Part shown: positions 1 through 64,000 of the stretch, in pieces
Position numbering within the stretch: the first letter of the stretch is position 1
How the letters are laid out: every line of letters starts with the position of its first letter
Source: Takakia lepidozioides
Taxonomy: Eukaryota; Plantae; Bryophyta
NCBI GenBank assembly: GCA_030704615.1
Contig: CM060734.1
Coordinates: forward strand, 45,384,001 to 45,448,000
Reading direction: 5' to 3'
DNA length: 64,000 nucleotides
The notes under the pieces: model-generated
Databases searched by the model: none
What the model was told of the DNA's origin: nothing
What the model saw: only the letters and a program-made list of their open reading frames with translations
Program-made: the position numbers and the translations under genes

Positions 1-1150
1 CCAACTACCACACGGAGAGGCAAGCGGACGTTCCTATGCTCCCCTCCCACACTCCCTTCTCTTAAGCCCAGGAAGCTTGCATGATCAGACATCGTATTCT
101 ACCTCCCTCTCTCTCCTGCCAACGACAAGTCTCAGCCACTGCAACATTTGCAGAACACTAAACCGAATTGTTTCAGCTGTGGAGTGTGATTCATTCCTTG
201 GGACGTAGTCCTCACTTACTCATGCAATCAACCCACTTCAGGATTGCCGAGATCTGGAGATTCACCCCGTGTGAAAGGTCTAACGACTGACCTTGATAGA
301 ACCTCATTTGGTCATTTGCAGAGGTTGGGGAATACGAGGCGAATTGGTTAAGGCAGGATCCACAAAGATGATGGTGCAGAGCTGGCATGATCCAGCACAG
401 ATGATTGCACAGAACTTAAGGGGCTCCCATCCGCAGAACATTCAAGCATCGACAGCGAGCTCCGCTGGGCGAGCGGAGTTTTGCACGAGAGGCATCGGTT
501 TCCAGCTCCGCTGTCATGCTCAGACTTCCCTTAAGGTGATTCGCATTTTTCTGTAATGATGTTGTTCGAGGGATTTGATGATGACGGAGAAACCGGAGCC
601 CTGTACTCGGACACATTCGAGCTGCTCATGGGTTTGGTTTTGGATTCTGTGAAGGTGGATTGAATACCAAATCAAAGAAAGAAGGAAAGTTTGTAATGCA
701 GGCTGGAACGAGGAGAAAGAAGACATACAAAAAGGAAACAAGCAAAAAGAATTCCTGGCCTTCGCCCCTTACAAGTATCAGAACGTTGGATCCAGCACTG
801 GTTATACTTAGCACCAACATAATAGATGTGGCTGTAGGTGCACCGCCAGTCACACTGTTAGGGACTAGAGAGGTAGAGTGATTCCTGGCAGATTCTTCAT
901 CTGCCCAACATGGCTTCAGTCAGCACTGCATTGGGGCACTTTTTCTAATTTGGATAAAAGATAGAGAGAGATGTCGATGGGCATTTGAATGTGTATTGCA
1001 ACTGAAATGATTGCAAACAGATAGTAATTTGGTCATCTACCTGAAGCTTTGGGTGTTGCATAGTGGATTGTCAGCTACAAATCACTACGATGGAGCATTT
1101 ACTTAAACCTCCCTGTCGATTTACAGAGCGAGTTTCTGGGAGGTTTAAGG

Positions 1151-4100
1151 ATGCAATGGACAACATCGCCGATGCAGTGCAGACAAAGGGTACAAAAATA
1201 TCCCACAGGAATACAGATGACTCTACTTGATGAAATGCCCTTGCTAACAAAGGCTCCCACCATCGCTACGCCGAGCAAAGCCCTGGTAATCTCATCCTTG
1301 TCCTACTTATGTCTGTGTGGACTGTTTATTGCATCCCAGTTTTAACTAAGACCTTGGTGCAATTTGTAGAATAGCAGAGAAGAGGGTGACAATCAAGATC
1401 AATAACATACTCATATTAGACCTGGGTCCAAACAGAGTATCAAAGGGAGGAAATGAAATGAAATGAAATGGTACTTTATAACGTCCGCAGACAGGCCGGG
1501 ACAGTTTCGGAGAGTGCAGATAAAACAGTCGATGGGATACTTACAACCGTAGCTGAAAGATGATTACATGCATTTTCAAATTTTGCTTGCAGTACGTTTT
1601 TGCCAGCAGAAATCCTCCCTATCCACCTTGTGGCTTTGAATCTGTGGCCTGTTTGGGCAAAGTAAAACGAGGAGAAAAGGAGTAGGGTTTAGGACAGAAG
1701 CATAGGAGAGAGACAGAGTGTACCGAGCATTGACAGTTCCTGCAATCATAGGCTATGAGGACATAGTCCACGCGGGCACACTAACCCTGTCTTGGTCTGA
1801 GATTTCTGCCCAGTGTGAGACTCAACCCTGTAATTGTCCAATTGCAGGAAATTGTGTGTTGATGTATGCGTTGTCTTTGACATTGGACTAGACAGCATGA
1901 AGCCCTCTAGGTCAAAATAAATGCGGCTAGTGAGAGGATGCACTTGGAAGTTAGACTTTGCCTGCCATAAATCCCTTGCCAGTTTGGGCAGGGCAGACGG
2001 GCGATAGAATGGGAGGGATGGGAAAGGGACGGGAGGTGAACGGAGCCCACCACCATCATAGAAGCATCATCCCATAGTGGGACTTACTTTTGGGCCTGTT
2101 GGTGATAATTTCTTCTTTCTTTCTCCCTTTACACTGATTCTGGAGACCATCTCCATTCTTAGCATCCATTAAAGAGAGAAAGCAATAGAGCTTGTTTTTG
2201 TATGCTTCACTACCTTGTTAACGAAGTTCCTTCTGTTGGGAAATGCTGCACCATTGTCTGACCTGGAAATTTTGCTTGCTTTGATGCACTTCTGCAGGCA
2301 TACGAGCTTGTGCAAGGGGCTTTGGTATGTTGGCTCCCCTTTCCACATAAATTTGATACAACAAAGGGTTTAGGAAGTCAAGGCGTATATGGATTATCAG
2401 CAAAGATTGCAAACTTAACACGATGTAAAGTTGCCACTCCCTTCTGTGGAATGTGTTCGTATAGCTGGACAACGGTCTGTAGTGAGAGGTTCCTTCCAGT
2501 CATGTAGTTGGCCATAATAGATGTTTATTCAACTATTAGGTTTATCTCATTGTTTCTTGTCTGGATTCCCTTTGATCATGACAGACACGCTGGAGTGAAG
2601 TGCCAACCAGGGGAAATCATGAGGTCCCCACTGCAGTGTTTCTTCATGGCATCTTGGGTGGACGGCGAAACTGGGGTACCTCTGTCTTTCTTTCTCTTCC
2701 TCACCTCTCAAATTATCCAGTGTGGTGAAAGTCTTCTCAAGGAAAAATAAATGGAAAGATTAAAAAAATCACCTTGTTGTGCAGGGGCTTCTCCTATGGT
2801 GGTGGCTTACATCTCTCTCTCTCCTGCCATTCCCTTCTATCTTTGCATCTCTCTCTGAATTAGCCACTAGTTGTACTGGCGGAAGGTTGGACACTCATAT
2901 TGGACTCCAGTCATATGGGACTCTCCCTCGCTACCCCTCCTTTTTGTTTCTCCCTCTCTTTTCTCCTTGTCACCCTCGGTGGAGTTGCACTCGTGTCACT
3001 CTAAAGAAAAGTTGGAGTGCAGGGAGTCAATTTTGCTATAATTTGTTAAGTGCGATTGATGTGGGTGTGCAGCATCATTTGCCAAGAGACTAGCACAGGA
3101 GTTCCCAAGATGGCAGGTATAGAATACCTCTTCATTGTTGAACTAGTGGGAAAACAATTTTCATGTACTCAAAAGCCAGAGCTGTTGTGCTTTATCATGC
3201 TCATGCAAGTTTGTTGTGGTGAGACATCGATCTTGTCTTTCTGAAGTTAAGGCAGGCTATTTATTTACTGTTGGCAGGGTTATAGATTGTATCGTAGATC
3301 AAACTGCAGCCAATGTGTCCTTCTCATCTTTTCAGAGTAGATTGTTTTTGCGGGCATGTGGAAGACTAAAACGCCATATGTTTCCCATAAACCAAAATAA
3401 GATGGATAATCAGGAGAAGGGGCAACAAATCAGAGTCTTTTGTTTGGTCTGCAGCGGATTTTAATTGTAGGGTAAGTTGGGCAGTTTCTGTTGGTAGATT
3501 TGCGGTGCCATGGAGATTCTTCATCTATTCGCAAGCGAGGCCCTCATTCGGTTGCCTCTGCTGCCCGTGATGTTCTTCAACTTGTACGTACCTCTGATCT
3601 GATACATTTGTTATATATGTTCTCTTGAGATAGCACAGACGACGACAATCCAGTTGCAAGATTATTAGTGTGCCCACATGCGAGCTGGAGTAGGCTCAGA
3701 CATTGAAGAAAAATCGTCTGAGACTTCAGATTACCAGTTGATGCAGAATAGTGCATTGGCTACTAGGCTATCTTGTAATCTGCAAACAAATTTGTTGCAA
3801 GTCAGAGTACCCTATGTGGTGACATTTGTATTTGTGGCAACAGGTGGGCCAATTGAAGCTAACTCCACGCATTCTCATAGGCCATAGCTTTGGTGGTAAA
3901 GGTATGTTGTCTGTTTGCCTTGCTGTCTGCTATGGCATTCAGTTCTTATTTGTATTTCTGTACTTTCCACCATTCATTCAACTTATCAGAGTCCATGAGG
4001 GCAAGGGGCACTATTGGTTCCATCTGACATACATTTGTGGATAAGCAGTGGCTATGAGCATGGTGGATCAAGCGTCCAAGCCCCTGGCTCGCCCTGTTAG

Positions 4101-6711
4101 GGTATGCTCCTCCCATGCCTCTTTCAGCATCCTTATTTCACAAGTGGTCAAGCCATCATGATCCTTGGTTTGAGAGATATGTAAAGGATGAGATCAAGAA
4201 TGTAACTAGATCGACAAATGTTAGGTTCACTGTGCTTACTATTTTTCTTTTGGCTGAAAAGAGGTATATACTGATTTAATTAGGCACTGCTTTTGGCAGC
4301 ATTTTTGGCATAGACTCTGCCTCAGTCCTCTTTCCCTGGAGGGAAGGAAGCAATTTTGTTACATCCGCTTGAGGCCCCAAAGAACTCAAGTGACACCAAA
4401 CACACAAAGCTGAACAAAACCATAGAGATGCTTTGACATGCTGGCAAAATAGAATCATAGAAAGAGATTTGAGAGTTCAAATTTTGGCAGAAGGCAGGTC
4501 ACACTACACAACACTGCAGTAAAAAAGAACGTAGTTGGGTCAGTTGATATTGACATGGACCCTCTCTACAAAGTGCCCAGCAGCTAAGAATTCTAGAAGG
4601 GGTACAGGTGTGGGTTCTAGATGCAACCCCTGGCAGGGTTCGTGCAGGAGGGGATGGCGAGGATCATCCAGCTGAGCTCATCGCATCCCTTCGTCAAATG
4701 CCCCCTCTGGTATACTTGCTGTTTGTTTGCAGTGCTTCAGTAAGCCTATGTTGCAGGTTGGGTTGTCAACCCAGCTAGAAACAAGGGTGGTTACATATGA
4801 ACTTGTTAAGGAATGGTTGGGTTTTTAGGATGATATTCAAGTCGGTAGACCATTTCTGGGGGTAGCAAGGGGATGGCAGTAGGGAATCTGGACCACCCCA
4901 GAAAATTTCTTATCCGACTGAAGGAGCCCTGTATTTCTCATTTGATGGAAAAATCTCCTTTGGAGAAAGAGGATGGGACGGGAATAGGCAGTATTCTCCT
5001 TCATGCAAGGAGACCTCCTCCTTTGTTATTCATCAGAGGGTCAAACTGCAGATGCTTAGACTTCGGACCACCATAGATGGAGATAGTATGCTCTTGCAAA
5101 GTTGCATTGTTGGAAACCTATGTATGTGATTTTTCCTTGCTAATGGAAATTGCTTGCAGGTATCGTCACGGCGAACATTGACTGAAGCCCTATCTGTCAG
5201 GGGTTTCTCTGCTGGCATTGCGCAGGTACACATTAGAACTGAGCTGTACAAACAGTGGCCAAAAAATAATTGTTAACTACAATCCATTTATGCTCACATT
5301 GGCTACACCTTGGATGTATGTTGGGATGGATGAAATAACAGGTCGCATCAATTTTTAGATATATTCTGCATTTTAGTCTTCTGTGCCTCAGCTCCCTTAC
5401 TCATCTTGAAAAAAAAATTGGTACATGGGTGGGACTTTGTTCTACAGTGGATGGCCACAAATCTGTGCCCTGTTTCAAGGCCAAATGAAGGAAAGAGCCC
5501 TGGATACACATGGGTGTTCGATTTGGAGGGTATTGCTGAGATGTACCGCTCTTATGAAGACACTAACCTTTGGTATGGCCAATTCATGCACATTTGACTT
5601 GGCTTGCTGCTTCCACCTCTACCTCTCCTAAAAGTAGCTTTAACTGAAGTAGCTGTGAACCTTTTGGAGCAAGTCTCCTTGTGATAGTTTCCCCAAGGAT
5701 GATTCGTTTAGCATCAACTCTGCCCAAGCTGTAACAGCTGATTGATCTATGGATAATGTTGTTTTCAGCGTTGACCTATCCAAGGCCAAGCAGCCCTTGA
5801 TGTCCTGTCCTGTATTGTTTGGCAGGCCTGTAGTAGACAACGTTCCAGAGGGTATCCACATAGATTTTCTTAGGGCTGAGCGAAGCCTCCACAGATGGGC
5901 CCATGATGATGTTCAGCGCATTCACACTGCAGAGATGGCTGCATCAGCCAAAGGAGGGGGTGTACAAATGCACGTTCTGGAAGATGCTGGGCATTGGGTG
6001 AGTAATCTATGTGGGTGACCCAGCTTTCCATACAATAACGACTAATAAATGATGGTGTGTATGATGTATGGATGGCTGCTGGTGATTGTGACATCTGCCC
6101 GATGCTTTCAAGCCGCTGGGCACTAGGGACTTCTCATTCTTGTAGTCCCAATAAGTAGAGGGGTGAGATCATTTTCTACTGCTCCCTGTGAAAGTTGCAT
6201 TCCATGTATATCCCGGAAGGCGTGGGATGCACATGTAAAACAACAAGAGAAATGAAATGAAATGAAATGGTGCTTTATAACGTCCGCAGAAAGCTTGTAG
6301 AATCCCCAGAATCACTTCCCAAGGATGGAGCACTTTGCATGAAAGAGGAAGATCCCAAAAGGAATCAAACTTATAGAGTTGAACATTTCGTTTTGCAGTT
6401 CGATTGACTGTTTAGGGTCTTGGTTCACACCTGCATGATCCACACAATGTGCTTTAGTATCCTTGAGAGACAAGGATGTGTTTTAGGATAAAGATCATGT
6501 AGGTCATATCCATACGGGGTCCATACATTGTTTGTGGACTCTGATATCAACAAGAGACAGGGACACAGACGGAAGGATCATTTAATCCAATTGGGGAGGG
6601 TTTTCAAATTGGCAGGTACACACAGACAACCCAGACGGATTGTTTAGAATTTTGGCGCCCTCGTTTGGAGCTTGGCCTTCCAGCCATCAACGCACAATTT
6701 CTGTTATGTAA
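1151..6711 (+). CDS. ABHD11-like alpha/beta hydrolase (At3g52570-like), 12 exons
   Basis: Manually spliced GT-AG exons: ~1151-1285, 2298-2324, 2585-2675, 3073-3116, 3485-3583, 3844-3901, 4049-4101, 4608-4709, 5160-5225, 5448-5572, 5826-5997, 6616-6711. They give AYELVQGAL, PTAVFLHGILGGRRNW, DLRCHGDS, nucleophile elbow GHSFGGK, VWVLDATPG and DAGHWVHTDNPDGL. The true start may lie upstream of 1151. Confidence 0.9.
1451..2060 (-). mobile_element. 5'-truncated non-LTR retrotransposon 3' end (RTE/RTE-X-like) in intron 1
   Basis: The minus strand ends ...GCGGACGTTATAAAGTACC(ATTTC)n, and the same end recurs at 6249-6296 and 33243-33278. A decayed AIGQL..SH-like C-terminal coding remnant lies near 1810-1850. 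The 5' boundary is approximate. Confidence 0.5.
6249..6296 (-). repeat. very short LINE 3'-end fragment with (ATTTC)n tail
   Basis: GAAATGAAATGAAATGAAATGGTGCTTTATAACGTCCGCAGAAAGCTT is nearly identical to 1451-1490 and similar to 33243-33278. Confidence 0.6.
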
Positions 6712-8499
6712 ACTTGAGAAGATGTCTACTAGGAATTGAAGGGCCCATGTTACAGATTGTTCTACCCTCAAGTGTGTTCAATGGACTCTAGGGGGCAGTG
6801 TGGCTAGTGCACTGTCAAGGTTACACCCTGTAAGTCCCCCAAGGGATGGTTGTGGTATGTAGTGTTAACATGGGTACTTCAACCTGCTATCAGTGACAGG
6901 CATTGAAATTTACTGAACACCATCATTCTTCTTTTCAAGATCCCGCAGTTATCCACAGTACCTCCTCACAAGCTGCACTTACGAAACTGACGCTATCTCT
7001 CGAGTTGAAGTTTTGCAGAAGAGCTGCAGAAAACTGAATAGCAGTTACAACTTGCATGTTTCTCTTGCTCCTTACGTGCTTTCATGTTGGCAAGATCTGT
7101 CACGAATTAGAGACTGGTCAACAGTCATTGTTGGGAGCTTTGAAAGGGTTTGTGTAGCATGCTCACAAGTTGATTTGAAAGGAAAATCAAATGATAGGAC
7201 GCTCAAACAGCCTATGGACAAAATAAAACGATGCACCCTCCACAAAACAACTATTGCTCCAGAGATTGTGTAAGAGTGAATCTCATGCAACTTTATTGTC
7301 ACATGCCACTTGAACCAACCACCCCATCATACCTATTACCATGTACATGCAGTTGATCACCCCATGCAAGTGCTGAGCCATAGTGGTGAGAGATTTGATG
7401 GTGGCGAGATATATGTTTTAAAAGCAGATGGCTGTAGCACATTTCAGTAAGTGGAGGTTGTTGTGGAGAAATTTGAGACTATGTGTATGTATCTCGCACT
7501 TCCCCCTCCTGAAGCTACAGTCTCCTATAATATAAAGTCATACCTAAGTAGTCATACATGTGGAAATACATGAGAAATACATGGTTAGCAGCCATTGAGC
7601 TCGGAAGATTGTGAGACTACCTCTCTCCTTCATACATACTGGGATTCCTCGTGTGGTGACCCGTGTTGTGGCAAGTGAGAGAGGCTCTCCTCGTTCCTTG
7701 CACCCACACCCTAAACCCTCAGCAATACAATGCAGAGCTTCCATGTTATTGCCATGCTAGTCATTTATGGACCCCAACTGGCAACATTCAGGAAGCAGAT
7801 GCAATCCAAAGTGGAGGCTTGACCAACGTGGCATTCAATCCCAGAGATTCTAGATCCTTGACGGCGAAATTAAGAGACGGTACCTGCACATTGGACCCGA
7901 TTATATTTGCTTCTTGTAGCAGTGCACAGGAAATCCTGAAGAGAGCCCACACAGAGCTTCCTGTCAAAACCAGCATGAACATTATTCACACTTCCAAACA
8001 CACGAATCTGCAGAGAGCTCTCTAAAATTTTTATCCGAAAAGGCCAATAGTAGTCCAAATGGCTCTTGGTTTGGTCATTGTCTTCTCTCTTTAAGGACAG
8101 TACGTTCAGGCCTAGGGATAGTAGTCCCAAAAAGATACAACATCAACTACAAATAGGTTTTGATGGTGGGTATCAACTTATTGTTTATATACAAATAACT
8201 ACCATACCTACCCTTTTCAAACTTGTTGTAGGTGATACCTATTATTAATTATCAATATTTACCTTGGCACCTATCTCTATTCAAGGAGATTCATGTGCAA
8301 ATTATCCAAATGCTTTTGATACATGCGGCTGTGATATGATTGCATCACTCATGTTTGCATGATGTCTTGATCTTTATCTGTTGTCTTCATGGTCTTAGCC
8401 TTGTCGCTTCAATTCATCTTCATCTTCATGTATTTACTTTTGAGTTTTGAGTTTTGAGTGAAGCGCTTTGGCTTCCGTTGAAGTGCTATCCATTTCTGA

Positions 8500-9619
8500 T
8501 TGCAATGAGGCCATTTAGAATTGTGTTGTTGGCACAATTCTTCAAACTTGTTTTGCAAGCCCAAAAATTATTGTTATTGTGCCATGAAGAAGAAACGTTC
8601 AATATGTTAAATTGGTTTTACGTTTGACTTGAACACCGTTTTTTCCATTAGGTGACTCTAATAGCAAAGATGGTTTTGAAACGATGACAAATGCTCTTAT
8701 TTGCATAACTAGAGGCTATCATGTGTCTACGACTTGTTGTTCAGCAAGGACCTAGCTATATACCACACATGCTTCTGTCTAGTAGTGGCTAGGAGAGACA
8801 CTAGAAATAGAACATGATTCCTTTGTGAGTAGCCTATGTTCCTTTGACCCTCTCTATTGCGCTCATCTGCAATGCGCTTTCTACAATCTTTGATTATGTG
8901 ACCAAGTTTCTTGCAATAAAAACACTTTACTTTGGACTGTTTGAACTTTGAGCTAGATTGAGATTTCTGAAATCTCTGGGACTTCTGAGACACATGTGAA
9001 TGGAGTCTTCTTTTCTGGACTACTCCAGTCTTGCCCGTGAACAAAGCTTTGTCTACCTCTGTAGACGTACCTTGACCTTTTCTTCTTGTTTCCTCCTTGA
9101 GAAAAAATCCTATGACAACATCAATAGTTAAGTTGATTTCCCACTTCCACTTCCCCTTCCCTAGAACTAACCATTCACTTCGTTGAATTTGCATACTGTC
9201 ATGACCAATACTCAACCCCCTCTAACCTAGAGAAACGACAAAAATATGTCTCCCTCATCCTCGCCATCCGCCAGCGTGGAATATGGCGCACCGGCCCCCT
9301 ATCAATTATCACAGCCGATATTAGAGGTGGGATTCATACTGCCAGTATAAACGTACACGACAATCTTAAAATCCTTATCTCTCCAATCCACAAATACTTT
9401 AAAGCCATCCACCTCACTGCGATTCGTTCCCTCACTGCCATCATCACTAATAAGCGACAACTCGAGTCCAACCCCTCTGCGGTACCCTAGGCACCGCTAC
9501 CCTATTTACTACCTCCCCCTGGTTACCCGGTGTCCCCTGGACACCTGTTTTCTTTATAGGGCCCACCCCCGAAAGGGGGTAAGGCAAAGTGACTCTTAGT
9601 TACGCCGGCTTTGGCCGGA

Positions 9620-9667
<48 letters not shown>

Positions 9668-10579
9668 GTTGATTTGTCATGCTAGGGACACCACAAAACC
9701 ATCATAGGATTTAGGTAAGGTTGCTAACACCACCACAGCGGTGTGTTCATCAGTCACAATAATCCCCACAGAGACTAGTTGATCTCGCAACACACAAAAC
9801 AAATTCAAGTGTTGTTCAACCGAATCTGACTCAGTCATCTTTAGACCATAGAACTTTTGCGTCGCATACCCCTGTGATGTGATATCCTTCGTCTCATATA
9901 TGCTTTCTAGCTTATCCCAAGCATCCTTAAGTATTCTTAACACTTATAACGAAATGCAACTTATTGTCTCTCAAGCTTGTAATGATGCTAGCTCTTGCTT
10001 TCTGATCTTTCCTATCCCATGTGGCTTGGCCAACAATAGTGTCAGGTCTTGGGACTGATCCATCAACTACTCCCCATAGATCTTTGTCTAGAAGGACCAT
10101 CTTCATCTTAAACTTCCAAGTTTGATAGTTAGTTCCATTAAATCGATATTCCACTCTTACGTCAAATGCACTCGTCATAACACGACATTTGAGAAGGATT
10201 ACTAGAAGACGACGCTCCATCCATGATCAAAGTTCTCTCAACTCAACTTCAAACTCTTACCTAGAAAAGAATGGCTCTGATACCATGTTAGAATTGATAG
10301 CAAGAACAAGAACTAAAGTCTTAGGCTAAAGCTCTCCCAACCATAGAAACCACTATCATACTCTTTCACTTCGACTAACTAGTGGCTTCACCCCTGAGCT
10401 TAATCAAGAAGGTCTCTAGAAAGTTTAGATCATCTCTATGATTTACTTGATCACTTCCACTTCCTACTATGGTGACCATTCACCTTCTAATATTTTACCT
10501 TCCAATGGTAATCTAAACAAGGTAATCTCTTAGTCTTCTAGACCTTTAGCCTTCTAGATATGTTTAATTACTTCCAACA
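8500..10579 (-). mobile_element. truncated Ty1/Copia LTR retrotransposon (5' LTR, PBS, decayed gag-protease)
   Basis: LTR 10286-10579 with termini TGTTAGAA...TTCCAACA. tRNA-iMet PBS TGGTATCAGAGC at 10274-10285 on the minus strand. Gag motifs FNGTNYQTWKFKMKMVL...DLWGVVDG and AWDKLESIY, plus CCHC knuckle CFYCKKLGHIIKDC. Frameshifts and stops present; no second LTR found. The 3' boundary is approximate. Confidence 0.85.
9140..9663 (+). mobile_element. 5'-truncated Dualen/RandI-like LINE (restriction-like endonuclease C-terminus) inserted in Copia gag
   Basis: 12-bp TSD TTAAGTTGATTT at 9128-9139 and 9664-9675, and a (CT)n tail at 9623-9663. An open Met-less frame 9140-9490 reads LTIHFVEFAYCHDQY...EKRQKYVSLILAIRQRGIW...IITADIRGGIH...NKRQLE. 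Removing the insert rejoins the Copia gag sequence. Confidence 0.7.
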
Positions 10580-12640
10580 GCCACCCATCTTTTCACCAAC
10601 CCAGCCCAAGCTTATGTCCCACCCCACACCGAGTCTATGGCAGCTAGCTGTGCCCCCCCTCAACCCCTGGAACCTGTACATTGTCTAGGGTTGTCAAACG
10701 TCAACCGCGGTCCATGTGCTTCGGACTATCGCCCAACCCTCCAGTGGTTGCCATGCAAGTTCCTGCGCATTTAAGGGGTATTGGGATGTGTGTGGGGTAG
10801 CCACTCTTATGGAAACCTTACCCTAACCTAACCGCGGTTGCCACGCAAGCTGCCACTCGCGCAAAAACAGGCCAAAAAGCATGTGTTACCCCCCACGTTG
10901 GGGGTTCTTATTCCCTGTATATTCTATTTTTTAGATTGGCCGAAATTATTGTATGTAATAACTTTTCTCCTATCAAATGAGCCAAAATTGATTCAAAGTG
11001 GAGTTAATTCTAGTAAAAATTGGGCAGTTAAAGAAACCTAACCGACCCATTATGGGTTGCTTTGGCACTTAAGGATTAACCCCTAAGCGTGTGGGGAGCA
11101 TTTTGGCGGGTGCAAGAATTGAGAGTCGGGATAAGCAAATCATAACAAAAATGCATTGTAGTTTTTTCAACTCCAAACAAGTATTATTGGAAAAAAGTAG
11201 TTTGACCATGGTCAATTTTCAAATTTAATTTTTTTTCCTAAGGGAATGATCTCCATATTGAGAGGTGTCTCTCCAAATTTGAGGACCAAATTCTCATGTG
11301 GCCCTTTTGTATGTCCAATAAGAGGGATAAATTGATATTTTATGCTTAGCCAAATTTTAAGACCAAGCGGGACTTACCCTCCATAATCTCACTCTCGAGA
11401 GGGGGTGGGACATGCCAAAATTCGGCGTACCGTCCTATCATAGATCGCATGTATGCATTAAGTTCCTTCATTATTCCCAATGTTCTCTGCTGTAAAATGT
11501 GTAACCAGGGTCAACCGGTTACTTAATGTGTAGGTATCTAGGGACTTTCGAGTCCTTGGGGGAGGTCTGGTAACCATATTCTTCCAATTACAACTTTTAA
11601 AAGGTGTCCAATTTCAGTTACGTTTGCTTCGGCAAGAGTCTTCATTCCTTCTACAGTTATTGTCAATATTATCTTCATTGAACATTTGATTTTTTTATTT
11701 CGTTTGTGTATTGAGCTGCACCAATGTTGATCTAGTATTAGGTCCAACCCCATATATGAACTTGTGAGATGTTAATCCTAGTATTAATCTATCGTATCAG
11801 TCAACCTAATCAATACCATGTTATACCATTTTTATATTTGGCTCATTTTACAATACCTGATCTTAGGTTTGGTGTTTCGGAAATTTGTTGCGCAGTCGCA
11901 CGGGTATTATGTGAAATGCTTGTATGGTTGGTGTCAAATCTAGTAGCGAAGGAGATATTTTGGCATTCACACAGATTTTATAAAGCTACATCCCCACCGG
12001 TAGTATCATTATTGTACCTCACTGCATGCCACCTCTTCTAATTTGCCTACAATCCAAAAGGTAGGAAAAACATATAAATGGCCGGGTGGTTTTGACCAGT
12101 GTTGGCATATATATTGACTTGGAACATGAAGCAGTGACTTCCGATATCAGTCCTTACGGCACCCCTTTGGAGATTATTTTTTCCTTTTGTTTTTTTAATA
12201 TGATGTACAAGGGCCTTTATCTTCTTTTATTTAAAAAAAAATACCAATCAGGTCTAAGAAATCCAATTTTGCATTGTTTGAAAGAGACTGGCCCCATATA
12301 TTTATCATATACAGTTTCCCAAATTTTCAATTTCACTTTGACATATATAAATCATGTCTTTTATCATATGTCACTAAGACTAGTATGTCTTAAGTGATAT
12401 TATTCCATATATCAACCCGGGTCCTGATACTATAACCAATAAAATAAATAGATTTTAGTAAAATTTATCATGTACATTACCAATGAGACTCAAATATTTC
12501 TATTGTAAAGAAATTAGACAATTCAAAAGTGATAAAATAAACTCGTGAACTTAGCCTATCCACATCATATATTGTTAATTTTCTTTAATTTTCTTGTTAA
12601 TTTTTTTTCATATATGAATATGTAAAAATTACCTATAACT

Positions 12641-12960
12641 TTAAAAAACCATGCTTATGTGAATAACCAATACTTGACAAATATGACGATAACTGCAATG
12701 GTTGCTTTGCGGCCTAAAATGTAGCAATGTATTTTGCCTCAATTGATGACATAACACTTGTAGATTGTATCTTGTTGCTCCCACTAGTTGTACCAAAGAC
12801 ATGGTCATAAACAATGACAATACCAACATTTTCAGGCCAATCTGCATCACAATAGCCACACATCTCTTTGCTCTTACAAGCAACATTTGAAATACTATGA
12901 ATAGTCTTCATCTCTGAAGTTACCAAATTGTACCTGCGAGGATTATTGTATCATCGTTGT
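12641..12960 (-). mobile_element. decayed Ty1/Copia RNase H remnant
   Basis: CGYCDADW ... KIQSTSVMSSIEAKYIA matches the Copia GY(C/S)DADW...KKQ..VA.ST.EAEY.A motifs. Confidence 0.7.
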
Positions 12961-13975
12961 CTGCGCTATTGGATGCATTATAATTATAGAGTGAGGTTCG
13001 AAAGTATGCTTCTTCTGCCGCTGCCAAATAAAAATTCCTCATTGCTCTCATGCAAGCAGGTCTCAACAGGCGCAGCGACTAGGCAGTTCACACCTCTCTG
13101 AGAGTTCAATCCACCACCACTCTCTAATGCGTGTAGAGGTGAATCTTCTTTTTGCCTAGCTTCCCCAGACCTAATTTGGATTGATACTGCTATACATCTG
13201 ACCAGCTAGACCCAATATCGGTGTGTGAGGTTGAATTCGATAACAATCAAGCTGCTCACTCTTGACAGTGCTACCATAACCCAACTTAAAAAAGTCACAC
13301 ATAAGTCAATAGTATGTTTACCTCAAATGTTGGAGACACTTGTAGGCATGAAATGCTCAACTTTTGGGATGATAACCTTCACCAAATCGTGCGTCGGTAA
13401 TAAGTTCTCTGCAACTGCCACCAACTCACACTTAAGTGTGCCCTTGTGCCAAAAATTGACTTGTACACGAGCACCCATTCCCGAATAAGGATGGAGTGCA
13501 GTGGTAAACTCAAAAGGTCTAGATCCCCTCCCACTCTGGGTTTGCGGATGCGTTCATGCACAAAATCGTCCCCTGACTACATAAAAATGTCTACTCTCTC
13601 CATTCGAAATCATTGAAGGCAATGCCTCCAAGGATCTTCTTAAGAAACTGACAATTGTGGTGTCTTTTTGTATCTCAAAGACCTCAGCAATAAGACACCT
13701 AACCCTTTAGTGAACATATCAAGTCAAGCACGATGAACCAAACAACCCAGTCAAAGTGTTAACCAAGCCCACATTTGACATCCATCACAAGAAGGGCAGT
13801 TACCAGATTCATGTATGCAGAAATTCCAGCTTTGATGATGACAGAAAGGAGTTTCACAACACATGGAGACAAAAACAAGACAAAAGAAAGCCAAGCAAGA
13901 GCATTAGCCCAAAATACAGATGTTGATAACTATACAGATGTCGTGTTCATAGTTTTTCGCCAGCGAATTTAAACC

Positions 13976-14233
13976 CTAAACACATAAGTTACTCCCAAAT
14001 TTCTTTACGTGCTCAAGTACGTACACTATTACAAACGTCTTCCTATAGCAGCTATAAAGCTCATCCTTGCAAAGTGGGCAGGTAGCTACACTCTGCAGCC
14101 ACTCATCTATGCACTTCTGGTGAAATATATGATTGCAAATTGGCAGCTTTCGGTACTCCTCCCTGGACTTGAATGATTCCAAATAGACAGGGCAGGTATC
14201 CTCCATCGGATGCGATAGGGAACACACAGACAA
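13976..14233 (-). pseudogene. RING-H2 (ATL-like) zinc-finger fragment, degenerate
   Basis: CPVYLESFKSREEYRKLPICNHIFHQKCIDEWLQSVATCPLCK has RING-H2 spacing with the second ligand changed from Cys to Tyr. No clear full-length gene surrounds it. Confidence 0.65.
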
Positions 14234-15119
14234 AGGAAGACCTGAAACTATTCCTCCAATGTCACGCCACGGTGGTTGTTTCCAAAAGCAAGCTCTGGGG
14301 GGAGTCCTACTTCAACCCTTTCTCTCTCTCTCTCTCTCTCTTCATCTCTTTCCACATCGTGATGGAATAAAAAAAATCCAGAAGGTTTAAGCCACGACAA
14401 ACTGATCTGTCCCAATGAAAGCCTCTTCTTGACTTCTTCCATATGGAGCTTATGACAATGTCATATGTCAAGTTGGCTCATGATAAATTTATCACCATGA
14501 TCTTGTTTCCAAAGTTTAAAAAAAAAAGGCAGTCGCCTCTTGAAAGCGAAGCGCCCAATATCTCACTATCCAAGAACTGAAGCTCAAATGCCCATGTCCT
14601 TTCACATTCATCATTGGTCCAAATGAGCATTATCGATATTTCCTCTAAAACACAAACCAATGTCAATTTTGTATCTTAGACAATAGAAAATATATTTAAT
14701 TGGTTAGCTTAAAATCAACTCATAATCCGCACAACTTGTGCAAAATATGTTTACGGCTTTGTACAGACTATTGCGTATATGAGACTTCTCACACCAATTT
14801 GACAGCTCTCATATTTGTCTCGACTCTCCAAGTCTGCAACACTCTCAAAATTACGAATAGCCTTCAAGAGTTTGCAATTTGGGACAAACAAATTGTCTAT
14901 CGGTTCAGCCGTCCCATACAATTCGGTATATCCCCAATATACTCATGATGGTGGTTTTGTCGAATACGACATATTTGTATCTCCAAATACTAGAGCAGGT
15001 AGCTCCATTGTTGGATATTTGTACTTTGCCTATGCATAATTGGGATTCAAAATGTACTCCGCCTCACAACATAAGGCAATAATACTTCAGGATGAAGTGA
15101 CATTATAACTTATCACACT

Positions 15120-15320
15120 TCTTTCGGGATCAGGAGTCATTTTTCTTTCTTATACCCAAAACATTATTGAAACTCATGCATATCCACAAAGTCTGAAACT
15201 TCTTTGAGAGATTGGTTTTTGTTTGTTTCAACAAAATCAAGTCAATGGAGACAAAAAATATCATACCTACAACGATGATATTTAAAAAATCAACATATAA
15301 TGTTACGATCATTCAACATC
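15120..15320 (-). mobile_element. decayed Ty1/Copia reverse-transcriptase remnant
   Basis: IVTLYVD...KTNLSKKF...VLGI resembles the Copia LYVDD...K..LS..F.MKDLG...LG block. Confidence 0.55.
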
Positions 15321-16699
15321 CAACAAATAGCCGAGTGGTTAGGGCACAATGTTTCTTTATAAATGGTCCTAGATTGAAAGCTACATAGATGTATGTTGGT
15401 GTCACCCATCACAACAAACTCAGCTATGAAACGGATGATAGTTTTCAGGTCAACTATTTACGGTGCCAATACCTCCCCAATACCTAGAGATTTTCGAGCC
15501 CTTTATAGCAGGTAATTTAGTTTGGGTACTCTCTTTGTCGCGGCCCTTTGCCTTGAGGGCAGGGGGTCGGGACACAAGAGGGGCTGCCCCTGTGGTGGGG
15601 GCAGTAGCAGCGATAGGTATGGGGGCTGAAGCACCCTTGAGTGCCCAAGGCACTCAAGGAGGCGGAGGCGCTCACTAGGTGGAGCCCCGCACACCGGGTT
15701 GCGGTGGGGTGGCTCCACAAGGGGTGGTGGTAGCTTAGCGGGACTTAGTGGGGGTGGCATAGGACTCACCATGGGGTGGAGACCTCGAGGTGGGAGTCGT
15801 GGGGAGTCTTGGGACTCATCACGGTCCATTGGGGCCGCGGTGAGTGGGCCAAGACTCACCGCGACTCACCACCGGGAATCGAGGGTCTTCGTGGTGGTTC
15901 GTCATAAAATGGCATGGCTGGTTGTGAAACCCCCGCGGACAGCTACAGAAGTATATATAGGGAGTAGTAACCCCGAGAACGGTGCAAGCCCGTTGGTGAC
16001 CAAAAACTAGTGAGTAAGCGAGCGAGCCGGAAAGCGACTAAAGAGTGGGGAGCTGTTCCGGACTGCCAACTACCAAAAGGAATTCCCGCTGGTTCCAAAT
16101 AGGTGGAGGGTTCTTTGGGAGAACAAAGGGGGACCGTTATGCCCCGGTGAGCAGCCGAAGCTCCAAGTTGGCCCGGCGGCCAGGTTGGGAGTCAGGCGCG
16201 CGCATCAAAGCGAGTAACTATGACTTGAGGGGGGAGCTTACCGAAGTGAGGTGCGCGACACTCTTTGTGAAGAATTGTTATTCATCAATGCATCCGAAAC
16301 TAGGCTTTATCTATTATAAGTATGGTCGTGTTTTATTAATGTAAATGTTGTTTATGTTCAAGCTTTCGTTTATTGGTGAAGTTTAATGATGGCGAGGATC
16401 CAATGGCAGTAACATGCATTTCTTTGAAGCATTTCGAGATGTTTTTGATAAATACGTTATGATTAGAGTGCAAAGAGTTTTGACTATGTAATACACATCC
16501 GTTGTTACTACGATAAGCATAGTTGCACAAAAATGGCGTGACATGGCGTAAATACATCAGCGTCACGTCAAAAACGGACTTTACGATAAATAAATATTTC
16601 TATTTCTTAATTTTACACCACTAAATTGCATGAGATGAATATGTTAGCAGCCATGTGGAATGCATACTGGAAATCAATATTTCATATTTATTTAATTTT

Positions 16700-16849
16700 A
16701 ATAAAATCAGGAACGTCTGTTTTTTTTAAAGATATTTTTCCATAAAATCAGGACCCCCAAAATAGATGGTCCCAATTTAAATATACATATTTTCAATCTA
16801 ATTGGGACCGCCAAGCCTGCACTTCTATTTGGCTAGCGGTCCGCCAATT

Positions 16850-16897
<48 letters not shown>

Positions 16898-17300
16898 CCG
16901 GTCCTGAACCATTTAAAAAATATTAAAAAAAACGGGACCACCATGCCAGCGCTTGTGGTTGGCTGGCGGATATGCTCGCGATCCCAATTTTTCTTTAAGA
17001 ACTAAAAATTAATCCACTGTGGCGGTCCGAATTATTTCTTAAAATTAATAAAAATGGAGACTGTCATGTGGTTGGCTGTCGGCCCCGATTTGTTTTTGAA
17101 ATAAATATTAATCCGGACCACAATGGCCACTGTGGCGGTCTGCATTAATACTTATATTCTAAAAAATCAGGACCGCTAGACTAGCGTTAGTGGTTGGCTG
17201 CCCTAACGTCCCGATTTTTTTAAAGATAAAAATTAATTCTGACCAAAATTATTTAAAAATTTAAAAAAAATCAGGACCGCTCCGCCAGCTGGTGGTCCTG
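16700..17300. repeat. array of alternating inverted ~12-bp motifs (AATCAGGACCGC / GCGGTCCYGATT) around a (TA)n microsatellite
   Basis: About 16 degenerate copies in alternating orientation, separated by A/T tracts; (TA)n at ~16853-16895. Resembles DNA-transposon subterminal repeats. Confidence 0.7.
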
Positions 17301-17588
17301 GTGGACCTGTCCAAGTATGAATACCATATAGCAAAACATGATTTGAAATTAGTGGAACAAAAGTTATAATATATATATTCTAGTATTCAATGTTGTTCAA
17401 TAATTGACATGGACTCGATAGTAAAGAACATTGATCTGGGATGGCAAAGGTTTTGGGATCGAACCTTTGCTATTCGTTTTTGCCGAAATTAGTGTCTTTA
17501 ATTTAAAAATAAAAATCAATTAAAATAAAAATAAAAATATGGAAACGGAGGAGGATGATAAGATCACACAACTCATTAAAAATTAATT

Positions 17589-18134
17589 GGGTCTTTAAGG
17601 CGCTGGTGGGCCCCAGCTAGTATGGGTGGCTGGGTGTTTTGGGGTGGCCCCGTCTCGACTCCTTACCGGCCCGGGTCCACTACGAAGGTGGGTCCACCCT
17701 CCTAGGCCACGGTGGGGCTGACTCTAGGCTGCTATCTAGGATAAGGGATAAAAAAAAATTGATGATGTAGCAGCAAGCAGCAGGTAGTGTGGTGGTTGGG
17801 CGCATTGAATGGTATCAGCGAGGTTGCGGGTTGAACTCCAGTTGGTGCTGCATATGCATTGATGATGGTTTTTTTTTTTTTTATGGGCGAGTATTTTCAA
17901 AAAATAATTATAAGTCCCCGAGGGCGAGCCGGGCCGCGGCGCGGCGAGTGGATCCGAACCCACGAGTTGACCCTATAGTTGGTCCCGACGAGGCGGGTTG
18001 CGGCGCGGCTCCTATAGTTAGACCCGAGTAGACCCGGACCTGCGAGTGGACCATACCGGACCCGCCGGGTGATCACGGGCACCCCGTGGCCTTGCACCCA
18101 GTACTAGTAGGGCCCACTAGCGCATTAAAGACCC
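17589..18134. mobile_element. MITE-like non-autonomous DNA transposon
   Basis: 25-bp TIRs GGGTCTTTAAGGCGCTGGTGGGCCC / GGGCCCACTAGCGCATTAAAGACCC with 2 mismatches, flanked by AATT on both sides. GC-rich non-coding interior. Confidence 0.75.
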
Positions 18135-20609
18135 AATTAATCTAAAATAAGATGCTAAGATCACCACAGACGGAGATGAAATATAAACGGGTGGTAGAAA
18201 TGACCAGAAAACAAACAAATACGTCTGTTTTTCGTTCAGTTTTGGATAAAGGACACGTATCGCAAAGTTTACCATTAAAAAAATAAAAAATAAAAGTCCA
18301 AGTTACAAAAAAATTTCACATCATGCTATTTGACTTGTTGGTTAGATCACTTATCCGAAAGACAGTACATATGAGATCTAGGGTTCAATTTTTTTCTATT
18401 GAAGACCTATTCTTTTAGGTCTTTTATTGTAGGGTTGTCATTTGTAACTCTTTAAATTTCTTCTCTTCTTCGTTTATGGCTTATATGGTGCGCGATGAAC
18501 TTACGTTATGCTCGAACAGCTTCCAGCTCTGCTACTTTGGTCTGCTCTAGCAACGACAATGTGTCTCCTTTCTTTGCCACATTCGTAACTATTCTCTACC
18601 AAAGAATGTCACAAGAAGAGCACGACTCCACACTATAAAGATATCTTTCTGTTTCTCTCAAATTCACTTGTTTTCTTCTTGTTCTGCCTCTTCCTTCCTT
18701 CTCTAGTAGGGTGAAAGTAAACTACCGTGGTTCAGGAAAGTCCACTGTGTGGCCTACACAAGAAGTTCCAAGGTTTTTCAGAATTTTGATTTGATGATTA
18801 TGAAAAAAATAGTTGCTAGATTCATCCATGTTGAAAAGTATGAACCATCTAAAGTTGACAGTAACAGACATTATGGCATTATTTTTATTTTTTCAAGTAC
18901 AAGATATTATTTATATTTTTTATTTTATTTTTTATATTTATATTTTCGTTATATCGCATAGTGGGACTCAGGCTACTCTTCGTCTACATGAAATGTACAT
19001 TTTAGTGAAGCAAGTCCATTGGTTTACTTTGTATTCATGCACTTCGACAAAATCAATTTTTTGAGGCTCACAATAATATATAGAAGTAAAAAATTTCACT
19101 AATTTGATGTTTTCTATATAACTATATTTTAAAGAGTAGAACAATACTAATATGAGTCCCTTTTATCATATTTGTTTTCTATAGTGAATGCAAAAAGTCC
19201 ATAACAAGTTTTTTTTATGGACTGTGACACCGTCGTATGCACTTTTCTAAAGTCCATTACTTCGACAAATCAACTTCATTTCTTGGTGAGAATTTAAAGA
19301 TTAGAGCTTGTAGTAATTGGAAACATAAGAGTAAGTCTCATTTGTAATAAAAATTTGTCGCTAAGGTAATTTTTGAATCAAACTATGTCATGTAAAACAC
19401 ATGTAGTGACACGATAGGTGATTTGGTCAAGGCTAGGAGCACAACCTTGTATTCTCATTTCTTGATGACTCAGTATGATGGCAGAGATGGATTGAGCATT
19501 TTAGAGTAACCACAGAGTTTGTGCGTCAATAGACTAAGAAATTGAAACATTTGATAGAGAAAAAGACATAAAATACAAGTGTGTTATTTGGCATGTAGGC
19601 ATAAGTGTAACATGTTCCCTCCACAAATATAATTAGTTCATGCAGTTGAGTACTTGTAATGCAGTGAAATGTTCGCAATTGGGAAGTCCACAGTACATCT
19701 GGTTCTACAGAAATTTGTGTATGCTGTTAATGTAGTATTCAGAAATCAAATTCGATGGCCAGAATGAGAGGACTTATCACAAGTAATGGCAGGATTCAAA
19801 GATTCTATTGCTTACCTTTTGTGCAAAAGCCTAGTTCCGATCATGATGGTCAGATCTTGATGACGATATCTCTTCCTGAGCCTCGACTGAATTCAATTGT
19901 ATACTTCCATGACTCGCGGCAAGATTTTCACAATAACCCAATAGGCCGCACTTTCCATCCCAGTAAATTCTAGAAACTCACTCACTCACTGTCCAAAATT
20001 GTGGACGTTTGCCATCGACAGGGTTGTGTGGATATACAACAATCCGTCCACCCACAAATCAATATTACTTGCCCCTGCTTCTCGTCTCTGAGAGAATTTT
20101 GATTTCAGAGTTTGCTCATGATTCAGCATGCGAATCATGATTACCAATAATGCATATTTCCCCAGCTGTGGTTGCCGATAATTTGTAACTTCCCCTCTCA
20201 TTAGCTATTTCTAAACACACTTTGACAGGTTCGTCGCTACGCAGCTATATGGCTCATAAAACATAAGTAGAATGGCAGTTGAATACCACACACAGTTGGC
20301 ATTGGCGCAACTGGCGCGTGAATTGGAGATGGGGGCGAGAATGACGATCCACGTAGGAGCACTGCATTGACGGGGAGCACTGAATTAGAGACAGGGGGCG
20401 GGACGGGGGAGGGACGAGCGATCCACGTCGCAGCACTGATTAGGACGGTGATGATTGCTAATGATTGCTCAAATTGAGCAAATGCTTGAATTTAAGCTAA
20501 CAGCCATTGGGTCAAACCGATCTCGACCGTTAAGATTTTTTTTCAAGCTGACCCAATGGTTATTTTCTCCTAAATGAAGGTGGCCCTATGGAGGCCCCAT
20601 TCTTCCCCT

Positions 20610-22130
20610 AATGTATCTGCTTTATACCAGAAGTCCGTGCATGGAGACTTATTCAATCTCAAACGTGCTGCTTAAGATGACATCAGACCCTATATGATAG
20701 GAGACAAAGGTTATCCGTTACTACCCTGCTTAATGGTTCCTCACAAATAGGTTGGCAATGTGCATCACACTATTCTAGAGGTTTTTTATAAGTACAAGCA
20801 CCTTTGCCGAGGGAGGAGTATTGTGATAAACTCCTTTGGGATACTAAAGACTTTTACAGAATTGCTAACAAAGACTAATGTACATATCATTTTCCTTCCA
20901 CACATAGTAATATGTTGCTGCATGCTCTACAACATGATCCTGGATGGAAAAGATGTGGACATTGATGCACTTATAGCACAATTAGAGCTATAAAATCATG
21001 TAGATTGTGCCCTTCACATTGGTAGAAGTAGGGAGAATGAACAGTAGATTCAAGCAGAACAAACAAATGACAATGATGGTGAACTTGCCCTACAAGGTGC
21101 TGCGATTTTGGGGATTGCGCATACTTCTGGAGCAATTTCTTGGAAACAGACCCATAGGTGTTGAATTGATCAAATGTCTTGGAAACATAGTTGAAGGTTT
21201 CTATGAGTTGTTTGATTTTTAAGATAAAAGTGTGATATTACAACTTGAGACGCTAGGCTAGGACTAAAATGTTTGATGGCAATGAAATGAACAAGGCTTG
21301 AATCAATTGAAAAAATTTGCTATCAATTACAAATTCATGGAATTGATGCTAAAAATCTTCGTCAATAATCATGTGGAGACCTATTCGTGATCAGAAGCAA
21401 TTAACGGTGGAGGCATAAATATCTTGTCCTTGACGAATGCATGACACATAACAGTGTTCAAATTTGAGAGAACATTCATCATGTTCTTGCTCGTTTTGTG
21501 CATTGTCTTTTCTCTGTCTTTGAGGTATTAGAGTTGTTTCTTGAATGTGCGCTCATGAATATTGGTGTGTCATTCTTCAAGTTGAAGTTGGGTGGTGTCA
21601 TAGCATCCCTGAGGACTTCCATGTTCTTGTCAATGGTCTCAATGACATCGAAAATATACTGGCACGTTTATGTTTGACCCTTGTGCTACCTGGTGTCTAG
21701 AGTCTGACCCCTATTAAAGACCCCTCTTGATATGTAGAGAACCATAACAAGTCAACTCGTGGACACTTTCTTTTTACACCAATCCCGTCTAGGACCATAT
21801 TCTTGATATGTAATCTACAATTTTCTTAGGAAGTATGTAGACAGGAATGTGCTTCAGTACCACCAAAGATGGAATAGCAATTCCTAAGCTCCTCCTTGCA
21901 ATCCTTGCAAATCTTATGGGATACAAACTCCTCCTTGAGCTCTCCAACACCTTGGTGCAACACCACACGCACTCCCATTGCAATACTTTGCAAGTCTTGT
22001 GATACAAGAGTTTTTTCTAGCTCTCTCACTCCTTGAATACACAGCACTTTGGTTACCCTATTTGCAAACCTTGTATTCACAAGAGCTCTCTTCTTCGAGT
22101 TTTCCACCTCCTTAGAGCAAAGCAATGTCT
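20610..22130. mobile_element. decayed PIF/Harbinger transposon (DDE nuclease on +, probable Myb/SANT-like ORF on -)
   Basis: Plus strand 20690-20990 reads YMIGDKGYPLLPCLMVPH...RGRSIVINSFGILK...CCCMLYNM (DDE_Tnp_4 signature). A convergent decayed ORF lies on the minus strand at ~21350-22125. Confidence 0.75.
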
Positions 22131-23036
22131 TTCAAAGCCCTAAGAACCACAAGGATTTTCTTTTGCAGTACTTACAACTTGTAACACAAGAAATTTTCCC
22201 AAGCTATTTTCTCAAGCTTTCAAGCTTTTTCAACACCCAAGTGCACAACTAACCCTTACACCCCGCACTCACAAGCATAATGATGTTTTTTTCTAGTGAT
22301 AAATGAAGTAGAGAATGATAGAAGCGGATTGCAATGTAATACATTAAAGCATGAAACCACCAGTACATGCTAAGGAGTTGCAATCCTAAACTCTTCTAAG
22401 TGCAAACCGACTCTATCACTCAATATAAATCAAGCAAATGACAAAGAAATCCACCATATAACAGATGTCACATATACAACCACTTAAGAACTAAAGCTAT
22501 GGCGGTGAGAGAGGCATCGGGACGCTCGATTAGAAAAAGATAAACCTGAGGCTAATATGGAGATAAGCCTCTCCACGTTCCAAAGTGAGATTTATCACCT
22601 CATTTGACACATGGAACCAAATTGAAGTCCCAATGCCAACAAAATACAAATAATATAAATGTATAATATCATAATTTGTTAGAAATAACTACTTTTAACT
22701 AACCTGCATGACTAAAACCATGACAACGCCAAAACCTCTAAAAGTCTTTTTGGACAGCTCTGATTCCAGGCCACAAGAGCTTTTTTACTTGGAACACAAA
22801 GAGAACCACCCCAAAGGAAATTGTAGAAGAGAACCCTTACATTTTGGAATAGCTTTGAAGGTGGCCAAACAATAGAGAAAAACCAGATGGAAGATGTCAA
22901 AACCTGGTTTAGAACTAAAACTCTACCTACGATGGAGAACATAGCCAAACTCCAATAAGTCAGTTTTGCTTTGAGCCTAGATAAAATGGCCGCAAATCTT
23001 TATTGTTCAAAGATATCTAGACCAAAACTGATACCC

Positions 23037-23504
23037 TGTGAAGCCTCAAAACGAGCCTGAAGCATATACTCCCTTCCTCTCAAGAAACAAGTTTTCACAA
23101 CAAATGGGCAAGCGGAAAGAGCAGGTGATGCGTGAGAGGAAGATCAAGCTTGAGGATCTGACACACAGGAGCTCTCATCCAAAGCTTGTACACCAAAATC
23201 ACATATACACTAACACCCGAGTACACCACCCTGACCTTGTCTCAGGACGCCGTCTTTATACAATAGTCATAGCTTTAGTTGCCCGCCGCGTGGCGAGGCG
23301 TCACAAGCCAAAACCCACGGCGCCACTTTGTAACCCTAGATCTGATGAAGGGCCAGGATTGAGCCACCAGCCAAAACTAACCCTAACCTAGATATCATTG
23401 TAACGGTTTAACGGCATTATACGTCAAAAATTTATACTATGGATGTGTATCGCCATTTGAATGAAACGGGTCATTTCTAGGCTAAGCAAATATGGGCCAT
23501 CACA
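23037..23504 (-). repeat. 3' LTR of the Gypsy element (468 bp including the 10-bp terminal extension)
   Basis: Matches 31405-31862 over 23047-23504, plus an extra TGTGAAGCCT at 23037-23046. Confidence 0.95.
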
Positions 23505-23824
23505 TTTGTGAAGCCTACCCCCCACGAAAAATCCCGAGCTCCGCGAAGGAAAACAAATAATAAGGAAATATCACCATCCACTGCTGGGTAAAATACCTAC
23601 CAAGGGAAAACCTGGCACCTGCAAGTTGGGCCGAGGACAAAACCCTTGGCTAGGAAAACCGTGTAGGGAGTACAGATGGTAATATACCATGAAACTTTAA
23701 AATGTTTCGAAGTCCTAGAGAGATCAAGTCCTAGGACCCCAAGAATCACCATCCGTAAACTAATACTAAGCCGCTGAAGATAAGATGATCAAGCTGAAGT
23801 AGATCGGCAAAGAAGATCAAGACA

Positions 23825-25186
23825 TTACCCCACCGTGCGCCCCTCCACATTAATACATGTAAGATAAAAAACTAGCTCAGAATGCACCAAGTCCCTCAAG
23901 GAAACAAGTTCGTCCCGCACTTCAGTATTAGAGCCTTGTGGAAGAAGGAGAGCACGTCGCCCATGTGAAAGTTGATAGATCACGTAGGGACCGTCGATCT
24001 TCAGTTTAGATTTGCATGCATGCTTGCCATGCTGTAATCGAACGCACACGGTCTGTTCCACCTGAAACAGGTTAGAGTACTTGACACGCTTGTGAAAATT
24101 ACGGGCCTGGGTTAGCTGAGCCTTACCAAAGTTCGTTTTGGCATCATGGATAGACATCGCATGCCGAGCATGAAGATCCTCAACAAAGGTATCAAGATCA
24201 ACCGGATCAGCAACAGTAGAGATAAGAGGGGTAGAATGCAAATGAGAGACACACTTGCAACCATATAACAACTCAAAAGGAGTCTTCTCGGTGCTAGCAT
24301 GCACGGCGGTGCGATAAGCAAAGAGAATAGGAAGAAGAAAGATATCCCACTCCCTGGTAAGTGCGCCATTCTTCTCCAACATTCGGCAAAGAATTTGGTT
24401 GAAGCGTTCCATAAGGCCATTGGTCTGGGGATGGTATGGGGCTGTGGTGGAATGCTTAACACCAAAATTGAAGCAAATCACTGTGAGGAGCTGGTTACAA
24501 AACTCCTTGCCCTGATCCGTTAGTATCTCCCGAGGACACCCATGTCGCATAAGGATCTCATTGAAGAAGAACTGAGCTACAGCATCACTAACCGTGGAAT
24601 GCAAAGGCCGGACTTCTATCCACTTAGTCAAGTAGTCGGTAGCAACACAAAGGTAGCTTCGACCATTTGATGTGAGTGCGAGGGGTCCTACTAAGTCAAT
24701 GTCAACACGAGCAAAAGCATGGGTGACAGGCAAAGGCTGTAGCTCATACAAGATCCGGGCCCTAGGGAGAGCAATGTTAGCACAACAATCTTCACACTTA
24801 GAGATGAACTCCGTGACGTTCCGGTGAATGCCCAGCCAATAGTAAACCTCTTGGATGCGAGCCACGGTTTTCTTGATACCAAGGTGACCTGCATACAAGG
24901 AACAATGGAAATGCTCCAATAAAGCATTCAGCTGGCTCCGTGGTGGCACCTCCAAGTAGCATGACACTCCCCCTCTAGTGAGTTCCTTGAAAAGCTTATC
25001 ACCCATGAATTGGTGAGTACACACATGATACAGAATTTGTTTACGCAAGGACTCGGAAAGGCCAGCTGACGAACGCCCTGATTGACATCGTTGGAGTAGC
25101 GCAGCATGTAGCTGATCATTCATGACTGCACTGCACATAAGAGGTAGACAATGGGTTTTAGAGAAGGTGGTATGGAGTGCCTGCAC
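23825..25186 (-). pseudogene. Gypsy integrase
   Basis: HHCC zinc finger (HCSLYAGHLG...CEDC), DDE core (IDLVGPL, LTDQGKEF, NGLMERFN) and GPY motif. No chromodomain. Confidence 0.9.
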
Positions 25187-25414
25187 CTATGATCTCCAAC
25201 CAGGGATACCTTCACCTCATTTGTTACTACTCATGGACAGCCAAATCGGCCTTGAGGTTCAAGCCAATAGTCACACCGAAGTGCAGCAGCTGAATTACAA
25301 CATATTCGGGGGTCTAGGAAAGAGAAGAACTGAAATACAACAAAGAACTTCCACCAAACCATCCGAATTTTCTCTAAGCGATAAATCCACCACACATACT
25401 CACACACGAATAAA

Positions 25415-26886
25415 TCAACCAGGATCATCAAGAAGGCTAGACCAGCCCCAAGCAGCCAATATGCCATTGGAATCCAAGGCCAAGGGGTGCTGATCTGCAC
25501 AAAGAAGGTTGAGAAGAGGGGCAAGATCAGGAGGAGGGGCTGCATCAGCAACAACAAGGTCATCCAAGATGAGCATAGGCCTGCTGACAGGAGGATCAAC
25601 CCGTGTGAGCGCATCAGCATTCGTGTTTTCCTTGCCCTTCTTGTAGACTATATCCATGTCAAATTCCTGCAGGTACATAGCCCATCTAGCAAGTCTGCCA
25701 TGAAGTTCCCTTGGTTTAACAAGAGCCTTAAGTGGAAGATGATCGGTCTCTACCACAAACCGGCTGCCATGTAAATATTGCCTGAAGTGCTTCACACCAA
25801 AGACCAGGGCTAGACCCTCCTTATCAGATACATGGAATAATTCCTTTCATGACGATCTAGACGACGAGATGCATAAGCTATTACATGCTCCTTACCTTCT
25901 ACAACTTGACATAAGATTGCAGAGATGGCAACATCTGATGCATCAGTATGAAGCAAGAAAGGTAATTCAAAGTTGGGAAACATCAGGATGGGAGCTGAAC
26001 ACAAAGCTTTGCGAAGGGTGTCAAAGGCAGCTTGCTAGGAGAAGGTCCAATCAAACTTGGCATCTTTGCACAACACCTTGGTCAGAGGGTGAGCAAGCAC
26101 GACAAAGTTCTTTATGAAGCGCCTATAATAAGAAGCCAGACCAAGGAAAGATTTAATACAATGTTTATCCATGGGGATAGGAAAGCCCCAAACAGACTCA
26201 AGCTTGGCAGGATCAGGAAGCAAACCATCTTTGGACAGGATATGACCAAGAAAGTGCAGCTCAGGCATGAACAACTCACACTTCTTGGGCTTTACCTTGA
26301 GTCTTGTAGTGCACAAATTGCTGAAAACACGCTGCAGATCAGTCAAGTGAGCATCAAAATTGGCTAAGTATACATTGATATCATCAACATAAATTAAAGC
26401 ACACTCCCAGCGAAGATTGCCCAAGACAATGTCCATGAGGCGTTGGAATGTAGAGGTGGCATTGCACAAACCAAAGGGCATGGTCTCATATTGGTATTTG
26501 CCCATGCGACACACAAAAGGTGTCTTTTCCTTGGCTGCTTCAGTGAGACGAACTTGCCAGATCCTGGGTAGTGGGTAGGCATCCTTCTTGGTGATGTCAT
26601 TCAGTTTTCTGAAGTCAACACAGAAGCGGGTGGTGCCATCTTTCTTACCAACCAGGACAATATGACTGGCCCAGGGAGAAACTGAAGGTTTAATCACACC
26701 AACATTTAGCATTTTCTGGACTTCTTCTTGGACTGTAGCACGCTCCTTGACACTCTCTCGGTATGCAAATTGTTTAATAGGAGGTCCTTCAATGACAATG
26801 TCATGTTGAATGATGGGAGTGCGCCCTAAATCAGTGGATCCCAAGCTGAAGACATCTAGATTTTTTGCAATAAGCATAATTTCCAC
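25415..26886 (-). pseudogene. Gypsy reverse transcriptase and RNase H (frameshifted, internal deletion)
   Basis: SPWASHIVLV.KKDG..RFCVDFRKLN, MPFGLCNA and YVDD; RNase H motifs TDASD, IAYASRRL, TDHLPL and NADALTR. Confidence 0.9.
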
Positions 26887-27063
26887 TTTCCTCCTCTAAC
26901 CTGAGGAGAGAGTGGTACCCAACTTAATTTCAGATAATACTTTGGTGAGGGTTGTCTTACTTTCAGGGCTGAGATCAGGGACAGGTGGTGGTGCAATTGC
27001 AGCAAAAGCAGCAACAGCTTCCAAGGGGCCGTGTTGGATGCCAATGGCCTCAAGTCTAAAGCC

Positions 27064-27360
27064 AACTTCCACCTTTTGTATTTCAGCAATGGGTAGAGCA
27101 ATGATACGAGCCAGAACCTGCCCCTTCTTAATAGTCATAGGGAAGCGCTCTGGATCAGCAACCAAAATCTTGACTTCTTGCCTATATCATTTATCTATAA
27201 CACCAGTGGCCACCAGGCAATGTTTAAGGGCAGTCAGTCTCCTCCACCCCTCAACTTCAAGGAAATGAGCAGCTGGACATAAGAAGGCAAGACCAGACTT
27301 AACCACCTTCTGGGTCATGGCAGGGATGGTGATGTTGAGAGGTGCACGAATCAGAGTAGA
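27064..27360 (-). pseudogene. dUTPase-like domain within Gypsy pol (between PR and RT)
   Basis: STLIRAPLNITIPAMTQKVVKSGLAFLCPAAHFLEVEGWRRLTALKHCLVATGVIDK*YRQEVKILVADPERFPMTIKKGQVLARIIALPIAEIQKVEV is colinear with trimeric dUTPases (GVIDxxYRGE motif III, IKKG..IAQL motif IV). One TGA at 27189-27187. Confidence 0.75.
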
Positions 27361-27416
27361 GTTCTTTGGAATAGCTATGGGTACCCCTGTTTACCCCCAA
27401 CACTGGGAACATGCCA

Positions 27417-28870
27417 CTAATATAAGAGTTGAAGATCAGGCTGAAACTTGTAGAAGTCATTCCAATTGAGGTTGGAGTGAGAGTTCTGCTGTACCTCCTT
27501 TACCACGGCCTGAACTCTGCATAGCTTGGCTGTAACAGACCCAGCTTTGATCTTCACTGCTTTCAAGGGAACCACTACTTCATATCCTTCTCCATTGTTA
27601 AAGCGAAGGGAGTAGTCTGCTAAGCTGATGGTGGCACCAGCTCCAATCATCCAGTCAAGGCCTAGTAGGAATTGATCTCCAATGGTAACTATGCAGGTAA
27701 CCACAACATTTTTTTATGAATTTTGATGGGTACAGTGACTAATCCTAGGGGCTCATACCTGGATCCATCTGCAATTAGTACCTCAATACCTGTGGCAGGG
27801 CATAGTTTAAGACCAAGAACTCTTACAACACTTAAAGGTATAGCAGATATAGTGCATCGAGTATCAACCACACATGGAAAGCTGAGCTCGTGGATATGGC
27901 ATTGGGCCATGAGGGGACTGATCTGCTGGCCAGCAGTCTGTCTACTGAGAGGACAATGCAAAGCTTTAAAGTTAGTAGATAAAACAGCTTGAATTGGAAC
28001 ATGAGAAGTAGGGTTGGTAGATGATGGAACTCTTGCCCCCTTCCCAAGAGCTAGTTTAAAAGAGAGGAAGAGCCACTAGCTGCCTTCTTATTCTTGATCA
28101 GTTCTGGTAGCCCTGCTCTGTCTGTCCAGTGTTCAAAGGAACCACAAATGTAACAGGTAGCACGATTACCCTCATAGGCTTGTCCAGTCTGGGTTCGACC
28201 TCTATTGTTACCACCTGTTTGTCCTTGGCCATGTCGAGGCTGCCACCTCCGTTGATGAGCCTGCATGGCAGCAAACTGAGTAGCCACAGACTCACTAAGA
28301 CTTCCTACAATATTAGCCAATCCTTGAAGAGTAAAGTCATCAGCTTTGCATTGCATAGTAGGAGGAACATAGGGTGATGATGTTGCAGACAGGCCAAGCT
28401 CTGAGCCCATTGGAGCTTGAAACTTGACATGATGTTGCATTGATTTGCTGTCAGCCAAGTCAGCCATCTTAAGATTAACTTCTGCTAACATAGTCTTGTC
28501 ATTGACAAAACGACGTCGCTGAGCCCAATTCTGAATAGTGGAAGGCAACCCAAGGAGAAAACACCTCTTAATCATACGATCACTCTCTGCTGGGTCTATG
28601 ATATTTTCAACAATAGCAAATTTGAGATCCATGTAATACTTCCACAATGACTCCCCAGGTTGGTAAGTCCTGGTAGATAGCTTGGTAAAGCAATCCAAAG
28701 GCCTCTTAGGAGGTTTGAACAAGGTCTTTGCCCATTCCATCAGAGTTGTCTAGTTGAGGCTGGGATCATCCATGACAGCTGCATGCAACAAGTCACGAGT
28801 TGGTCCCTTCATGCTCATCCTAAAGATCGCCATCATGAAATTCTCAGGCACTCATTTACACTAGCAATGA
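27417..28870 (-). pseudogene. Gypsy gag and aspartic protease (frameshifted)
   Basis: Gag YQPGESLWKYY and FLLGLP, degenerate knuckle CYICGSFEHW; protease VVDTRC (DTG-like) and FLLGLDW. Confidence 0.8.
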
Positions 28871-31404
28871 CCTCAAACATCTGAAGATATCTATCAAAGT
28901 CTTTTCCCATGGTATATTCTGGGTTGAGTAGTCAGCTGAGGGATCAAGTGACAAGACAAACTATGGTTGATGTGACCAGGGAGGACAGACACATGAGTAG
29001 GGCAACAGGGAACCATGGGAGCAGCACTACCATGCACATATCCAATATTAGATGCAAAATTATAACTCATATTATTATTGCTGGCTGATCCTACAGCAGT
29101 GGAAGTTGGCAGATGTGATGCCACCATGCCCATGGGGAGAGCAGGTGATACCACATTTGGCTGAGCAGAAGGGTAGGTCGACTGCAAGTGGGTTTGTGGC
29201 ATTCCACTCATGGAAAGAGTGGATGCCACTCCCACAAGTTGTATTGACACTGATCCTATACTGCTAGGAGGGATATTGCTAACATGCATACCTATGGACT
29301 GGCTAGAAACAAGGTGTGGTGGCACCCCAGCCTGTGGAGCAGGGAGAGCCCCCACTGATTGACCTGTGATGGCAGGAGTCGAAGCAGCAGATACACTAGA
29401 GGGCCCTTGCATCATGATACCCCCACCTTGAACAACACCATGCACATTCATCACATGAAAACTGCCCACATGCATACTCGAATTTGCAGGCAACAAATTC
29501 CCTCCCTCGAGAGTGGGACTGGGGAAATTCACAACAGGCAGCACACTAGGACTCAAGTTAGCAACCTGGGCCGGCATACTACTCGCAATAGCCCGAGGTC
29601 CGAAACTAACCCGATTCTGCCTTGTCCATGACCAGATCGCACCATGGGCTCACTACCTTGAACCTCCATGGCTCCACTAATCTAAGTAGGAAAAATTGTG
29701 GGGTTTGCCACCCCCGATTCCATGGGCAAAACAAGAGAGCCCTCCTTATCTATCCTCACGATACCATCATCATGCAACAGTTCTAAGTCCTCCTCAAAAT
29801 TACCAAAGTCCAAGGAAACTTCATCAATCAAGGTATTAACTGCCTGGAGGTTGTCCGACTCCCCACTTACATCAGGCATGCCTCTGCCAGGCGGCCCGAG
29901 TGGCTCTTGTGAACCAGACATGAACTTCTGTCTACCAGATCGCAACCAAGAACTTGCAGATGTGTTTAGCATGCAAAAACAAGGACAATCGTGGAAAAGA
30001 AAGAACCTCTAAGCCGTCGGGATGAGCAGCCGCGGCCTTGGGCTTGGCACCCGTGAAGCTTCGGGAGTCCAGACAGAGCAAGAAAGAAGCTTGAGTAGGT
30101 CGTGAGAACTGGAACCATAAACTGCCAACGCCAACCATTCCCACACTTTCTCGTCCTTAATCCAAAAGCCCACCCGTGTTGTGCCGTTCTCCTCCCATAT
30201 CCGGGACAGTACTGAGGAATTGGGAAAGCTATCCAGGTGATCTGCAACGCGAGGGCAAAGTACACGTTGCTCTTCAAAGCAGGTGCCTGGCAAAATCACG
30301 ATGTCGGACGACTACACATGTAAACTATTTCCCACGAGACCATCCACCAAGTCCATCGTCGTGGGTTTGTAACGACACACCCGGGAGTGAAATCGAAGAG
30401 CTCGTAACAACAAGGCTCTAGAGCCTTCGATTAACAATGAAAACCAAGAGTCTGCTGTCTGTTCGGTCATCAGCCACAGGCCCGACTCACGGCGGACGGA
30501 TAATGGTAAGTGGAGCCCGAGCGCTTCCCAGGCTACCTGCTGATGATGAAGAAGACGAGCCTTGAATACTTCTGGCCGGAAGTGCAGGGAGTTCCTGACA
30601 GCCACGACGGCTCAGGTCTGGCACAACGTACTCTCTCTCCCAAAATCAGAACTAGACCCAGGTCATACAAAAATCGCCTCATGATGACCGTTCAGACGAC
30701 GAGCATCCTCTCGAACAAATGCTTCAAACTTTTCAAACCACTGCACATCCTCTAGAAGCAACTCTCCTAGAGACTCATCATACTCCTGAGAGCACTCAAC
30801 ATCCCTCTCAAACTCTCTCTCTCGTTCTCTCGACCTGGATCATAATAATTATCAAAATTATAGTACTCTGGATCGCAACTATCTAGAGAGCTGGGCGACC
30901 TCTCATCTCTCGGTGACCAGGCCTCGGCCTCATTCACATTAACATCATATCTAGGGCTAGATGAATTCAAATGCACGACAAGACCATGACCATCAGTGCT
31001 GGGTTCAGGCAGGGGTGACACTGGCGAGGCAACAATGCCAAGCAGTGCACGTCGAGAGGGGTTAGTGGCAGCAAGATCAGTCGCTACTGTCAAGGCAGGG
31101 TCAGTCTCAATCTCAAAAACCAAATCAATTTGCACCAACATGCTTTCTCCCTCTCTGCGTGCTACACAGCTAGTACTACGTACTGAGGCCATCGTCCTGC
31201 AACACAACACAATGAGCAGGGTGAGAAAGCAAATACGAAACAGCAGGAGAAAACATCGCAAGGTGGCTGGCCGCCATCAGACAAGACTGATTAGAGAGCA
31301 ACGATCAAAAGATTAGCGCGCAAATCCCTCAACAACCTAATAATGCTGTCAGAGCGGGCAGTAGATGCTAAGACACCTAGACGCTACCCGGCTTCTCTCC
31401 ACCA

Positions 31405-31862
31405 CAAAACGAGCCTGAAGCATATACTCCCTTCCTCTCAAGAAACAAGTTTTCACAACAAAGGGGCAAGCGGAAAGAGCAGGCGATGTGCAAGAGGAGG
31501 ATCAAGCATGAGGATCTGACACACAGAAGCTCTCATCCAAAGCTTGTACACCAAAATCACATATACACTAACACCCGAGTACACCGCCCTGACCTTGTGT
31601 CAGGGCGCCGTCTTTATACAAAAGTCCTAGCTTTAGTTGCCTGCCGCGTGGCGAGGCGTCACAAGCCAAAACCCACGGCGCCACTTTGTAACCCTAGATC
31701 TGATGAAGGGCCAGGATTGAGCCACCAGCCAAAACTAACCCTAACCTAGATATCATTGTAACGGTTTAATGGCATTATACGCCAAAAAATTATACTATGG
31801 ATGTGTATTGCCGTTTGGATGAAACGGGTCATTTCTAGGCTAAGCAAATATGGGCCATCACA
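31405..31862 (-). repeat. 5' LTR of the Gypsy element (458 bp, lacks terminal CA)
   Basis: Starts TGTGATGGCCC and ends ...CGTTTTG, directly abutting the PBS TGGTGGAGAG. Confidence 0.95.
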
Positions 31863-33874
31863 ACCCAAACAACGTGTGGAATTCTCCTCTTTGCAACCAT
31901 CTCAGTCCATGTTCAAGACCCCAAGGAGAGAGTGGGAGAGCTCCAGGGTCGATGTCATAAGTCATATCCATTGATTGGGCCAATTAATTCTCAAATCCGA
32001 GGTAGAGCAGAGAAGGCCCTATCAATCTTATGCCTATATATTGGAATTGTTAAGCAATAAGACATTTCATCAGCATACATTTAGAGCTGCAAGGTGAGGA
32101 AGATTTGACATGGGACTTGCCAGAGGAGCCCAAGTCCAAGTCGCTTAAATCCGGCAAAAAGTACCATCGGATGTTATGCCTAACGTTATAATTTTACATG
32201 GTTTCTAATGTTTTTTGCATTAAATATATTTCCAATCGAAAGGAATGTTGTTCCCATAAGTCATGGCTTGTAGTGTTGAGCAACGCATAGCCCTAATTGG
32301 AGTACGAGTACAAAAAAGTAGACAAACAAGACATGCAAATGATCAAGTTATAGCCCAATCTTTATTTGGCACATACCACCTCAGAAGAAGTGTTTGTAGG
32401 TTCAAATCCACCAATTGGTGTCACAAAAGGTGTCCACCTTTCTGCCGGAAGACAGGCAGTAGCCCTTCGGGGTCAGGAGACACAATAATTTACGCTTCCT
32501 TCGACAGGCACGTCACATATTATTCTTGTAAAAGAGCATAGTCCAGGGCGATATGTTGACTAATCCTCACAACAATCCTACAGCTTGGGGCTCTTCAGCT
32601 CAAACAATATACTCTCTCTAATGATAACGGCAATTTGCCTACAGAATGCCGTTAGTTACAAGAAAGTTAACTTCGAGAAAAACAAAAGAAAAGAAAAGAA
32701 AAGAAAACTTCTCCTGTAACTAACGGCAGCCACTATGCCATTGCACTTTCCACTGTCCGTGACACTGTTGAGGAGTGTAGAAAGAGAGAGAGATGAGTGC
32801 CGTCATGGCTGCGCGCTCTGCTAGGCTCCTCTCTTGTCATTGCTGTCAACAAACTGGAGGCCTCACATCGCGTAGCATGTTAGCAAGCCAAGCTCTGGAG
32901 CTGAAATGGAGTTTCACCATGCGAGTGCAGGGCTCGCGATCCTTGGCAGTGATGGTTCTGAATCTTTCACAGCCTCGATTGATGACGAAAGAAGGTATGG
33001 GAAATCTAATCTTTGGTTTTTATTTGGGCTCTTATGTGGCTCTTTACATCGTGCGCGGAAGCCATCAAGATTCCACATGGGTTTTGAGTGCTGGTACTAC
33101 CTCCATCTTGGTTGAAGATGTTCACTTTATGGTTATGCTGGAGTGTGATTGAAAATTCCGTCGTCCCCATTTAATGAATTCTTCAGTATCCCATGAACCA
33201 TCTGAATTGTGGATAAATTTGTATCTCTGATTTCCTCATGGCAATGAAATGGTACTTGTTAACGTCCGCGGAAAGCTTATGTGACAAGAGAAAGCAAGAA
33301 AAAAGGAAGAAAGAGGGGGCCCTCCACAAGCAGCCCAAAAATAACTAGTGCTTGGTCTTAGAGAGAAAGACAGATGTCTTGACATTGTTTGGTTAAGGCC
33401 ATAGTCCTGTGGGACACTCTGTAATTACTGAAGGTTTTCCTCAAGGTAAGAATGGCAAGGTGAGAGCCCCTGGAAATCCCAGTGCCAGTTGGTGGAGTCT
33501 AAGCGTTTCAAGTGAGATCCTGAATGTCTAGGGCTAGTGACAACAGTAGTGTTATCATTGTCCCATCAGAGTGATAAAGGATAAAGAGAAGATGTATGTT
33601 CATTTGCCGATTTCTTCGGACTTGGCTGTTGCCAACCCTTGAGGTGACCGCGGAAGTGCAATCTTCTCGGAGCCAGTTCTGGGAATCTGACCACCCTGGT
33701 ATGGAAGGTCAGCCTGCAAACACCCTAGTTCGGAAGGACAATGCAGTTCGAGTGAATTGAGTGAGTTGTTCACACTAGAAGATGGTGCCAAAAGCATTCT
33801 GCTACTCTAGCCCATAAACCGACACAATTGATATTGATGACATATGAGAAATGGAAAATGGCGAAACGAACAAA

Positions 33875-34800
33875 AGAAAGAAAGAAAGAAAGAAAGAATA
33901 TATATTGCGTCTCTGGGAGAGAGAATGCACTCATAAGACTTTGATTGCCGTAGCCTTGTGGCCATAGACCCCACGTCCAGTTTGGACAGAAACATAGGGA
34001 AGAGAAACCACCTTTGTGGAGGGCTCACTCTGGTAGTGTGACTTAGCTTGGTAAAGACAATTAGTTTGGGCTTTCCTGATATCCTCTAGCAAACCCTTCA
34101 CACAAGCATCAATTCTGCAGTGTGTGAGTAGCCTAATAGCTAGAACCCAACAGGGCCAGGGCTTCAGGCTCAGCCTCGAGTTTTCAAAGTTGGTGAACAG
34201 AGGTGCAGGAACATGTTCTTGATGTTCCTGAAGAGAATGTACTCATAAGACGTTGTTTGCCGTAGCCTTGTGGCCATTGACCCCACGCCCAGTTTGAGCG
34301 GAACACAAAGGGACAGAACCTACCTCTGTCAGGGGCTGATGTTCCTGAAGAGAGAGATAGAGAGAGAGAAATTTATCACGTCCGCGAATGGCCCCAGGGA
34401 AACAGAAACCATAGAACGGCTTTGGCACTGTGACAAAACAGAACCAAAGAATTACTTAAATGTGGCCTGAAGGTGGAGTGCCTCATGCAGGTAGGAGGCC
34501 AGGCAGTTTAGATATTCATAGCTAAGGGCCTTGGCCAGTGTGAGTGGATCTCTAAAGAAGAAATGATCCTTGGTCATCCCTAAGATCCAGGTCAGTTAGG
34601 AGCTGCTAAGTCCATGTTCAAGCATGAGCACTTCTCCACACTTCTCAGAGACTGAAGCTATTGGATTATAGAGTCTGAGGCTCACTTTCTTGTAGTCTTT
34701 GCACACTCTGTCAGGTCAAGGGATCCACAACGAGCGGCTTGGGCAGGTGTTCTTGTCAGATCCTGCACTGTGGTGGGACAACAGGTTTGCTAAGGTAAAA
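33875..34800 (-). mobile_element. cluster of truncated RTE/RTE-X-like LINE 3' ends
   Basis: A ~105-bp repeat occurs at ~33920-34026 and 34231-34337, the second flanked by the 17-bp direct repeat TGATGTTCCTGAAGAGA. (TTTC)n and (CT)n tails are present. Minus strand 34452-34570 reads HFFFRDPLTLAKALSYEYLNCLASYLHEALHL, preceded by IP.PDRVCK. Confidence 0.55.
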
Positions 34801-35504
34801 TATTTCTCATCTAGGACGATACAGTGCTTGTCAAAGAGTGTCTTGTGATGGAAGCTGTTATGATGATAATTTTTGGACTGGATTGTATCTTCCATGGGTC
34901 AAATTACTGACAGTCTTACTCCAAACGTGGCAATTCAGTCCTTATTGTTACTATGTAAAGCTTTTGCATGTTCTTTGATCAAATACTTGGAGCTTTAGTA
35001 GGTTGTAGCCTGGTCTGGATGAAGTGCTGATTTTAGCTATGGTTGCTCATGTGCCAACTGCTTGTTTGTGGAGAAGAGTCCAAGATCACCAGACTTGCGT
35101 TATAGGCGATTAAAGGAGGTCCTATGGATCGAGGCTTGGTCGAACCCTCTGCGGGTGAACGTGGAACTATTTCCCATGATAAAAGGTCATTTACAATTTG
35201 TTGATGGTTCTAATCTCGTTGTACACCATGGAGCTCCAGGCCAAGAATACACCGGGTATTGTTTTGGTGATGAGTTGAAGGTTCCAACCCAAAGGAATAG
35301 AGTTGGTACAGGTTATTCTTAGAGTATATCACTGCAGTAGTTTCAAACCCAGATCCCTTTGCACAGATGTGCTCTTTGAGTCCTTATGAAAGGAGTTAAA
35401 GCAGTCGTTGCAAAGGGATCTTTCTTTGCAGTATCTAGTAGATTTGAGAAGTATGTGTGATATATGATGTAAAAGTTTGTAACTAATCGCTTTTAGCCTG
35501 CAGG

Positions 35505-38500
35505 ATGAAATGGGCCAAATTGTTGGAGCTCGACACTTCCAGCATGACAACTCATCATGCAGAGGGACTGAGAGAGGGAGTCAACCAAAATCCTTTGGAT
35601 GCTTGTCAGGATGTGAGGACACTACGGAAGGCAGGACGACTGAAGGAGTTGCTGCAAAATTTTAACCAGCCAGAAATTCCAGCAGACTCCAATATTTATG
35701 TGCGTCTCTTACAGGAATGCATCAAAGTGAAAGACCTTGAAACGGGAAGGCAGGTGCATGCCCACATGATCCAAAGTGGTTTCAGATCAAACATCTTCCT
35801 ATCCACCACCCTTGTCAACATGTATGCCAAGTGTAGGAGCCTGCTGGATGCACGCCAAGTGTTTGACGAAATGCCTGAACGAGATGTGTTTACGTGGACT
35901 ATGATGGTGGCCGGATACGCCAAGCATGGGTGTGGTAAGGAGGCTTTTGAGATCTATGAGCAAATGATGCGGGAAGGGGTCACACCTAACAAGGTGACAT
36001 TCATTTGTGTTCTCAACGCCTGTGCCAGCCTAGGAGCCCTGGAAAAGGGTAAAAAGGTCCATGCTGACATCGTCAAAGCTGGAATTACATCGTATGTAAA
36101 TTTGGAGAATACCCTTGTTGACATGTATGGCAAATGTGGGAGCATGGAGGATGCGCGTCAAGTGTTTGACAATATGGTTGAAAGAGATGTGGTCTCATGG
36201 AATGCCTTGATTGCAGGATATGCTCAGCATGAGGGTGGTGGGGAGGCTTTTGAGATATATGAGCAAATGATATGCAAAGGGGTGACACCCAACAGGGTCA
36301 CATTCATTTGTGTTCTCAATGCGTGTACGAGGCTAGGATCGCTTGAAAAAGGCAAAGAGATTCATGCTAACATTATGAAAGCTGGATTTGCAACAAATGT
36401 AACTTTAGAGAATGCCCTTGTGAACATGTATGCCAAATGCGGGAGCATGAAGGCTGCACTTCAAGTGTTCCACAATATGGCCGAACAAGATGTGGTCTCA
36501 TGGAATGCCCTGATTGCCGGGTATGCTCACCATGGGTGTGGTAGGGAGGCTTTCGAGATCTATGAGCAAATGCAACAGGAAGGCGTGATGCCTGACAAAG
36601 TCACGTTCGTTTCTGTTCTCAATGGATGTGCCAGCCTAGGATCCCTGGAGAAGGGCCAGCAGGTTCATACAGACATCACCAAGGCTGGAATTGTGCCAGA
36701 TGTAATTCTGGAGACTGCGCTTGCTGACATGTATGCCAAATGTGGGAGCTTAAAGGATGCACGCCAAGTGTTTGATAATACAGCTAAACGGAATGTGATT
36801 TCATGGAATGGGATGATTGCAGGATACGCTCAGCATGGATGTGGTAGGGAGGCTCTTGAGATGTATGATCAAATGCAACGAGAAGGGGTGACACCCAACA
36901 GGGTCACGTTCACTTGTGTGGTTAATGCGTGTGCTAGCCTAGGTGCCCTGGAAAGAGGAAAAGAGATCCATGCTGATATCAAGAAAGCTGGAATTGCGCT
37001 AGATATTGTTCTTGAGACTGCTCTTACTGACATGTATTCCAAATGTGGAAGTATGAAGGATGCATGTCAAGTATTCGACAACATGGCTCAACAAGACGTT
37101 GTGTCATGGAGTGTGATGATCACAGGATATGCTCAGCATGGGTATGGTATGGAAGCTATCAAGATCTATGAGCACATGCAACGGGAAGGGCTCACACCGG
37201 ACAGGGTCACATTTATTTGTGTTCTCAATGCGTGTGCCACCCTGGCCGCCCTGGAGAAGGGCAAAGATGTGCATGCTGACATCATCAAAGCTGGAATAGC
37301 GCCAGATATCATTGTGGAAGGTGCCCTTCTCAAAATGTATGCCAAATGTGGGAACATGAAGGATGCACATCAAGTGTTTGATAATATGGCTGAGCGAGAC
37401 GTGGTGGCGTGGAGTGTGATGATTGCAGGATATGCCCAGCATGGGTGTGGTAGGGAGGCTCTACAGATCTATGAGCAAATGCAATGGGCAGGGGTGACAC
37501 CTGACAGGGTCTTGTTCATATGCGTACTTAATGTGTGTGCCAGCCTAGTAGCCCTGGAAAAGGGTAAAGAGGTCCATGCTGAGATCATGAAAGCTGGAAT
37601 TGTGCCAGATCTCATTCTGGAAACTGCCCTTGTAGAAATGTATGCCAAGTGTGGGAACATTAAGGATGCCCGTCAATTGTTCGATAATATGGCTCAACGA
37701 GATGTAGTCTCATGGAGTGCGATGATAGCAGGATATGCTCAGCATGGGTATGGTAGGGAAGCTTTTGACATCTATGAGCAAATGCAATGCGAAGGGGTGA
37801 CACCCGACAGGGTGACCTTCATATGCATTCTTAATGCATGCGCCGGCTTGGCAGCCTTGGAAAAGGGTGAAGAGGTGCATGCTGACATCATAAAAAATGG
37901 GATTGTGCCAGATGTCATTCTGGATACTGCCCTTGCTGACATGTATGTCAAATGTGGGAGCATGAAAGATGCACGTCAAGTGTTCTGTAACATGGCTGAA
38001 CGAAATGTGGTCGCATGGAACGCAATGATTGCAGGATGTGCCCAGCATGGGTGTGGTAGGGAGGCCCTTCGACTATTTGAAGAAATGCAACAGGAAGGCT
38101 TGAAGCCAAATGGTATCACCTTTGTATCTCTTCTCTCTGCATGTAGCCATGTGGGCCTAGTGGAGGAAGGCTGTCAATACTTTGATACCATGGGTCGAGA
38201 CCACAGTCTCACCCCTACATTGGAGCATTTCTGCTGTGTGGTGGACCTTCTTGGGCGTGCAGGGCGGTTGGATGAGGCAGAGAACTTCATTCACAACATG
38301 CCAATCAAACCAGATGCTCGGGTGTGGAGGGCCTTGCTTGGTGCATGCAGGATTCATGGTGATGTGGAGGTAGCAGAACGTGCGGCAAAAGGTGTTGTGA
38401 AGAGTGATCCACAGCACACTGCAGCTTATGTGCTACTATCTAACATCTACGCTGCGGCTGGCAGGTGGGATGACAAAGCAAAAGTGAGGAAACAGATGCA

Positions 38501-38603
38501 GGTCAGAGGGGTCACAAAGGAGCCAGGACACAGCTGCATTGAAGTCGACAAAGAGGTGCATACATTTGTTGTAGAAGACAAATTGCAATCTATGCTGAAC
38601 TGA
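35505..38603 (+). CDS. PLS-class pentatricopeptide repeat protein, E/E+ type with truncated DYW (organellar RNA-editing factor family)
   Basis: 1032-aa ORF with seven 101-aa P-L-S triplets (303-bp period), then P2-L2-S2, E1, E2 and PG box (EPGHSCIEV). Stops just after HTFVVEDKL. Confidence 0.92.
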   Translation: MKWAKLLELDTSSMTTHHAEGLREGVNQNPLDACQDVRTLRKAGRLKELLQNFNQPEIPADSNIYVRLLQECIKVKDLETGRQVHAHMIQSGFRSNIFLSTTLVNMYAKCRSLLDARQVFDEMPERDVFTWTMMVAGYAKHGCGKEAFEIYEQMMREGVTPNKVTFICVLNACASLGALEKGKKVHADIVKAGITSYVNLENTLVDMYGKCGSMEDARQVFDNMVERDVVSWNALIAGYAQHEGGGEAFEIYEQMICKGVTPNRVTFICVLNACTRLGSLEKGKEIHANIMKAGFATNVTLENALVNMYAKCGSMKAALQVFHNMAEQDVVSWNALIAGYAHHGCGREAFEIYEQMQQEGVMPDKVTFVSVLNGCASLGSLEKGQQVHTDITKAGIVPDVILETALADMYAKCGSLKDARQVFDNTAKRNVISWNGMIAGYAQHGCGREALEMYDQMQREGVTPNRVTFTCVVNACASLGALERGKEIHADIKKAGIALDIVLETALTDMYSKCGSMKDACQVFDNMAQQDVVSWSVMITGYAQHGYGMEAIKIYEHMQREGLTPDRVTFICVLNACATLAALEKGKDVHADIIKAGIAPDIIVEGALLKMYAKCGNMKDAHQVFDNMAERDVVAWSVMIAGYAQHGCGREALQIYEQMQWAGVTPDRVLFICVLNVCASLVALEKGKEVHAEIMKAGIVPDLILETALVEMYAKCGNIKDARQLFDNMAQRDVVSWSAMIAGYAQHGYGREAFDIYEQMQCEGVTPDRVTFICILNACAGLAALEKGEEVHADIIKNGIVPDVILDTALADMYVKCGSMKDARQVFCNMAERNVVAWNAMIAGCAQHGCGREALRLFEEMQQEGLKPNGITFVSLLSACSHVGLVEEGCQYFDTMGRDHSLTPTLEHFCCVVDLLGRAGRLDEAENFIHNMPIKPDARVWRALLGACRIHGDVEVAERAAKGVVKSDPQHTAAYVLLSNIYAAAGRWDDKAKVRKQMQVRGVTKEPGHSCIEVDKEVHTFVVEDKLQSMLN

Positions 38604-38804
38604 AGAAGTTGGCCATTTCTTTTGGGCTCATTAGCACACCCCCTGGGACACTTAACTATCATCAAGAACCTTCGCGTATGTGGTGACTGCCACACCGCCA
38701 CCAAATTCATCTTAAAGATTGCTTGGCGAGCACTTGTTGTACGGGATGCCAGCCGCTTTCACCACTTCCAAGAAGGGGTTTGTTCTTGTGGGGATTACTG
38801 GTGA
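38604..38804 (+). pseudogene. out-of-frame DYW deaminase remnant
   Basis: KLAISFGLISTPPG / IIKNLRVCGDCHTATKF...RFHHFQEGVCSCGDYW* lies downstream of the stop; the HSE motif is deleted. Confidence 0.9.
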
Positions 38805-40449
38805 AACAAGTACAACTCCTGAAGGAAAGTGGATGGCTTCAACTTCCATGTTTAGAAACGTCATAATTGTCAATATCCTCACAGAAGCCAAGAGCAAAGA
38901 TATATTCAGTGGATATGAAAATGGGTTCTATACATTGGTGGGTAAAATTTATGGGAGGATCCCCAGCATTTCCTGTGCCCTCTTCTAAGGAAACTGCTCT
39001 TCATTCTGATTGAAGAGAGCGGTACATTTTGCTGAGTTGATTCTGCCAAGGTAATTTTTGAGGTGTAGTAGGCGAATGTATCTGGCAAGGGCCCATGGAT
39101 GCATGCAATCCTGCTATGGTATAGTAATTTTCAGTATATTTGCCTACATATTTCCCATAAGTCTCATTGTTCATAGTTTTGATGCCCTCAAAACTTGAGC
39201 CCTTCTGAATGGAAGTTGAAAATCCTGAGCCCTTGTGGATCGAACTCCATTAAGCCAGATAATGTTCAATACCAGATGCATTATGCATGTTAGCGGGGGA
39301 ACCACTGCAGTTAGAGCATCCATCAGTTAGCGATCAGTTCACTAATTAATTGGAATTAGGGCAGGCGCACTTACAGTCTTACAGTTAACTTACTAGTCAT
39401 TAGTTAAGGCTTGAGATGTGTACTTTGGTCCAAGGACCGGCCTCTCCTTTCTCTAAAGCTGCAGGACCGCATGTAAGGCCGGAAGCAAAGGCCGGAAGCA
39501 GTATGGGACCTGGAGTAGGGCCTTGGGGAGGGCTGCTGCACAGAAGCTTAGAGGGTAGTAAGAGTTGTGCACAAGGACCTTCGTGAGGCAGGAGCCCATT
39601 AGTGTGGAAGCAATGCATGCCATAAGCACTGGACCAGACTAAGGGGAAGAAGAACTGATCCTGTGAGGCCCAAAATTTCCTATAGGCTATTAGGTTCCAA
39701 TTAATGGTGCACTAACTATTGGGTGCACTAGCTGGAAGGCCCATGCTCTCTTCAACATGAGAACTGACCAATGATATCCATGATGAACATTGTCTAGTTC
39801 CTAATTTGAAATAGTGGATTCACAGCAAGTGGGTATACATGGAAACACTCTAAAGAAGGCCAACCAACTCATAACTCGTTGAGGATTCCAGAGAGAGAGA
39901 AAAGGTGTCTAAAGATCCAAGAGGCCGACCATACCTGCTTTCAATGTCGACAACTGGGTGCGCCCCTATATTCACACTTTGAAAGGACCTGGCTAAAAAT
40001 AAAAAGTCTCACCAGGGTTCCAGAAACAGGCAATGGAGTCCCTAGAAACCAAAATTAGACCGACTGTAAAGAATTCATTATTCAACAAGGAGCCACTATA
40101 ATACAAGACTGTCATGTGACAACTAACAATTTGCAACAAAAACTGGCTAAGTCTACTTGGTCAACCCAGCTGGCCCAAACTGCCTTCCTGTGGACAGGAT
40201 ATGAGGAGAAACACTATCCCAGAAGTTCTGAACACATTCCATGTGCTCTGAATGCATCAAAGCAGACCTTACTCTAAAGCCTGCATGAAGTGGTATAGAG
40301 AAGACATACCTGGGTTACTCTACAGATGGCTTCTGTGAAAAATGTGTAGGAGTAGAGGACCACGGGAGCTAGTTCAAAAATAATGACCTAACTTACATAG
40401 GATGGGATAGAAATTTGATTTAAAAAAGGAAAAATTTGCCCTTGCCCTG

Positions 40450-43400
40450 TCATGAACATAAGAAACGGCCTGCTCTGGAAGTATGCTCACCCACTGAAAA
40501 CTCAGTTGTGCCCTTTGTAGTGGGACTGACAACTATGCCAGACAGTGTTTGTCCCCGACAAGCAAATTCAACTCTCACCACCACCTTAGGTTCCTTTGGA
40601 CCTTTTGCCTCCTTTCCATCTGGAGTGCTAACCCCAGATTTTGGATCCAATGGCAATTGTGCTCGTAGCCGCTGGGGAGGGGCTTTCACCTATTGCATAC
40701 ATCATCACTCACATATTAATTGGTTACTCAGTAGAAATACATATTCATTAGCACGAGCTTTAGTACTGTCTGTTTCCTGTATAGAAGGGGGATTGACAGG
40801 ACACCCTGCTCTCTCTGTCTAGCTCTCTCTTCTCTCTTTCTCCAACATAGGTTGAGATTGTACGCCTGCCAGAGGAACCCACTTAATAAATTAGAATCAT
40901 CTTCTTGGACAAGGGGGACTGCGAGAGGAAGCAAAGCATTTTCAGACAGGAAGAAGTAAATAGCAGAGAAGAGGCATAAGTACCTCAATATTGGGCACCT
41001 GCCACCGCAGCTCTTTGGTACCCCGATCCAGTGTACCTCTGAAATACATGCCCCCATACCCTAGTTTCAGACCCTCTGGCAAACTGGTCTCAAACATCAC
41101 ATATTGTTTGCCAGTTTTCAAAACACAAGCATTCACAGCTCCCTGAATGGAGCGAGGCAAACGGCAGACTTCATCACCCCCATGCGGGCAGATAAGAACT
41201 ACCCAATCATTGAGTTCTCAAGAAGAAACAGACAGGGACAAATGTGGTGGAGAGAGAAGTTACCTTGGGGATGTCTTCAAAGTAGTTGGTGAAAAAGGTA
41301 AACTTACAATGAAGATCACATCCTTCAGGACACCTGCCAAATATGGATTGGCTACATACTGCAGGCAAAACAAACAGACAGCACCGCTTGTAAGTTGAGT
41401 GTATGAAGAAACCAAGCAAACCAATTTTTTTATTGCGCTCGAAGCAAACTCATGCCTTTGGACAATCCCCTGGCCGATAAGAATCTCATACATCCACAGT
41501 TCATTCATGTCACTTATCCTAATTATTTGTAGGTCTGTTCATACCATCACCAAAACTTCATTAGCGGAGAGAGTCAAGACGCTTGTCAGACTTACCTGCA
41601 CCATAATACTAAGTGAAGTACTTGTGTGCCGTGTAACAACCCTGCAGTTGCCAACATACCTGGACTGTAAGTGTATCGCTCACTTCAAAATGGAGCTCAA
41701 TTTTGTCATGCCAATGACTTCTGAGTCTATGACACAACATTGCAGCAATACAACGTGATAAATAACATAAAAGCGCTACATCCAGTAGCCCAAGATTCTG
41801 TTTTGTGGCTGCTTCTACCCGTATTCAGATTTTCACCAATTGCTTTTCCAACTGTTATCCCTACCAAGACTGAAAGACAACTCATTGACCATTGACCACT
41901 GACCGCTAACTCCTTAATATGAGTATGCTATGGCTCCATGCATGCTTTCTCTGTCATAAGGCAACGCCCCACCGTTTCTGTCCAAGAATTGGTCGAAGGT
42001 TGAATGATTAGGTACCACAACTACTCCCTAACATTCCATGTCAGACTATCAGCTGTAGTAAGGCTATATATACTGGACCAGTGTCAATGGATGGGACAGC
42101 TACAGTTCCACATGAAGATTGACTGGGAGGGCTGATCTCCTCCATCTTGTGGCCACAAACCTTCCACATCTAGTGCACCATTAAGCATTAGAATGCCAAA
42201 AACTTCTTTCATCTCCACGGACTTTCTATTCACAGAAGAGATGACTCTTGCTAGGCTATGTCAGGCTCCAATATGACAAAGAGACAAACCTCACTCGTAG
42301 GGGCACAGGTGTGAAGCGAGGTTGCAGGCGGTATTTCAGAAGGGTTTGGGGGCTGTCAGATGGTGATGTGCGGACGTGAAAGAGCCCCCTACCAAGACTA
42401 CTTGCCAAAGCACTCCGTACGACTGCCCTCTGCAATTCCCAGTCAGTTTTTCCAAGAATCCAATCAGCACATGCTACCGTGATTATCTTTCTTGCCATCA
42501 ATAACTGACTGCGCGCCTCTTTCTCTCTCACAAACACACACACAGCAGAAGTCTTGAGCTTTATGGACCAGAAGTGCTAGGCAGCTTACCTACATGAGGC
42601 AATTCATGTCCTGGAAAACTTTGGATTCTGTTGATGTGGTATTTTTGTTGTTCTAGTTTGCTTCACACAGGTTTGCTGGGAGCGTCCCAGTTTAGATCCT
42701 TGGAAACATGGTCCCAGGGCCATTGGGGCCAATGTCTATTTGCGTCTTTGGGCCTCTCGTACATGTAAAAGTTTCTTTCTTTCTTTCTTTCTTCTTTCTC
42801 TCTTTCTCACAAACACATATGACAAGCAAAAGCTAAGAGAATACATTAAGGACATAATAAATTCCGTCCCTTCCCTGTCAAACACAAAGACAATGTGCAC
42901 CTTAATGCCTGCAGCTCCATCAAGAGAGAAAGAGAACTCAATGTCATTTGCTCCAGAAACAGAAGGTGCAGGTGTGCGCAACTGCAATGAGCCCTGGAGC
43001 CCCACACGCTTGAGGGATAACCCCTCAAACTCTGCATGGATCTCCTCTGTTAACCAAAGCAATGGAACCTTACTGCTGGCTGCATTCCCATCCCCAAAAA
43101 TGGTTCCCCCTACACAAGAAGAAAACAGCCCAGGATCAGATCAAGCTGCTCAGGTCATCCGGCTGTGGAAAGAGAGAGATTATGGCCCAACCTTTCTGTG
43201 CGTCTACGGGTGACTTGGAAACAATACCCACACTTAAATGATCTGCTGATACCAACGTGGGCAACCTCAGTTGAACATTCTACCTGAAATAGAATCCACC
43301 CCGGCAAACTCAGTGGTGGCACCCGCTGGCTTTGTCAATCCTCCAGAAGAGACTGCGGGCTTTGCCAGCTGTCCATGCTTTCTACCCCCTCCTTCCAATT

Positions 43401-46400
43401 CTTCCAGTCCGCCGAGACCCTTGGCTAGTGGGTCCTCTGGAGTAGTAGTCGCCCCAAACTCAGAGGCATCAAGACCCCCTCCAAAAGCTTCATTGAAGCC
43501 CTCAAAGGCATCACCAAATCCACCAGAAGCATCATCCCCAAACTCAACCCCACCGTAATCTCCCTCAAAACCCTCCACACCAACAAAGGTTGACTCGGCT
43601 GTATTGCCACCCAGAGGCAAAGATGGCACTGTGAGACCAGCCAGCCCTGCTGTCACATCAGATGGTGCTCCCTTCACTTTTTGGAAACCACTGACCAGGT
43701 CACTCTCTGGGGTAACAATAGCATCACTGGCAGCAAAAGGATCTTCAGTAGGAGTGTTTGGCTTTTCCTCTGACTGTTGAGATGCCTGAACAGAGTTTGA
43801 CATTCAGAAACTCAGTATTCTGCCTTCATCTTTCAGATCTGTTATCAGGGACTCGCAACTAACACAGCTTGAAACTGAATATTCCAAGGTTTAGGTACTA
43901 TCTTACCTGAATAGTAATCTGGGTGTTTTGCGCGATGCTCAATTCAAGACTTGTTTACGCAAAGTAGTAACGTCCAATTTCACCATGAAAAGCCCCATAA
44001 TTACATGAAACAGTAACTTTGTACCATATTGCCTTGAGATCATGTAACGGAGCATAACATAAAACTGGACAAGAAAGGATTATATTGCAACACAAAGTAT
44101 GCAAAATACATCCGTTGCCCACTAAATGGTAGGATAGAAGACGTACTGGGGTGCCAGTCCCAGAGCCCTGTTGGGGAGCCCCAAATGATGCAGCCACTTC
44201 ATCGCCTGCAGCCAGAGTTTCCTCAGGCAGTCCAAAAGTCGTATGTGAGAGGACCTGCACTCATTCACGATTCATCATACCATGCCAGGAACCCACCACT
44301 GGACAAGAGTTCCAAGAAAGGATAGTGACAGTGGAGGTGCTCACACAATGACACAGTGGTAGTACACTGAAATATTTCTGCAGCCCAGTGATGTTAAGCT
44401 TGATACAATGAGTGCATTGCATATCACAATCAGGGTACCGTATGATCCAAGGTTAAAAAGACGTACTTCCCAGCTAAGTGTTGCATAGTGAAGACGCTGC
44501 AGACACAAGAATGAAGCCAACAAGAACATAAATTGCCCGCATCATGAACTACCTCGGGACAAAGGGGTATAGGCACTGTGGACATGCAGACCTCAATGTT
44601 GGAAAGGCGATCAAGGGAGTGAATTTTGACTTGATTCCAGTTATCAGCTCCTCGTGCTTTGTTTTCAAGCTCGGATGCAGATGTAACCATGTTGGAAACA
44701 CCCTCTCCATGAAATGTGGCCAGAATTGTGGCCAATCGAGCGGCACTCACCCCATGAAGTACTACATCCAGTGCCATGTACACCTACACAAGTACTGTAT
44801 CATTAAGGGTGGAATCAATGGATGCTGAGACCAAATTATGCCAAAGCTTGAAGACAGTATGGTAGGCTGTGAAATCATCAAATTGTCCAGTTAAAAAACA
44901 CTTCCATAGACAGCAATCTTTTGGAGGAAAAGAGATTGACTCTGACCTCTGTGTACTTACTCTGTTTGTACTTACGATGAAGCGTGTCAGGAGTAAGTCA
45001 ACACAATTTGCAAGACGCCACCAGAACACTACTCCCCAGACCCCGAAACAATCAGCACAAACTCCATAGAACCACTCCTAGACGACTTCCCAATCATAAG
45101 ATCAAAGAACGCCACATTTATTCAGGCGTCATCAATACACTCATCCACAAGAGCAAAAAGGCCTGGTCCAATAATTGCATGATCTGCAAATTATGGGATG
45201 ATGCAGCTGCTATAATTTGACAAGTTCATCACAATCACTTCTTTGGGAGGTTAAGGCACAAAGCAAATATTTTTAAAAAGGCACATAGAGGTAGAGAAAG
45301 AGCAGAGAGCAAGCAAGAGCGAGAAAGACAAGGTGAAAGGGGCAGCAAAGGATACAGGGGACAAGGTTTGAAGACTATCTAGGATGTACACAAACTAGCA
45401 GAATCAAGAGAGTAGACCTGACAGCCTGATTGACAGTGCCAGCACACTCAAACACATTGGTGTTTGCATCATCCAAGTCAGCGCTCGTAATGCCCAGCAC
45501 ATATACTGTGTTCACAAGCCGGTACACGACTCTGTACCTGCAACAGAATAGGCTTGAATAAGAACATTACACCCTCTGCTGTTTCCATCCTTTCAGTCCC
45601 TCAAGATATTGCCTTAATACATATGCTTCGATCTGAAGGCAAATCAAGCAGGGATGTACTGGAAGACACCAGTTTCAGAGCTTCTATATTATTGGTAACG
45701 AACAGCACATTCAGCTACCAAATGCAGATAGATTGAAATGTATGTATAGATGTATGTATGTCTCACAATTGGTAGTTAATTGCTAGGTGAGTTTGCTTTG
45801 GCCTGAACAGCGCATCTAAGGTTGGCTCCGCCTTGAATTGACAACCCAGACTTAGGGCAGTAACTGACATGCTGATTCACAAAATACATATCACAGGCTT
45901 CATACTTGATTGCCTACTCTCTGCCATTTTCCAGAGTACAACAAACCCTACTTGCCAAGGACATTCAATTTCTGTGAAGACCTTCACGTACTTGCTTTCC
46001 TTGCCAACCACCACTTGCCCACTTGATGCCGCCAATGCTTCATCGCCCAGTCTTCACATTTTGCAAAACCACCCTCAATCAATCTATTTAACAAGCAGAG
46101 ACAAAGATATGCTCTGGAATTGAATAAGAAAGGGCACCCCAACTCCTAAGGAATGACTGGCCAGGCAGCTGAGAACTCTTTAAGGGATAGGGTTAAGATG
46201 GATCACATCACATGCTCTAATGATGCCTTTGAGAACGAATTTGCCAGCTCACGACTTACAAAATGTTCGAAAGGGCTACGCCGTGTAGGACCTCTACTAT
46301 TATCAGCCATTCGCCTAACGTTTACAACAACCTCACTCAGTTTTGAGGATAGCCGGGTAATCCTGCCTGCAAACGGCTTCTGGGAGCCTTCCGACTGAAG

Positions 46401-46784
46401 AAACGGCTCGAAATTGTCCATACCAAAGACAATTCTGGAACAGGGACGGAGAGAGAGCGGCAGAAAGTAGCTAGGGGGGACTAACTCACCCTGGCCCCAG
46501 TCCATCTAGAGAATCTTGCTTGTTGCTTGAATATGCGACCCGTGTAGCCCTAAAGCTGAACGAAGCCAGTGCAGCCCTGGCGGGCGGAAACCACTCGCGT
46601 CTGAAACAAAGCACCCACTCAATCAAACCAAACTACAGCAATCTACTGAGGGCCCAAACCTTGCCAACATCATCCCGGAAATTCAAAAAACCTCATATAG
46701 AAGCGAGAATTGCAAGAGAACGCACGTTTGAAGAAGAACGTCAGGCCCATTCACAGGTTGTAGAGACAATGCCAAACACGCCAT
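40450..46784 (-). CDS. TML: TPLATE complex muniscin-like subunit (longin + mu-homology domain; At5g57460-like), ~14 exons; in-frame stop in exon 5 as sequenced
   Basis: MACLALSLQPVNGPDVLLQT|REWFPPARA, LGDEALAASSGQVVVGKESK|YRVVYRLVN, YMALDVVLHGVS, DPFAASD, FVGVEGFEGDYGGVEF, LLKYRLQPRFTPVPLR, ending GRFLCS*. GT-AG junctions with consistent phases. Confidence 0.85.
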
Positions 46785-48077
46785 CGCGCAGGGGCCAGAC
46801 CCAAGCTCCGCAAGCCCTAGGACGCTACTCTCTGATCAGATCTGCTTCAACACTACAGCATTGCATCATCGATCTACACTCTGCACAGTAGCCTGCCAAA
46901 AACCCACCAAACAATCCCCCATGCTTGAGCTCGGTTGCCATCGCCATCGTGCTTCCTCAAGTACTTACACATCAGTCTTCCGCAAGTCTTCGATCTTTTT
47001 CTCTAAACGTCTAGGATTTGTCAGGATGAAGATCAGACGGTCAGAAACTTGGTTGGAAGTGTATTATTGTTGGCCCATAGTGGCTGGTTGTGGGTTCAAA
47101 TCTCTGGTGGAACTTTATGTTTTCCTGCAATTACTCTAATGTATTGCTAAGTAAGGATCTGAACCCTCTGACTCACTCACTTGGCACCACTTCCTGCCTC
47201 ACTTTGAGAGCCTACCTTTCCATATAGGGGAGAAGTGGTATTGGTTTGTTTGATTCATCTCCAAACGAATTGATAGGGTGGATTTCTCGGTTCTCACTGT
47301 AGCAAATCTTCACGACAGAAGAGCGAGAAAAATCACAATATACACGAAGTTTTTGGTGTGAGCACATTATAATCCCAATATGTCTGGGACATCCCCTTCC
47401 GCGAGCAGAGCGTCCATGGTTTTGTTCTTCATCACAGGTCTGGAGGTCTACATGGGCACAAGGTGCTTCTATTCACGACTCGCGGGCCCAAGGTTGAGTG
47501 CAATGGCACTTGGTCAAATTTGTCACAGAATGCACAGCTTCTCAAGATTTATTTCACAGCCACTTGGCTCCAAGCAGGCATCATGTACTCCTTCAACCTA
47601 CTTGCCAATCAGTTCTTGTCCCCGGTCATAATCTTTGGGGTTGGACATCTAGTAAGAACTGTGGTGTAGTTGTTGGATTCAAGGGACGACTATAGTGAGT
47701 GACTATAGCAGAAGTTGTGTTGTATTGTGTTGTGTGGTCTTGTAATGTCTCTCCGGAGATGCTTGCGATGCTGTATTTGTATGATAATGTAAGCCTTTTT
47801 ACCCCTTCCCCACACCTGTTCAGATGGGCACAGGATGTGTTCTTCTGAGACGTTGTCACGCACAGTTGAACCAAGGGTACCTCAGCTGTCACATTAGCAT
47901 GTTTACATCTTCTGCTGGAATCCGTCCAACTCTGCAGTGCCCTTCATTTGTGTTCACAAAGGAGTTTAACTCTGCTGACAGAAAAATGTGTCTTTTAGCT
48001 TTTTTCAGGACAATGTATAAGCTTTGGGCACTCAAAAACTTGACAGGCATGTTTTCTGTCATGAAAAATGTTGGGTT

Positions 48078-50357
48078 TCACCAGTAGTCCCTGCAAGAAC
48101 AAGTCCCATCTTGGAAATGGTGGAAGCGGATGGCATCCCGTACAAAAACTTCTCGCCCAACAATCTTTGAGATGAACTTGGTGGCTGTATGGCAGTCACC
48201 ACATACCCGAACATTCTTGTTGACATGGATAGGCGTCCCAGGGGGCGTGCTGATGAGCCCAAAAGCAATGGCTAGCTTCTCACTGTGATGGCAAAGAGAG
48301 ATTTCCTTTTGCTGCTCCTCCACGTCATGCAATACAAAGTGGGTATCAGGCACATACCCAGCTTCCTTCATCTGCACAGACAATCTCATCAGCTCAGCAT
48401 GGATTGCTTCAATTTGTGGATGCAATTTGTCCTCTGCAACAAATGTATGCACCTGGTTGTCCACCTCAATCCAGCTGTGCCCTGGACCCTTTCCCACATC
48501 TCTGTCCTCCATCATTTTTCTGACCTGTGCTTGGTCATCCCACTTGCCAGCTGCAGCATAGATCTTCGATAGCAGCACATACGTTGCAGTATCATGTGGA
48601 TCCAACTTGACAAGGCAGCTTGCCACACGCTCTGCTAGCTCCAAATTGCCATGAGTTCTGCAGGCACCGAGCAAGGCCCGCCAAACCATCGCATTTGGTT
48701 CAATAGGCATTGTGTTAATGAGCTGTTCTGCCTCATCCAATTTACCAGCACGGCCAAGAAGGTCCACCATGCAGCCAAAATGCTCCAAGGTAGGTGTGAC
48801 GCCATAATCTTGACTCATCAAATCAAAATAATGATGGCCTTCATCCACTAGGCCCACATGGCTGCATGCAGAGAGAAGAGATAGAAAGGTGATATCATCT
48901 GGCTTCATGCCTTCCTGCCGCATTAGTTCAAAGAGATCAAGGGCTTCCCTACCATGCCCATGCTGGGCATATCCTGCAATCATCGTATTCCATGAGACCA
49001 CATCTCGCTTGGCCGTATTGTCAAACACTTGACGAGAATCCTCTATCCTCCCACATTTTGCGTACATGTCAACAAGGGTATTCTCTAGAATGGTATCTGG
49101 GGCAATTCCACTCTTCCTGATTTCAGCCAGGACTAGCTTGCTCTTTTCCAGCACTCCTAGGCTGCCACAAGCATTCAGAATGGCAGTGTACGTGACCATG
49201 TCAGGTGTCACCCCTTCTTGTTGCATTTGCTCATAGATTCTCAAAGACTCCTTAGCATGTCCATGCTTGACATATCCTACTATCATAAACGTCCACGTAA
49301 ACTTATCTCGTTCAGGAATTTCGTCAAATAGTTGGCGAGCATCCAGCATGAAATCCTCCTCACGCTGAGCATACCCTGCAATCATGGCATTCCATGATAT
49401 CACATTCCGTTCAGCCATATTGTCAAACACTTGGCGTGCATCCTTCACGCTTCCACATTTGGCATACATGTCAATGAGGACAGTCTCCAAAATAAGGTCA
49501 GTTCTAATCCCAGTTTTGATGATGTCAGCATGGACAAGCTTGGCCTTTTCCAGGGCTCCTAGGCTGGCACATGCATTAACAACATTAGTAAACATGACCT
49601 TGTCAAGTGCGACCCCTTCCCGTTGCATGTGCTCATAGATTTTGAAAGCCTCTTCAGCATGCCCATGCTTGGCATATCCTGCCATCATCATACTCCATGT
49701 GAACTTATCTCGTTCAGGCATTTTGTCAAACACTTGCCGCGCATCCACCACGCTCCCGCACTTGGTATACATGTTGACAAGGGTGTTGAGTAGAAAGAGG
49801 CTTGGCTTAAACCCACTTTGGATGATGTGGGCATGCACCTGCTTTCCCTCTGCTAGGGTTTTCATGTTGATACACCCCTGCAAGAGACAAACATAAGTGT
49901 TGGAGTCTGCTGGAATGCCTTGTTGGTTCAAAATGTGCAATGCTTCTCTCAATCGCCCCCCCTTGACTAGAGTCGTCACATCCCCTCGCATGCCAGAAGA
50001 GTTCTTGTTGACTCGCTCTCTTGGGTATGCACTTTTGATAAGATGGGTATGCACCTGCTTTCTGTGTGCTAGGTCCTTCATATTGATGCACTCCTGCAAG
50101 AGACAATCATACATATTGGAGTCTGCCCCAATGCCTTGGACGTGCAAAATCTGCACCGCCTCTTTTAAACATCCTGCCTTACATAGCATTCTCACATCTC
50201 TGCAAGGACCAGATTTCTTGTCAGCTCTGGTTGTCGGAGTAAAGGACCAGGCTAGTTGTGGTTGACACTTAAATTCAGTCACTGTCCTTGTTTCACCAGT
50301 CCCTACCCTTCGACCATAATTTGGACCATCATAAGATTGTGCATACCCTTGTATCAT
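48078..50357 (-). CDS. PLS-class PPR-DYW protein (C-to-U RNA-editing deaminase, PG-type)
   Basis: PLS repeats, E1/E2, PG box GPGHSWIE, HSEKLA, CGDCH, and terminal HHF...CSCRDYW. The first ATG is at 50357 (the ORF track starts at GTG 50378). Confidence 0.92.
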   Translation of the reverse strand: MIQGYAQSYDGPNYGRRVGTGETRTVTEFKCQPQLAWSFTPTTRADKKSGPCRDVRMLCKAGCLKEAVQILHVQGIGADSNMYDCLLQECINMKDLAHRKQVHTHLIKSAYPRERVNKNSSGMRGDVTTLVKGGRLREALHILNQQGIPADSNTYVCLLQGCINMKTLAEGKQVHAHIIQSGFKPSLFLLNTLVNMYTKCGSVVDARQVFDKMPERDKFTWSMMMAGYAKHGHAEEAFKIYEHMQREGVALDKVMFTNVVNACASLGALEKAKLVHADIIKTGIRTDLILETVLIDMYAKCGSVKDARQVFDNMAERNVISWNAMIAGYAQREEDFMLDARQLFDEIPERDKFTWTFMIVGYVKHGHAKESLRIYEQMQQEGVTPDMVTYTAILNACGSLGVLEKSKLVLAEIRKSGIAPDTILENTLVDMYAKCGRIEDSRQVFDNTAKRDVVSWNTMIAGYAQHGHGREALDLFELMRQEGMKPDDITFLSLLSACSHVGLVDEGHHYFDLMSQDYGVTPTLEHFGCMVDLLGRAGKLDEAEQLINTMPIEPNAMVWRALLGACRTHGNLELAERVASCLVKLDPHDTATYVLLSKIYAAAGKWDDQAQVRKMMEDRDVGKGPGHSWIEVDNQVHTFVAEDKLHPQIEAIHAELMRLSVQMKEAGYVPDTHFVLHDVEEQQKEISLCHHSEKLAIAFGLISTPPGTPIHVNKNVRVCGDCHTATKFISKIVGREVFVRDAIRFHHFQDGTCSCRDYW

Positions 50358-51968
50358 GGCAGCAGTTTTTGTTTTCACTCAAGGAGGAGTAGACCCACCC
50401 TCAATCCAAAGGGCCTCCTTCGTCTGCCTATGTTTCAAGTCCGCCGATCTTCGACTTTTCTGTGAATACCACCAGCGAGCAGCTGAGCAGCCAACTGTCA
50501 AGAACAGTCCCACACAGACCAGGCTACATCCACCAGGGCTCCAAGCATCTTCATCACAGGGAGAATTCTTGAACAACCTACTTCCATGCCCTGCTAGCAA
50601 GAGAGAACAATCAACTGGCAGCAACAGTTCTCTTTGCTGTTCTTTCGACAACAAAGAGGAAACATGACACTAGTCTATGCAACTGGAGAGAGTCCATAAA
50701 ACATCATCATCCCAGCATCATTCACATCCTTAGTGAGGACAGCCTCACCTTATCGAACCTTTTGTCCCCCCACTGTGAAGGATCTGAGGAGAACCCCTGC
50801 CGCAGACATTCTAAGCTTATTTCTTGGCCTCCAAAAGACAAGCACAACAGAGATCTTTAGGGGCTCCTTTCTCTCCTCTCTCTATCTCCTTGCCCCTTCA
50901 GACGTAGGTGTCACTGACAATGGCATCACACATGTCAGATATGGAGCAGCAGTGCCTGGTATCAACAGTATTTTCTAGGATGATGTCTACACCAATCCTT
51001 ACATGAACACTCAATTCCATGGGACTGGTTAGTGGTTGACAGTTGTGGGCTGAGTTTCGACATCCTCCTGGGTAATAACCCCGCAACTCGCTCCGGGAGG
51101 GTTGATATCCCGCGGGTCTTATGCCCTCAAGTAAATATCACAGCAAAATTTCGAAGGAAATGGTCGATTTGTACAATGCAATTGTGGGTATGGCCACATC
51201 TACATGTGTCACTAGGGACAGATACTGCGGTGAAAACTGCAACAAGGAAGGCGTGCACTTCCATTCGTACTTCAGCTGGATTTCCGTGGGCTATGCCTGA
51301 ACAATGTCACCAGTGTGTGTGTCTCTCTCAAACTGATTTCAAGGAGAAAATCTACCACAGTTCACACACACGGAAGGAGGTAAGGAGGAGAAGGGTTGAT
51401 TACAATCACGTTCTTCGAATGGGTTATGCAAGGATGGGTCAAAGGGGAACGGGGATCCAGCATTTGAGACCCAAAACACATTAAGACTGACATATCTGTA
51501 CCTTTCTTTGAAATTCCTGCAGGCTGCGAAGGCGTTGTAGCCAACGGTGGGAAGGGCCTGTAGCCCGGAATTGCTAGGCTGCGGGCCCAATTCAGCTCCA
51601 CAGCCGCGGCCTTTTCTCTGCTGCATGATGTGAGACCCTCCCGCCCTTCACCGCAATATAAAGACGGGGGCGTTGGTCATGGGCACTGCCTGCGCTGCAC
51701 GCTGCCATCTTCCTTCAGGAATGCAAACAAAAAGGCCACCAACATCCTACGTGGGATAGTCACCCATCACCTCCAGAACAAGGTGGTGGATGCTATCACA
51801 AATCACTGATTAGGAACTACTGTAGAGATTTGGCGCAGGGTCGGTGGATCCGACCCAAAATGTGAAAACATTGGGCAGCTGGTCGGATTCTCTCAGGTGA
51901 CCCGTGGTTGGAGATCCCGCTGTCTGCTACGCGAAGCTCTGCGTGAGAGAATTCTCTTCTAAGGAGGA

Positions 51969-53055
51969 ATGGCAGCTCGATCCGCCGCTTTCCTGAGCGA
52001 GGCCGCACCCATGCCCCTCTTTTCTCCTTGCTGTGGTCCAGCGGAAAGTCTCACATCACGGAGCAGATTAACGGGCGAGACTGTGGAGCTGACATGGCTG
52101 CCCAACTTGTCAACCAGACCCATCCGAGTAATCGCGATGATGCCTACCCAGTCTCCAGGGACGCCACATAAAGGTATAGAGGTCTTTCCGACTTTTCCTT
52201 GGTCTCTGGACTTTTTGGGTTACATCGATCCATCAAAATTATCTATATCCATCACGGAAGAAGAGAATTGAAACCCTCCTTGGGTGCATCAGAACTATCT
52301 GCAATGATACAAGGTCAAGCAAACTTGAAGATGGTTCTAGTGTCGATGTAGCTAGCCCCTGACCGAGATACAACGGATATTGTTTTGATGATGATGGAAG
52401 CGTTACAGTTTAGTTTTGCAGTAGATCAATGCAATAGATTTGTGACCCTGTTTATGTGTAGCAAGAGCCTGTCCTCATGGAGAGATCTTTCTCTGAGTTT
52501 CTAGTGGCTTTGAGCTATATAGTGGGATCTTTAATAGTTTGTAACTAACAGTTTTGAATTATGCAGGATGGCAGGGTTGAATCAGGCAAAGTGGTCTGAA
52601 TCAGGCAACTCCCCAGAAGCACTGCTTTTGAAAGAGGACCCAGGGAGGGAGTCACCAAAAGTCTTCTGGCACTGTGAGCACACTATGTAAGGCAGGACAT
52701 CTGAATGAAGCATTGCACATGTTGAGCGGACAATCCATTTCGGTAGACTCCATAACTTATGTCTGTCTCTTGCAGGAGTGTATAAAACTTGAGGACCTAG
52801 AAGCCAGAAGGAAGGTGCACGACCACATCATAGAAGGGCTGGTGGAATGCGAGAGTAATTGATACCCTGGCCCTGCTTCTATTGACATCCCTGAAAAATG
52901 GATTCAAGCCCCACACCTTTCTATTCAATACCCTGGTCATTTTGTATGCCAAATATATGAGTGCGATGTATGAATGCCAAGTGTTTAACAAAATGTCTGA
53001 ATAGTGCATCTTCACTTGGACAATAATGATTGCAAGGTATGTGAAGCATGGTGGA
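51969..53055 (+). pseudogene. 5' remnant of a PPR paralog
   Basis: MAARSA...CC...LTSRS..EL.W leader homologous to 32805-32994, and an intron acceptor like 35475-35504. TLCKAGHLNEAL...DSITYVCLLQECIKL follows, then frameshifts and stops; it breaks off in the first P motif. Confidence 0.8.
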
Positions 53056-54917
53056 GTAGCTTCAATCCTTTAAAATCTAACTGTCTGGAGAATATTTTCC
53101 TCTGGTCCTTGGATTGGGCTACAGGGAAGGGGTGACTTGGAAGCCTCGCAACATGTCCCTTCCATTTCTTCCATTTCTCCCCCTGTCAGAATATCAGCTC
53201 TCTGCCTGAGATAGTGCCTGTTTCGGGTTCTACTTTGGTAGCATCAATGTGTTTGACTCGCACTTGCCTACAGGTGATTTCAAAGACGTGGAGGTCTCGG
53301 CCTCCAGACAGGCAGCATTGGGGTTGCCGTGGGTGGTGGTCTTAATGCCAGCAGATGGGATTGTTCCCGAGTCTCCAAGCTTCCTACATTGGACAATTCT
53401 TACATTTCTATTGTGGTGATAAAGAGGAATGTAACAAGATTGTTTGTCACACTTGCCCGGTTCAGAAAATAAAACGTGACTTGGGCACTGGGGATGGTGC
53501 AGTGGAGTCTTCTGAATTCTAACTCCCGATCTCTACTGTGGCTCGTACTGTCATAGCTCCCACTTCACCTTATTAAGCTCCATGTGTCTGGTGCCTGTGC
53601 CCAACAATGACAATAGGGATTCAAGATTGACAACCCCTTCTGCAGAGTTAGCGGATCACCTGGCACCTGAAATAAGGAGCTCTCCTGATGATCATTTCTT
53701 TGAAGTGGGATGCAGCAACTTCTGCACAATGAGTGCCACTGAGCTCCTTACCACTGGCATTTGGGGGCTGTACATAACCACGTACTAGTGTCTTAAACAG
53801 ATGGCAAGCCTTCTGCAGCACCTATCAACATTGAAGAAATAAGCTGTTATACTTGAGCCAAATCTACCCTGAACTTCAAAAGCAATGCCCACTGGTGCAG
53901 GTCTTTCAGCATGTAAAGAGTTGCTGCCTCGTTGTCTATAGAAAACGGAGATGGTACCTTAAAGAACTATAAGATTCCTTGCTACCAGGGACCCTCAAAC
54001 CCTTGCTATCTTCTGCCAGGGGAGCGTACTGAAAATACTAATCGGCAGTTCTTCCGTACCAAACGAGGCGCCAGCTCGTTGTGTCTTATATGAGCATGTG
54101 GACTGGTTATTAAAACACAGATCAAGACCTAGGTTGTAGGAGATATGGCATTACAGGTAATCTACACACGGGAAACATCTTTCTGGATCTCCAGGCTCAT
54201 GGAGTTCGTTCTCTAGGCACAGATTGTATTATCACGGGGCCCTGTGGATGTTTGAAATCACTTCATCTATCGATCTATCCGATGGCTCGCGGCTTATTCC
54301 CTATTACAATTCATCTTATCTGATAGGCTCCCCTCACTAGATGCCACAACCTCCCTCCCTCCCTCCCTCCCTCCCTCCCTCTCCCCAGGTCACTAAACTG
54401 AACCCCTGCACCATTTTTACTGCCAAGAATCACTCTTTCCCCTACTTTTCCCATTCTGTAAAGTGTCGAACAGAGGTGCCATGGATTTTGAGATCAGCGC
54501 AACTTAATGCAAAGCATATCATCACTACGGCTCAACTACAGCACAACCTACCTCAGCTCTAAGGTGAGGAGGAAACTCACACCTACTGAATCCTCTCGCC
54601 CCTCTTTCCCTTTCATGCACGCAACCATGGTCAATCAATGCATTCTAAGCTAGAACTCATCAGACACACTCACCTTGCTGGATTGCTGTGGGACCCAGAT
54701 GACCCCTCTTGAGTGTAAAGAAGCAAATCAAAGACTGAAAAGCAAGGCATTGATTCAGTCTTTTGAGAAAGAGGTCCATTTCCATCCACCAAACTTAGCA
54801 TTGCATACTAGTGTTGTGGGTAGAATAAACCTTCCATTAATCGATAGAAACCTGTTGATTTCTCGGTTGTATAGGAGGGTTTTGGTGACAATATTGGAGT
54901 TATTGGGTGTTGGATAT

Positions 54918-54958
54918 ATCCCATATCGTTTGCACAGAAGTTTTACGCACATATAAAT
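54918..54958 (+). promoter_or_regulatory. Pol III type-3 promoter of U6 (USE + TATA)
   Basis: USE ATCCCATATCG at 54918-54928 (plant consensus RTCCCACATCG) and TATAAAT at 54952-54958, about 30 nt upstream of +1. Confidence 0.88.
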
Positions 54959-54981
54959 GTTGAAACGTGACATTTGTTGTT

Positions 54982-55001
54982 GTCTCTTCGGAGACATCTG
55001 A

Positions 55002-55033
<32 letters not shown>

Positions 55034-55085
55034 GGCCCCTGCGCAAGGATGACACGCACAAATCGAGAAATGGTCCAAATTTTTT
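54982..55085 (+). ncRNA. U6: U6 spliceosomal snRNA
   Basis: GTCTCTTCGGAGAC 5' hairpin, ACAGAGA box, AGC triad/ISL (TTAGCATGGCCCCTGCGCAAGGATGA), and a T-run terminator. Confidence 0.97.
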
Positions 55086-56174
55086 GTTCCATTCTATGGC
55101 TGAGGCACCTTCGTGTGTTTGGATTTCTAGCGAGGAAGCAGTCAGCCCATTCTCCTGAATGCTCGTGCAGGTATGAATGTATGATCGGTTCCTCCTCAGA
55201 TCGTTTCAGTTATGGCTTCTTGGGAGGGTGGCCGTGAAATCTATATCGGGATACTTTTGTGTTGTGTGATTGGGGTGATCAGGATTGTTGGTGATGGCAG
55301 GATGGAGTGTGGTGGGCGCCGAGGTGCAGGTTATTCTGACCTCTTGTCTTCTCTCTCTCTCTCTCTCGTTTCAACCTCGGTGGGTGCGAGCAATTTTTTC
55401 TTATCAAATACAGCATTACCACCGCAAACTCCATACAGACATCATCATGATGTTAAGCTAGTAAACTGATCAGACCTTGCCTGTCCGAAAATTCTCTCAA
55501 GCCAACAAAAGCTTGTCAGCCCACAAGCTTCCTGTGGTCAATATCCTCTAGTCAAACAAATGCATGGTATACCTGCCAATAAGGCAAGCTGCTGCATTGC
55601 TACTAAACGTTCTGAGAAGGAGCAAGCGGGAGCAGAAAAAAAGATTTTTTTTGCTTTTCTCGTGTTGCAAGCTCTTAGCATTCCTTTCATCGCTGTGCGA
55701 ACAAAATGGGATAAACCCCGATGAGTAGGCATGATCAGTCATTCATCAACTTAATTGATCTCTCAGAGCCTCTGTTGGCGTAGCCAACGAAGTGCAGTCT
55801 GCGGCCAGAGAGCCCGGAGGGCGGGAACGATAGAAGGGAAAGCCACATTCCATTCACACAGAACCCCCTGCTCACTGTGTGAATGAATCACTATGTTTTT
55901 TGGTGTTTATTTGTAACTATGGATGAAAATTCCATGTAGACCTGTCTTGGACTATTTCGCTTGTTAATCGAGAGTATCGGTGCTGTACTCAAGAACCCTT
56001 TGAGTAGTTCTGCCTTGGGGCAGGGCCAATTAACAGCCCTTGATATTCAATGGCGACTGCCAGGTTGGACAAAGTCGAACAGCCATGACAGCAGACCCCC
56101 TGTCTCTGCATCCGCTGATTCAACCTATGTGAGAACACACATTCCTAAGTGCAGAGACCAGGAATCCACAAACA

Positions 56175-56370
56175 TCAGCTAAAGTCCATTGTACTCTGCA
56201 AGAGACATTTGGATTGGCCTATAGAAGCAACCCACATTCACTATTGCGGGAAAGTTGACAAACAAACTAGAGTCAGCTAAAGTCCATTGTACTCTGCAAG
56301 AGACATTTGGATTGGCCTATAGAAGCAACCCACATTCACTATTGCGGGAAAGTTGACAAACAAACTAGAG
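56175..56370. repeat. perfect 98-bp tandem duplication
   Basis: 56175-56272 is identical to 56273-56370. Confidence 0.9.
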
Positions 56371-57291
56371 TAAATTGAGAATTCCCCAGAAAGGATGGAT
56401 AGGTGCACACTTCTAAGTAGATTACCCACAGAGAACATAGTATAGAAGCATAGTCAGCGGCACCCACTGAATGTAAATTTCCTTGTGAGTCTGGTAATAA
56501 TAAAGTGGACCATATTCCAGTTTGTTTCATGCCACACTTGAACACAGGAAGGAGAATGCAGCAGGTAACAAAATCCCAGGATTCCGCATAATGACCAAGG
56601 GATGGTGACAAGTTAACCTTTTCTTTATCACCAAGGGCATTCAGATGAGTACAAAGGTAACAACAACAAAATTAGCAGAGTGCACACGCACTAACACACA
56701 CATACATGCCAGTGCCCCCAACAACAAGGGGGCCTGCTTGCGCCATCTTAAAAAGAGTGCGGTCGTGTAATCTGCATCCATCATAATGAACTGACCACAC
56801 AGAGACCACACAGAAGTGCAGCCATCCTACGCCAATCTATTGATGTCCTAGGGCCAACAAGTACATTTCTATTGATGCTCTCTATTGAAATGTCCAGCAG
56901 ACCACCCAACAGTCTTGTCATCATTTGTCTATGTTAAATCCCTGGAAGCTTTTGAACAGCAACCCACAATTGGTCCACAATATGCAAAGTACATGTTGAA
57001 ATCGCTAACAAACTGATAATGAACAAATACCAGAACATACACTTCAACAAATGCAAGCAGGTATGGTGCAAGAACCAGTCCAACAATGGAGTTGTTGACA
57101 ATTGAAAGCTTCTACAATAACATGCTGACTCATGGCATTTCTCTTCAACTTTGTCCTTCCTGAACCAGGTGAATATACTCACCTCATGCTCGTTCATGGT
57201 GTTTTGGCACTTAACATCCATTAGGTCATCTTGCAGTTTTGAGATAATGGACTAGTCTAGATCCCTCATAAACTTGCAATAAAACACAAGC

Positions 57292-58683
57292 CTATTGGTA
57301 ACCAGACACAATTTCAATTGCACTACAAAGGGGCCAGGCTGCTTCAACCTCTGACCCCTTGTAAATTACCTTCTTCACCAGAGTAATCTCCTGGTTTTGA
57401 TCAATTCTGAAGCCTGTCACAAGAAGGGAGAACTCATAAACTAAATCTATACAAAGATATTTCTTTTTCGCTTCCTTCAATTTTGGGAAGTCTTTGGTTA
57501 AATCTGCAAGGCTGGTGCTGCAGACTTTCTTTGCAACTTTCTCAAAATCAGAGGGCTTCACCTTTGCTTCCAAGGCCTTCGGGTCTTTGATAATGCCAGC
57601 ATCCAGTGCCCTATCAAAGAAAAATGAGGCAACAAACAGCTGCTTGTAACCTTTGCCACCACCTCCAGTCCAGACTCCTCCAAATGTGCACTCAAGATGC
57701 TTGCATGCCTGATTTGCATTGAGGGATTTTACCACCAACTCCTTACACTTGGTAAAATCACCACCCTCTTGGCTGGGTATGGCTGTATAGTTGGTGCCAG
57801 CATAAATGTATGGCCCGTGATAGCCTTTGGCAACACAAGGGCAGGCAGCCCTATTCTTCATGAGCTTGAACACCTCTGCACGAGCTGCTAACAAACCGTA
57901 GTGCAAATAACTGTGCACGTACAAGTAGTACCTCACACCCAAAAGCATGATTTTTTGCACATATTCAATCTCATCTTTAGCTGGTTTGGGCGCCTTCCGA
58001 AAGTCTTCATCAGATAGAGCATATGCCACTTGCACTGAACCCCCACCCAGATCTACAATTCCCACTGTTTGGTCATAATTCTTCCCTAAATTACCTCGCA
58101 GATAGTTGATTGTCACCCATTGATAAGAACCTTCCTGTGTGCCATCAATGATGTTGACCCAATCAGGCTTGAAATAGAGCCCACTTTGCCCTAGCACTGT
58201 CTTCGCCTCTCGCAACAGATTCTCAGCCTCGTCTCCAGGTAATGTCCTGAGCCCCGCCGTCGCCCCCAGCCGTACAGGGGTGTTGGCCTGTTGATTGGCA
58301 GGCACTACTTGCAAAGCCTCCTCCAGCAATGACTGCAATGATTCGGCCGCCTTCTTAGGATCCTTGGCATAGTCACTCAACCCTGGTTCCCGATGTTTGA
58401 ACACCTCCAGCTCGTTTCCAACTTTGATTAGATCAATCCTCTTGTCAAAGCAGTAAACATGCACCCGGCTACCTGAGCTTCCTGCATCAAATATCACAGC
58501 ATATCGCTTCAAGCTTGGCAACCTCAAATAGCTGGAAGGCAGAATGAATGCGTCCAGGGATCCCGAGCGTTGCATTAGCATCAGCACCATTGACATGACT
58601 GCCAATGGCACACTGACCACGATTATCACCCCTCTAAACCGGTTATACTTGTCGGCGGATGTATCCTCACGCAGACTTCGCAT
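57292..58683 (-). CDS. apyrase / NTPDase (GDA1/CD39 family, APY1/2-like), intronless
   Basis: N-terminal TM anchor after MRSLREDTSADKYNRFRG. ACR1 DAGSSGSR, ACR2 ATAGLR, ACR3 GTQEG, ACR4 DLGGGSVQ, ACR5 WPLCSA. The first ATG is at 58683. Confidence 0.93.
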   Translation of the reverse strand: MRSLREDTSADKYNRFRGVIIVVSVPLAVMSMVLMLMQRSGSLDAFILPSSYLRLPSLKRYAVIFDAGSSGSRVHVYCFDKRIDLIKVGNELEVFKHREPGLSDYAKDPKKAAESLQSLLEEALQVVPANQQANTPVRLGATAGLRTLPGDEAENLLREAKTVLGQSGLYFKPDWVNIIDGTQEGSYQWVTINYLRGNLGKNYDQTVGIVDLGGGSVQVAYALSDEDFRKAPKPAKDEIEYVQKIMLLGVRYYLYVHSYLHYGLLAARAEVFKLMKNRAACPCVAKGYHGPYIYAGTNYTAIPSQEGGDFTKCKELVVKSLNANQACKHLECTFGGVWTGGGGKGYKQLFVASFFFDRALDAGIIKDPKALEAKVKPSDFEKVAKKVCSTSLADLTKDFPKLKEAKKKYLCIDLVYEFSLLVTGFRIDQNQEITLVKKVIYKGSEVEAAWPLCSAIEIVSGYQ

Positions 58684-59253
58684 CTTCTCTTTCCACTGGT
58701 CATCTCCTTCATTCGCAGCCTGAGTGCTTTCCAGACCGGTGCTGGACCGGAAACGGATATTGCCTTCCACCTCCAGATTGATGTTGGGGGGCAACTTTGC
58801 AGAATTTGGCTGCGTTTGACGTGAAATCAGATCACCCCCCACAGAAGAATCAATTACACGTAACCCACAACACAGCCTAACGTCAACCTCCAGAAACCAC
58901 CACTAAGTTCAAAACCAGAAACCCGTATGTGCAGTGCCACCTCTGTGCCGCAAATTCACAAAACTCCTGCACTAACCCAATCTGAGGAGCATGGAATGCT
59001 AAGAACAACGGCTGGAGATACACATTATCCATGCAAACAAGAATCTGTTTTGCAACAATTGTTGCGTGACCGGCTCGAAGAACAGCTGGTTTCTTCTCTG
59101 TTTTTGTGTGCAATGTTATAAAGCACTTTGCCTCCAAGTGTTGCCAAATGATTGACGAGACCAAGGATAACCAAACGACACGGGACACTTGGCCACCGAC
59201 TCTGTAGCAAGGGAATCAACAATCAACAGTTTACCACTGACGCCATGAAAGCA

Positions 59254-59410
59254 TGGTGTGTGGGTCCGGGGCTTGGACCCACACACCACAGTAGGTAGGC
59301 TATACATGTGTGAAAGTGTTTCGAGGGTGGGTTGAATGTATGTTCAGTTGTCGAACTGTACGTAGAGAACCGAAGCTGGAAGCCATGTGGAAGCTGTGGG
59401 ACCACGTCAT
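59254..59410. promoter_or_regulatory. putative bidirectional promoter with inverted TCP-type sites
   Basis: Perfect 14-bp inverted repeat TGGTGTGTGGGTCC-7nt-GGACCCACACACCA, each arm carrying GGNCCCAC. A further GTGGGACC and CCACGTCA lie at ~59396-59409, between divergent genes. Confidence 0.4.
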
Positions 59411-59513
59411 CCTTCTTAACAAGAAAGAAAAACTATGAGCGGATCTCCTAGGACAAGCTTATGAACTGGGCTCTATGCTTAGCAATCTTTCTTCTTGGTG
59501 GAATTGTGCAGCC

Positions 59514-62500
59514 ATGGCTGTCTGCCGCAGGAGCTTGCGGCTAGTGTCCCTCCCTCTTTTGCAGCCTTCAGTGTCTGGGAAGGCGGCAACAGCCAGCCTC
59601 TCAGGTACCAGGAAGTCTATCACTACCCCTGCATCTACAGGTACCTCCAATGCAAGTGTGGGGCTGAGTAATGGGAATCTGGAGCCCGGAACACGTCGGC
59701 AATCGAAAAGAACGACCGGGAAAGGGGTGGTGTTCCCCATCAAAACTGAGCCGCCGCAGAGAACGAGGGGGGATAGTGCACCGAAGCCATTGCCAAAGCT
59801 TGGGAGTAAGAGGAAGCTGAATTTCGAAGGAAACGAGAAGGAGGATGTTCATGCTGGCATTTCGTCTTCCAATCTACTATTGGGTCGAGTCAAACTTGAA
59901 AGAGGCTCTCCCGGTCGTTCGAGTGCGGAGCAGACTGTCGTCAAAGAGGAAGAAGATGAAGATTGTGAAGGACAACTCCAATCTGTTGCAAGGACTGAAC
60001 GAAAGCCGAAAAGAAAAGTGAAGGTTGAAGATAGCCATGGTGATCAAAGAGCGCGGGCTCAGCGGAAAGCCATTGGAATCGAGGAGGAGTCTAAACGTCC
60101 TGACCGCAAGCACAGCGGGGCTCCCAGAAAATTGCTGGAGGACGTGAAAGAGAGGGGGACTCGGTCTAAACGAGGGGTTCCACCACCCAGGGAGACAGAG
60201 AGGCGAGGTTGTGATGGAATTGATGTAGCTGTCCTGGCATCAGTCCAAGCGCCCGCCATATCTGCTGGAACGGGTTTGTTCCCCCTTACTCGTCCTCTGA
60301 TCAAGTAGTTTTAAATTTGGTCTGAGAGCTTATAGGCGGGAGAAAGAAAGGCGATACAGCTGCCTGATGGAGGTGGAGGGGACAGTCTTTTGTACAGATT
60401 GCAGGAAATTTCTAAGAATCTGAATTGTGACAAGACTTACTACCAGTACATTCGACCCCATTGTATTCTCCAGCCTGTTGGGATCTGAAGCGGGAAATCG
60501 GATTGGAATTTGACAAAACCATATAAGAGTGCCCTTGGGAATGCGTTGACAATGTTCAACTAGTCATTAAGTATTGCAGTCAGCCTGGATCTTAAACCCA
60601 AAACTTTTCATCCTGAATAGTGTAGTAAACTTATGCCAGGCTGCAATTAGGGCATTTCACTGGAGTTGTTTCAACCAGAGCATGGGTGAAGAATGTGCAC
60701 CAAGCCTCTTTTGGAATGAGCTATAAGGATTTTTCAATTCTGGTCTCGCATCAGACTAAGTCTTTCCACACAGTCTACGATAAACAGATACAGAGAGGAA
60801 AGGGAGATTGTCAATGCCTGATGTGCGGATGCGTGGGCGGCGTGAAGACAATATCCATTGTGTGATACAATGTCCGGGATGTTCTCATCAGAGAGCGACC
60901 CTCTTGTGGACCATCCCCTGCATCAACTTTCAGATCTCGAGGCTGAGTCTAAAGCCTGGGCCTGTTGGGGTCTAATTAGTAGATTGATGATTTTGTGAAG
61001 AGAGTTCTAGAGGAAGGCTGGACCACCCGAAGCAATTATTTATACCAAGGTATGTTCTACTGAGTGAGCCCCTCACAAAGGTAGTGTTCGTGTCTCTTGG
61101 TCTTGCTCCGTCCAAACTGCACCCGGGTCTATGGCCACAAGGCTATGGCAAACAATGTCTCATGAGTACATTTATATAGAGAGATTGAAAGGACCAACCT
61201 GATTCAGTGGGTTTGACAATTGGAGCGCGATCTGCTTGATCCCTTTATCATTTCCATAAAACATACATCAACTACAGAATAATTTGCTTCACCCTTTGCC
61301 ACCCTCGACACCTTTGAATGTTTATAGCCTCTGGCTTAGCTTGGCCTTTGTCCCCTTTGATTTATTCACTCTACTTTGGAGGATTCCTCCTTGATGTTCT
61401 CCAAGTGAAAGTCCAGTTACTGTAGTGAGCCAATTGCACTTTACTGACAGATCATTAAACACAGAGAGAGCCTAATCAGCCATTTATAGAGACAGGTGTG
61501 TGAAGCAATTATCAGGTACTATAAATCCAAAAAAAATGAAATGATACTTAAAAAGAAAAGAAACAAAGAAAATGAAATGATACTTAGAAAGAAAGGAGCT
61601 TCCCAGTCTGCAAAGGAAAATGCCCTGGCGCAGTACTGGGCTCAATAAACCCGGTAGAGCAACAGCTGAATTCGAGACAGGTTTGTTGCCCTGCACCACT
61701 TTTTATGCAACGCATACCGTCCCACAGATATGAATGTTGTGTCGACTGAAACTAGTACTGGTGTTGGTGTTCATCTGCGTCACTCTCTGATTTTGAAGAT
61801 ACCTTGTTCACAACAGCTATGGAGGTGGCAGTAGGATATGAAGGTCCATATCCCACTTTCCCAAGGCCCCTACCTGAAGAATGCCGCGAGGTGCGGGACC
61901 GTTTATTAGCTCTCCATGGACTTGGTGAATACGTCCGGCACCGGTCATGCCCAACAGTCCCAATGGCGATTCGTGAGCCACTAGACAGCCCCAATCAACT
62001 GGACAATACTTGCAAATCTGACTCTCCACCCCAGGTCAGTCATTTTCTGACCTTTAACAAAACTGAGGGGTGATAGAACAACAAACTGAGGAACCTCTAC
62101 CTGTGCATAAACACCACAAGGACTTTCTTCGCAATTCCTGCAACACCTTGTAACACAGAAGCTCTCTATCAAGCTATCTTTATCACACAAGTGCTAACTA
62201 TGCTAACACCTTGCACTCATCGATGTAAGCAGGTCTTCTTCTAGTGATACGGAAATGGTGAAAAGAGGTGAAACCCACTCTATCACGTTATATAAGTCAA
62301 GCCAATAGCACCTAGCATATCAAGCTACAGGAGGAGCTTCACATCCACATACATCCCGAATTACATACATCTGTGTGAGGAGGATAACAATAATTATATT
62401 CTTTTGAAGTCTTTTCTTTTCTCACATACGTTCACTTTGTGTAGGTGTGGAATCCCATATTCCATATGCCGTAGGACATGTTCTGGTGTAGGAGGTTTGA

Positions 62501-63888
62501 AGAAAGTTGTTCCACTGGATATTCTTGTCATGCTTCTCAGTCATCCTTCTGCTGGCAGGAACTCTGTTCCAATGTCTTCTTACTTCAAAACACAATACAT
62601 GCTCAGTTGGAGGCAACCTACTTTTAGGGGCTGTCAGCCAGGTTGCCTGCATAGTGGGTCCCAGATTTGGATCCAAGACTGACCAATTACAGTTTGTGGT
62701 TAGGCTGTCTCTTGATGTACTCAATGGTATTTATTCTGTTTGATTCTTCTGTGCAGGTGCTGGCGATAGAGTATCGACCCCATGAGGATGCAGTCTCACT
62801 GTTGGCTGGTGATGATAGAGATGAAAGAAAGGTGTCGCAGTCGTCTTTGAAAGTCAAAGAAGAGGAGGGCCATGCTATGGTTGTGACAGGCCACCCCTTA
62901 GAGCCACGCACTGTGCTAGACTCACTTGTGGGGACCATTCTGTCACAAAATACTACTGATACAAATTCCAGACGAGCGTTTTCTTCCTTGAAGGCTGCAT
63001 TCCCTACTTGGGAGGAGGTATGTTAGGCTCCCTTTTGGTTGATAGATCTGGTTTCATCCAGTTGTATTCTCAGATACATTTCAAGGTGACAACCTACATC
63101 CTTTTGTCTAGGGTGTTGAAGTATCAATGAAGTTCACAGACTATGGCAATTTACAGAGTCATCTTGTTCACCTCTGTACATAGTTATAGACCAGAGAATC
63201 AACTAAAACATGTGGGTGAAACAGGTGCACAAGGCAGACTCAAAGGCCGTAGAGGACGCAATCCGATGTGGTGGATTGGCAGAAATTAAGGCAGGGCGTA
63301 TTCGTAACATTTTGGAAACTGTGTTGCATGAGCGAGGAAGAATTTGCCTAGAATATGTGCGTGACATGACCCCAGATCAGATTAAAGCAGAGCTTTCTCG
63401 CTTCAAGGGTGTCGGACCCAAGACTGTGAGCACTATCCGGAAACTCTACTTTTATGTGTGTTTATGTTTAGTGCAATATCCTCAGGTTTACTTTGTTGCA
63501 CTGGGTGTTAACTCCTAGATGTGTTAAGCCCAATTAAGCAGCAATGAACATTGAACTCGAATCAATATGTATATTGCTACCGTGTTTGGAAGCTGGAGTC
63601 ATGAAATCTTGCAATTTCTGAGAGGGTTAGAAGCTGGAAAGATTTGGGCATTGATTCCAGGCTTGTGACTCACATGTTAGTCTGTCATAGAAATGACTGA
63701 AGAGGTCAGTGCAAAAGAGAGTTATCTTCCCCACAGGGGTACTGCGGGTGGGTGGGTGGTAACGGCCATGTATTGTCACTCTTGCAATTTCTGAGTTCAA
63801 GAATTGGGTGGTGGGGCACCTGGCAATGCAGGTGGCATGTGTGCTGATGTTCCATCTTCAGCACAATGAATTCCCTGTTGACACTCAT
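59514..63888 (+). CDS. HhH-GPD DNA glycosylase (At3g47830-like), 3'-incomplete
   Basis: Exons ~59514-60273, 61799-62034, 62757-63017, 63225-63425, 63832-63888 in consistent phase. Motifs VLDSLVGTILSQNTTD.NS.RAF, AIRCGGLA..KA.RI, HhH LSRFKGVGPKT|VAC and FPVDTH. Confidence 0.9.
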
Positions 63889-64000
63889 GTAAGTTCACTA
63901 TAATCTCTTTTTCCAAAGCAAGCAGCGTCAACCTCTGACAGCAGTTGCAGCCTAGTGATAAGACCAAAGGCAAGAAGCGCAGACTTATGTAGCCTTGTGG

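Follow-up and report, generated by a model that had tools for sequence, protein, structure and literature searches.

Structure and coding content of the element

The window, a stretch of 64,000 nucleotides from the moss Takakia lepidozioides, carries a minus-strand element running from 31862 to 23037 in the order A-PBS-gag-pol-PPT-B-NN-A-B, where A is a 458-bp repeat, B a 10-bp repeat and NN a two-nucleotide spacer (Table 1). The first-pass annotation had proposed this layout, and repeat comparison of the window sequence reproduced it. The pol order is that of Ty3/gypsy, with the reverse transcriptase followed by RNase H (to about 25660) and integrase, and with an upstream protease detected only below the cut-off. 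Additionally, the element has a DDE integrase with an H2C2 finger, a PBS after the 5' repeat, a PPT before the 3' repeat and a target site duplication (TSD). Its LTRs are not equivalent TG...CA repeats, as the 5' repeat is short by its last 10 bp, in the window and in other copies. Judged from its sequence, the element is a gypsy by its proteins and a variant by its ends. The window copy is a dead member of a multi-copy Ty3/gypsy family.

Table 1. Features of the element and its flanks, in element order (window coordinates)
Feature	Position	Strand	Evidence
TSD, left copy, GGGT, 4 bp	31863..31866	-	repeat comparison
Repeat A1, short 5' LTR, 458 bp; starts TGTGA, no end CA; TATAAA at 31613-31618	31405..31862	-	
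PBS, begins TGGTGGAGA, zero bases from A1	31396..31404	-	A1/PBS junction repeated in other copies
Stop-free stretch of 169 codons preceding gag; matches no family	30767..31276	-	profile search
Broken gag region; part 28051-28749 similar to gag/CCHC clusters	28051..29649	-	feature score 0.92, lead-level
Putative aspartic protease remnant; position fits	27692..27934	-	gag-asp_proteas E=0.05, below cut-off
Putative dUTPase-like remnant; two consecutive pieces, stop between	27076..27390	-	PF00692 positions 18-70 and 72-108, E=0.047 and 0.057, below cut-off
Reverse transcriptase; stop-free, internal deletion relative to relatives	26035..26895	-	RVT_1 E=5.6e-21
RNase H, frameshift-split	25660..26034	-	RT_RNaseH in two frames, E=1.8e-14 and 3.7e-17
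Integrase, own open frame, 453 codons	23825..25186	-	profile search and alignment with relatives
Putative polypurine tract, a G-tract assigned by position	23517..23524	-	
Repeat B1, 10 bp, ending TCACA; internal duplicate of right-hand tip	23507..23516	-	bridged without deletion in other copies
2-nt spacer in pre-encoded CA-NN-TG junction; AA in the window copy, mostly GA elsewhere	23505..23506	-	
Repeat A2, 458 bp	23047..23504	-	95.6% identity to A1
Repeat B2, 10 bp, right end of the element; A2/B2 join without gained or lost base	23037..23046	-	recurs in other copies with unlike flanks
TSD, right copy, GGGT, 4 bp	23033..23036	-	repeat comparison

The integrase methionine at codon 22 aligned to the start of relatives. 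The protein contains an H2C2 zinc finger, the D164-D224-E260 triad (D,35,E) and a GPY motif; the finger and the triad are intact, and no chromodomain matched within it. The reverse transcriptase search gave top identities of about 52%, mostly within two stretches. The gag region had no match to the Pfam gag profile. A profile search of 35 element segments, from which 17 of 52 listed frames and any broken segment shorter than 60 codons were left out, yielded no tyrosine recombinase and no Pfam match to a chromodomain or an additional archaeal-type RNase H; no Dnmt3 domain was found in the element by profile search.

The direct repeats A1 and A2 align without gaps and differ by 20 mismatches (14 transitions and 6 transversions; K2P 0.045). 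A1 ends in ...CGTTTTG and passes without a gap into TGGTGGAGA, the PBS start, so that the 5' LTR has no terminal CA and adjoins the PBS, as had been claimed. The PBS may be that of tRNA-Ala; no tRNA genes were found in the 64-kb window. Likewise, the 10-mer B (AGGCTTCACA) proved to be confined to B1 and B2, the only exact copies in 64 kb; the nearest other matches within the element, at 30061 and 29123, have two mismatches each and both lie in the coding region. On the element's composition, an exact 10-mer at one given position has a probability of 7.6e-7. The G-tract TGGGGGGT directly adjoins B1, which is followed by AA and A2, placing the PPT 12 bp from the long repeat. The full element has 5-bp inverted termini (TGTGA...TCACA), and no stable hairpin was predicted at the junction (z = -0.33). 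The flanking duplication suggested earlier is present, refined to the 4 bp GGGT, since base five differs between the two sides.

The layout in other copies

For the other copies, we used contigs from two sequencing studies, all of DNA; in either mapping, a single sample, possibly the window's own source, supplied three of four runs. The TSD and both ends together were read on the window copy only. Of the loose contig ends, 24 of 404 were listed in the first mapping and 22 of 68 in the second. Read depth reached thousands on the element and 25-70 on the flank, depth sums not being copy numbers.

The PBS stood immediately after A (position 23047) in 2, 4 and 1 contigs of runs X2, X3 and X5, and one 88%-alike copy and one X5 contig bridged this border with just 1-2-nt indels. 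No 10-nt insertion was listed at the border in three complete tables of the second mapping, and B did not precede the PBS in any contig listed from either study. At the other end (position 31405), A was followed by B and then by an unlike flank in sets of 6, 9 and 8 contigs, the A/B2 join being exact in most contigs listed; in run X3, 11 contigs ended at 23037. The stretch PPT-B-NN-A was bridged without the 12-nt gap in four contig records of other copies. With the 10-mer missing in front of the PBS and present behind the PPT in other copies too, the layout belongs to the family and does not stem from a 10-bp deletion. The first-pass annotation had predicted that the short 5' LTR and the 10-mer beside the PPT would recur, and the 10-bp deletion it had named beforehand as the refuting outcome was looked for and did not turn up.

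It had also predicted an AA spacer in every copy, of which the 2-nt length stood and the letters did not: the spacer was read as GA in about 97% of depth (position 23506), and AA is a mutation particular to the window copy, the family spacer being GA. Copies opened at the other att, put forward as strong support, failed to appear, with 0 go-back joints among the 15 joints listed; nor were tandem copies with an A-B-NN-A junction among them.

A proposed route through joined cDNA ends

Canonical reverse transcription cannot produce the right tip of the element, because its ten letters are kept inside the element and not in the left repeat; on this point the earlier logic holds. The route that the layout makes most likely, and that we consider probable, is that the cDNA ends are joined and integrase then cuts the pre-encoded CA-NN-TG junction. 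Priming by tRNA and PPT would proceed as usual, giving a linear cDNA with a terminal repeat B-NN-A of 470 bp and no usable att at either physical end. Its right end (the end of A) would then be joined head to tail with its left end (the start of B). Either host end-joining would close it into a 2-LTR-type circle, or the reverse transcriptase would make an end-to-end jump with short strand displacement; we hold the two options to be about evenly balanced. At the B-NN-A junction adjoining the join, integrase would cut both strands after CA, leaving the usual 2-nt 5' overhangs, and insertion would occur with a 4-bp stagger. The product predicted from these two steps equals the observed layout base for base. 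Such a duplication was found in none of 13 control LTR pairs (0/13), which bracket or adjoin RT/INT and were chosen by eye from 71 loci (L120-L190).

The second, internal B-NN-A junction would be ignored by integrase, probably because B is just 10 bp: the remainder of the right-hand att would lie at the end of A and be brought in by the join alone, which would thus complete the att site. Left by itself, the internal junction probably forms only part of an att site, which would account for the unopened other junction. As a counterpoint, a free circle whose att sites were equal should often open at the other junction. The chemistry has precedent: at LTR-LTR junctions, the integrases of HIV-1 and foamy virus cut each strand after CA (PMC1905944, PMC1180852), and in the IS3 family, DDE enzymes use circle junctions with spacers of 1-2 bp for insertion (PMC3299598). 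HIV-1 integrase is sensitive to the central junction bases, and the cuttable retroviral junctions described are palindromes (PMC1905944); the GA spacer, unlike these, is not self-complementary.

The same ends could arise by a PAT/Ngaro-like route, in which the RNA would extend through A2 into B2, the A/B join would be inherited through RNA, and B1-NN-A2 would be only the bridging template that rebuilds the end junction for integrase. Homology-free end-joining would then be unnecessary, the layout formally equals the A1-B1-A2-B2 split direct repeats described for PAT, Ngaro and Viper (PMC4157794), and the exactness of the A/B2 join is what inheritance predicts. However, this would require minus-strand priming at the RNA 3' end with homology of at most 10 nt, and it leaves unexplained the TGG-type PBS at A and the G-tract at B1 across copies. 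Priming at that PBS would discard everything 3' of R, B2 included. We judge this route unlikely.

Two cDNA molecules might also be joined into a head-to-tail dimer, from which integrase would excise a unit borrowing its neighbour's B. An identical provirus would result, and tandem LTR-retrotransposon arrays from single insertions are described in plants (PMC11899658), but the tandem copies that this predicts were absent among the joints listed, and the ends of one molecule are closer together than the ends of two; we regard the dimer as very improbable. Least credible is an ordinary TG...CA element that has lost 10 bp of its 5' LTR and whose 10-mer at the PPT arose by coincidence or misassembly. 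A2 and B2 alone do resemble a normal 468-bp TG...CA LTR, as solo LTRs would, but both junctions recur in diverged copies and in the second study, B precedes the PBS in no contig listed, and chance would give the 10-mer at the rate stated above, so that this reading is largely refuted.

Returning to joined cDNA ends, we lean slightly towards a wider reading, taken as one joint proposition: an overlooked, widespread gypsy branch (mosses, charophyte algae, perhaps fungi and animals) may integrate obligatorily from end-joined cDNA, with the att pre-encoded beside the PPT, completed by the join and opened like an IS3-family circle junction. If true, it would give LTR retroelements their first lineage with a 2-LTR-type circle as its normal integration precursor. 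LTR circles as true integration precursors were proposed in the 1980s and, according to PMC1180852, not substantiated; in HIV-1, circle integration serves as a reserve route at most. A family that could not be rebuilt without the end-join would be a natural, directly testable system, and it offers one open integrase gene. There is also a blind spot, in that surveys requiring TG...CA on both LTRs and TSDs miss such elements, while their solo LTRs look ordinary.

Relatives and known systems

A 17-base LTR pattern retrieved 119 loci from metagenome contigs, which were judged chance matches because none (0/119) had a BLAST match to the element. Among viral contigs, 0 of 18 candidates were relatives, and a second search gave 3 weak ones of 79. 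Prokaryote genome contigs yielded 68 loci, most of which were IS3-like genes or came from eukaryotic contaminants, and the nearest fungal-type loci are too short for their ends to show. The 140 integrase matches included no plant-named proteins. In an integrase tree built by a quick method from 61 rows without plant reference lineages, the window protein fell on a long branch outside the supported clades.

The element shares with canonical Ty3/gypsy elements the PR-RT-RH-INT order, the DDE integrase, the PBS, the PPT and the TG...CA element ends; unlike theirs, its two LTRs are not equivalent, as CA is missing next to the PBS and the 12 bp of B-NN separate the PPT from the LTR. The chromodomain of chromoviruses and the archaeal-type RNase H of Tat had no Pfam match in the 35 segments searched. 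Among plant non-chromovirus clades, a 4-bp TSD like that of the window copy occurs in 96% of Selgy and 100% of Phygy (PMC6317226). Selgy uses a tRNA-Ala primer in 90% and, at 4.4-6.7 kb, is shorter than the window copy (PMC6317226). Phygy averages 8.6 kb, a length similar to that of the window copy, with a tRNA-Trp/Thr PBS and the target NCGN, from which the window's GGGT, judged on one copy, departs (PMC6317226). That survey retained an element only if it had TSDs and if each LTR carried TG and CA, and therefore could not score the A...B-NN-A-B layout.

No paper explaining the layout was found in the literature searched, a scope outside which lay Repbase, GyDB, Dfam and most subscription journals. 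The earlier claim that the architecture is undescribed held for the mechanism within that literature, and not for the repeats: the Fig. 4c legend of PMC5890265 assigns DIRS-type repeats, unexplained there, to a gypsy element, KnitGypsy-Dnmt3 of Klebsormidium nitens, the DIRS order being defined as A-coding region-B-A-B. The layout is thus a variant of Ty3/gypsy not wholly without precedent. Compared by description only, the two elements share gypsy domain content and a DIRS-like repeat arrangement; KnitGypsy-Dnmt3 differs in its Dnmt3 domain, and the text of PMC5890265 concerned with it gives no PBS, PPT, att, TSD or mechanism. The element's name was unmatched in the supplements of that paper. 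KolobokP was considered as the closest system and rejected, because it is a DNA transposon whose two ends both carry full repeats (PMC9587614).

PAT, Ngaro and Viper share the A1...B1-A2-B2 order and thus have split direct repeats as found here, but they use a tyrosine recombinase, whereas the moss element has a DDE integrase, a PBS, a PPT, a TSD and a B of only 10 bp (PMC4157794). With the IS3 family (IS2), the proposed route would share a DDE enzyme acting on abutted ends 1-2 bp apart; those are bacterial DNA transposons whose junction is made by transposase from the donor, without reverse transcription (PMC3299598). With HIV-1 and prototype foamy virus it would share an integrase that cleaves both strands of an internal LTR-LTR junction after CA (PMC1905944, PMC1180852). 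Retroviral 2-LTR circles can feed integration (PMC4372172), their att junction being made by end-joining as a side route (PMC1905944, PMC1180852, PMC4372172), whereas in the moss element the att is encoded 10-12 bp from the join and integration would depend on this route.

Layout and coding content of the element

The gypsy-type element lies on the minus strand, from 31862 to 23037, and is bounded by 4-bp GGGT duplications. Its long repeats, A1 and A2, differ at 20 positions (K2P 0.045). The 3' end of A1 has no CA, and TGGTGGAGA directly adjoins it. The 10-mer B is present in the 64-kb window only as B1 (internal) and B2 (right-hand tip); the chance of a 10-mer at one given place is 7.6e-7. 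The overall order is A-PBS-internal-PPT-B-NN-A-B, NN being a two-base spacer, and the element ends are 5-bp inverted repeats. Inside the long repeat (31674-31695, minus strand, and the A2 equivalent), TTACA is followed after three bases by TGGCGCCG, an arrangement that looks like a canonical LTR end plus a tRNA-Asp type PBS; it may be the relic of an old junction or mere coincidence.

Repeats of the element and other features in the window
Feature	Position	Strand	Description
A1	31405-31862	minus	458-bp repeat, ungapped against A2
A2	23047-23504	minus	458-bp repeat, ungapped against A1
G-tract (putative PPT)	23517-23524	minus	followed by B1, two bases, A2 and B2
Apyrase (GDA1/CD39)	57292-58902	minus	one unbroken 536-codon frame
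U6 snRNA gene	54982-55084	plus	

Pfam identified RT, a frameshifted RNase H and an integrase, the last being a single open frame of 453 codons in which the zinc finger, the D-D(35)-E triad and the GPY motif are intact. Protease and dUTPase-like remnants scored below the Pfam cut-off, and the gag region resembles gag/CCHC clusters as a lead-level match. Tyrosine recombinase, chromodomain and methyltransferase had no Pfam match in 35 scanned element segments (5 and 30, from two scans). The window copy is dead due to stops, frameshifts and an RT deletion. The closest integrases are 35-45% identical, those with names being fungal and animal, and the window integrase falls in no supported clade of a quick tree. 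It has a frame and a start of its own, some hundreds of bases past RNase H (interval 25186-25660, minus); a separate integrase frame also occurs in fungal-type relatives (locus L120). The segment 29700-30660, about 1 kb between the upstream frame and gag, had no Pfam match on either strand and may be captured DNA. Among loci L120-L159, many prokaryote MAG records have contigs bearing eukaryotic gypsy elements, several with integrase upstream of RT; these contigs are host contamination.

Elsewhere in the window, long open frames at 35487-38603 (plus, confirmed by Pfam) and 48078-50378 (minus) are PLS-type PPR genes with 303-bp repeats, and most of the window's repeats stem from them. The apyrase, possibly a retrocopy, has its best named matches in Ceratodon (61%) and Physcomitrium (58%), with at most 56% elsewhere, which points to a probable moss host. 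A perfect 98-bp tandem duplication at 56175-56370 is a recent event or an assembly artefact.

Junctions in other copies

The stretch was covered by five sequencing runs (X1-X5) from two studies, four of them from one sample, possibly the window's own source. The 3' end was compared with contigs of X1, X2, X3 and X5, and the A1|PBS junction with X1, X3, X4 and X5. Contigs whose agreement with A stopped precisely at its final base and which ran on into PBS-type sequence numbered 2 in X2, 4 in X3 and 1 in X5. A1|PBS was bridged by one diverged copy, a single contig shared by X1, X3 and X4 with 19 differences in 154 bases, and by one X5 contig, each with more than 31 bases on either side; two further bridging contigs with shorter overlap were left out of the count. 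Contigs leaving A at the same base, then passing through B into disagreeing flanks, numbered 6 in X1, 9 in X3 and 8 in X4. In X3, 11 contigs stop at 23037, with agreement of 0.45 past that point. PPT-B-NN-A was bridged with a net length difference of +1 to +2 (three X1 contig records and one from X5). The short 5' LTR beside the PBS and the 10-mer after the PPT, which the first-pass annotation expected in other copies, thus recur in bridging contigs from both studies, and the A-PBS / PPT-B-NN-A-B layout is real and family-wide. A 10-base insertion at A1|PBS appeared nowhere in the complete tables for that comparison (X1, X3, X4, X5), and a deletion in this one copy is scarcely credible.

The AA spacer, proposed as a family feature, did not hold. 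Position 23506 has another base in 41 (X1), 28 (X2), 31 (X3) and 4 (X5) contigs, which make up 96-97% of the depth for X1-X3 and the whole of it for X5; the family spacer is therefore GA. The AA of the window copy reflects a transition that hit a cytosine in CHG context, likely after insertion.

Around 23493-23524, 4 X1, 3 X2, 4 X3 and 1 X5 contigs match from 23493 upward (PPT side) but share only the initial 11-12 bases of the repeat before they diverge; they may belong to a sister family that combines this junction with a different LTR body. One contig at single-copy depth joins the repeat's first base (23504) straight to internal 23976, which may reflect deletion of the PPT and B or insertion of one copy into another. 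At 31405-31406, one locus present in both studies has a changed last base of A right before B, either a later mutation or an imprecise join.

The controls were 13 repeat pairs of gypsy-type loci, chosen among those whose integrases were the closest that could be retrieved. None (0/13) had a comparable duplication, the longest shared word being at most 6 against 10 in the element; mostly, CA was followed by 1-3 bases and then TGG.

Proposed integration route and its rivals

In canonical reverse transcription, the right cDNA end is copied from bases beside the PBS, and the left end begins at the PPT. Here such a cycle would give B-NN-A...PPT-B-NN-A, with a right end lacking CA and the left att buried 12 bp in. 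A new B2 cannot come from the parental one, since RNA lying 3' of R is lost at strand transfer. The earlier claim that this cycle is unable to make the right end was therefore upheld, and the layout is not explained by the textbook cycle. Instead, the right cDNA end would be joined to the left end, by ligation or an RT jump, giving A|B-NN-A-PBS; cutting of both strands after CA would leave two normal processed ends, and insertion would yield the provirus exactly as seen. We consider this end-join, followed by integrase re-cutting of the pre-encoded junction, probable, its intermediates being inferred.

Retroviral integrases are capable of such a cut. HIV-1 integrase cuts an LTR-LTR junction symmetrically after CA and requires the DDE triad (PMC1905944), foamy-virus integrase does likewise, with 36/40 junctions precise (PMC1180852), and HIV 2-LTR circles are able to feed integration (PMC4372172). 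For IS2, the insertion substrate is a circle junction whose spacer measures 1-2 bp (PMC3299598).

A free circle would hold two B-NN-A junctions, so opening at the other one would be expected often. Copies opened there had been named as strong support; the corresponding B-to-A-end go-back joint was found in 0 of the 15 joints listed (3'-end contigs of X1, X2, X3 and X5), where contigs lose rare forms and a common class should still appear. This absence counts against a simple free circle. A join between two cDNA molecules is very improbable. For end-joining with re-cutting, we infer that the internal B1-NN-A2 junction is an incomplete att. The usual integrase footprint is longer than 10 bp; B falls under it, so the bases beyond B would be those of A in the joined junction alone, the internal one having the PPT there. 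A read-through route of the PAT/Ngaro type is unlikely. PAT, Ngaro and Viper share the element's repeat order but use a tyrosine recombinase (PMC4157794). That the end-joined route is obligatory in its broad form, across a gypsy branch beyond this family, is a view we favour slightly.

Comparison with known gypsy elements

The element is Ty3/gypsy in its proteins; its ends break the rule of two equal LTRs. A 4-bp TSD like that of the window copy is found in Selgy and Phygy, non-seed-plant clades that are candidate relatives; the survey describing them kept elements only with TG and CA on both LTRs (PMC6317226). The first-pass annotation knew of no description of the architecture. In the literature searched, the only printed precedent found for permuted or split LTRs on gypsy was a Klebsormidium element with DIRS-type repeats, noted in the legend of Fig. 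4c and left unexplained (PMC5890265). The layout thus has one printed mention, which offers no mechanism.
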